Below are positions 1 through 64,000 of a stretch of DNA of 64,000 bases, one piece after another. This stretch comes from Chrysomallon squamiferum. Taxonomy: Eukaryota > Animalia > Mollusca. Both the position numbers and the translations under genes were made by a program. The stretch's first letter is position 1. The number at the start of each line of letters is the position of its first letter. The stretch covers positions 10,664,001-10,728,000 of the forward strand of contig CM022672.1 of the NCBI GenBank assembly GCA_012295275.1, in the 5' to 3' direction. Under the pieces are notes generated by a model, which did not search any database, had not been told where the DNA came from, and saw only the letters and a program-made list of their open reading frames with translations.

Positions 1-522
1 TTTATTTTTTATTTATTTATTTTTTTTTTTTTTTTTTTTTAAATATAAAATCTTTCGTTTTTATTTTTATATTTCAATTCATTTTATATACATTTTATAT
101 TTTATAATTTGTTTTATTTTTACTTTTTTTTAATTATATCATTTTTTTTTTTTAGTTATATCATTTCACTTTATTTCGTTATATATATATATATATATAT
201 TTATGAATTCAATTTTTTTTGGGGGGCATATTTTATACTATATTTTCTAATTTGCAATTTCTTATTTTTGCTATATTTTAAAAATGTTATTATCTTGCAT
301 TTTTGTTAATCGTTCCTTCCTTATTATTATTATTTTCTTAATTTGAATTGAATTTAACGTTCATTAACGAATAAATAATAACAATAATAACATTATAATA
401 CTGATGGTGATAATAGATGCTGCTGATGATTTATAGGTAATAATAATAATAACAACAACAAAAAACAACAATAATAATAATAACAATAACAACAACAACA
501 AAACAACAACAACAACAACAAC

Positions 523-563
<41 letters not shown>

Positions 564-603
564 TAATAATAATAATAACAATAATTAGTATTTATTTGAC
601 CAG

Positions 604-738
604 GTTGTGGAAAATGGCTACGAATTTTTTGCCAACAGACATTTAGTGACGGTGTTTTCTGCTCCCAACTACTGTGGTGAATTTGACAACGCTGGCGCCA
701 TGATGTCGGTGGACGAAACATTACTGATACATTTCCAG
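604..738 (+). CDS. PP1: PP1 catalytic subunit (divergent), penultimate coding exon, copy 1; earlier exons presumably lie upstream of the window
   Basis: ccag/GTT...CAG/gtac, 135 nt, translates [45 protein letters not shown]; canonical PP1 is [45 protein letters not shown]. Missed by the ORF track. Confidence 0.95.
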
Positions 739-1035
739 GTACAAAAATTACAGCATACATTTGTCTGGTTCAGTGAGCAATAAAGTCAAACTGTTCTTTT
801 GGTGACATGAAAAAGAAAAAAAAACATTTTGCATACTTTCAGTTAACTATTTCAGTGGCCAATCTTTGTTAATAATAAAGTTCAACAATGCAAAATCAAA
901 TTCATAAGGATGCACAAAGGCTGACAGTAATCTTTATTTCTATATCAAAATTTATTTATCCATTTTTTTTTTTTTTTTTCCATAGAAATGAAAATAAATC
1001 ATGACAGACTGAGTACCTCTTTTCTTTCTTATACA

Positions 1036-1069
<34 letters not shown>

Positions 1070-1544
1070 TGTCATCAACTCGTTTTATTATTAACAAAGA
1101 ATGGCTTTAAGGGTATGTATTTATATTTTCTAATTTCACCTTTTGAACCCGAAATGTTTAAAAATGTAACGTAAAATCTCATTTATACGTGACCAGTTAA
1201 TATATTTACCATTTAAAAAAAAAAATAAAAAATAAAATATTTTTTTATTTTTTAAAATTAATAATCCCTTATTCATTAGATATTCAGTCAGTCTGTATAA
1301 AGCTTATGTTTGCATTATGTTTAATCTTATTTCCAGCCTGTTTGTGTGGGAGCTTATTAACATAACCAAACAATTAAATTTCACATTAATACAAAATACA
1401 GTTAATGATACTAAATTTTTATTATTTTAAAAATAAACATATTTTCTTTCTTTCATTATTTATTTATTTATTTATTTTCTATGTTTATTATTATTATTAT
1501 TTTTTTTTTTTTTTTTCTAAAGCACAGTTTTCTTCACTTTTCAG

Positions 1545-1643
1545 ATTCTGAAGCCGTCGGAGAAGAAGATGAGATACAACTACGGAGGTCTGTTGTCGGG
1601 GAGACCGGCCACGCCCCCAAAACAGCTGAAGAAAAACAGCTGA
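1545..1643 (+). CDS. PP1: PP1 catalytic subunit, terminal coding exon, copy 1 (PP1-beta-like tail)
   Basis: ttttcag acceptor, phase 0, [32 protein letters not shown]; resembles PP1-beta [26 protein letters not shown] and keeps the TPP Cdk site. The ORF-track reading ([10 protein letters not shown]...) is the wrong frame. Confidence 0.93.
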
Positions 1644-2193
1644 AGAAAAAGAGAAAACTGAGTGAAAGAAACAACACGTCAAAAAGATTAACAACAAAAA
1701 CAACAACCGGGGGGAGCAGAGATGTGCACCGATCACAACAAAGTCAAAGTGTTTTATGAAAGTCGTGAGGGAGTTCTTCCATCAACAGCCGTATTTGTTT
1801 TAATCATGTCAATGTTTTAATTGTCAAACAAAAATAACACACCAGATTCTTGGTCGCTGCATTTGGAATTCTAACGTTCGCTGTTGATGACTGATTTCGT
1901 TTTTTTTTTACGTTATATAGGTGTGTGTGTTTCATAAGTTTGTTTCTCGAAATTACGTTGTTATTTTTGTGTTTTTTTGTGTTTTTTGTTTTTTTGTTTT
2001 TGTTCTTTGTACGAATGTTTAGAATTCTTAACAAGAAAGAATTATGTTTAAGGCAAGAATACAAGTTCTTACTAGGCTTGGGTTTTGAGACTTTTTGGTA
2101 TCCTTAATTAATTGTCAGAAAGTTGCCATGAAAATCAAGTTTTATATATATGTTTTGTATATATTATAAATGTTCATTTTTGTATATATTGTG

Positions 2194-2199
2194 AATAAA
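2194..2199 (+). terminator. Candidate polyadenylation signal of the PP1 gene
   Basis: AATAAA about 550 nt after the stop, followed by GT/T-rich sequence; present in both copies. The motif is common in AT-rich DNA. Confidence 0.35.
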
Positions 2200-2270
2200 G
2201 GTCTTGTTGACTTTGTAATTCATAACTGAAGTGTTTCCTGAGTGTGTGTTGTTATCTTTTGAAAAGCTCA

Positions 2271-2305
<35 letters not shown>

Positions 2306-3083
2306 TCATACATACATGAACAGCAGATAACACACACAATGAATAAGTTTGAGGTGTACCTAAGTTGGAACATGCAAACAACAACAACAACAAAAATAAC
2401 ATTAGCAAAGGCAATACCAGTAACAACAAAGACAACAACAATAATAATAATAAATTTAGATGTTCAAAGGCCGCTGTTATCCCATCTTTGTCCTACTATA
2501 TTTATATTTTATAAACTGTAAAATTTAAGAAATAAAATAATACAAAAATTTAAAAAAAAAAAAGAGGAAAATTAACATTTAATTTCTAAGACTGTTTTAA
2601 CAAAAATTAGCAGGTTTGCCACTTTTTATGAACCAAAAATAAAAGAAACCTTGCTGCAAGACATAAAAGTGTAATTAGTTCGCAGAAGAGTTTAAAAATT
2701 ACAAAATATTAGTAGCAAGAAAAGACAGATGATAAAAATGCTCTTGTGAGATTAGATTGTTTGAACGTTGTTTTTAAAACCAGTAATTTAAAAATGTTAT
2801 TAGCAAAGCTTAAATATAACATATAAAAGTAAGAGTTAATAATATAAAGTGTTAGTGTCGTTATAAATAATAACAAAACGTAAAGGAAAAAGATTTTGGA
2901 AACTAAATAATATTATGTATGTTTTATATATGTATATGTATATACAACCTCTTTTACTATTAATAATCATTAAAACAAAGTATGTATCCTTATTTTAATG
3001 AGTAATAATAGAAAAAAAAAAGATTGTAATAAATAAACTAGAATAACTGCTTAACTATCGTAAAGATGTGAAATGCTGAAAAC

Positions 3084-3126
<43 letters not shown>

Positions 3127-3247
3127 CAGGGTTTGGTAGTTGTTTTTTTATTTTTTGATTTTTAGTTTTTATTTGTATATCTATATGTGTATATATATAT
3201 ATATATATAAATTAATTTTATTTATTTAATTATTTATTTATTTTTTT

Positions 3248-3278
<31 letters not shown>

Positions 3279-4328
3279 TTTTTTTGCAATGAAGTTTTGG
3301 GAGTTTTAAAAATATAAAATAATTTTTGCAATTATCATTTTTTTATTTTAATTTTTAAATTATTATTTTTATCTATTTTTTTTATTATTATTTTTTATTT
3401 CATTTTATTTTATTTTTATGATATTAATTATTTTATTTAAACTAAATAACAGCCAAGCTAAAGAATAATAAATAGAAACATTTGGGCTAAATTTTTAACT
3501 CTGAATCACAATAAACCATAATGCTTATTAATCTTTTGTAATATAATATTAACAGGTGTTAATTAAACGTCTGTTACCATTCAAACACTATTAAATTTTT
3601 TTTTTGGTTACAGATTAATTTATGGTTATAATTTTTAGATCAACACTGTTTGCTAATCCTTCTCAGTATGTTTCCAATTTATCTAGCAGCCTTCTGATGC
3701 CCTGCACACAAAAGGTTAACTCTTTTTAATAACAAAACTAATTTTTCCGACTTATAAACCAGTCCTATGAAGATACTGGGTGTAATTCCTCATAATCTGA
3801 ATCAGTACAAATCCCATATTGAGATATGTAAAAATAATGTACAATAAAATCAGTTAACAGATATAAATTATGTTCCTGTCGAGGGTTCCAGTTATTGTAT
3901 ATTAAATAGCAATAGCCATATTTCCTATTTCCCATTATAAGTAACCATAATTCTTCCATGGGTGCCTCCTAATAAGTCATGGTTAGCAGAATGACCTAAA
4001 ATACCTTTTGTCTCCATAGATGGGTCTCCTGCCCATATGGCTTACTCCCATTTGGTTGAATTCCCACTTGGTCGAAGTGCTAAAACAACAACAGTGGTCT
4101 TACTGACATGCATGTTGTTACCTCAGTCAGTATAATGAACTGTTCCAGATTATTTGGAAACCGATTATTATTGTATAGATGGCGTGGATGTCACTTATCA
4201 CATAAAGTATCCAAATATGACAAATATCGAAATAATCCATGTACTGTAAATGACTAAAAAAAAGAAGGTATTCATCTAAAAAAACACACCATTTTCTTAT
4301 ATACTCAAGAGGCCACGAAGAACATATA

Positions 4329-5220
4329 CAGTATACCCTCACCTATTCGCGGTTCCCCATTCGCGGCCCCGCATATTCGCGGGTTAGGCTCTTAACCCTA
4401 TCGCATCGTATGCTGGTATACCAGGCTAGCGTCATAACGTCATAAAAACAAATGCTCGGTAAACCGGGTTTTTGTAGGTCATAGAGACTTAAGTGCCTGA
4501 AGAGTAGGAATAATTACCTAAAGTGCTGTAAAGCAGCAGCTAAGCTGTGCCATACTGTACATTAGTGTTATCATCATCATCGTATGGCACTGCAAATTTC
4601 ATCGTCATTTTATTATCATTCATTATTGGTGACAGCACAAACAATATCAAATTTTTTCAATTATTATTGCAATACAGTACGTATTTTTTTATAAATGCAT
4701 ACACTGTATGTACAGTGCATATTTTTTGTGACCGTGTATTAATAATGTTTTTAATTGCATATTATTACTGAATTGTATTATTATTACCTGAACTGTGCGT
4801 ACTGTATTTATCTGTCTGTTTGCCTTTAAATTTGTTCCACTTTCTGTCAATTCTAATACATATGTTGTACGCATAGAAAATGACTTTACGGTACAGTAAT
4901 ACAGTATCGGTAACTATGCTATGCGGTGTTACTGTCCTCCTGTACTTACGTTTCTTTCTGATTAAAATATTGTTTCAGTACAAAATTAAAATGTGTTTAC
5001 ATTATCATTACTACATTAGTGAAATACATAACTGCATGCAATATTACTACATTATTACTGTATTAATGAGTAAGAGTGTCTTTAGAAAGTGTTTGGGAAG
5101 CATTTAGTACCGTATATAATCTCATAATAGACGTTTTAAAACTGCATCCAATATTCGCGGTTTTTCGCTATTCGCGGGGGGGTAAAGAACGTAACCCCCG
5201 CGAATAGCGAGGGAATACTG
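4329..5220. mobile_element. Non-autonomous Tc1/mariner (Tigger/pogo-like) element, 892 bp, TA target-site duplication
   Basis: TA|CAGTATACCCTCACCTATTCGCGG ... CCGCGAATAGCGAGGGAATACTG|TA imperfect TIRs; the empty site aacataTAttggt is seen in the other copy at ~14834-14846. Confidence 0.9.
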
Positions 5221-5222
5221 TA

Positions 5223-5777
5223 TTGGTAAATAAACAATTGTCCGTCTCTAATGAACATTTGTATATAAACCGAAGCGATGTCAGACACACGAACACCATT
5301 CTCATGATTTGCAATTATTTCTTTCTTAACCTCTACTGTGATACGTTTACACTTTCCACCAGCATTATCGCTTTCACTTTTTCTTTTCAAGGGCGCCATA
5401 TTGGAGAGTGTATGATAAAAAAAATATACACATAAAAGCAACATTACTTTAAAAAAGGCGAGCGAACAATCTCAATGCAAAAATCTATTAAGCTGCAACT
5501 GCGTATCGAAGTCTAAAGGCCCTAATTCTTGCTATATATTTGCTTTAGGGCATGCCTATAATCCTTACTTTGACCTCGGTTTTGATGTAAGCATATATTT
5601 TTATCTTTACTAGATGTTGACGTCAAAACCGACGTCAAAAGAAAGCTTGTTATGACGCGTCGCTGTAGTTCGTAACTCGGAACTTTGTTCGTAAACCGAG
5701 ACAAAAACTGCCCAAGATCACGGTTTGTAATCCGATTTGTTCGTACTTCGAGGGGTTCGTAACCCGAGGTTCCTCTG
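5223..5777 (-). mobile_element. Tigger/pogo-like transposon remnant (5' TIR plus N-terminal HTH of transposase)
   Basis: Minus strand begins TA|CAGAGGAACCTCGGGTTACGAAC and encodes MAPLKRKSESDNAGGKCKRITVEVKKEIIANHENGVRVSDIASVY, typical of the CENP-B/psq HTH start of Tigger transposases; truncated. Lower boundary approximate. Confidence 0.8.
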
Positions 5778-7013
5778 TACAGAGTTTTATTCACAAAAGG
5801 CCACGGAGAAACTATGAAAAACTATGAAGAGGCCATGTTCATTACATAAACAGATAATCAGATTTATATATATTGATAAATAAACTATTGTCCGTCTATA
5901 ATCAAAACTTGTATGAACACGAAGAGGCCATGTTTATTACATACAGAGGTAATCAGAAGAAAAAAATACGAACAAAAAAAATATATATACATCTGAAAAA
6001 TAATAATAAAAATAAAAATTACATATTCACTGAAATAAGTTTATTTAATTTCCGAAACCCTTTGCAGACCATCTTTACGTTCGTTAGACAACACTGCAAA
6101 AAAATCCGGTTTTAAAATCCAAAAATAATAATAAAATGAAATAATATAAATAATAGTAAGAAGTATAACATCAACAAAAAGAACAACAATTATAGTGTAA
6201 AAAAAACAACTACCAAACAATAATAATAATATCCATTTTTTTTTTTTTTTTTTTTTTTTGGTTGGTTTTTTTTCTACAAATTTGTACATATTAGGAAAGA
6301 GGAATACTTTTTTTTTATAATTATTTTTTATATTTCTTTTTTTTTTTTTTTCTTTTTTTCTTTTTATTTGTTTATTTTATTTTATTTTATTTTTTTTTTT
6401 TTGTTATTTTGTTATTATAATCGTCTTCTCTTTTTTTTAATGTGTGTTTTTTTTTTTTTATTTTTAATTTTATTTTAACATACAGAATTTAAAACACAGT
6501 TGATTGCCTTTCTCCACAATTATTTATTATTGTTATTTATAACATTTTAACGCTCGGAAACAAAAGCATATATATAAAATAAAAAGTATCTGAAAAAACG
6601 GGCTGACAAAAGAATTAATCCCGCTTGCCAGTTTCATTTGTTTGTTGGCATTGTTCACTTTTTTCCCCCTGTTTATAGCAACATGTTTAACCATATCTCT
6701 GGGTTGCATTTGGATGTACACAGTAACTTATATTTAAATAAAACAAATAAATATACAGTGTCAAAAAAAAGGAAAATAATCCTGGATCTTCGTAACACAT
6801 AACTAATACCAAGGGCAAAACCAGAGCTGAACAGTTCAACACACAAACCACAGCAGTGTTATGGAAATGCATCTGGCCAGCAATGGAGATAACTCTTCGT
6901 AAAACAAAAAATTAATAATAATAATAATAACTGCTTTTGAATGCAAATAATATTCTCTAATCGTTTATTACGTTTTATTTTACTATTATTATTTAATTTC
7001 TAATTTTTCCCTT

Positions 7014-7080
7014 CTAACATATCTTAGACACCAGTTTCGTTAAGCTATCTTCGTCATCGACATCGTTGTTCGCTGCGACG
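7014..7080 (-). pseudogene. Truncated 3' stub of the SILK/RVxF orphan gene
   Basis: Matches 16616-16682 (VAANNDVDDEDSLTKLVSKIC*); cut at the rearrangement junction, so both docking motifs are absent. Confidence 0.85.
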
Positions 7081-7695
7081 GTATTTGTGTATTTGTTTTG
7101 TATGTAAATAAATAATAAATTAAATAAATGTATTTAGAACGTATTTATATTATTATTATTATTATTGTTATTATTATTATTATTATTATTTTTACACCAT
7201 ATTTACATACCACCTTTTCCATACTAAGTAAGTTCAAGGGTTCTTTACAGTGTAAACTAACGAACTAATCTATAAAAAGACTAGGACATAAACATATTAA
7301 ATAAATGTAAACACAACGTATTTAGAACATCTATTTAGTGAATTATCGTGTATTCGGAAAACTAGCAACTTGATATTTGTGTTACGACAGCAGCAACATC
7401 AATAGTACTATTGCATGATGCCGCTACAACGACTACGGTTACTATTTCAACAATTACTGCTACTACTGGTTCCGCTCTTTTTGCTCCTACTATACTATTA
7501 CTTCCATTGCTGTCGCTGATGTTGCTACCAGTGCAACGTTACTGCTGTTGCTGCTGTTGTACCTTTTATCACTTCTACTACTGTTGCCGTTGCTGTTATT
7601 GCTGCTATACCCCACCATCACCACTACTACGACGACCACCATCAACACCACTACCACCACTAGTACTAATACTACTACTAATACCACCACTACTA

Positions 7696-7751
<56 letters not shown>

Positions 7752-8170
7752 GTTACTACTACTAATAATACTTACCAAAAAGGAAAATAAAACTATCTGA
7801 TCATAATGAATGTAAAGAGCAAACAAAGAAAAGTATGAAACAATCAGAAAGAATGCCGAAAAATCAAGATAATTAAAAATGGCACACATAACGGTGACAT
7901 CAGAAATGACATGGAACAGTGAGTAAGAATAGCACCCTATTGTGCAATTTCCCGCTCCAACCAGTGTGACTCGAAAGATACGTCACAGATGTTTGACTGT
8001 TACATTTAATGGAAGAGATAGCCAAAGGCAAATATGTTTCCTTTATCATAAGCTTAATTATGTCCACAATCAGAGGTTTGAAAACAACCAAATCTCCATT
8101 ATTCACGAGATGATAGGTTAGGACAGAAAATCAATCACGAGCACATTAACAGTATTATTTATTTATTTAT
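7081..8170 (-). repeat. Inverted copy of ~19170-20281
   Basis: Reverse complement match; the ORF track shows near-identical peptides at 7900-8106(-) and 19236-19442(+). Confidence 0.92.
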
Positions 8171-8171
8171 T

Positions 8172-8225
<54 letters not shown>

Positions 8226-9014
8226 GTTATTGTTGTTGTTGTTGTTGTTATTATTATTATTGTTGTTGTTTTGTTGTTGTTGTTATTATTATTATTACCT
8301 ATAAATCATCAGCAGCATCTATTATCACCATCAGTATTATAATGTTATTATTGTTATTATTTATTCGTTAATGAACGTTAAATTCAATTCAAATTAAGAA
8401 AATAATAATAATAAGGAAGGAACGATTAACAAAAATGCAAGATAATAACATTTTTAAAATATAGCAAAAATAAGAAATTGCAAATTAGAAAATATAGTAT
8501 AAAATATGCCCCCAAAAAAAAATTGAATTCATAATATATATATATATATATATATATATAACGAAATAAAGTGAAATGATATAACTAAAAAAAAATGATA
8601 TAATTAAAAAAAAGTACAAATAAAACAAATTATAAAATATAAAATGTATATAAAATGAATTGAAATATAAAAATAAAAACGAAAGATTTTATATTTAAAA
8701 AACAAAAAAAAAAAAATAAATAAAAAATAAATATAAAATAAAATAAAATAAAATAAAGATAAAAAATAATAATAAAACAAAAAATAATAAAACAAAAACA
8801 AAAACAAAAAATAATAAAATAAAAACAAAAACAAAAACAAAAACAAAAACAAAAACAAAAACAAAAACAAAAACAAATAAAAATAAAAATAAAAATAAAA
8901 ATAAAAATAAAAATAAAAACAAAATCAAAATCCAAAACCAAAAACTAAAAACAAATTAAAATAAAAAATAATTTAAATTAAAAATTGTAATAAAAAAAAA
9001 CATGCTACAGAGAC

Positions 9015-9166
9015 CTGGTGAGCTCGACAGATGAGATCGAGGTCGTGTTTTTTCAGGAACTGGGTGACGACGCTTGCACTGAACGTGTAGGACACGCCCC
9101 TGTCGTTTTCACCCCACGAATCCACGTCAGGGTCGGGGTCCGACCACAGCAAGTCACAGAGTAAAC
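9015..9166 (-). pseudogene. PP1: Inverted PP1 exon ([11 protein letters not shown]...RAHQ)
   Basis: ttttag/GT...CAG/gtct, 152 nt, open: (G)[50 protein letters not shown]. No downstream PP1 exon on this strand. Confidence 0.9.
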
Positions 9167-9685
9167 CTAAAACAAACTTTCATTTAACAACGTCATCAAA
9201 CACCACAGTGACACCACCACTACAACAACTACCAGAAATATCACCACCATCATTACTACTACTACTACTACTACTACTGCTACCGCTTCTGCTGCTACTA
9301 ACAGTTTTACTACTACCACCACGCTACTACTGTTACCATTTTTACTACCACTGCTACTACTACTACAACTACTACTACTACTATTACTTCTACTAACATT
9401 ACTACTACTACTACTGTAACTACTATTACAGGTTGAGAATCCTTTATAAAATAAAATAAAATTTGTGTATGAAAAACAGTTAGAGATCTGTAAAATACAT
9501 CTATTTCTGCTGCTTGGAAAAGTTTCGAGATTCGATATTATTAAGGGAACTTTGACCTATAATATTGTTACCATTACTGCTGATTTACTAATATGGCTAC
9601 AGCTAGTTATATTACAACTACTATTGTCCCACAAACAAATTCAATGTATTATTATTATTATTACTACTGTATCTATGAGACGAAC

Positions 9686-9757
9686 CAGAATCTGGAATCT
9701 CTGTAGGTCTTGCAATACGTTTAATCTGATCCAGAGAATTCAAGTCTGGTGACAACC
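9686..9757 (-). pseudogene. PP1: Inverted PP1 exon (GLSPDL...PDS)
   Basis: ttttcag/GG...TG/gttc, 72 nt, (G)[23 protein letters not shown](G); phases fit both neighbours. Confidence 0.9.
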
Positions 9758-10114
9758 CTGAAAAAAAAGAAGTGTAAATCATATAACTAACTAATTAACT
9801 AACTAATTAACTAACTAATTAACTAACTAAACTAAACTAATCTAAGAAAACTAACTTACCTGTCTCACTAGATAACTAAACTAAACTAGTTAACTAACTC
9901 ACTCACTTGTTGTCTAACTAATCTAAACTAGCTTAACTAATTAACTAATCCCTTAAATTAACTCACTAACTCAGTCACTTTATGACTAACTAAGTAACTA
10001 ACAAACTAATTTAATAAATTAAGCAGTGTGAAAAATAATTTAAAGGTAAGAAAAAAAAAATTAAATCTAGGCATTATCGACTAAAAATGAAGTCAATAAA
10101 TAAATAATAATAAC

Positions 10115-10219
10115 CTCCATGACAACAGAAAATTTTGCAGTCAACAATGGCTACGATAGGCATACAGTTGAAACAGTCGGTAAACGTTTTCCATACCTTG
10201 ACACTGTATCTTCTTTTAC
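10115..10219 (-). pseudogene. PP1: Inverted PP1 exon (KRRY...CCHG)
   Basis: tgcag/GT...GAG/gtta, 105 nt, (C)[34 protein letters not shown](G); no earlier PP1 exon (e.g. RGNHE) found on this strand. Confidence 0.9.
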
Positions 10220-10351
10220 CTGCAATACACCTTAAATTAGTTTATTTAAATAATAAATAGATAGACAGACAGACAGACAGACAGACGGAGAGACAGACAG
10301 ATACAAATATTGAAAAATAGATAGATAGAGGTTGACAGATAGATAGGTGGG

Positions 10352-10386
<35 letters not shown>

Positions 10387-10474
10387 AAAAAATTAATTAA
10401 TTAATGAATACAAATAAATAAATAAATAGACAGACAGACAGATAGATAAAAAGAACTAAATAAATAAATTAATA

Positions 10475-10525
<51 letters not shown>

Positions 10526-10659
10526 AAGGAAATACAGACAGATAGATATATAGATATAAATAATTTAAAAATTAAATTAATATAAATAAATAAATAAAGC
10601 AAGAAGGAAAGAAAGAACATAACGAAAAAACAGCCTGCTCCAAGAAAAAAAAAAAAAAT

Positions 10660-10704
<45 letters not shown>

Positions 10705-10842
10705 AAAAATAAAGAAAGGCGAAAAGAAGAAAGAAAGATCAGCGTATGCAGGAAACATGTTTCCGCCCTCAGTAATTACTGTCTCAGAGTAGGTCTGAGA
10801 TCTCTAATTACCATAACAATAATAATAATAATAATAATAATA

Positions 10843-10891
<49 letters not shown>

Positions 10892-10954
10892 TACAACAAC
10901 AACAACAACAAAAACAACAACAACAATAATAACAATAATAATAATAATAATAAC

Positions 10955-11043
<89 letters not shown>

Positions 11044-11089
11044 CAACAATAATAATAATAATAACAATAATTAGTATTTATTTGACCAG

Positions 11090-11224
11090 GTTGTGGAAAA
11101 TGGCTACGAATTTTTTGCCAACAGACATTTAGTGACGGTGTTTTCTGCTCCCAACTACTGTGGTGAATTTGACAACGCTGGCGCCATGATGTCGGTGGAC
11201 GAAACATTACTGATACATTTCCAG
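11090..11224 (+). pseudogene. PP1: PP1 penultimate exon, copy 2 (orphaned; possible alternative exon)
   Basis: Identical to 604-738 with intact splice sites, but its adjacent upstream exons are inverted. Confidence 0.85.
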
Positions 11225-11527
11225 GTACAAAAAACAGCATACATTTTTCTGGTTCAGTGAGCAATAAAGTCAAACTGTTCTTTTGGTGACATGAAAAAGA
11301 AAAAAAAACATTTTGCATACTTTCAGTGTACTATCTCAGTGGCCAATCTTTGTTAATAATAAAGTTCAATAATGCAAAATCAAATTCATAAGGATGTACA
11401 AAGGCTGACAGTAATCTTTATTTCTATATCGAAATTTATTTATCAATTTTTATTTTTATTTTTTTTTTTTTTTTCATAGAAATAAAAACAAATCATGACA
11501 GACTGAGTACCTCTTTTCTTTCTTATA

Positions 11528-11563
<36 letters not shown>

Positions 11564-12078
11564 CATAGAAATAAAACAAATTATGTCATCAACTCGTTTT
11601 ATTATTAACAAAGAATGGCTTTAAGGGTATGAATTTATATTTTTTAATTTCACCTTTTGAACCCGAAATATTTAAAAATGTAACTTAAAATCTCATTTAT
11701 ACGTGACCAGTTAATATATTTACCATTTTTTTAAATTGATTTATTTTTTTATTTTTTTATTTTTTAAAATTAATAATCCCTTATTCATTAGATATTCAGT
11801 CAGTCTGTATAAAGCTTATGTTTGCATTATGTTTAATCTTATTTCCAGCCTGTTTGTGTGGTCAAGGGCTACCTAATTGTGTGGGAGCTTATTAACATAA
11901 CCAAACAATTAAATTTCACGTTAATACAAAATACAGTTAATGATACTAAATTTTTATTATTTTAAAAATAAACATATTTTCTTTCTTTCATTATTTATTT
12001 ATTTATTTATTTTCTATGTTTATTATTATTATTATTATTTTTTTTTTTTTCTAAAGCACAGTTTTCTTCACTTTTCAG

Positions 12079-12177
12079 ATTCTGAAGCCGTCGGAGAAGA
12101 AGATGAGATACAACTACGGAGGTCTGTTGTCGGGGAGACCGGCCACGCCCCCAAAACAGCTGAAGAAAAACAGCTGA
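12079..12177 (+). pseudogene. PP1: PP1 terminal exon, copy 2 (orphaned; possible alternative last exon)
   Basis: Identical to 1545-1643. Confidence 0.85.
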
Positions 12178-12795
12178 AGAAAAAGAGAAAACTGAGTGAA
12201 AGAAACAACACGTCAAAAAGATTAACAACAAAAACAACAACCGGGGGGAGCAGAGATGTGTACCGATCACAACAAAGTCAAAGTGTTTTATGAAAGTCGT
12301 GAGGGAGTTCTTCCATCAACAGCCGTATTTGTTTAATCATGTCAATGTTTTAATTGTCAAACAAAAATAACACAGCAGATTCTTGGTCGCAGCATTTGGA
12401 ATTCTAACGTTCGCTGTTGATGACTGATTTCGTTTTTTTTTTACGTTATATAGGTGTGTGTGTTTCATAAGTTTGTTTCTCGAAATTACGTTGTTATTTT
12501 TGTGTTTTTTTGTGTTTTTTGTTTTTGTTCTTTGTACGAATGTTTAGAATTCTTAACAAGAAAGAATTATGTTTAAGGCAAGAATACAAGTTCTTACTAG
12601 GCTTGGGTTTTGAGACTTTTTGGTATCCTTAATTAATTGTCAGAAAGTTGCCATGAAAATCAAGTTTTATATATATGTTTTGTATATATTATAAATGTTC
12701 ATTTTTGTATATATTGTGAATAAAGGTCTTGTTGACTTTGTAATTCATAACTGAAGTGTTTCCTGAGTGTGTGTTGTTATCTTTTGAAAAGCTCA

Positions 12796-12831
<36 letters not shown>

Positions 12832-14859
12832 TACATACATGAACAGCAGATAACACACACAATGAATAAGTTTGAGGTGTACCTAAGTTGGAACATGCAA
12901 ACAACAACAAACAACAAAAAAAAATAACATTAGCAAAGGCAATACCAGTAACAACAAAGACAACAACAATAATAATAATAAATTTAGATGTTCAAAGGCC
13001 GCTGTTATCCCATCTTTGTCCTACTATATTTATATTTTATAAACTGTAAAATTTAAGAAATAAAATAATACAAAAATTTAAAAAAAAAAAAAAGAGGAAA
13101 ATTAACATTTAATTTCTAAGACTGTTTTAACAAAAATTAGCAGGTTTGCCACTTTTTATGAACCAAAAATAAAAGAAACCTTGCTGCAAGACATATAAGT
13201 GTAATTAGTTCGCAGAAGAGTTTAAAAATTACAAAATATTAGTAGCAAGAAAAGACAGATGATAAAAATGCTCTAGTGAGATTAGATTGTTTGAACGTTG
13301 TTTTTAAAACCAGTAATTTAAAAATGTTATTAGCAAAGCTTAAATATAACATATAAAAGTAAGAGTTAATAATATAAAGTGTTAGTGTCGTTATAAATAA
13401 TAACAAAACGTAAAGGAAAAAGATTTTGGAAACTAAATAATAGTATGTATGTTTTATATATGTATATGTATATACAACCTCTTTTACTATTAATAATCAT
13501 TAAAACAAAGTATGTATCCTTATTTTAATGAGTAATAATAGAAAAAAAAAGATTGTAATAAATAAACTAGAATAACTGCTTAACTGCCGTAAAGATGTGA
13601 AATGCTGAAAACGTTTTTTTTTTTTTTAATTCTATTTGGGTTTTGGGGTTTTTTTTTCAGGGTTTGGTAGTTGTTGTTTTATTGATTTTTAGTTTTTTAT
13701 TTGTATGTATGTGTGTGTATATATATATATATATATTAATTTTATTTATTTAATTATTTATTTATTTATTTTTTTTTTTTTTTTTTTTTTTTGAGAGTAT
13801 GTGGGAGAGTGTTAAAAGGTAATAATTTTTAAATTAGTTTTTATTTTATTTTTTATTATTATTTTTTAATTTTTATTATTATTTTTTATTTCATTTTATT
13901 TTCTTTTTATGATATTAATTATTTTATTTATACTAAATAACAGCCAAGCTAAAGAATAATAAATAGAAACATTTGGGCTAAATGCTTAACTCCGAATCAC
14001 AATAAACCATAATGCTTATTAATCTTTTGTAATATAATATTACACAGGTGTTAATTAAACGTCTGTTACCATTCAAACACTTTAAAAAAAAAATTTTGGT
14101 TACAGATTAATTTATGGTTATAATTTTTAGATCAACACTGTTTGCTAATCTTTCTCAGAATGTTTCCAATTTATCTAGCAGCCTTCTGATGCCCTGCACA
14201 CAAAAGGTTAATTCTTTTTAATAACTAATTCTAATTTTGCCCACTTATAAACCAGCCCTGGTTCTACATCCCTATGAAGATGTTGGGTGTAATTCCTCAT
14301 AGTCTGAATCAGTACAAATCCCATATTGAGATATGTAAAAATAATGTACAATAAAATCAGTTAACAGATATAAATTATGTTCCTGTCGAGGGTTCCAGTT
14401 ATTATATATTAAATAGCAATAGCCATATTTCCCATTTTCCTTTATAAGTAACCATAATTCCCCCTAATAGGTCATGGTTAGCAGAATGACCTAAAATACC
14501 TTTTTTCTCCATAGATGGGTCTCTTGCCCATAGGGCTTACTCCCATTTGGTTGAATTCCCACTTGTCGAAGTGCTAAAACAACAACAGTGGTCTTACTGA
14601 CATGCATGTTGTTACCTCAGTCAGTATAATGAACTGTTCCAGATTATTTGGAAACCGATTATTATTGTATAGATGATATGGATGTCACTTATCACATAAA
14701 GTATCCAAATATGACAAATATCGAAAAAATCCATGCACTGAATGGAGTGATTGTCTGTAATTGACTAAAAACGAAGGTATTCATCTAAAAAAAAAAATTA
14801 AAAATGTTTTTATATACTCAAGAGGCCATGGAGAACATATATTGGTAAATGAACATTTG

Positions 14860-15413
14860 TATATAAAACGAATTGTTCGTAAACCGAATTGTACGTAAAC
14901 CGAAGCGATGGCAGACACCCGAACATCACTCTCATAATTTTCAATTATTTCTCTCTTAACCTCTACTGTGATACGTTTATACTTTCCACCAGCACTATCG
15001 CTTTCACTTTTTGTTTTCAAGGGCGCCATATTGAAAGGGTAAGATAAAAATATATATATATATACACGTAAAAGCAGAAACACTTTAAAAAAGGCGAGCG
15101 AACAATCTCAATGCAAAAAGCTATTGAATTGCAACTGCGTATCGAAGACTAAAGGCCCTAATTAATTATATAAATTTGTTACAGGGCATGCCTATAATCC
15201 TTACTTTGACCTCGGTTTTGACTTAAGCATCTATTTTTATCTTTACTAGATGTTGACGTCAAAACCGACGTCAAAGGAAAGCTTGTCATGACGCGTCGCT
15301 ATAGTTCGTAATTCGGGACATTATTTGTAAACCGAGACAAAAATTGCCCAAGATCACGGTTCGTAATCTGATTTATTTGTGCATCGAGGGGTTCGAAATC
15401 CGAGGTTCCACTG
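14860..15413 (-). mobile_element. Tigger/pogo-like remnant, copy 2
   Basis: TA|CAGTGGAACCTCGG terminus at 15413; MAPLKTKSESDSAGGKYKRITVEVKREIIENYESDVRVSAIASVY. Paralog of 5223-5777. Confidence 0.8.
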
Positions 15414-16072
15414 TACAAAGTTTTATTCACAAAAGAAATTATGAAAAACTATGAAGAGGCCATAAACAGATAATCAAATTTATGTATATTGATAAATAAA
15501 CTATTGTCCGTCTATAATCAAAACTTGTATGAACACCAAGAGGCCATGTTTATTACATACAGAGGTAATCAGAAAAAAATAAAAATAATAATAAATATAA
15601 AATATACATTTGAAAAATAATAATAAAAATAAAAATTACATATTCACTGAAATAAGTTTATTTAATTTCCGAAACCCTTTTCAGACCATCTTTACGTTCG
15701 TTAGACAACACTGCAAAAAAATCCGGTTTTTAAATCCAAAAATAATAATAAAATGAAATAATCTAAATAATAGTAAGAAGTATAACATCAATAAAAAGAA
15801 CAACAATTATAGTGTAAAAAAGAAACAACCAAACAATAATAATAATATCCATTTTTTTTTTTTTTTTTTTTTTTTATTTGGTTGTTGTTGTTTTTTTGGT
15901 TTCTTTGCGGTTTTTTTCTACAAATTTGTACATATTAGGAAAGAGGAATACTTATTTTTTATAATTATTTTTTATATTTCTTTTTTTTCTTTTTTTTTTT
16001 TTTTCTTTTATTTGTTTATTTTATTTTTTTTTTTTTATTTTTTATTTTTTTGTTATTTTGTTATTATAATCG

Positions 16073-16127
<55 letters not shown>

Positions 16128-16615
16128 TATTTGAACATACAGAATTTAAAACACAGTTGATTGCCTTTCTCCACAATTGTTTATTATTGTTATTTATAAC
16201 ATTTTAACGCTCGGAAACAAAAGCATATATATAAAATAAAAAGTATCTGAAAAAACGGGCTTTTTTCCCCCTGTTTATAGCAACATGTTTAACCATATCT
16301 CTGGGTTGCATTTGGATGTACACAGTAACTTATATTTAAATAAAACAAATAAATATACAGTGTCAAAAAAAAGGAAAATAATCCTGGATCTTCGTAACAC
16401 ATAACTAATACCAAGGGCAAAACCAGAGCTGAACAGTTCAACACACAAACCACAGCAGTGTTATGGAAATGCATCTGGCCAGCAATGGAGATAACTCTTC
16501 GTAAAACAAAAAATTAATAATAATAATAATAACTGCTTTTGAATGCAAATAATATTCTCTAATCGTTTATTACGTTTTATTTTACTATTATTATTTAATT
16601 TCTAATTTTTCCCTT

Positions 16616-17047
16616 CTAACATATCTTAGACACCAGTTTCGTTAAGCTATCTTCGTCATCGACATCGTTGTTCGCTGCGACGTTGTTGGTCTGAGACGTC
16701 GACACCGTTGGTGACTTTTTATTCAACGAATTTGGAATCGGGTGACAAGGACTGGCGACGACTGCGATGATTTCAGAGAACCTCACGCGCTTCTTCTGCT
16801 TGGTAAGGAAACTCTTTCCTCTCTTGTTTCGTAGAATGGACTTCAGTTTCTTCGGTATGCAGTCTTTGGCTTTGAGACTTTTGTTCACGCCACCATAGCG
16901 TTTCTTGGGAAGTTGACGAGAAGGAGGCTCTGAGTCTACTGTGACGTTCTCGAGCTGAGACGCTAGCTCCTTCACGCTGTTTTCTCCTATGACGCCGAGC
17001 TTGTCTACTGATGTACTGTTTTGTGGACTGTCATCTTGGTTCCCCAT
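16616..17047 (-). CDS. Orphan 143-aa putative PP1-interacting protein (SILK + RVxF motifs)
   Basis: Non-repetitive, GC-elevated ORF after a tttttttcag acceptor (exon start ~17065): MGNQDDSPQ...KKLKSILRNKRGKSFLTKQKKRVRFSEIIAVVASP...LVSKIC*. Start codon inferred; family not recognised. Confidence 0.75.
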   Translation of the reverse strand: MGNQDDSPQNSTSVDKLGVIGENSVKELASQLENVTVDSEPPSRQLPKKRYGGVNKSLKAKDCIPKKLKSILRNKRGKSFLTKQKKRVRFSEIIAVVASPCHPIPNSLNKKSPTVSTSQTNNVAANNDVDDEDSLTKLVSKIC

Positions 17048-17467
17048 TGATTTAACACTGAACTGCTGAAAAAAACACAAAATAAAACAAAAAACATTTC
17101 GTAACTAAATTAAAAGATAAATGGAAGTACGTTTTAAGTCTAACGCTTTATGAAATTTTTATTTATTTATTTATTTACTTAGTTACTTACTTACTTACTT
17201 AGTTATGAAATGATAATTAAAATAATTAATAAAACTGGTCTCAAACTACAACACTGATAAATAAATAAATAAATAAATAAACAAACAAACAAAGAAAACA
17301 AACAAATAAATAAATAACAGACTGCGTTAAATTAACATGTAAGGAAAATAAATGTATTATTTATTTATTTATTTATTTATTCATTTATTCATTTATCAGT
17401 ATGTTTATTATGGAAAAGTTATAAAAAGAATAATAAAATTAGATACAACGAGTCGATCAAATACTAA

Positions 17468-17510
<43 letters not shown>

Positions 17511-17953
17511 TTTTTACTATTATTTTTATTATTATTATTATTAAAAGATATTTTAGAATAAGGACACGGTAAGAATAAGACAGAATATAAAGGTACATAT
17601 CCCACAGAAAATTATAAACTCCATTAAATAAAATGTTATATGATTCCCATTCCATTATTCACTAGATTTGCTGATATATCTTAAATGTATTTAAATCAGA
17701 TAATTCCAGATTATACTACGGGTTTGTACGCATGTAATGGTAGGTGTAAATATGTATCAAAATATTTTTATATAATAATGGTAATGCACAAGTCCAATTG
17801 TTAAAATATTTGACAGCATTTGAAAACGTTTCATGCGTTGTCGATTTTAAAATTTTAAATTCTTGAAATTCTAGGATTATAATGTAACTTTTTGAAAGTG
17901 AATAATAAATTTAATTTAATAAACATGAATGTGTAAATTAATATTAAGATTAC

Positions 17954-18131
17954 CTTTCATCGCCAGAAAACTTAATGTCCACATGTGACGTCACTGTTTT
18001 GTTCATAGTAATAAAAGATGACAGTACGAGATTTGACGAAACGTATTGTTGTTATGTATCTCAAAACAACTTCGCTCCATTTCAGTTGATCTTGAAATAA
18101 TGCATTTTGATGGCAAGTCCTTTCTGATACA
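17954..18131 (-). other. Candidate 5'-UTR exon of the SILK/RVxF gene
   Basis: Complex sequence bounded by ttttttgttcag and GAAAG/gtaatc on the minus strand; its ATGs do not join the main ORF in frame. Confidence 0.5.
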
Positions 18132-18487
18132 CTGAACAAAAAAACCAAAAAAAACAATGAAATAATATATATATATATATATAAAATTGTTTAATTATTT
18201 AATTGTTGACCGACATGATTATGCTGTAAAATAACGCTGAATGGTACTTAATATGTATTTATAAAAAGAAGCTGACTTCTGTTGTTAAATGAAAATGTAT
18301 ATCTCCGATCGTGAAATTCTTATCTTATTACTTTTGTTTTAAAAATAATAAAAATAATAATAAATAGATAACAGAAAGTAAGATGATAGTGTTTTCAATC
18401 TCAAAATAGACAAAAAGTCACTGGTATTATTAATAAAATAATTGTTATAAATATTAAAACTGATTATTTATCTGTTTACTTACTTAC

Positions 18488-18530
<43 letters not shown>

Positions 18531-19117
18531 TTTTATATATTCATATAATTATTAACGATATTTTTATAACTGATAACATAAGATTATCAATAATATTTGG
18601 ATATTTCTATTTTTATTAATTTCATTAACTGTTAACAATTTTCAGATGAATATTAACAATGTTCTTACGAATTAACTTATTCAGCCAATCAGAAAATGTC
18701 AGATATATAAATTGTTACTGAATCTTTTCACTTAATAACAGAACATTTTATTTATTTATTTTAATTAATGCGATAATTCCTTAATATAAACCTGTTTTCC
18801 TCAAATGAATTATAAATAAACAGAATAGAATAGCATAATATAATGCAATATAATATAATATAATATAATATATTTTAATATAATATAATATAATATAATA
18901 TAATATAATATCCATACAATATAATACGATATAATATAATATCATATTAATAATATAACAAATAAATTAAATTAAATTAATTTAGATTTACAAACGAAAC
19001 AAACAAAAACAAATAAATAACAAAATATAATTAAATTAACTTAAAATAATACTTTTGAATAAGACCTTTTTAGAAAAAAAAGTAATTATAATAATAACAA
19101 CAACAACAACAACAACG

Positions 19118-19170
<53 letters not shown>

Positions 19171-19590
19171 AATAAATAAATAAATAATACTGTTAATGTG
19201 CTCGTGATTGATTTTCTGTCCTAACCTATCATCTCGTGAATAATGGAGATTTGGTTGTTTTCAAACCTCTGATTGTGGACATAATTAAGCTTATGATAAA
19301 GGAAACATATTTGCCTTTGGCTATCTCTTCCATTAAATGTAACAGTCAAACATCTGTGACGTATCTTTCGAGTCACACTGGTTGGAGCGGGCAATTGCAC
19401 AATAGGGTACTATTCTTACTCACTGTTCCATGTCATTTCTGATGTCACCGTTATGTGTGCCATTTTTAATTATCTTGATTTTTCGGCATTCTTTCTGATT
19501 GTTTCATACTTTTCTTTGTTTGCTCTTTACATTCATTATGATCAGATAGTTTTATTTTCCTTTTTGGTAAGTATTAATAGTAGTAGTAAC

Positions 19591-19675
<85 letters not shown>

Positions 19676-19677
19676 AC

Positions 19678-19712
<35 letters not shown>

Positions 19713-20896
19713 TGGTAGTGGTGGTATTAGTAGTAGTATTAGTACTAGTGGTGGTAGTGGTGTTGATGGTGGTCGTCGTAGTAGTGGTGATGGTGGGGTA
19801 TAGCAGCAATAACAGCAACGGCAATGGAAGTAATAAAAGTAACAACAGCAGTGGTAGCAACAGCAGCAACAGCAGTGGAAGCAATAGTATAGTAGGAGCA
19901 GAAAGAGCGGAACCAGTAGTAGCAGTAACTGTAGAAATAGTTGCCATAGTCGTTGTAGCAATAGTACTACTGTTGATGTTGCTGCTGTTGTAACACAAAT
20001 ATCAAGTCGCTAGTTTTCCGAATACACGATAATTCACTAAATAGATGTTCTAAATACGTTATGTTTACAGTTATTTAATATGTTTATGTCCTAGTCTTTT
20101 TATAGATTAGTTCGTTAGTTTACACTGTAAAGAACCCTTGAACTTACTTAGTAATATTATTATTATTATTGTTGTTGTTGTTTGTTTACATACAGACAAA
20201 ATAAACGAGAATTCGCTATAAATACGTTCTAAATACATTTATTTGATTATTTATTTACATACAAAACAAGTACACAAATACCTGAGAAATTATTAAATAT
20301 ACGTTCTAAATTTCTGAATATATTATTTTGTTATTTATTTACACACCTAAAACTCCCCCTAAACTGTTATATCAGTATTTCCACGATTTATTCTATTGCT
20401 ACCTTTGTTTTCAGAGATTTCAGAAACTACATCAAGATTTTACGTATCTTTCTGTCCACTGCATTTTAGCCGGTTCCATTCATAACTGTGTTCCATCTTC
20501 TCTTTAACGTGTAAATGAAAACAAGTATGAAATAACGCTTTGAGTGAAGTGTAAAACTGTATCCTAGGCAACTACGAGTCTCGTAAACAGCAGTCGATAC
20601 GTCAGCCTCTGACTGCACACAGGGATATATAATATATAAAATAAAGTAAGCTTTATACTCCGTTTTGTTAACAAAGCAGAGTAATAAACATTTAACCGCA
20701 AATTAGCTGGTGATAAAACAGCGTGAATAGAAAAGAAATTATTATTTAATTTCGTTGACGTTCCCATTTGAATGCCATTTTTATTAATTTTTTCTTTATT
20801 ACATCCAATTATAATAATAATAATAATTGCGTGTCTGTGCGCGGGTGTTTGAAGAAATGAAACAGATATAAACATTTTCACAGATAGCATGATGAA

Positions 20897-20993
<97 letters not shown>

Positions 20994-21003
20994 CTGTAAT
21001 AAA

Positions 21004-21034
<31 letters not shown>

Positions 21035-22637
21035 TGTTTTCTGTTTCAGTTCTTCTTTTTTTTTTCAATTTTTATTTATTTATTTATTTATTTATTTTGT
21101 TTGTTTTGTTTCACCCACTATTGGTATTATTATTATTAATCAGTTTAATAAATTTCGTTTTATATTCGGTTACGTATCAGCATGAACATTATACAGACAA
21201 TCGGCGCCCGTAATCAACAGCTTGAATTTGCTCGCTTTGCGGAAGCTTTGTACACCAAGAGCAGGCGAGCGTGGACCTACATTCATCTCGCCACATTATT
21301 AAATCGCATGAAAACCTTATCAGTTAATAGAAGTGACATTTTCTGTCCTGTTTGCGCTGTTATTAATTATTTCACAAAGCTTCCGTAAATAACTCTTTAG
21401 ATTAGACACATCAGTTGGCACCGAGCAGAGCGCTTTTCCCGTGCTTTAACCGCGTGATTGGCCGGAATTGTGACAATTGATCAGAGATAACGGTATTCCC
21501 GTTCATTACATATTGCCGCGTTAACAAAAGATACGCGCGGAAGGAAAGGTAATTGAAAAAAAGTACGGGACACCGTTAGGACCACCATTTGACACATTTA
21601 GTTGACATCACGCCGCGTGTATTTTTTATCTTCGTTTTAAAACTGTGTCTTCGGATGTGGGTGAATTGAAGGTTTTCTGTTATTTATTTTATTTCATTTT
21701 ATTTATTTACTCACTCACTTACGTAGCTTTTTTCTTCTTCTTCTTTCAATGTAAGATACCAGTTAATAAACAATAAAACAGAATAACCTCATTAAAGATG
21801 GATAGATAGCAAGTTATCACGTGATATGTGTGTCTGTGTGTATGTTTGTGTATTTGCGTGTGTCTGTGTATGTGTGTGTGCGCGCGCTATATGACAACAG
21901 AATATAAATATAATTTTTAGGAGACACAGAATACATAGATTTACTAAAACTTGATTTAAATAAAAGTTACAATGACCAACTGTCTGAATGCTTTTTGCAC
22001 ATTAGTGTCATTTGATAAGTCTAATGTGAGTCGGAGGGTTTGCAGCAATATCAGTTTCTGTTATACTTTACGTTACCTTTAGTCATTGCTATAACGATAT
22101 AATTTATATAACAGCTATATATTTCAGTTATTACTATAACAGTATATCTTATCTGTTCTTTATATTTACACTACAGTATCCTAAATGTGTGGCGTCTGTA
22201 AACTTACTTCAGTACCATGTACTAAGTCACTGGCTTAAATAAATATACTTCAGCAGTAAATTTACTAGGTCATTGGCTTAAATAAATATACTTCAGTAAA
22301 TATATTAAGTCACTGGATTAAATGATACTTCAATAAACTTACTTAAACACAGGCTTACGTATACTTCAATAAGTATACTTCAATAAGTATACTTCAATAC
22401 ATAAACTTCAATAAATTCACTAAGTCACTGGCTTCAGTAAATGTACTTCAATAAACCCACTTAGTCACTGGCTTCAGTACATTTATTATTTTATGGCTTC
22501 GATAAACTTACTAATTTTTTGCTTCAATAAATACACTTCACTAAATTTTCTTAGTCTCCGGCTTTCAGTAAATATATTTAATAAACTTTACCAAGACTCT
22601 GGCTAGACGTTTATAATTTGTGCTTTGAACGGTGTTT

Positions 22638-22759
22638 CGTGTTGTGTAAATTTTATGTAAATGTAATGGGTTCGCTGGATAAGTGTGGTTCAGTTCCACG
22701 TGTTGTGTAAATTTTATGTAAATGTAATGGGTTCGCTGGATAAGTGTGGTTCAGTTCCA
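22638..22759. repeat. Perfect 61-bp tandem duplication
   Basis: cgtgttgtgtaaattttatgtaaatgtaatgggttcgctggataagtgtggttcagttcca x2. Confidence 0.9.
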
Positions 22760-24039
22760 CCTAAGGCGACTACAAAGCCTCGCGAGTTACACAACAATAG
22801 ACGAGCTTTCCGTTGATCGTGTACTGCAGGCCGAGCAGCGGGTGTGGTATCTGCAAAGCGTGTACTCTGGTATGTGTGGGAAACGCCCGTAGAGAAAAGG
22901 CATAATCATGGTAATGTGCAGGTAAAAAAAAAAAAGGTGAAAAAAAAAAATAAAAAAATAAAAAAATAAAAAAATTATATATATATATATTCTTGTTGTT
23001 GTTTAATCTGATTTTCAAAGTCAATTATTTTATTTAATTAGAAAAACAAACCAAAAAAAAAACAACCCCAAAAAACAACAAAAATAATGGTATGAAAAGT
23101 AAAATTTATGCTTGTGGATGGATGGATGGATGGATGGATGGATTGGGAATACAAACGAAAGAATTCATGTGAGCAAGGGCTAGATTAACCATTAAGCAAA
23201 AATTAACCCATGCTTAGAGCATCAATGGAAGAGGGTCACCTTGAAAAATTTCCATTACTGGATTTATTATGGATAATCTGTACAACCTGTCAATCTTGGA
23301 GTAACCGCTAAGCATAACAAGCGCTTCCACATAGGTTTAGATATATAGTGCTGTCTTTGTCTTGTTTTATTATGAAGGATTTATGTTTTATCCTGCATCA
23401 TCTGTTAGATATAATAAGCATGGACCTACGGCATTACACGAAGCAAATTGGACATCAAAACAGTATAAAAAAAATAAAAAAAAAGACAACAAAATTTAAA
23501 TGTGCTTTGGCCCTGCATTTCTCTCTCTCTCTCTATCTCTCTCTGTCTGTGTGAGTGTCTGTTTGTTCATTTGTGTCAATAAATAGATGATCAGACATTG
23601 AAATGTTGTGAGATTCACATTAAACGTTTATTCATTCATTTACAGTTATACGATAGTTAAATCTGTGCATTATGTACACAACCTAGAAATGCATATTAAC
23701 TTGATCACATATATTTATTTGCCTGTTCTTGTCATCATCATCACCACCATAGTCATCATTGTTACTATTATTATTATCATCATCATTATTACCATCATCA
23801 TTATGATCATCATTATGATTATTAGTGTTGTGTTGTTGCTGAAATTTTTGTCGTTTAGGTTATTGTTGTTGATGCTGTTGTTATTATCATTATTATTTTT
23901 ATATTTGTTTTATCCTTATTATTATTATTATTACTGTTGTTGTTGTTGATAACATTATTATTACTATTATTATTATTATTACTATTATTATTATTACTAT
24001 TACTATTATTATTATTAATATTACTATTATTATTATTAC

Positions 24040-24081
<42 letters not shown>

Positions 24082-24086
24082 TACTA

Positions 24087-24145
<59 letters not shown>

Positions 24146-24149
24146 TTTA

Positions 24150-24193
<44 letters not shown>

Positions 24194-25106
24194 TACTATT
24201 ATTATTATTACTACTATTATTATTAATAATACACTTTCACAAAGCTAGCAATCCAGAAAAGTCAATATTTGTTGTGACATGCAACATGTTCATCTAACAG
24301 GGAGAAAAAAGCGTAATTACGATTTATTGTGACAGTGATTGAGAACTGTTTAAATTATATTAATTTCTCTTATTTCTCACACCTGTTGTTCGCTTCCTCT
24401 GTCTGTTTACCTGAGGCCATTGCTAAAAGTTACACTCTGCTAAGCGCAAGATTTTGCGATTACGTAGCGATGACCCAAATGTGTCCGCAAGACTGTTTGT
24501 TTTTGTTTGTTTGTTTGAATGTTTTTCTTTTTGTTTTTTGTTTTGTTTTATTTGTTTTTGGTTTTATTTTTATTTTAGTTTATTTTATTTTTTTAATGTA
24601 TTTACATTTTTTATATATATATATACTATTTGTTTATTTATGTTTATTTATTTCATTTTTTATTATTTATTTATCTGTTTATTTATTCATTTATTTGTTT
24701 GTTTCATTTTAACTTTTAAGTATGTTAAAAAAAAATCTCTTTATTTATTTAAAATTTGTTTCTATCTATCTATCTAAATCTGAATATGAAACAATTTTTA
24801 TTTATAAATACATAACCCAGATGGTCAGATTTATAGACAAAATACATTATGTAACATGTACAAACTCGAAGTCAGTTCTGATAATGGTATCTTTTCTGCT
24901 GTTCTTTCAGACTGGTGTAATGATTTTATGTTATTTCACAACAGTAATTAATATCTCGTGTCAGTGAGTAGTTTTGTTACTGCTTTTCGCCTCTACAATC
25001 TACGTAGGATAATAATGCAAGGACATGGAAATTAGCTATGAGATAAAAACGTGAAAATCATAATACACCCTGAATGCTGTCTTTAAATTTTGTAAGAAAT
25101 TATCCC

Positions 25107-26632
25107 GATGTTCACACCCTGATACTCACTCGCAGATATTCACAACCTGATACTCACTCGCAGATATTCACAACCTGATACTCACTCGCAGATATTCACA
25201 CAACGATACTCACTAGCTGATATTCACACCCTGATACTCACTAGCTGATATTCACACCCTGATACTCACTAGCTGATATTCACACCCTGATACTCACTCG
25301 CTGATATTCACACCCTGATACTCACTCGCTGATATTCACACCCTGGCACTCACTCGCAGATATTCACAACCTGATACTCACTCGCAGATATTCACACCCT
25401 GACACTTACTAGCTGATATTCACACCCTGATACTCACTCGCAGATATTCACACCCTGACACTCACTAGCTGATATTCACACCCTGATACTCACTCGCAGA
25501 TATTCACACCCTGACACTCACTCGCTGATATTCACACCCTGATACTCACTCGCAGATATTCACACCCTGGCACTCACTCGCAGATATTCACACCCTGGCA
25601 CTCACTCGCTGATATTCACACCCTGGCACTCACTCGCAGATATTCACACCCTGGCACTCACTCGCAGATATTCACACCCTGGCACTCACTCGCTGATATT
25701 CACACCCTGACACTCACTCGCTGATATTCACACCCTGACACTCACTCGCTGATATTCACACCCTGACACTCACTCGCTGATATTCACACCCTGACACTCA
25801 CTCGCTGATATTCACACCCTGACACTCACTCGCTGATATTCACACCCTGACACTCACTCGCAGATATTCACACCCTGATACTCACTCGCAGATATTCACA
25901 CCCTGACACTCACTCGCTGATATTCACACCCTGATACTCACTCGCAGATATTCACACCCTGATACTCACTCGCTGATATTCACACAACGATACTCACTCG
26001 CCGATATTCACACCCTGATACTCACTAGCTGATATTCACACCCTGATACCCACTCGTTGATATTCACACCCTGACACTCACTCGCTGATATTCACACAAC
26101 GATACTCACTAGCTGATATTCACACCCTGATACTCACTCGCAGATATTCACACCCTGATACTCACTCGCAGATATTCACACCCTGACACTCACTCGCAGA
26201 TATTCACACCCTGACACTCACTCGCAGATATTCACACCCTGATACTCACTCGCAGATATTCACACCCTGACACTCACTCGCAGATATTTACACCCTGACA
26301 CTCACTAGCAGATATTCACACCCTGACACTCACTCGCAGATATTCACACCCTGACACTCACTCGCAGATATTCACACCCTGACACTCACTCGCTGATATT
26401 CACACCCTGATACTCACTCGCTGATATTCACACCCTGACACTCACTCGCTGATATTCACACCCTGATACTCACTCGCCGATATTCACACCCTGACACTCA
26501 CTCGCAGATATTCACACCCTGACACTCACTCGCAGATATTCACACCCTGACACTCACTCGCAGATATTCACACCCTGACACTCACTCGCTGATATTCACA
26601 CCCTGATACTCACTCGCAGATATTCACAGTCT
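25107..26632. repeat. Minisatellite, 28-bp unit, about 54 copies
   Basis: GATATTCACACCCT-GA(T/C)ACTCACTCGC(A/T) head to tail; a dimer of related 14-mers. Confidence 0.95.
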
Positions 26633-28845
26633 GATACGCACACACAGGTACTCACACTGGTACTAACTTGCTGATACATACACAGGTACTCATACTGCTA
26701 CTAACTTGCTGGTACGTACACAGGTACTCACACTGCTACTAACTTGCTGGTGGTACGTACACAGGATATTCACACTGCTACCCACTTGCCGGTACGTACA
26801 CACAAGTACTGACACTGGTACTAACTTGCTGGTACATACACAGGTACTCACACTGCTACTAACTTGCTGGTACGTACACACAGGTACTCACACTGGTACT
26901 AACTTGCTGATACATACACAGGTACTCACACTGCTACTAACTTGCTGGTACGTACACACAGGTACTCACACTGGTACTAACTTGCTGGTACGTACACACA
27001 GGTACTCACACTGCTACTAACTTGCTGGTACGTACACACAGGTACTCACACTGGTACTAACTTGCTGGTATATTCACACTGCTACTAACTTGCTGGTACG
27101 TTCACAGGTACCTGACACTGGTACTAACTTGATGGTTACACACAGGTACTCACACTGATATTCACACTTGCTGGTACGTACACACAGGTACTCACACTGC
27201 TACTAACTTGCTGGTACGTACACAGGTACTCACACTGCTACTAACTTGCTGGTACGTACACACAAGTACTGACACTGGTACTAACTTGCTGGTACATACA
27301 CAGATACTCACACTGCTACTAACTTGCTGGTACGTACACACAAGTACTGACACTGGTACTAACTTGCTGGTACGTACACACAGGTACTCACACTGCTACT
27401 AACTTGCTGGTACGTACACACAGGTACTCACACTGCTACTTCACTTGCTGGTACGTACACACAGGTTCACACACTGGTACTGGCTTGCTGGTACATACAC
27501 AGGTACTCACACTGGTACTAACTTGCTGGTACATACACAGGTACTCACACTGCTACTAACTTGCTGGTACGTACACACAGGTACTCACACTGCTACTTCA
27601 CTTCCTGGTACGTACACACTGATATTCACACTGGTACTAACTTGCTGGTACATACACAGGTCCACACTGCTACTAACTTGCTGGTACGTACACACAGGTA
27701 CTCACACTGCTACTAACTTGCTGGTACGTACACACAGGTACTCACACTGGTACTAACTTGCTGGTACGTACACACAGGTACTCACACTGCTACTAACTTG
27801 CTGGTACGTACACACAGGTACTCACACTGGTACTAACTTGCTGGTACGTACACACAGGTACTCACACTGCTACTAACTTGCTGGTACGTACACACAAGTA
27901 CTGACACTGGTACTAACTTGCTGGTACATACACAGGTACTCACACTGCTACTAACTTGCTGGTACGTACACACAGGTACTCACACTGCTACTAACTTGCT
28001 GGTACGTACACACAGGTACTCACACTGGTACTGGCTTGCTGGTACGTACACACAGGTACTCACACTGGTACTAACTTGCTGGTACATACACAGGTACTCA
28101 CACTGCTACTAACTTGCTGGTACGTACACACAGGTACTCACACTGCTACTAACTTGCTGGTACGTACACACAGGTACTCACACTGGTACTAACTTGCTGG
28201 TACATACACAGGTACTCACACTGCTACTAACTTGCTGGTACGTACACACAGGTACTCACACTGGTACTAACTTGCTGGTACGTACACACAGGTACTCACA
28301 CTGGTACTGACTTGCTGGTACGTACACACAAGTACTGACACTGGTACTAACTTGCTGATACATACACAGGTACTCACACTGCTACTAACTTGCTGGTACG
28401 TACACACAGGTACTCACACTGGTACTAACTTGCTGATACATACACAGGCACTCACACTGCTACTAACTTGCTGGTACGTACACACAGGTACTCACACTGG
28501 TACTAACTTGCTGGTACGTACACACAGGTACTCACACTGCTACTAACTTGCTGGTACGTACACACAGGTACTCACACTGGTACTAACTTGCTGGTACGTA
28601 CACACAGGCACTCACACTGCTACTAACTTGCTGGCACGTACACACAGGTACTCACACTGGTACTAACTTGCTGATACATACACAGGCACTCACACTGCTA
28701 CTAACTTGCTGGCACGTACACACAGGTACTCACACTGGTACTAACTTGCTGATACATACACACAGGTACTCACACTGGTACTAACTTGCTGATACATATA
28801 CAAGTACTCACACTGGTACTCACACTGGTACTAATTTGCTGGCAC
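26633..28845. repeat. Minisatellite, 38-40-bp unit, about 55 copies
   Basis: GGTACTCACACT-G(C/G)TACTAACTTGCT-GGTAC(G/A)TACACA(CA) head to tail. Confidence 0.95.
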
Positions 28846-29269
28846 ACGGGTATTCCCACATCGATACCTGCACACACGTAGTACTCATGCACTAACACTA
28901 AGTGACTCTTACTCATACACTGGTAATTCGACTCTCACACACAGGTTCCCTAACCAGGTTGTTCTGTCTTTCTCTGACTTAATTTACAACAGCTTGCATT
29001 GTGACAAAACAGTCGCATCAGTTCACAGTTGACTCAGTGTTGACTAAATATTAGAATTTCCAAGCGAGAAAACGGCACGCACGGCTGTTTGCCAGTGAAG
29101 GGATGTTTGCACATAATTACGTTATCTTCTGCTGTAATTAGTCTATCACGGTGTTAAATAATGTTCTCGTGTTATAGCTTATAGTACGAGGCAGCGTTTT
29201 GATGGACTAAGCGTTATTGCATTATTTTGTTATTAAATGTTAAGCCATGTTGTATGTTTTAGATTACTG

Positions 29270-29890
29270 TATAATAGCGGTTATATTATTCTGTTACTAA
29301 ATATGTTTTCTTCCAAGAAGTATTGTATAGTATGGACTATTGTAATGACCAACGGTTGTATTATTTTGTTATGAAATAGGTTTTCTTCCAAGAAGTATTA
29401 TATAGTATGGACTATTGTAAAGAGCAACGGTTATATTATTTTGTTATTAAATAGGTTTTCATCCAATGAAGTATTATATAGTATGGACTATTGTAATGAC
29501 CAACGGTTATATTATTTTGTTGTTTAATAGGTTTTCTTGTAAGAAGTATTATATATTCTAATGACCAACGGTTATATTATTTTGTTATTAAATAGGTTTT
29601 CTTGTAAGAAGTATTATATAGTATGGAATGTTGTAATGACCAACGGTTATGGACTAATAAGTTTTCTATATTCTAATGACCAACGGTTATATTATTTTGT
29701 TATTAAATAGGTTTTCTTGTAAGAAGTATTATATAGTATGGACTATTGTAATGACCAACGGTTATATTATTTTGTTGTTTAATAAGTTTTCTTGTAAGAA
29801 GTATTATATATTCTTGACCAACGGTTAATATTATTTTGTTACAAGTATTGTACAGTATGGAATGTTGTAATGACCAACGGTTATATTATT
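29270..29890. repeat. Degenerate ~75-bp tandem repeat
   Basis: gaagtattatatagtatggactattgtaatgaccaacggttatattattttgttattaaataggttttctt..aa, roughly 8 copies, some internally deleted. Confidence 0.85.
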
Positions 29891-30389
29891 ACAGATGTGA
29901 TGATAGCTGTATTAATATTAGAATAGTGTAACAGTAGATGTAGTGGCTGTACTAGTTCTGGTTTTAGTAGTAGGTGGTAACAATGGTAGTAGTAGTAGTA
30001 GTAGTAGTAACAATAGTAGTAGTAGTAACAATGGTAGTAGTAGTAACAATGGTAGTAGTAGCTGCTGAGATAGTGGCAGCAGCGGTAAACGTTTTTAATT
30101 TTAGTCTTTGTTCTTTAAAGCGTTTCATTTCATTTTTTATATTTAAATTTTTCTCTCTGTATATTTTTATTTTCTTACTTAGACTGAGCTGACATGGGCA
30201 GTTTATCTAAGTTACGTGGCGACAGCTGGTTTGTTGTTTTTTCCTCCACATTTGAAATTAATCTTGACGTGTAACTGAGAAATGTGTGTGTTGCACTGCA
30301 TTGCAGTAATTATTATTTGTCACATTCAGGCGCGGCGGGGGGTCCTGCACCTAAACTTTCTGTATTCGTGAAACTAAACAAAACAAAAC

Positions 30390-30421
<32 letters not shown>

Positions 30422-30961
30422 AAAGACACACACATGAAAGTGAGAAAGACTTTATGTTATTATTTTTTTTTTTTTGGTAATCTTTTTTTTTATTAAGTTT
30501 TTTTGTTTTGTGTTGTTGTTTTAATCTTTTGTGATCCATTTATTGTTGTTGTAACTTTAGTTTTTAGGTGTTTTTTTTTGTTGTTTTTTTAATTAAGTGA
30601 AGATTAAAAGGAATGTTGTAATTGTGTGTGTATATATTCATTTTTTTTTTTTATTTTTATTAGTTATATTTTTTTTTTTTATAAGTATGTATGTATGTAT
30701 GTATCAGTGTATATATGTAATATTTGTATGTGTATTTGTGTGTTTGAATGTATATATAAGATGTTTGCGAGGATGTGTAGTCTGACACTAAATCATATTC
30801 TGAAACTGTCATAATATAAATAAATATATAAAATATATATATATTATAGTAACAGATGCAGGATTTCAGAAAATCCCGTACCATTATTATTATAACTATT
30901 ACTTTATTTTGAAATTATTTAAAAAAAAAAAAAAAAAAAAAAAAATAATAATAATAATAAT

Positions 30962-31004
<43 letters not shown>

Positions 31005-32479
31005 CAACAACAACAACAGTAATAATAAATATTAAAATAAATAATGATGATAAATAAATAAATAAATAAACAATCGGTCGACTAATAAGTACGTGTTTTA
31101 AACTTCCATCTGTGTTGTAACGGACACAAGATGTACAGCCAATAATTGCCATCGTTACTCCTCTCCACTACCGAGTTATCTTACACTGTGTGGAATCCAT
31201 TTTTTTTTTTTTCGCTCTCGCTCACGTTTCGCGATAGATACCCAGCACGCTGTTAACATGGCCTGTTCGACAAGAAAACAGATGTCTTCAGTGAAAACTA
31301 GAAGACGTACAAAACTCAGACACACTCACACACACACACACACAGAACACACACTGTAAATTCTCACGGCGCATTGTCCGATGGGCAACTCGGAAACAAA
31401 GACGAGCACACAAAACTTATTGATCAGGACTCGTCTGATTCTGTCACACACGTATAATCGCTGGTAAAACGATACACGTTGCCACCTGTTGGACGAGCCG
31501 AACGTGTCTTTTGTACCATCCTGTGATAACCATAAACTTTGTCACCCGTTCGCGGACGTCCACCGGCGACCGTGCAGGCCACGCGTGGACGACAGTTCAT
31601 TAAAGCCTCCGCTTAAAGCTGCGGTCGCTGGAGTTGTCGTTCCGTGCTACGTTGTCGACAATGGCAGCCACGCGTCGGCCATAAAGCTGAGCTACACAGC
31701 GGAGCAGTGAGAGCGTCACCTTTGTGACACGGGTCAAGTTCTGACACCTGTAAATCATGTCCTAACATTTTTATAAACTCGCATACATACACACATACAA
31801 CATAGAGATATAACTCAGTATATTCTTATATACATACATACATACATACATACGTGTGTATATATATATAACCTGATAACGTGTAAAACATGTAACATTT
31901 TTATAAACTCACATACATACATACATACAACATAGAGATATAACTCAATATATTCTTATATACATACATACATCCGTATATATATATATATATATATATA
32001 AAACAGAGACATATAAGCATATATATATATTTGTTAAACATACATTCATACGTCATAGGTTCGTCAGCGGCATCTGAATATAGTTCGTTCTTGAATATCG
32101 ACTATGAGCAGAGTCAAATCAGACGCACATAAGACAGAGAATAATCAAATTCTAAAATTACATAAATACATACAGTCACTCATTATCTGAGGTACTCTCA
32201 ACAAATTAGCAGAAAGGAATAATTTATATGCACGTTCTCTTAGATAGCAGAATCACGTAACAACCAGTCTTTGTTTAACCCAATTGTGTGTGAACTGATA
32301 GAAGATGTAAGACATTCAATGGGTACATAAAGACGAAAATTCTAGTCAGGTAAAAAAAAAAAAAAAAAAAAAAAAATATTCCGATAATCGATGGGCTGTT
32401 AACTACGTAATAAGTGGAAATAATATAATAAAGATTACGCTAGTCGAAAGATACATAATACCTGCTTGTATTATATTGC

Positions 32480-32532
<53 letters not shown>

Positions 32533-33709
32533 CAAACACACACAAATGCTAGAATAAGGGGGAGAAATAATGACGATAATAAACTTTTAATTGGAATAAA
32601 ATATTTTCACCACAGCTGGAATTGTCGTATTAACATCATGAAGCAGACCGCGCGCGTCTGCACGAGTAATTATAAAAACGAAGCATGCTTTTTAATGACG
32701 TATTAACGTAAAAGTTGAAAATAATTTGAAATGTAAAACACTTTGTACAGTGAGAAAACTATCATTATGACGTGAGTTAATAGCCGTTTCCAACGTAACA
32801 GCACTTTGTTTATATCTAACAGTGGCAAAGGAGCACGTAGAAATAGGTGGAAATAAATAGCGTAAATTTGAAAAGATATCGAACCGATATTAAGTTCAAA
32901 CAGTAGAAAATGCTGTTGCCTTTTAATGTTTATTATGCTTATGATGCTGATGGTGCTGATGCAAATGGTATATGATGATGATGATGATGATGATGATTAT
33001 GATTATAAATTTATTAATTTATTTTTCTTATATATATATATATATATAATAATTCATTGTTTTTTATATTTGTTTTATTTTTGGACAAAATTAATAAAAA
33101 CATTTTCATTGCATTTAGATTGTTTATTGTTATTTATTTATTTACTTACTTAATTATTATAAGCTGATTCTAAATTAACTGCATTACTATAAGATATGCA
33201 TATCTACTAACAGAAATTAGACGTTTGTGTCAAAAGTTGCGATATACTTTTTAAAAGGCGAAGGAGAAAATAAATTTTTGTTTTGTAATCAGAAAATTAT
33301 TTAAGGAGTGAAATCAGATGTTTTAATTTGAACATAAACTGATCTAATAACAGCCACCAATACTGCTACTGCAGCAACCACAACCACTGCAACAATAACA
33401 ACGACTGCTATTTATATTATAATAACTACCGCTGCTTCTATTACAATTACTGTTTCTACTATATTATTACTTTCATTATTACCATTACAACTATTTATTA
33501 CTACTACAATACTACGATTTTTACATCAGCAAGTAAAAGTTATACCATCTACATGTACAACAACATAACTTCTACCACTTTTTTACCATCCATTACTACA
33601 TTATGTCTACTACTAAATACAACACATTTTACTACTATTACTACTTCCACCACAACAACAATTAATTTTATTGAATTTTGCTAGATTTTTCTACTACTAC
33701 TGAAAACAT

Positions 33710-33996
33710 TTGAATTCTAGATTTTAGAAATTTGAGGATTTTGGAATATAAGGAGACACCCTGAAAATAGGGTCTCAGTCTAAATAAGAAATCCTTTTAC
33801 ATTTTACATACAGTTTATATGTGCAGGTATTGGATAATTCTGTCACTGAAATAAAGTATGTGTACGTCAAACCATTTCGGATTTCTAGAGGTTTTCGAAT
33901 TTCGGATTTCAGAGGTTTTCGGATTTCGGATTTCAGAGGTTTTCGGGTTTCGGATTTCGGAAGTTTTCGGGTTTCGGAAAAAGGATACTAAATCTG
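33710..33996. mobile_element. Degraded Tigger4/Zombi-like MITE
   Basis: Reiterated TTTCGGA motifs ending ggatactaaatctg|ta, and internal gtctaaataagaaatcc...tacagtttat, resembling from memory the MER46/Zombi layout. Left TIR not resolved. Confidence 0.55.
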
Positions 33997-34432
33997 TATC
34001 ATGTCTGTTATTATTATACTTCAGCTACTAATATTACTACAAATGTTACTTTAGCTTCTATTATAAATTCTAATACTGTTCCTATAACTATTACTACTAC
34101 TTCAACTATCACTGCTATTGCTAATATTACTCCTACTCCTAGTAATACTACTACCACTGTTACTACTTATGTTATTACTACTTCATCTACTACTAATATT
34201 ACTCTTACAACTTCTCCCAATACTCATATAACTTCTACCACTATTACTACTACTTCTACTAGTACTACTACTTCAGCTGCTACGACTGCTACAGCTATTA
34301 CTCATCCTACTTCTATCATTACTCTTGTAATTACTACTATTACAACTACTACTTCTACTAATGCTACTGCTGCTATTTCTACTACTACTACTACCGCTAC
34401 TAATGCTACTATTACTACTACTAATGCTACTG

Positions 34433-34468
<36 letters not shown>

Positions 34469-35364
34469 TACCAGTTCTGCTAATACTATCATTAACACTC
34501 CAATTGTATTCTCAGAAAGAAAAAAAAGCTCAAACAAGATTCAGCTTAGGACTTCATTGGTTGACAATAAAAACTGATATATTTAACACTGTTATCTTAT
34601 CAGCAATCGAAGTTAAACGCTGTTCAAAGGAAGCGAATGTATAGCGCCACCTGTCGTGCAAGCAGAACGACGCATGTAAACAGCTCCTACGGCCCCAGTC
34701 ACGTGCCTTTCAGATACCAATCGTAATTAATGGTTACGTCACAGAGATCGTATTGTACCTTAAGAGATCGTAATCGTTGGCCACACCACGTTGTTCATTA
34801 TTATCTTACAACTGGATGTTAGAAAGCAAAACACACAGAGACGGCATATATATATATATATTTCTTCTTCTTTTAAAAGTTTATTAAGAGTATCTTTTGA
34901 AAAAAAAAAAAAAAAAAAAAAGAAAGAAAGAAAGAAAGAAAGAAAGAAGAAGAAGAAGAAGAAGAAGAAAATCTGTTAATGATGGAACACAGAAACAGAG
35001 TGAGAAATCATTTGTCAACTTCAGAAGCTTTGTTCTGGAGTACTGGTCAAAACGAGCCAATTTGGCCAATGATGGATCCGCCAACAAAAATGCTGCTACT
35101 AATATTAGTACTAGTACTGTTACCACTACTGTTAGTACTAATACTACGACTGCTATTATTTATCCTTTTCCAACAGCTTTATTACTGCTACTGTCATTGC
35201 CACTACTGCTATTTCTATTACTACTACTGCTGCTGATTAAACTGCTAATGCTACTACTGCAACTACTACTTTTACTACTTCTTCTACTACTACTACTGCT
35301 ACCACAACCACAATTAATGATTAATAGCTACAGCACTACTAGTACTACGGCTTCTACCACTATG

Positions 35365-35401
<37 letters not shown>

Positions 35402-36472
35402 TCATTATCATCATTATTATTATTATTATTATTATTATTACGATTATCATCATCATCATCATGATCATCATGATTATTATTATTATTATTATCATCATCA
35501 TTATTATTAATTATTACTTGCGACTAACAATTCTGGCAATATCACAAATCTTTTTAGTAATATAGATGGTATTAATTTTTATAGTCTGTGGTTTTGGATG
35601 CTGTTACAGTTTTTAAAAAGTCGAGATTTTTTTTTCTTTCTGTAAATATTTGTTTACGTGCCGGTGTCTCTTAACAAACTAAAATTAAAATAACTTTGCT
35701 GTTGTGTTTTGAGTGTGTGCGTGTGAATATGTTTCTGTTTGGGTTTTTTTTTTTTTAAGGGGTAGTTCTGGTATTTTAATTGTGATTTCATCAGTTTCGC
35801 TCATAACGATGTATCAAATGTATCAGTGGAACTTTTAATAATAAAACTAAATAAATAAGTAAATAAAAATAAAATAAAATAAAATAAGCTGAGAGTTTTG
35901 CAACAGCTGTTTCAAGTATGTAACTGAAACTATCATAACAGCTTTCAAGAAGAAAAATGAAATTATTATCACCTTTAAAATGTGATTTTAAAATAAAACA
36001 AAGGGTTAAAAGTTTACTGTTTGTTATTAATTCCCCACAGAGTTTGTGCTTGTCAATGGTTTTTATAAAAGTCCTCTGATTGCCTACTGCAACGTGATCA
36101 AATTTTCAAGTTTAAAATATTGTTGTAAAATAAATAACAATTAGATAAAAAAAAAATAGGTATGGCATATCGGAACGTTATTAAATTTTCAAAAGTTTAA
36201 AACATTATTGTATAATAAATAACAACCACACGAATAAATAGATATAGCATATTTGAGCGTTTATAATTTTCAAACGTTTAAAATATTATTGTATAGTAAA
36301 TAACAACAGATAAAAAAAACAATAGATATCGCATACTGGAACCTTCAGTGTTCCTATAACCAGTAAGATCGCTTCAAGCTCTAACACAGCAGAGGTTAAA
36401 ATACTATTAAATTATAACAAATGAAGCCGAGGTTTAAATAAAAAAAAAAAAATTATAAGTCATTAGCATAAT

Positions 36473-36508
<36 letters not shown>

Positions 36509-36535
36509 GTTTCTAGATTTCTTCTTTTTCAGTTT

Positions 36536-36605
<70 letters not shown>

Positions 36606-37254
36606 TTTATTTTTATTTTTATTTTTATTTTTATTATTATTATTATTTTCAGTTTTTTTTGTATCTTTGATGTGTTTTTTTTTTTTTAAGTTCCACAATT
36701 ATTGGTTTAGATATTTCAATGTTAATCAAAAGGCAAAATATAAGAAGGATTTGAGAAATTATGAAAACTGCGTCAAAAAAGCTTATTATATTATTATTAA
36801 AATTGTTGTTGTTGTTTGTTGTTGTTGTTGTTGTTGTTGTATATGTTTTTTAATTTTGTTGTTGTTGTTGTTGTTGTTATTATATTATTATTAATATTTT
36901 GTTATTGTTATTATATTATTATTATTATTTCCACTGAAAATATGTTAATCAAAACACAAATTATTTACACACACACATAAAAAAAATATAATATATGTTT
37001 TTTTAATTTAATATATGTTGCATATAATCAAATAATATTCTGGTCAATATATATAATACACTGAAAATGTATTTTCTATCAGTCACATCACAAAATTGTC
37101 AAAAATTATTGAGGGTTTTATATTTAATTTTCTATAATTTATATATATATATATAGACCTTGTAAATCAGTATATAGTAAAATTAAAAAAGATTACATTT
37201 TACTCTCAAAAAAAAAAGAACATTATGCAGGCCTACACGTTCCTTCATCTTATT

Positions 37255-37548
37255 TGAAAAATCACGCACAAATCAGTGAATAACGAGAACAAAATCAAAT
37301 CGTTCGGTTCACGCCTCTCTCAATACGAAGGCGTGGATTATTTCCATAAAGAGAATATTGTGGGCGTGGTTACGGAGTTAATTATATTCGCACCTGTTGA
37401 TCAATAAGCAAAGCAAGATGCGAGTTTAGATCGCGGATCGTTCATTTGATAGCAATCAGCTGGCTTTGAAATTACACTCACATATATATATAGTGACTTT
37501 ATGTTCAGTTAATTTGATCAAAATACGGCGTGGTTCCAGCTCACAAAG
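37255..37548 (+). promoter_or_regulatory. Candidate promoter and non-coding first exon of the eyg-type Pax gene
   Basis: CpG-rich island in AT-rich DNA with GGGCGTGG/AGGCGTGG boxes, ending in a strong donor CAAAG/gtaagc (37549); the next + strand exon (41331) has an acceptor that needs an upstream donor. Confidence 0.55.
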
Positions 37549-37648
37549 GTAAGCTTCAAACTGTCTACATATGTTAGAGATAGTAATAATAATAATAATA
37601 GTAATAATAGTAATAATAGTAATAATAATAGTAATAATAATAGTAATA

Positions 37649-37701
<53 letters not shown>

Positions 37702-38881
37702 AGTTTTATAAAATTTTATTATTCTTTTATATACCCGAGTAGAACATTTTAAATATTTTGTTACCTTTATTTTAAATTATATTCATAATTAATTTGAAAT
37801 TTTTAAGAAATATAAAAGTTTTAGATATTATGTATTATAATTATTATTATCATGTATTTGTCTGACTGTCTATGTGTCTGTGTTTTATTCTTATGTTTTC
37901 GTTTCTTAATTACGTATTATTTGTTAAATAATGTATTAATACATTTACTGTTTATTTTATATTTATTTTTTTTAAAAAATTTTTATTATTTATCTTTTAT
38001 TTATTTATTTTTTTATTATTTTTTTATATATATATATATCAGTTTACATCATGAGACTCATTATTTCTCTTTTTTATTAGATTTAAATTAGATATTTAAG
38101 TTTTTTCTTCTGAAATAAAATTATTATAAAATATCTGGAGTTTCTTTTACAAACTATAATTTTTATTATTTTTATATTTACTATTTGTATCAAAACAATG
38201 AAATATATACAATCACAGTTATTATTAATTTTATTAGCATTTATTTATTTAATTTATTTTTTTTTTTTAAATTTTTAAACTTTTTTCATATATTTATCTG
38301 TATAAATTTACATTTTTCCGTAAAGTGTATGGTATAAATCAAAAAGAAACTTCAAAGAAAAAAATCGTAATCATTATTTATCTACGATATAAGAATGAAA
38401 AAAAATAATAAAACAAATAAATCAACTTTTAATTTTTTATTTTTGTTTTTTTTCACTAAGCTTTAATTTTTATTTAATTTTATTTTTATTTATTTATTTA
38501 TTTGTTTGTTTGTTTGTTTGTTTGTTTGTTTGTTTGTTTGTTTGTTTGTTTGTTTGTTTGTTTATTTATATATTATTTTCTTTCTATTTGCTAATGTTAT
38601 TTTAACTGCCTGTAACAAATTTTCTTTAAAAATGTGTAAAAATTATTGTCTCTTGAATCTCTTATAACAGTATAATTGTGAATGGATTTTATAAATAAAA
38701 AAATTAATTTTAAACTTAAAATATTTTCTTCGGTTTACTTTTGAAACAGTTTATGGAAAAAAATTAATTTAAAATTAATTTTTCGTAGAAGAAAATTATA
38801 ATTTTGAAAAAATGTTTAACTGAAGGAAAATTCGTATATTTTTATTTATGCTAATTGCCATTTAGTTTCTTATATACTTAT

Positions 38882-38926
<45 letters not shown>

Positions 38927-39609
38927 CCTATCGCCTATCTCTCTCTCTCTGTATGTGATATAATTTGTCTGTGCGTATTTGAGTGTATGTGTGTTGATGT
39001 TCTTACATTATTTAAGATTTTATTTAAATTAGTAGTATTTTTAATTACCTTTTTTCTTGTTTTCTTTTATTTATTTATTTATTTATTTATTAATTATTAT
39101 TACTACTACTACTACTATTATTATAATAATTATTATTATTATTATATTTTTGGTTGTTGTTGTTCATTCTTATTGTATATTTTTATTTTAATATTTTATT
39201 GTCTAATTATTTATTATTTCATTACCATTTTATTATTTTATTTAAATTCTTTTTATTTTATTTTTTAATTTTTGAAAACGTTCTCGAATAAACAGAAAAA
39301 TGTGCATACAAATACACACACACACACGCACACACGCACACAAACACACACTCGACGAAAAACGTTTTTGCATAGGCCGACAGTCTGCATTAATTTCCCA
39401 ATCTTTGCCCCCTAAAATTTGTGAAAAAAACAAAAAACAACATGATAATTAGAATTTTGCTTTATTATAGTAAAACCGATGACGTAGTAACAGGAACAAA
39501 TAAGAAAAACAATAAGAAAAGAAATTCGTAGAAATTAATTTCAACCAACCAATGAAAAATAATGATAAATAATTATATGTAATATTAGTTACGTAAAAAA
39601 AAGACCATT

Positions 39610-39694
<85 letters not shown>

Positions 39695-40117
39695 TAAAAT
39701 GATAAATAAATAAATAAAAGTTTAATAATCGTAAAAAAAATTTAAAAAACCAACAACACCATAATCAGTGTGTACGTAGGTGTGTGTGTACAAAAGACAT
39801 TAAAAAATACGCTTAACAGACAATAAAAACTAATTTTAACAGTCGTATATGTCTATCAGCGCTTGTAACGCAGTGCCACGCAAACTAGGCGAATCTTCAC
39901 CGCCCGTGGGGACGAAGTATGCACAAAACAATCACGAAAGTCATCACGTGCTTGCAGTTTTATTAATTAAATGCTGAAACATATTTGTTCGAAATAACGC
40001 GATAAGCAATATTGAATAAACCCAGCAACCAACCTCACCTGTATTCAATAAACATCTGTAATAGTCGCTTTATTTGAAACCTTCGCAAGTATTAGTTCAC
40101 TGTGCAACTAACTGCCG

Positions 40118-40155
<38 letters not shown>

Positions 40156-41161
40156 CAAAAAGAACTACATCCTATGTGCATATCATACCACGGATATACA
40201 GATAACATTAGGATACAAAGTGAATTTTTGTTGTATAGGTATAAGAAGGACAGATAATGGGAGCTATTATTAAAAAGAATTTATGTAAACCAAATAAAAT
40301 TACTGGATAGATAAGAAAAACAAGGATACAGATATATGGTACTTCAGATTCACACATATCATAAGGATACAGATATATGGTACTTCAGATTCACACATAT
40401 CATAAGGATGCATGTATACGATCGACTTATAAGTAAAATAAGAATGTAGTGTTTTATGTAATATAAGTATATAATTGAATGTGAAGCTAAAATAAGTCAA
40501 ATAAGAATCTAATGTTTATGTTTTATAAGTATATATTGAATATAAAGTTAAATAAGTAAAATAAAAATGTAATGTTTATTGTATAAAAAGCTAAAATAAG
40601 GACATCTGTTTATGTAAAATACGGATGTATGTATATCGTGGATATATAAATTAAATAAATATATAATTTTATTTAGACAGAGAATTAAAATATGGATAAA
40701 TGCTATTTTGGATGCATAAGAAATATAATGATTTATATACATCAAATCCTGAGTCTATCAAAATATATCTTTATCACTCCGTAAAAAAATCATGTGAGTA
40801 AAATAGTATTAATGTAAATATTTGTGGTGTTAAGTAAAATACGATTACAAGTACATATTCGGTGCATTAGTACAATAAACAAGCGTGTGTGTGTGATGTG
40901 TGTGTGTGGAGTGTATATGTGACGTGTGTGTGATGTGTGTGTGTGATGTGTCTGTGTGGAGTGTATGTGTGACGTGTGTGTGATGTGTGTGTGTGATGTG
41001 TCTGTGTGTGTATGTGCACTATAAAATAAATAAATATATACATGTGCGGATGTTTTTTATAAATAAATAAATATATACATGTGCGTGTGCTTTAAAATAC
41101 AAGTAAAATAAGGATATGGCTATATCATAGCTCAAAACACATATATTTTATATACTGGCTA

Positions 41162-41283
41162 TAGAACTGAGATAAAGATTACATGTATAAGATAGAACTG
41201 AGATAAGATTACATGTATAAGATCGAACTGAGATAAGATTACATGTATAAGATCGAACTGAGATAAGATTACATGTACAAGAT
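41162..41283. repeat. 30-bp tandem repeat x4
   Basis: gat(c/a)gaactgagataagattacatgtataa, just upstream of the Pax exon acceptor. Confidence 0.85.
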
Positions 41284-41337
41284 ACCTGTATAATGGTTCA
41301 TCAAGCTCAGTGTTCTTTATTTCGTTTCAGAAGAACG

Positions 41338-41497
41338 ATGGAAGGCGGCAGTACACCTTTAATAAACCGAGCTCACACGCTGCCCCCGCCCCACCCGCCC
41401 CACCCATCACTACTGGGCGTGCCGCATTTCTTACATCAGACTCACATGGACCCCAGACAGTTAATATTATCACAGGATTATTTCCACAAAATCTGGA
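41338..41497 (+). CDS. eyg: Eyegone-type Pax gene, coding exon 1 (N-terminus plus eroded PAI helix 3)
   Basis: Acceptor tttcgtttcag (exon start 41331), ATG 41338, MEGGSTPLINRAHTLPPPHPPHPSLLGVPHFLHQTHMDPRQLILSQDYFHKIW, donor A/gtaaga in phase 1 matching the next exon. RQLILSQDYFHKIWSR is in register with Pax RQLRVSHGCVSKILGR. Confidence 0.8.
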
Positions 41498-42786
41498 GTA
41501 AGATTTTAATTTGTTTGCAGTACATAAATATGTAGATGTCTGTATATATATATATACATACATATATGTTTATTTACTTATCTCTCAGTCTCACTTTATA
41601 TTTTTATATCTATGTATGTGTGTGTGTATATATATATATATATATGCATGTCTGCATGTCTGTATGTCTATATGTCTGTCCGCATTTCTGTTTTTCTGTT
41701 TATCTATATGTCTGTCTTTCGATCTAAATGTCTGTAAATACAAACACATGTAAAGATTTGAGCCGGTTCATGTATAGAAATATATAGTTATGTTAGTATA
41801 TAGAGGGAGATAGATATATGTATGTATGTATGTCTGTTCTTGGTGTTTCTTTCATCAATGTTCGCCTGTCTCTGTCGATCAGTCTCTGTAATTGTGTGTG
41901 CATGTGTTTGTGGTGTATGGCTGTTTGTGTGCATGTGTATGAGTGTGCGTCTGAGTGCGCTCGCGCACGCGCGCGTGTTTGAAAACAAATACATTCTAAA
42001 GATATTATTATATTTGTATGTACTAGTTTAACGAAAACTTCCATAAAATTGATAAAGACACGTATGAATATGTCAAAACATATTCCAGTTAACCGATATA
42101 TATATAAAAACGAACCGCGGAATATAGAAGTTACCATAAGCAATCTTCAGTATTTAAAACGGAATAAATAAACAAAATACTATATAATTTTTTTTATTAT
42201 TATTATTTTTTTATTTTCATCACAATATTTTAACGATGGTTTAACTTTCTCTCACACAATGTTTTTTATACCATTTAAACTGTTTATTACGACAGAAGTA
42301 TCTCACAGACAAAAAAACCAAATGACTCCTGATTTCAACTTTTGTAAACGTAACGTCGATGTCGCGTTTGACATCCTTGACACACACGTGTGTTTCTGCG
42401 TGCGCCGCATCGATGGTTGTGCACATTTGTACCGTTCTAGCCTCTCTGTGGAAAACAAGCGTGTACACTTTATATCTGCGAAGTGCGACGAAATGATTGA
42501 AAGTCGTCAGAGCGAGTCGGAATAATGTCTTCACCAGTTGTCGTGCCGTTGTTCTCGGCATGTGACGTTGTCGCCTTCGTGTAATAAACTGAGCATTTAA
42601 ATGTCTGATATCACAGCTGTCTGAATGCGAGTTTCATGCTTTGTATTTTATGTTGTTTGTTTTTTTTTTTTTTTTTTCTTTATTTATTTCGTTCTGGTTG
42701 TGTTTGTATTTAAATGAAACTATAATTTTTGTGATTTCTATTTATTTATTTTTTTGTTTTTTTAATTTCTTTATTATTATTTTTTT

Positions 42787-42834
<48 letters not shown>

Positions 42835-43264
42835 TTTGTTTGTTTGTTTGTTTGTTTATTTATTTATTTTATTATTATATATATTTGTTTAATCACTGCG
42901 CCATACTTACTCTAAATAATAAATCAAACAAAACTGCACATTACTGAAACTTCGTATACGGAATAACTTTGGCAAATACATTGTTACACGTAATTGTTCT
43001 TTGAATAAACGAAATAAGTATTAATTAATCGATTTTAAAAGAATTCAAAACGAAAATAATATTAATAAAAATAACAACAACAACAACAACAATAATAATA
43101 ATATAATAGTAACAGATCTCAATGCCTTGTAAAGACGGTTATTAATCTGTTACATCATTTTTAATTGTTTATATGTAGCAGTAGAAGTAGTTGTAATTGT
43201 ATCTGTTGTAGTAATAGTGGTAGAAGTAGTGATAATATATATAACAATAACAGTTGTCGTAATG

Positions 43265-43319
<55 letters not shown>

Positions 43320-44060
43320 TAGTAGTAGTAGTAGTAATAGTAATAGTAGCAGCAATAGTAGTAGTAGTAATATCAACAACAAGTACACCTGAAAACATTT
43401 ATTAAAATCAATGTCACTTATTACATTCATATAAAAAATAAAAAAAATCTTTAACAGAGATCGGAAAATAGTTTTGTCAACCCATTAACCTGAAGGCATT
43501 TTGATTTTTGCAAATACTGATCCATGCCTCGATTCCAACCGCAGATCCACGCCCCGATTCGTACTTGCACATTTTAATTAACTCTTATCTGAGCGCTGCT
43601 GTCAGTGAGTGTTGCATTAACTTGTATCAGCACATCTGCAGTTTGCTCATCCCCGACAGAAACCGCAGGTGATGTTCATTATCCGTGTTCATTGCAGCAT
43701 TTATTGCACATTATGATATGCATTGTTTATTACGGTATTCTTTATCCGTTACAATATTCATCGCTGGTTGGAGTATTCGTTTATGTCAGCCTGCCCTTAA
43801 TGGCTAATAAATATTCATGTGTGATTCTGTATGTATCTCATATGTGTGTGTGGGTATATGTAAGTGGTTTGTGTATATGTTTGTATATATGTATATATGT
43901 GTGTAAATATGTGTTTGTATGCATATATGTACGTGTATGCCCACATACACACACATACATACATCCAACATATGTACATAACTACACAAAATGATATCAT
44001 TCTGGCGCAATTCAGAATGATACTACAAAAAAAAAAAAAAAAAAAAATCGTCAGCATATC

Positions 44061-44096
<36 letters not shown>

Positions 44097-44798
44097 AATA
44101 ACAGTAATACAAAATAGGTCCCACACATACTTCGAACCACTGACAACGCATTTATTTAAAGTTTTTTTGTTTGTTTAAACCTTTTGCTGGTAATTGCTAA
44201 TGTTCCTTCTGGTTTTCCCCACTCTTCGAGCCACTTAAAGCAAATTACTTTCGATCTGCCCCAGCACAGTACAAACGTCAATAATAAAAAAAAAAGTACA
44301 GTCGCTCTGAAAGAAAACGAACACACGCCTCGCTTTTAATCAACCGACTGAGAACCTGTTGAACGCGACGCTCCACTGGTATTCAGTGCACCACTTAAAA
44401 CCAGTGACAGCGCCACGTGACCACGTGCTAACCAGGCACGTGCGTGAACCCGACAGGAGTAACGACTGTAGATGTTAACATACGTTAAAAACCCCGGAGA
44501 TTAGAATCGGCAATGTCAACATTATAAATAATCGTTACTTTTTTTTTTTATTAAAGTAAACGTTTTAACGTGCAATCAGCGGTGAATTTCTTTTTTTAGA
44601 TAATTTATGACTGTTGTTGTTACTGCTGTACTGTTGTTGTTGTTTTTTTGCTGCTGTTTGATTTTGTTACGTTTTGATGTACTTGTATTATTATTATTAT
44701 CATCGTCATCGTTATTATTTTTGTTGTTTTAATTATCGTTCTTGTTGTTAAAAATAAAGATACAGATCCCAAAAAGAGAGAGAAAGAAAAAACGTAAG

Positions 44799-44895
<97 letters not shown>

Positions 44896-44997
44896 AAGAA
44901 AAAAAAAAAGACAAAGAAAATTATTCTTTTTTCATTTTATTTCAATGGAAAAACCCAGATATTTCGAATAACGTTTTGTTTTCTTTGTGTCTCTCAG

Positions 44998-45153
44998 GTA
45001 GAATTTGCGATCCATTAGCTTTCCGCTCGAGTAACATCGGCGGAAGTAAGCCCAAAGTAGCGACCCCATCTGTCGTCTCGAAAATAGAAGAACTGAAAAG
45101 AAACAACCCAACAATGTTTGCTTGGGAAATACGAGACAAATTACAGAGCGAAG
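44998..45153 (+). CDS. eyg: Eyegone-type Pax gene, coding exon 2 (linker plus RED subdomain)
   Basis: ctcag/GT...G/gtaaa; [51 protein letters not shown]. Confidence 0.95.
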
Positions 45154-45476
45154 GTAAAACACTTTATATCACTGAGATCAAATAATAACATCGATATATC
45201 TAGTGCAAAGGTAAAATACTGTAGATCACAAAATTATCGATATATCGTTATCGCAATATTAATAAATGAAATTCTTCTTCTTTTTGAACGAAATTCCATT
45301 TATTGTTTACTGATCTTTTTCTCTTTTTTTTAACGATCAAAGACTATATAGGTTTAGAAAAATACATTTGTTCACCAATTCGTTTTCACTCGAAATAAGC
45401 ATGCGTAAGGCAACATAATTTAAACATTTCTTCTGTCTCCTTTTCTCAGAAGGAAACAAGCTGTTGTTTGTTAGTG

Positions 45477-45518
<42 letters not shown>

Positions 45519-45924
45519 GAAATATGAGTAAAATTAAGTTATCTATAATAATTACATCCGAAAAAAAAAAAAAAAACGTCATTTTAACAATTATATCTGA
45601 AAAAAAAAAACGTCATTTTCGTCAAATGTCAAAATTATAACCACTTAAAATATTTAACAAAACATACTGGGGAAAGTAAAAAAAAAAAATAAATAAATCT
45701 ACTAAATCTTATAAAATCCCATATTTTTTTCTGCTTTTGTTTTAGGCGGCGAATACAATCTTTTGGTTACGGCATTAATGTGAATGTAAATTAATGTGTT
45801 TTTTTATTTTTATTTTTATTTTTTTGTTATTTTTATTTTTTTTTATTTTTTATAAATTATTTTTTTATTTGTCCCACTCTACTTACAACTTTTTGTGATA
45901 AATTTGCTGAATTCCATTTCACAG

Positions 45925-46176
45925 GTATCTGCAATCAGACGAATTTACCGAGTGTCAGTTCAATCAACAGAATTCTGAGAAACCGGGCCGCGGAGAGGGC
46001 GGCCTCGGAATACGCCCAGATGGCTTCACACATTCTGCAGCCGTTGTACCCGCCGGTGTGGACGCCATCGCTGGCGCCACCCGCCGTACACCAAGCTCTT
46101 CCTTTGCTGAAAACGCCGAGTGTAAACGAAGCCAGTAAAGCTCAGCCTTCCTTGGATAACAGTTTAGATGACGATG
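45925..46176 (+). CDS. eyg: Eyegone-type Pax gene, coding exon 3
   Basis: cacag/GT...G/gtaag; (G)ICNQTNLPSVSSINRILRNRAAERAASEYAQMASHILQPLYPPVW...SLDDD. The RNRAAERAA continuation is characteristic of Eyg/Toe. Confidence 0.95.
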
Positions 46177-46584
46177 GTAAGAACAGTTTGAAAAATAACG
46201 TAACGCTTGGAAAAATAAAGCGTTTTGTGGGTAAACAAACACAAGCGGATAAAGTTTACAGTGTTATGAAACTGAAATATTTTCTATATTCGTATATATC
46301 ATTATACATAACAACTACTATTTTCTATATTCGTATATATCTTTATTATACATAACAACTACTACTATTATAAAAACAGACAGAGAGATTACAAAACTGA
46401 AATATCCAAGTGTGTGTGTGTGTTAGTGTGTCATCTTGGGTATTTCAGTTTTACAAGTGTATAATATATATATATATATATATATATATCTGTTCTCTAA
46501 ATAATATAGTAGTGATAATAATAAGAAACAAATTCAAAAAAATCATTTTTACATGGATGACATATATATATTAACACACACACA

Positions 46585-46624
<40 letters not shown>

Positions 46625-47391
46625 CAAACTGAGATAAATGTTTTACATAATCATTACTTTTATACTAAGATATAATAATAATAGTAACAGCAGCAGTATA
46701 TATAGCAGTAGTAGAAGTTTTAGCTGTAGTAATAGTAGTAGTAGTAGCAGTAGTAGTAGCAATAGTAGTACTAGTAGTAGTAGTAGTAATAACAGTAGTA
46801 GTGGTAGTAGTAACATCAAGAACAAGAATAATAAGAAAAACAAGTTTATACAAAAACAGTTTTAAACGGGTGACAAAAAGAACCCAAAAGGTTTGGGTTG
46901 GATGTTTTTTTTGTTTTTTGGAGGGCTTTTTTGGGTCTCTTTATTGTTGTTTCTTAATGTCCAAAATATCTTCATTTGTGCCTGTGACAAGCATATTTTT
47001 CTTTTCTCCCTTAACGGTCTATTAATGTTGCAGGGTTAAAACCGACACTTTGTAATTATGAGTAAGGATTTCTAACATAATTATGAGATATTGAAAGAAA
47101 CAGCTGTGGTGATTTTAAAATGAACCAGGACCCAGTTACTGGTTCAGAAGCGAGTTTACGGATCATTACATTAATAATTATGTAAGAGATTACTTCCATC
47201 AAGAAGACTGAATAGTTTACACTTTACAAATCATTGTATATATAACAGGTGTTTCAATGAAATGCAACTTACATTGTCTCTCAGTACATCATGATTATGA
47301 TTTCTTTTTTTTTTTTTCTTTTTTTTTTCTCGGAAAATGACATTCGTAATGTTTTAATTAAACAGTAGAAAAGAATATTTAATAAGAATTT

Positions 47392-47422
<31 letters not shown>

Positions 47423-47675
47423 AATGAAGGTAAACAGGAAAAAAAAAAAAAAAAAAAAAAAAGTAATTACGCAACACGTTTATAACTTTAAAAAAAAAAA
47501 TTTAAAATTTAAAAATATAGGTTGAATTGAATAATGATATAATTAAGTCTTTTCAGTTCATTTTTTTGTTATTCTATTTTTTATTTAATATTATTGAAAA
47601 TAAAATAATAATTTTGTAACATGAAAATGGAAACCAGTTTACACACTTTTCTTATTTATTTTTTATTTTATTTAA

Positions 47676-47742
<67 letters not shown>

Positions 47743-48115
47743 TATTTATTTATTAATTTATTGAAGAAATAGTAATAAATAAATTAATCAATTAATTTAA
47801 AAATTAAAAACTTCCAAAAGCAGACAACCAGTAAAAACAAGTCGTTTCTGTTTGAAATAATACAGATAAAAAGTCATCAATTTTCAACATCTACGCGTTG
47901 TTCTGTACACTTTTTTAGATAAACTATTACTGTCATAACATTTTGAAATTCACGTTCAGTAAAATTACTGATGACGGATATTATTATTATTATTATTATT
48001 ATTATAATTATTATTGTTGTTGTTGTTGTTATTATCATTATTATTATTATTATTGTTGTTGTTGTTATTATTATTATCATTATTATGATTATTATTATTA
48101 TTTTGCATTGAGCAG

Positions 48116-48297
48116 ATACTGATGACGACAATTCCGGAAGTGCAACCAGTTCTCAGAAGTTACGCCGCAACAGGACGACTTTCAGTCAAGGTCAGTTAGA
48201 CGTGCTGGAGAAAGAGTTCCAGAAAACACACTACCCAGGGGTGACAACTCGTGAAAATCTCGCAACCAAAACCAACCTTTCTGAAGCCAGAGTTCAG
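48116..48297 (+). CDS. eyg: Eyegone-type Pax gene, coding exon 4 (homeodomain 5' part)
   Basis: gcag/AT...CAG/gtag; [60 protein letters not shown]; intron at the PRD-class VQ/VWF position. Confidence 0.95.
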
Positions 48298-48447
48298 GTA
48301 GCGGAAATGTTAAATAGTTAGTTAGTGAACTGTTTTGGTGGGAAAATTCAGTTAAATTTATTTTATATTATTATGTTATGTTAAGTTATGCTATGTTATG
48401 TTATGTTGTATTACATTATGTTATTTATTAATTTATTTATAGTATTA

Positions 48448-48527
<80 letters not shown>

Positions 48528-48747
48528 ACAATGTAAGAATGTGCATAGTTAATTAAAAATGCATATTATAAAAAAAAAAAATACTCTTTAATTGTCGTAA
48601 TGGACATTAACACTTAAATTATAATTAAACAAAGGGGAAATTATAACTGAACAATTCTTCAACCACTTACCTATTAAATTCCAGAGATCAGATCTTTTCT
48701 CTAACTGATCACGAATAAAATAACATTCTTAATTTACACTCTTTCAG

Positions 48748-49062
48748 GTCTGGTTTTCAAACAGACGAGCGAAATGGCGCCGACACCAGCGGCTGAAAAT
48801 TCTCCAGACTTCCAATCCGTTCCTGTTTCGCTACCCCAACTTACCTTTCCCTTCGTGCGACGTCGGCAGTCACCCGTTTGACCATCTCGCGCCCACGTCG
48901 CTAGCCATCACGACGACATCGCATTCGTCCCTGTCGCAATCCCAGATGTATCCCGTGGAGCCGGTGCCTTTAGTTTCGCGCTCGCCATTTCGTCAGTCTA
49001 GTAGCCGTCACAGTATCGCCATTGGTAGCGAGAACTCGGCGTTTAGGCCCGTTGATAAATGA
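48748..49062 (+). CDS. eyg: Eyegone-type Pax gene, coding exon 5 (homeodomain helix 3 and C-terminus)
   Basis: tttcag/VWFSNRRAKWRRHQRLKILQ...GSENSAFRPVDK*; S50 homeodomain, KWRRHQR as in Eyg. The five exons total 1065 nt (354 aa plus stop). Confidence 0.95.
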   Translation, partial: VWFSNRRAKWRRHQRLKILQTSNPFLFRYPNLPFPSCDVGSHPFDHLAPTSLAITTTSHSSLSQSQMYPVEPVPLVSRSPFRQSSSRHSIAIGSENSAFRPVDK

Positions 49063-49396
49063 AATTACAAAAAGAAAAAAAAAAATAAAAACAAAAAAAT
49101 AGAAAGGAAAATGTACCAGTTGTTCAAACTTTCAGATTCCTATTCCGATAAGTGACTGATGGAAAAAAGATATGGATTCTGTTTCAACTGTGACTACATT
49201 CAAAGTCAGTGAATTTAAAGCTGTGTGTTAATCAATCAAGGACAGACAATCACGCTAACAAGATTAACCAGGGTTTGAAAAAGTAGAAGATTAAAATCAT
49301 TTATGTTATATCTTGTATTTTAATGAAAATAATGACTTATCGCCCCTTGTTGACTCCCCGAAAACCCACTTTTTCTTCTTAAAGAAACCATGAAAA

Positions 49397-49439
<43 letters not shown>

Positions 49440-49882
49440 CATTTTGGTTTTCAGATATCGCTCCGCCTCAACCATTCTTTATTAAAAAAAAATTAAAAAA
49501 AAAAAAATATAAAAATAAATTATCCATCTTAGATATTTAAAATGGATATCAAAGAAATTAATACGTATATATCTTGTGTCAACGGATTATTAATATTCTT
49601 TCACTAAACTGGCTGTGAGTGGAACCAAGGGTTCGTACACCATTGTTACGAAAGTATCCGACGAGTTCCGAAATTATCCGACATGATCCGCATGCTATCA
49701 CATAATATAATTGTGTTTTCTCTTTTAAATTTGTACATACAGACCACCTGCTCACTACGAATTAACATGTACGAAAGTGGGGGTTTTTTTTATGAAGGGA
49801 TCTGGTGCAATACTGATACTTTTTTTTACATTTATTTATATGTTGTGTTTTCTTCGTGTTATATAATTATTACTCTGAGTGC

Positions 49883-49888
49883 AATAAA
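49883..49888 (+). terminator. Candidate polyadenylation signal of the Pax gene
   Basis: AATAAA at the end of the complex 3' region, about 820 nt after the stop; other AATAAA hexamers occur earlier. Confidence 0.3.
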
Positions 49889-50074
49889 ATAAAAATTTAA
49901 ATATCTTCTGTTATTATTATATATTTTTTTAGAGTGAACGTGCATGCGCGTGCGTTTGTGTGTGTGTTATAATATAGCCAGCTTCATCGTTAAAATTAGT
50001 TTAAATAAGAATTACATATAAATGTTGAAAAATAAATAAATATCTATATATGCACGCAGTCAAACACATAAGTA

Positions 50075-50744
50075 TCAAGGACGGATCATTGATTTTGTAA
50101 AACGAAGACGAGCTAGATTCAGATACGCCGCCACTAGTTGACGCAACGAACAACACAACAACCGCCCAGCATCTTGCGTCTCATTCGTTTGCTTTACGTG
50201 GTTACCTCGCCGTGGAAGCATCTCTGTTGTGTTGACTCGCGTTTTATGCGGTATTTTCACAAATTTCCATGGATTCTAACAAAGTGAGTGCAAAGGACAG
50301 TCTGAGAAGAAGAAGTGGATGATGTCCATTGAATTAAAGCATGAAATCATAGAAAAACATGACAGAGGTGTGCGAGGTGTCAACGTGTAGTCAAAATGTT
50401 TACGATATGTACCATACTGAAGCAGAAGGCCTTAAAATAATTTCTAAGCTGAGGACATCTGTCCATGAAAAGATGGAGAAACCCTAACCCTGTACACTTT
50501 ACAAAACCAATTTATTTCTTTACATTCTATTTTGTTTTGTTTTTATGGAATATTTGTCATTTATACATACATTTTTCTTATTTCAAAACACTTTAAAAAT
50601 AATTGGGGCGACTTTTGGTGGGAAGGAACGGATTAATGGTATTTCAATTAATTTCATTTGGGAAAATCGATTTGATATACGAGCAAATTTGAGTTACGAG
50701 CTCTGTCACGGAACAAATTAAACTCGTAAGCCAAGGTACCACTG
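50075..50744 (+). mobile_element. Tigger/pogo-like internally deleted remnant
   Basis: Encodes KKKWMMSIELKHEIIEKHDRGVR (psq/CENP-B HTH start, ~50307-50375) and ends aactcgtaagccaaggtaccactg|ta, a Tigger-type TIR; left boundary approximate. Confidence 0.75.
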
Positions 50745-51505
50745 TACATCGTTCTTATTGTTGCAAAAATCCACACAGATTGAGCCCTAAATCATAAATC
50801 AAATTCATGCAGAGTATTTAGTCTGATGTGTATATTTGCACTATTTATCACATTATTACATAAATATATTACTTAATTTTCTGACTGCTGAATTTATCCT
50901 CTTTTTAAAAAATATATATATGTATATATATATGAATTTGTTATGGAAAATGCAAGATTTTTCATGGAGATTATTATTATTATTATTTATTTTATTTTTA
51001 TTTTTTTTTTTTTATTGATCTATATTGGTTCACTGTTTAGTATATTTAATTATGTTTTATGATGTGTTAGTTTGTGTGCATGTTATGTTATTTTCAGATG
51101 CATGCATGTATGTATTTATAGTTTCAGTTTGGAATACAAAGAACATAAAAAGTGTTCCTTTTCTTTTTAGCCATATTTATGGTTAAGAATCAAACAATAA
51201 AATTTGTGCTGATATGTATAATTAAATAGAGTATTTCTTCTTTCCTTCCTGAGTTACATCAAACTCTAAAGAATGTTTTCATTACAAAACCTCTGTGATG
51301 AATCAACCAGCTGATAAATATCTCAAACAGATGTGGTCCAGGACATGCATGCATCAGCCTCACAACAGAGTCATATCAATAATTGTTCCAGCTATTTCTG
51401 TAATCCCTGTTTAACGTTTCAAAGAGAAATACTAACAAATATGAGTGAACTGAATACAGTATTTAAAATTACTGTTTTCTTCTGATATTCTTCCAGTTAG
51501 TAATA

Positions 51506-51536
<31 letters not shown>

Positions 51537-51853
51537 GTTTATGAATATATTTAAATATACAAAACATATTGTTTAAATGAAGAATTAAACAAAATTGTAA
51601 AATGAAGAATAGGCAATTAAAAGAGAGTGATTGACACAAAAGTAGAGCATTTTATGAATTATTTCCCTTTGTACACAGATTTTGAGTGAATAAAGAAAAG
51701 AAGTTTAATGTACAATCTGTATTGAAAAAAAGAATGTTGGCACATGTCTGAAATCAATGAATTTCTTACATACACACATATCCTTATATACACAGTTACT
51801 AACATACAAACATAACATGCACACACACACACACACACACATAAGCATCCATG

Positions 51854-51888
<35 letters not shown>

Positions 51889-53282
51889 CCAGACACACAC
51901 ATACTGTAATCACTACCATATGTTTATTCAAGGAGAAAATAATTATGCCACAGAACAATGACACAGGGCAGAAAAGTACAGAAATGAAAAGTGCAGATTA
52001 CAGTTGCAAATAAATCAATATGTTACATTAAGCTGTGCTCAATGTGGAATCAATGTTTAACAGCTCCTCAATACATTTGAATGTTAAATTTCTGTGATAA
52101 ATCTCTATACTTATAAAACTGATTTTTCAGGGGACACCTAATGCAGCAAAACCTCAGGGTTATTCTGACTAATTAGCAGTGAGGTATCTTTCATATCAAC
52201 CTACCCACTGGCGGGAAAATAAAGACCTTTGATAAAGCAGTCTAGTAGAAAATAATATAATACAGCGTATGTAAGTATAGATATTAAATGTATTAGTTTG
52301 TTTCAGTATAATGCATTACAAATCAAATTAGTTATTGAAATGTATTGTATTAACCACGATGTAGTTAACTGTATTACAGTTCATTACGGTATTATATATT
52401 ACAAAGTATTACAAAGTAAATTCTAGCTCAGTTTAATAGAAACTGTATTATCAAAGTGTATACGTGTACAATTAGTTCATTTTATAACAATTTATTACCG
52501 TGTAATGTACTATTAAGTAACCAGTAGTAAAGAGTTAAATACATTTTATTACAGTTTATTACACTAATAAAGCCTCAACAACAACAAACAGGTCACTATT
52601 GCTACAACACTATGTATTGTCAACGGTACAATGTACGATGAACATACACTAATAAAATAGGGCTATATTTAGCAATATTTCGTAGCTTTCTCTCTAACTG
52701 TATTTATTTCATATACTAAACTGACTTTATATATTTAACTTAAAATCATCTTAAAATATCATGCTTGTCCCATTCAAGCAGTCATGTACGTTGATATAGA
52801 CCACACCTTACATTTTACGTGTAAACTCAATCTTTTGTCTGGTCAAGTTCGTGATGAACTGGGTGGTGAGACCTCACACTGAAAGTAAAGGTCACACTAT
52901 ACAGTTTTGTCTGACTCTCGTCTATATTCATGTTTCCCTCAATACAAAAATATTGCACAATAATTTGTCTGCATGATTTTTCACTGCGTGATTTGTGAAT
53001 GGGATCGGGTTGTGTGTTATAATTAAAATTTTAAAAAAAAACTCTGAATTACTGGTAATGTATTATTTTATAATTTGTATTCTTTATTTCTTCTTTTTCT
53101 TTTTCTTCTTGTTGTTGTTGTTGTTATTATTATTATTATTATTCTTACTGTTGTTGTTAATTGCTGATCTTGTTGATGATAGTTTTGCAGTCGTTGTAGA
53201 TGCTCTTACTATAACTATTATTACTAGTACCGTTGTTGTTAATTGCTGATACTGTTGTTGATGATGATGATAGCGTAAAAAT

Positions 53283-55692
53283 TAAGGTTGCGGACTTGGG
53301 TAGGATTAGGGTTAGGGCTAGGATTAGGTTAGGATTGGGATTAGGATTAGGGTTAGGGTTAGGGTTAAGGTTAGGTTAGAATTAGGGTTACAGTTAGGGT
53401 TTGGAAAACAGTTTTATGATCACGGTCGGTACTAGTGTTAGCGTTAGAATTAAGTTAATCTCTTCATTACGGTTAGGGTTAGAAGTAGGGTTAGAGTTGG
53501 CACTATGATTAGGGTTAGTGTTTGGGTTTGGATAGGATTAAATTTAGAAGCTGGCCTAGGGTTAGGTTAGGGTTAGGATTAGGATTAGGATTAGGATTAG
53601 GATTAGGGTTAAGGTTAGGTTAGAATTAGGGTTACAGTTAGGGATTTTTAAAATGTATTATGAGTGAATGATAATTTGCAAAATCATTTTAAGATAACGA
53701 TTAGAAACAGCGTCAGAGAAAGAATTAAGGTTGGGGACTTGGGTAGGATTAGGTTTAGAAGTTGGGCAATGGGTAGGTTCAGGGTTAGGGCTAGGGTTAT
53801 GGTGAGGGTTATTTAAACTTTATTATGAATCTGATGTTAATCGGATAAACAGTTTGAGGATGATGGTTAGAAATCGTGTTAGCACAAGAATTAAATTTAG
53901 TCCCTTTGTTAGTGTTAAGTTTAGGGTCAGAGTGAGGGCTACAGTTAGTGTTAGGGTTGCAATGAGGGTTATTTAAAGTTTATTATGAGTGTTATGATAA
54001 ACTGCAAAACAGTTTTAAGATCATAGTTAGTAATAGTGTTAGCGTTAGAATTAAATTTAACGAGTTCGTTAGGGTTAGGTTTAGAGTTAGGGATATAATC
54101 TGCGAAAGGGTCAGGGTTATGTCAATTTTATTATGACTGTTATGATAATGTGCAAAATGTTTTTAGTATCACGACTGGAAATAGCGTTAGCGTAAGAATT
54201 AAGGTTGGGGACGGTATGATTAGGATTAGGAGCTGGGCTAGGGTTTTGGTTAGGGTAATGGTTTTTTAAAGTTTATTATGAGTCTTCTGATGATCGGCGA
54301 AACTGTTTTACGATCAGGGTTAGTACTAGTGTTGGAATTAAAATTAAGTTTATTGACTTCGTTAGGGTTATATTTAGAGTTATGGCTAGAGTCTGGATTA
54401 GGGTTAAGGTCAGTGTTAGGATCAAGGTTAGGGTTAAAGTTAGGGTTATTAAAAGTTTATTACGAGTTTAATGATAATCTGCAGAACTGCTGTAGGATGA
54501 GGGTTAGAAATGGTATTAGCATAAGAATTAAATTTAGTTTCTTCCTTACAGTTAGGTTTAGGGTCAGAATTAGTGCTAAAGTTAGGGTTAGGAATGCCAC
54601 TATGATTAGGGTTTCGTTTAGGGTGAGGGTTATTTGAAGTTTATGATGAATCTTATGACAATCTGTAAAACAGTGTTATGATCACGGTCGGTACTAGTGT
54701 TAGCGTTAAGTTTAGTCTCTTCGTTAGGGTTTCGTTTAGGTTCAGAGTCAGGGTCAGGGTTAGGGTACGCTTAGAGTTATTTAAAGTTTAATATGAGTTT
54801 GATGATAATGTTCAAAACAGTTTTAGGATGAGGGTTAGAAATGTTGTTAGCATAAGAATTAAGTTAATCTCTTCGTTACGGTTAGGGTTAGGGTTAGAAT
54901 TAACGCTATGATAAGGGTTAGTGTTTGGGTTTGGATAGGATTAGGTTTAGAAGTTGGCCTAGGGTTAGGGTTAGGGTTAGGGTTAGGGTTAGGGTTAGGG
55001 TTAGGGTTATTTAAAGTTTATTATAAATCTTATGATACTGTGGAAAAAGTTTTATAATCAGCGTCATTGCTAGCGTTAGCGTTAGGATTAAATATAACCC
55101 TCACCCTAGCCCAACTTCTAAACCTAATCCTACCAAATCCCCAATCTTAATTCTTACGCTAACGCTACATCTAATCGTGACCCTAAAATTATTCTGCACA
55201 TTGTTGTAACACTCAAAATAAATTTAAAATAATCCTAAATCTAATCCTAACCCTAACCCCAGTGCTAACTAAACGTAACCCTAACAAAGAGATTAACGTA
55301 ATTCTAATACTAATACCATTTCTATCCCTCGTCCTAAAACTGTTTAGCACATTATCACTAAACTCATAATAAACTTCAAATAACCCTAACAATAACCATA
55401 ACCATAACCCGGACTCTGTTTCTAACTTTGAAGCTAACCCAAACGATATCGTTAAACTTAATTCTAATTCTAACACTAGTACTAACCCTGATCACAAAAC
55501 TGTTTTGCGGATTATGATAATAAACTTTAAATAACCCTAACCCTAACCCTAAAATCAACTTCTAAAATTAATCCTACCCAACTCCCGATCCTTAATTCTT
55601 ATGGTAACGCTGTTTCTAATCGTAATCCTAAAATTATTTTGCAAATTATCATAACACTCATAATAAAACTAATATAACACTAACCCTAACCA
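53283..55692. repeat. Complex satellite with interspersed telomere-like hexamers, inverted at ~55090
   Basis: ~150-190-bp units (ttatttaaagtttattatga...gataat...aaaacagtttt...gttagcgttagaattaa plus TTAGGG variants); about 8 near-perfect TTAGGG at 54961-55008; after ~55095 the same units read as CCCTAA. Confidence 0.9.
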
Positions 55693-57807
55693 TAATAATA
55701 ATTTTAAAAACAACTATATAGATTTGTTCATTCATCCTCTTCAGTTAAATAAAGAGATGTTATATACCCATTATTTCCAATATACCCACCCACATATACG
55801 TTAATTTCCGTCATTTTGTTGGATAACAAATATGTGCCCTAATTTCCAGTATGCCACGTTATTTATGCACACCTCCTTCCTTTGTTTACTGATGTCTGAC
55901 AGGTTGATTCGGTTCTAACTAAACTAATTACATTACTACCTAAACCTGACACATCATTTTCTGTGTGAGAGTTTGTGTTTGTTGTGTATGACTTCTTTCA
56001 CATTAGAAGCTGTTTTAGCTTGAGCAGGCTTATATAATAATATATTATCATAATATCAATAACACTGGTCCTGTCTTATCTACAGACATTTTTATTTTTA
56101 ATTATTTTTAAAAAATTTTTTTACATAATAATTATTACTACTAAAATAGAAAAAGCTGACTAGTACTTTCTTTCCTTATTTTCCTTTTTCTATTTTTTTT
56201 TTTTTTTTTTTTTTTGTTAATTAATTAATTAATTTATTCAGTTAACACATAAATAGTGGATTGCCATGTTTCTAAGCTGTTATTAACAAATGAGTTTTAC
56301 TTGCAAACTGGAAGTCACTGCAGGAAGGGAGAGGGTAAGATACACCTGATGCTGTAACGAGGCCGGTACAAAAAACATCAAACATCAGCTGTTTCATCGA
56401 CAACGAGATGTGAAAATGCATCTCTTCAGAAACAGCTCTGCAAGGTTAATTTTTATACTCACATCAGCTGTTGATGTCGTCTATCCAGGACACAGAGCAT
56501 GGCTGAGAGCTGTAAATGTTATGTGTTTAAAAACTAATTTAACATTTTAGATAACTGATGAGTACATCCATCCATTGGTCAGTGCTGATTGTACTTCATA
56601 TAACTCTGGTTAACAGGTATCTGGTTTGTGATGTTGCACAGTACTGATAAGTGGTGAAATGTAGCATATTAATACAACACTGGATTGTGTATAGCTGGTC
56701 ACAGGTTCAACCCTTCTCATTCAACATACTGGTCTATTTCCCATTACAGCCAGTGCTCCAAAGCTGGGTGTTTTTTTTTTTTTTTTTTTTCAGACTGAGT
56801 AAATTAGTGTTAAGTTGCAAATCCTCAGTCTTTGAGGGTTATTTTTCATTATTAATCAGAAAATAATGCTACGTCATTCAGCCATCCTCACAGATTTGCT
56901 ATAATATTATTAAACTTTATTATCAGCAAACACTGGTGTAAAGTACTCAGTGATCACTTGAAAGTTAACAAAACATATCCAGATTGTTTTGTAACTGTCA
57001 TCGCTGGTACAGTTCGGTTGAAAAAACATATTAATATCTTCTTTAAACATTCTAGAAACGTCTTTCAAAATAACCTATGCATAGCTGCTACAACAACAAT
57101 AACAACAGCAACAGCAACAGTAACAATAAATGTGCGAAAGGCTTTCTAGATGACAGATATTGATTTAGGTTCACTGCGTGCCGTGACACTTGTGTGTTAC
57201 AGCAGAGGCCTGTTATTCTCTCTGAGTGTTGTTTATTAATAAAACCTGATTCAAAACAGCTCACGTTTTTAAACAAAGGGATATCAGTTAATATTGTTTT
57301 ACGCTAATAAAAGTTGGGGTTTATTTCTGTGGTAAAACATATCAGATAAACATCAGTGGTTTTTGTGGTAAGGTGTAAAGAAGTCAAGGATACAATTGTG
57401 TTTTTATTTTATTTTTTTGTTTTTTTTTGTCATTGAAAATTATTTGTGTATGTGTGTGCATGAGTGTTTGTGTGTGTTCATGTATGCATATATATGTGTT
57501 TATATCTATCTACATATATACATATAGATATATATTTGTGTGCATTGATTTGTATGGTTGTGTCTGTGCATGTGTGTAAATAAGTATGTGTTTGTGTGCA
57601 AATGTCTGTGTGTGTGTATGTGAAAGTTATAAAACTTACACATTTCCAACTAATGATAAAAACAATAAAATTGTAAATAAAACAGTTCTTCACTTTTGAA
57701 AATATTTCTTTAAAAACATCCATGTTGTCCATCAAAGGGAAAATAAAGAAACAAACTTTATATTTGTTTAATGAAATAGTTTCATTTTAATTTTAATTAT
57801 TTTTCAT

Positions 57808-58350
<543 letters not shown>

Positions 58351-58859
58351 CAGAGATATATAAATAGATGTTTCTGTTTTCCCACCAAAATCAAATATAT
58401 GAAATTTTTTCTTAACAGACCATGAACAGTTTTTGTTGTACTTGGGCTCACATATTACAAAATTATTATATTTATATATTAATGTTATTTTTGTGTGTAA
58501 AATACAAAGCTGGTTATTCATCATGTCTGGGTTAGGCTCTGTATCTGAATCATGTGTGACAAGTGTAAGATGTGTTCTCTCAAAGTTGTTATTGTGTGGT
58601 TATTTCACAAAGCAAACAGGTATATAATAAAAAAATCAAAAAAAGTCGCTAGTTAACCCTTTCTATCCTCAAACACCTGCATTTACTCAGATCTAATGTA
58701 ATGTCAATATAAAATATATTTTATGCCCAGAATTTCTTGGTTTAGAAAGAAGTGCAAAATACATGAAAATGAATTTTTATTATTTTTGTAATAAATTTAA
58801 AAATTACACCAAAAATTATAATAATGATGATGATGATAATAATAATAATGATAATAATG

Positions 58860-58926
<67 letters not shown>

Positions 58927-58982
58927 TAATAATAATGATAATAATAATAACAAAAATAATAATAATGATGATGATGATGATG

Positions 58983-59017
<35 letters not shown>

Positions 59018-59093
59018 TACATAAATGTGCTTCTGAATTTAGGAATATTCTTCCATCAAAGACACACACACATCCACACACATACAAATATGT

Positions 59094-59133
<40 letters not shown>

Positions 59134-59796
59134 CTAGATACAAAGACAGACAGATGCTTTTTTTTAAATTTCCATCTATAACAAACTTTAACACCAGCAG
59201 CTTCAAATCAAACGGTACATTTGTCCAACAAGATTACATTATTTATACTTGGCTTGTGTCACTCTAGGGAAGAAAAATGGAAAATATCGCTGCAGATATA
59301 ATGAAAATAAAAGACATAGTGAAAATAACACGAAAATTAGCAGCTGGGAGGCAGCAAAACTTAATTTTGTATTCAGTAAAGTAAAAACAGTGATAACCCA
59401 CTCCCTCCCCCCCCCCCACCCCTTACCCCTCCCCCACTCCCTCCCCCCCCCCCCACTGAGACTGGATCCTGCTGTCCTTCTTTGCCTCAGGCAAATGTTG
59501 AAGTGATTTCAGCTGTAGAATGTAATGAAGAGTTTTTAAGAAAAAAGCATGTGTGTATTATTTCACCACACAAAAAAACAGCAAACGGATATCAAAAATA
59601 GCTTCATAAAATGATATCTTCAAATTGCAAAACAATTATCCAGGTTTTTACAAGATGGAAAAAAAACAATCAAATCAGTATTTTAAAATAAGTGTTGTAG
59701 TTGCAAAAAATAAAGTTGTTTTTTGAAGAAAAAAAAGGAAGTTTTATTTTTAGTCAAGTGTGTTCCCAATTTAAGTTTGTTATTTACAAAATAATA

Positions 59797-59833
<37 letters not shown>

Positions 59834-61364
59834 AAAGAAAAAGTTAGTTAAAATTAGGAAGCTGTATCTTTTCCCATTCCAATTTTCTGTAATATATTTG
59901 TCAAATATCATGAAATTTTGAATCTGTGGGAAGGTGCTTATTAGCAATAGTAGTAGTAGTAGAAATAATGGTAATAATGGTAGTTGTCTTTTTTGGTAGT
60001 AGTTTTAGTAGTTGTTGCAGTTGTTGTTTTAGTGGTAGTCAGTGATAGTAATAGCAGTAGTTGTTATAACAGTAGTAGTAGCAGTAGTTGTTATAACAGT
60101 AGTAGTAGCAGTAGTAATAACAACAATAATAACAATAATAAAATCCCACACACTGGATATACTAAAATTTTAAAAATTCACAAATAAAAATAAAAACTCA
60201 ATAGCACACACATTTCACATCAGACTTTCTGTCACTTTTACACATTTACAATTTTAATTTAACCAAGCCTAATGTTATTTAAGATAATCTATACTAATGT
60301 ACTGCTGCAAGTCATTTTCAATAATTAATCAAATCAATGTAACTAATGTGATACAGATTAATCACCAATTAATTACTGTTACGCAAATTATTTTATTTCT
60401 TTCAATAACCTAGAATATATCTTTAAATTTCAACTTTAAAAATTGGTTGTCATGTGCATAAAATATAATTTTTTTTTAAATCTCACTTTTCATAGAAGAC
60501 AAGGTAAAAAAACAAAAATATATATTTATAACAAACAACCTTTACCAGAAAGCAAATTAAGTCACATTTTGTTAATCAGAATAATCAGAACTATGGCTGA
60601 AATTCAAATGTCCAAGAAGTTAGAATATTCAACAGTGTCTGTATTAAAGAACTGGTTGAAATTGTAATGTTAACTTACCAAACTACTGATAACTGTCTTT
60701 ATTCTACTCTGCCTTAGGTATTTCTAACTAACAGCGATTTTAAGATGATAATCCTTTTCTTTACAGTTAAATTATGCATATAAAATTATTATTTTAATCA
60801 CTATGTAATTATTATTATCATTATCATCATTATCATTGTTATTATAATTATCATTACATAGGTAGATAGGTAGATAGATAGATAAATGGATAGATAGATA
60901 GATAAATGGACAGATAGTAATATGATTCAGAACATACAGACTAAAACAAACAGTATTAGAATTCTCTTATCATACCTATCATTAAAATGGACATTATCGT
61001 ACACATTCTTATGCATTTGTTATCATTCCTATCATTATGTGGACATTATTGTACCCACTGATATATGGACATTACCATGCCCATTATTATCTGGGTGTTA
61101 TTATTCTCATCATTAAGTAGAGATTATCAAACCCATCATTATATGGATATTATTGTGCCCATCATCATACAAACATTATCTGTATATTAGAAAAACAATG
61201 GCTTGAGGTGCAAAAGAACAAAGGATCTATTCTCCCAAATGTAGCCATTAGGCTATTAACAATTATAACCAATGTCCTGTGATGTGTAATGGCAGGTATG
61301 AAATAGATAATTAGTAAACAACTTTAAAAAAAAAAAAAAAAAATTTAATTTATTATTACTACCC

Positions 61365-61450
<86 letters not shown>

Positions 61451-62797
61451 TATTATTATTAACAAACTTTCAAAATAATAATTATTTATTTAGTTATTTG
61501 TTTATTTATTTATTTATTTACAGCACTGAAAAACAACAACACCACCCATAAGTAAAACAACCAACTCGACTACCAGTTTGCATGATATTAAAACGAAACG
61601 AGACAGTCAATACACAGAGATCATCAATTAATTAGAAACACAAGAAACAGCCAGTGAACTCTCTCAGCCTGTGTTATAACTGTATAAACAGACAATAATT
61701 ACCTGTGACGTGACCTGGTTTCCAGGCGAGATAGGTGTAACTTACCTGTATAGACCAGGCAGTCACGTCACTCCGTGTGTTTGACTAGTACACCACAGGT
61801 GATCAGCAGGCAGTGGGTGAGTACCAGATTTTTATTACCTGTTGGAAAAGTTTTAGGGTTTTGGAATTTTAATTTTTTGATGAAATAGGATTTTAAAAAT
61901 AAATAGTATTAGTTGTTGTCTTGTATTTCTTATATATGTGGATGTGTGTATATTATATTTATATATATACATATATATACATACATACATATACATATAC
62001 ATATGTATGTATGTATATATATATATATACATATATACATACATATATAGATATATATATATATATATTTGCAGTTTGTTTATTTAAGTATATTCAGTAA
62101 TTATAATTTGCAGCAGTAACAGAAGTAGTAGTAATAATAATAATAAAACATTAAAAGGGCAGGCACTCTTAATTCATAATTAAATTCTAATTAACAAATA
62201 TGTGTGTCCTTTTAATTCTTCTTTTATTCTTTTATTCATTTAAAATATACAGATAGACTGATAGATAGACATAATTATCAAAGTAGTTATTCAGTTTTAT
62301 TATAATAAAATATTTTTTCCAAGAGATAATAATGTGTGGGTGTGGGTGTGTGGGTATATATATACCTGTGTAGAAACTTTTATATAATGTTTTTATCTTT
62401 ATAATGTTTATAATTATGTTTATTTCTGATGATAAATAAATAAATGAAACATTATGGATATATTTAAAGTATTATAATTATACCGTCCATGTTAATTCAT
62501 TTTATGTTTGTTTTTTCTATTTATTTCTTACAAACAAACAATGAATGAAACATTATGGACAAATATAAATTTATATACTTACTTTTCTTGATTCTTTTCA
62601 TGTTTTTATAAATTATAAATCTATGTTTTTCTGTTTATTTCTGATAATGAATACATGAACTGCACTCATATAGTTTGTCTCAGACAATTTAGCTTGTGTT
62701 TGTTTTTCTACTTTGGTAAATTTCTGACTGGAAGTACTCAGACTTATTTGTAATCCTCAGTGAATTAGAGATGTTTGTGAACTGTAAACTCATCTTG

Positions 62798-62839
<42 letters not shown>

Positions 62840-64000
62840 CACAGATATGCAAAGACACATACATGTATACAAATATGCACACACACACATACACCCAAAC
62901 ATACATATATACACCACAAACATACAGGGACATACCAACACACAGACACACACACACCCTCATACACACATAAACACATGCATACATACATACATGTGTG
63001 TGTGTGTGTGTTAACTGGAAATATCTCCATGTCTTCTTTAAAATTAATTTTTTATTTTCATTTTTAAATTTAGTAGTCATTTAGAAAATCAAATTAGTTT
63101 GAAACATTTTTTAATTAAAGTAACCATAAATTTCTTAAATTAAATATTTAAGGAAATGAAAAATGTCAAAAAAAAAAAAAAGAATTAATATTACGTAAAG
63201 CCACATAGAAAAATATTCTAAACTATCTCAGCTTTCAATTTTAGCGTTTTATTGATGTAAATGCCAAAATAATCAAGATAAATTTCAGTAGTTAATTCAA
63301 CTGTTTTCAAACATGGTGAAATGGATTAATTTTGGTTTTGAAGATCTTAAACAAGTGAAGATCTTCAAAAAGACATTAATGTGTAGATAAATCTGTTCAG
63401 AGTAGATTGTCAACAAAATATTAATGTTTAGACTAGACTGTCAACAAAACACTAATGTGTAAATAAATTTGTTTAGACTAGACTGTCAGATCTCATAAAT
63501 AACCAGAGTATGTCTATAAACTTCACACAACACTACATGCATTCTGACTGTCACCAAATTTATTTTAACACATTTTTTATATATATATATATATTTGGTG
63601 GGACAGTTTGTAACTCACTGGTATATGCTGTCCTGAAGTTTAGCTGGTTAAATGATCAAACCTGTTTGTTGTTCATATTAAGCAGTTTCATATTTGATCC
63701 AGTGTTTCATAGCTTTTTATCAAAGGAAATAATATTTGTTTTACTGCCTATGGGACGGTGCACAGAAAAGATGACTTTCTGCTAATAAGAACCATGAGTT
63801 CATTGTATAGGTTTACTCTCTTCTTATCTCTTATCTTTAATGTCATGAACAATACCACATAACCAAAGAATTAAAAAATATATATATATTTCAACTGAAT
63901 CATTAATTCTAAATACTTTATCATATGCATACCTGGATTCAAGGAAAATTTTAAAATGAATAAAAAGTCTTTTTCATAACCATCTGAGTATTGTAATGGT

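Follow-up and report, generated by a model that had tools for sequence, protein, structure and literature searches.

PPY and PPYR1 of Drosophila form a pair in which a phosphatase paralog has its own specific regulator. To our knowledge, neither this pair nor yeast Ppz1 and Hal3, where a PP1-like enzyme likewise has a regulator to itself as proposed for the locus considered here, is encoded by adjacent genes. Hal3 is described as binding without use of its RVxF-like motif and as not binding PP1c (PMC5562863). The PP1 regulators KNL1, Inhibitor-3/PPP1R11, Inhibitor-2/PPP1R2 and RRP1B are presented in the sources cited as carrying a [GS]IL[KR] motif upstream of RVxF within a short, probably unfolded region (PMC10066265, PMC6406801, PMC9813921), with MELT repeats given as a feature of KNL1 (PMC6406801). 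The RVxF pocket of PP1 is listed as I169, L243, F257, L289, C291 and F293 (PMC3387161), and in the account of Inhibitor-3 the stretch linking SILK to RVxF is basic and faces an acidic PP1 patch, E167 and D253 being the acids that contact its basic residues (PMC10066265). Lineage-specific, fast-evolving PP1 duplicates are reported beside conserved PP1s in insects, including PpY-55A, PpN58A, PpD5, PpD6 and Pp1-Y1/Y2 of Drosophila and PPP1-Y, Y1 and Y2 of Nilaparvata (PMC3137614, PMC7331678).

The locus described here lies in a window of 64,000 nucleotides from Chrysomallon squamiferum (Table 1) and contains a candidate PP1 regulator and, next to it, a divergent PP1; both are new, and each is of a known kind. 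What links the two genes at present is one adjacency, in an assembly that is scrambled here.

Table 1. Features of the PP1 and small-protein locus, in window positions (PP1 residues in PP1-alpha numbering)
Feature	Position	Strand	Remarks
PP1 exon, residues 250-294, copy 1	604..738	+	AG/GT ends; D253N, K260N, Q262H, L266V, M290L, C291I, S292H
PP1 last coding exon, copy 1	1545..1643	+	32 aa PP1-beta-like tail, TPP site; stop 1641-1643
Insertion, 0.9 kb, copy 1 only	4326..5223		15-nt terminal inverted repeats
Small-ORF stub, last 21 codons and stop	7014..7080	-	cut at junction 7080; 0 substitutions in 89 nt against whole copy
Inverted copy of 19075-20282	7081..8267	+	1 nt of sequence common with ORF stub at join
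Inverted copy of PP1 intron at 3-560	8179..8733	-	junction within (ATT)n repeat
PP1 exon, residues 199-249	9015..9166	-	inverted relative to 3' exons; W206, D208, R221, D242, L243, H248 kept
PP1 exon, residues 175-198	9686..9757	-	inverted
PP1 exon, residues 140-175	10115..10219	-	inverted; E167C; I169 and H173 kept
(AAT)n array	10813..11071		third junction; PP1 exon strand switches back
PP1 exon, residues 250-294, copy 2	11090..11224	+	identical to copy 1, 0 substitutions in 135 nt
PP1 last coding exon, copy 2	12079..12177	+	stop 12175-12177
Small ORF	16616..17047	-	143 aa basic, probably disordered protein; one coding exon, stop included (coding span 17047-16619)
RVxF motif KRVRF	16778..16792	-	small-protein residues 86-90
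SILK-type motif SILR	16829..16840	-	small-protein residues 70-73
Predicted 5' untranslated exon, small gene	17954..18131	-	AG/GT ends; read from sequence

The small basic ORF with SILR followed by KRVRF, as originally noted, is present (pI 9.7), with 12 residues separating the two motifs. It conforms to the SILK-class pattern, [GS]IL[KR] upstream of RVxF, and to the consensus [KR]x(0-1)[VI]x[FW] as given in PMC6406801. The pairing exceeds chance: both motifs in order occur in 85 of 200,000 shuffled versions of its sequence and in a single one of the 293 open frames of at least 60 aa in the window, the small ORF itself. Loose RVxF matches are frequent, being found in 42 of these 293 frames and in 8% of the shuffles. 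Splicing of the predicted 5' exon would bring a stop into frame shortly before the ATG. Coding exons further upstream, in the open frames of 19075-20282, were considered and rejected, because both homologs share this start Met and the predicted exon brings in that stop. Sampled words of 16000-18200 were found in two RNA runs at shares of 0.43 and 0.37, near the predicted exon share of this interval (0.34-0.50); these values are not taken as proof of transcription, because two presumed-DNA runs give similar shares (0.41 and 0.40).

The protein had been called an orphan, a label that fails, as two homologs exist in two other genomes, one that of a vent snail: P0121 and P0124 (Gigantopelta aegis LOC121383340, XP_041369239.1). 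The three sequences span 143-157 aa and pI 9.3-9.7, and the protein is so far known only from this lineage. Conservation of the motifs, which had been set as a check, was found throughout: SILR is invariant in all three and each matches the RVxF consensus, KRVRF here and KCVRF in both homologs. The motif block is the best-conserved part of the protein, with 23 of 29 positions invariant in residues 64-92 against 53 of 143 overall (three sequences only), a level reached in 3 of 100,000 permutations. As judged from these alignments, the small ORF appears to be a real, conserved gene with its SILK-to-RVxF block under selection, and a PP1-binding role is therefore likely.

In contrast to the likeness in motif order, no sequence relationship to SILK and RVxF regulators is seen, with no Pfam family above cut-off and no match to the small-protein profile in the PDB. 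The basic linker is shared with Inhibitor-3, but the CCC motif of that protein, the Inhibitor-2 helix and the MELT repeats of KNL1 are all absent. The Inhibitor-3 family (PF07491) scores 12.9 bits against a cut-off of 27, in one of the three members and at residues 116-143, outside the motifs. PPI_Ypi1, FERM_F2, TP2, Cep57_CLD and Efg1 were rejected as matches, all lying below cut-off, and rabbit AHNAK2 (P0122, E 2.5e-5) was rejected as a homolog, the match being to a repeat outside the motifs. A word-based search with the small ORF alone gave nothing among 25 candidates, a blank that is regarded as a miss because a homolog of 48% identity exists, and atlas searches gave no usable match. The structural model has a pLDDT of 55.8 and a pTM of 0.16, values that the low depth of a three-sequence alignment can yield alone. 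Scans for the loci of the homologs returned 234, 173 and 76 pattern matches with none confirmed; they say nothing about synteny, because the collections are metagenomes and prokaryote genomes rather than animal genome sets.

The PP1 exons are read as those of a PP1-beta-like paralog that has diverged and has introns. Each of the five exon types is open and has AG/GT ends, and H173, W206, R221, H248, Y272, SAPNYC and the C-terminal TPP are kept. Over 154 columns the sequence is 77-81% identical to seven animal PP1s, which share 85-97% among themselves. Over 27 aa its tail shares 63-70% identity with PP1-beta-type proteins of insects (70% for copy 1 against moth PP1 P0013), as in PPP1CB/flapwing, and the intron positions and exon sizes of 105, 72, 152 and 135 nt fit PPP1CB. 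Unlike PPP1CB/flapwing orthologs, which share about 90%, the paralog reaches 77% over four catalytic-domain exons and has pocket and acidic-surface substitutions. No ortholog of the divergent PP1 was found among the best 120 of 7,976 matches, where the top match was 88% to one exon and none was a named mollusc. The locus resembles the insect cases in having a lineage-specific, fast-evolving duplicate, but the window PP1 keeps introns (the Drosophila paralogs are mostly retrogenes), has a PP1-beta-like tail and is less diverged.

A difference from canonical PP1 in the RVxF groove had been noted and is real, LMCSFQ at residues 289-294 being replaced by LLIHFQ, yet it is narrower than was implied, since five of the six pocket residues are kept and only C291I is changed. 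Of 79 other PP1s examined, 78 have Cys at position 291 and none has Ile. C291I is predicted to retune regulator binding, and this hydrophobic change, Cys to Ile, might not disturb binding, or might suit certain partners better. Both acids named for Inhibitor-3 contact are lost as well (E167C, D253N), so that binding of a basic partner would be weakened rather than favoured. The rare changes cluster on surfaces given as regulator contacts in PMC3387161 and PMC10066265. Co-evolution of the two genes, as had been proposed, is so far unsupported: across the core motifs in three species, all of SILR and the Val and Phe of RVxF are canonical, and for this reason nothing in these motifs matches C291I. 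Co-expression and germline specificity, which had been proposed too, likewise lack support so far.

As assembled, the locus is doubled and partly inverted, with three PP1 exons (residues 140-249) inverted between two near-identical copies of the gene's last two exons, both on the plus strand. The claimed PP1 gene therefore stands as divergent PP1-type exons but not as an intact gene, residues 140-249 being on three minus-strand exons (10219-9015) and exons for residues 1-139, the part with the N-terminal metal and substrate ligands, being absent from the window. The claimed convergent spacing of about 4.4 kb agrees with the 4,438 nt measured, tail to tail, between the small-ORF stop and the copy-2 PP1 stop; for copy 1 the gap is 5,371 nt, and the genes are immediate neighbours in both. 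Copy 1 adjoins the 21-codon stub, while the whole small ORF adjoins copy 2, which is unspliceable as assembled because its exons are inverted. Two of the three junctions, near 8200 and near 10870, lie in AAT/ATT repeats and that at 7080 in unique sequence. The copies differ at 0 of 237 exon nt, by 0-1% in most flanks and by 4.6-8.9% in the middle, a patchy pattern like that of alleles. Merging of two haplotypes in the assembly is the likeliest source of this layout, and in the true locus a single PP1 gene would then face a single small gene. Beyond the upstream end of the window copy 1 may be complete, because bases 3-560 match the intron beside the inverted exons. The insertion private to copy 1 is likely a non-autonomous DNA transposon. 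A real recent rearrangement may also account for the layout.

The explanation favoured here, at slightly better than even chances, is that a conserved snail-lineage small protein docks PP1 and would serve ordinary PP1 no less well than the C291I paralog, with the adjacency incidental or owed to a common neighbourhood of expression and with the haplotypes merged. On binding, the unfolded protein would fill the hydrophobic pocket with RVxF and the SILK pocket with SILR, and its basic linker would cross the acidic patch that separates the two, as in Inhibitor-3. Because its motifs are ordinary and free of compensating change, it likely binds ordinary PP1 as well; it would act as an anchoring or competing subunit holding PP1 at a site rather than as an active-site blocker, given the lack of an Inhibitor-2 helix and of an Inhibitor-3 CCC motif. 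The paralog would have arisen by DNA-level duplication, given its introns, and evolve fast like the male-biased insect paralogs. The conserved block is also basic enough for a nuclear signal or nucleic-acid binder. That it is a basic nuclear-localisation, chromatin- or microtubule-binding segment, with the motif match incidental and the PP1 neighbour irrelevant, is very doubtful: the high pI of all three proteins, the frequency of loose RVxF matches and a weak match, below threshold, between P0124 and transition protein 2 (E 0.019, one of three members) would suit it, but both motifs keep their hydrophobic I, L, V and F in every sequence, ordered as in KNL1 and Inhibitor-3, and the two motifs together are rare by chance. 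It is quite unlikely that the rearrangement is real and the paralog a decaying or broken duplicate under relaxed selection, the small gene working with a PP1 encoded elsewhere. The inverted exons and missing N-terminal exons of copy 2, junction 7080, the private insertion and a weak donor (GTCTCT) after residue 249 point that way, whereas the open exons and retained residues, together with a copy 1 that may be whole, point away; about 20% protein divergence without stop or frameshift argues for long selection on the paralog.

A dedicated PP1/small-protein module is possible, as yet unsupported and unlikely. The divergent PP1 would have shed general regulators through C291I, M290L, S292H, E167C and D253N and taken its neighbour as its own targeting or inhibitory subunit, retained next to it and co-expressed, the male germ line being one possible site, a reading that seems doubtful. 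Equally doubtful is its fuller form, a linked holoenzyme specific to neomphaline snails in which a PP1-beta duplicate with rebuilt pocket and acidic surfaces that let it shed general regulators and a private SILK/RVxF subunit, targeting or inhibitory and encoded tail to tail with it, would both be germ-line. Consistent with such a module are the immediate adjacency in both copies, the clustering of rare changes on regulator-contact surfaces and the restriction of the small gene to this lineage so far; in addition, divergent insect PP1 paralogs are described as male-biased (PMC3137614, PMC7331678) and testis genes as clustering in mouse (PMC548148). Against it, the partner motifs are canonical, convergent genes have no common promoter, the best 120 matches hold no ortholog of the paralog, and chance neighbours are expected given some 250,000 windows scanned. 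If linked and selective, the pair would be a rare case of an animal phosphatase and regulator inherited as one unit, and a private holoenzyme would be a natural experiment in rewiring a near-invariant docking code.

Apart from any link, each part is a usable reagent for how PP1 docking specificity shifts after duplication: the small protein as a candidate PP1 regulator that is uncharacterised, lineage-restricted and clean in its motif signature, the paralog as a natural variant with C291I. Regarding the adjacency itself, chance alone would seldom place a PP1 partner with two motifs directly next to a PP1 gene in one genome, and the two are neighbours in both window copies, which tells against an incidental placing; as a rough estimate, the probability of chance adjacency is about 6% if any of some 200 regulators is counted and perhaps below 1% for the two-motif class.

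The small gene adjoining the PP1 gene encodes a basic protein of 143 amino acids (pI 9.7) in which, as had been claimed, a SILK-type motif (SILR, residues 70–73) is followed by an RVxF motif (KRVRF, residues 86–90). Both motifs occur in this order in 85 of 200,000 shuffles of the protein and in one of the 293 open frames of the window. The original prediction had treated the gene as an orphan, a description that falls away as two homologs exist. A phmmer search against 1.84 billion representatives returned 2 matches: P0121, an ENA record of 153 amino acids with 48% identity (E 3e-18), and rabbit AHNAK2, rejected as a repeat match only. A profile of the small ORF and P0121, run on 206 candidates, recovered P0124 (157 amino acids, 43% identity), which is LOC121383340 of the neomphaline gastropod Gigantopelta aegis, the closest named homolog. 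Judged by this one protein, the window probably comes from a snail related to it. The start Met and SILR are common to all three proteins; KRVRF is replaced by KCVRF in both homologs, which fits the consensus [K/R]x(0–1)[V/I]x[F/W] (PMC6406801). Of the 29 positions spanned by residues 64–92, 23 show no variation among the three sequences, compared with 53 of 143 overall, a level reached in 3 of 100,000 permutations. Because of these homologs, the conserved block and a motif pair rare by chance, the small gene is regarded as real and lineage-restricted, and its product as likely to bind PP1, making it a new candidate SILK/RVxF regulator of an already known kind.

A splice acceptor is read from the sequence 18 nt upstream of the ATG, and splicing of the predicted 5′ exon would place an in-frame stop upstream of the small ORF. 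A CpG-rich stretch containing a CCAAT box lies ~3 kb upstream of that exon and is a possible promoter. Sampled words of 16000–18200 are present at 0.43 and 0.37 in two RNA runs, in line with coverage of exons alone, but two runs guessed to be DNA give the same share, so that transcription is at most suggested. Zero Pfam families scored above cut-off, a profile search of the PDB with the protein family gave no matches, and the structure model, built on the three-sequence alignment only, is of low confidence (pLDDT 55.8, pTM 0.16). In the same alignment conservation is also seen at residues 21–42, where 13 of 22 positions are invariant and a helix is predicted at 24–33; this block matches no known motif and is a candidate site for another binding partner. 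Full-text searches of open-licence PMC and bioRxiv gave no paper on the small gene or LOC121383340.

On PP1 the small protein would lie in extended form, as shown for Inhibitor-3, with RVxF in the RVxF pocket, SILR in the SILK pocket and the basic linker spanning the acidic patch between. It lacks the CCC motif of Inhibitor-3 and matches neither Inhibitor-2 nor Inhibitor-3, and therefore anchoring or competing is a more likely role than active-site block.

Five PP1 exon types occur in the window, and none encoding residues 1–139. Numbering follows PP1-alpha and is anchored on PDB chains and the sequence P0009. The PP1 protein is 77–81% identical over 154 columns to seven animal PP1s that share 85–97% among themselves; an eighth, P0018, was set aside as an aberrant model (62%). 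Its C-terminal tail is PP1-beta-like and its exon sizes agree with those of PPP1CB, and on sequence it is a new divergent PP1-beta-like paralog of an already known kind.

Coordinates of features in the window
Feature	Position	Strand	Basis
Direct repeat	439–7080 = 10925–16682	same	self-alignment
Copy of 19075–20282	7081–8267	inverted	self-alignment
Copy of 3–560	8179–8733	inverted	self-alignment
PP1 exon, residues 140–175	10219–10115	-	AG/GT ends
PP1 exon, residues 175–198	9757–9686	-	AG/GT ends
PP1 exon, residues 199–249	9166–9015	-	AG/GT ends
PP1 exon, residues 250–294, copies 1 and 2	604–738; 11090–11224	+	AG/GT ends
PP1 exon, 32-aa tail, copies 1 and 2	1545–1643; 12079–12177	+	AG/GT ends
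Element in copy 1	4326–5223		15-nt terminal inverted repeats
Small ORF	17047–16619	-	
Small protein, residues 21–42	16922–16987	-	three-sequence alignment
Small gene, candidate 5′ untranslated exon	18131–17954	-	predicted; read from sequence
CpG-rich stretch	21150–21620		
28-nt minisatellite	25107–28860		
~66-nt tandem repeat	29278–29890		
Pax gene	44990–49062	+	Pfam PAX
Pax paired-box exons	about 44990–45160, 45930–46240	+	Pfam PAX
Pax homeodomain end	about 48745–49062	+	
TTAGGG-like arrays	53277–55700	opposite	

For each exon, residues were counted in those of the best 120 of 7,976 matches that aligned to it at ≥50%. Many members of this set look non-animal and the known insect male-biased paralogs are absent from it, so that the counts do not speak to the rarity of C291I among fast-evolving duplicates. 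Within it Ile at 291 is found in 0/79 (Cys in 78/79), as are S292H, Q262H and D253N (each 0/79), with M290L in 1/79, E167C in 1/60 and G228S in 1/119. The RVxF pocket comprises I169, L243, F257, L289, C291 and F293, with C291 lining both sub-sites (PMC3387161). Five of these six residues are kept and C291I is the one change among them, a smaller difference in this groove than had been proposed. An acidic patch that includes E167 separates the SILK pocket from the RVxF pocket, and D253 is part of the acidic groove (PMC10066265). H173, R221, H248 and Y272 are retained.

The layout as assembled is scrambled. Copies 1 and 2 differ at 0/237 exon nucleotides, at 0–1% of most flanking positions and at 2.7–8.9% in three middle blocks. 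The junction at 7080 shares 1 nt and cuts the small ORF so that only its last 21 codons and the stop are left; of the other two, one falls near 8200 within an (ATT)n repeat and the other near 10870 within an (AAT)n repeat. Since divergence is patchy and two of the three junctions lie in microsatellites, two haplotypes merged in assembly fit the layout, which may otherwise be a real template-switch rearrangement. A 0.9 kb element is private to copy 1; should copies 1 and 2 be alleles, it would represent a polymorphic insertion. As assembled, the PP1 copy beside the whole small ORF is unspliceable, a point absent from the original prediction. The tail-to-tail arrangement that it described does stand, and because it is present in both copies (gaps of 5,371 and 4,438 nt) the adjacency is not a product of the junctions.

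Whether paralog and small protein form a dedicated, co-evolving linked module, as had been proposed, is a separate matter, and we consider it unlikely. A PP1-like enzyme with a regulator of its own is known from Drosophila (PPY-PPYR1). In the yeast pair Ppz1-Hal3, Hal3 makes no use of its RVxF-like motif and does not bind PP1c (PMC5562863). In favour of the module, the chance that any PP1 regulator adjoins a PP1 gene is roughly estimated at ~6% per genome, taking about 200 regulators (PMC9813921) and 20,000 genes, and is lower for the two-motif class. However, the motifs of the small protein are ordinary and therefore nothing steers it to the variant pocket, and the change at E167, should it have an effect, would weaken contact with its basic linker. 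By analogy alone, shared germ-line expression could plausibly have produced the adjacency without a private partnership: PP1 duplicates of Drosophila and Nilaparvata, which the window PP1 resembles in sequence behaviour, are fast-evolving and male-biased (PMC3137614, PMC7331678) and mouse testis genes cluster (PMC548148). Scans of metagenome and prokaryote-genome collections, which do not bear on animal synteny, turned up no locus of either homolog. By title and abstract start, open-licence PMC and bioRxiv gave no report of an adjacent PP1-regulator gene pair. The pair would gain in interest if linkage holds across species and binding is selective.

The window as a whole is animal DNA with a high AT content and many microsatellites. 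It contains a Pax gene (Pfam PAX E 8e-18), whose RNRAAERAA stretch suggests an eyegone or Pox-neuro type. A minisatellite of ~3.7 kb (GC ~46% against 30% around it) is adjoined by the tandem repeat of ~66 nt. Degenerate TTAGGG-like arrays stand head-to-head and may be interstitial telomere-like or transposon-derived.
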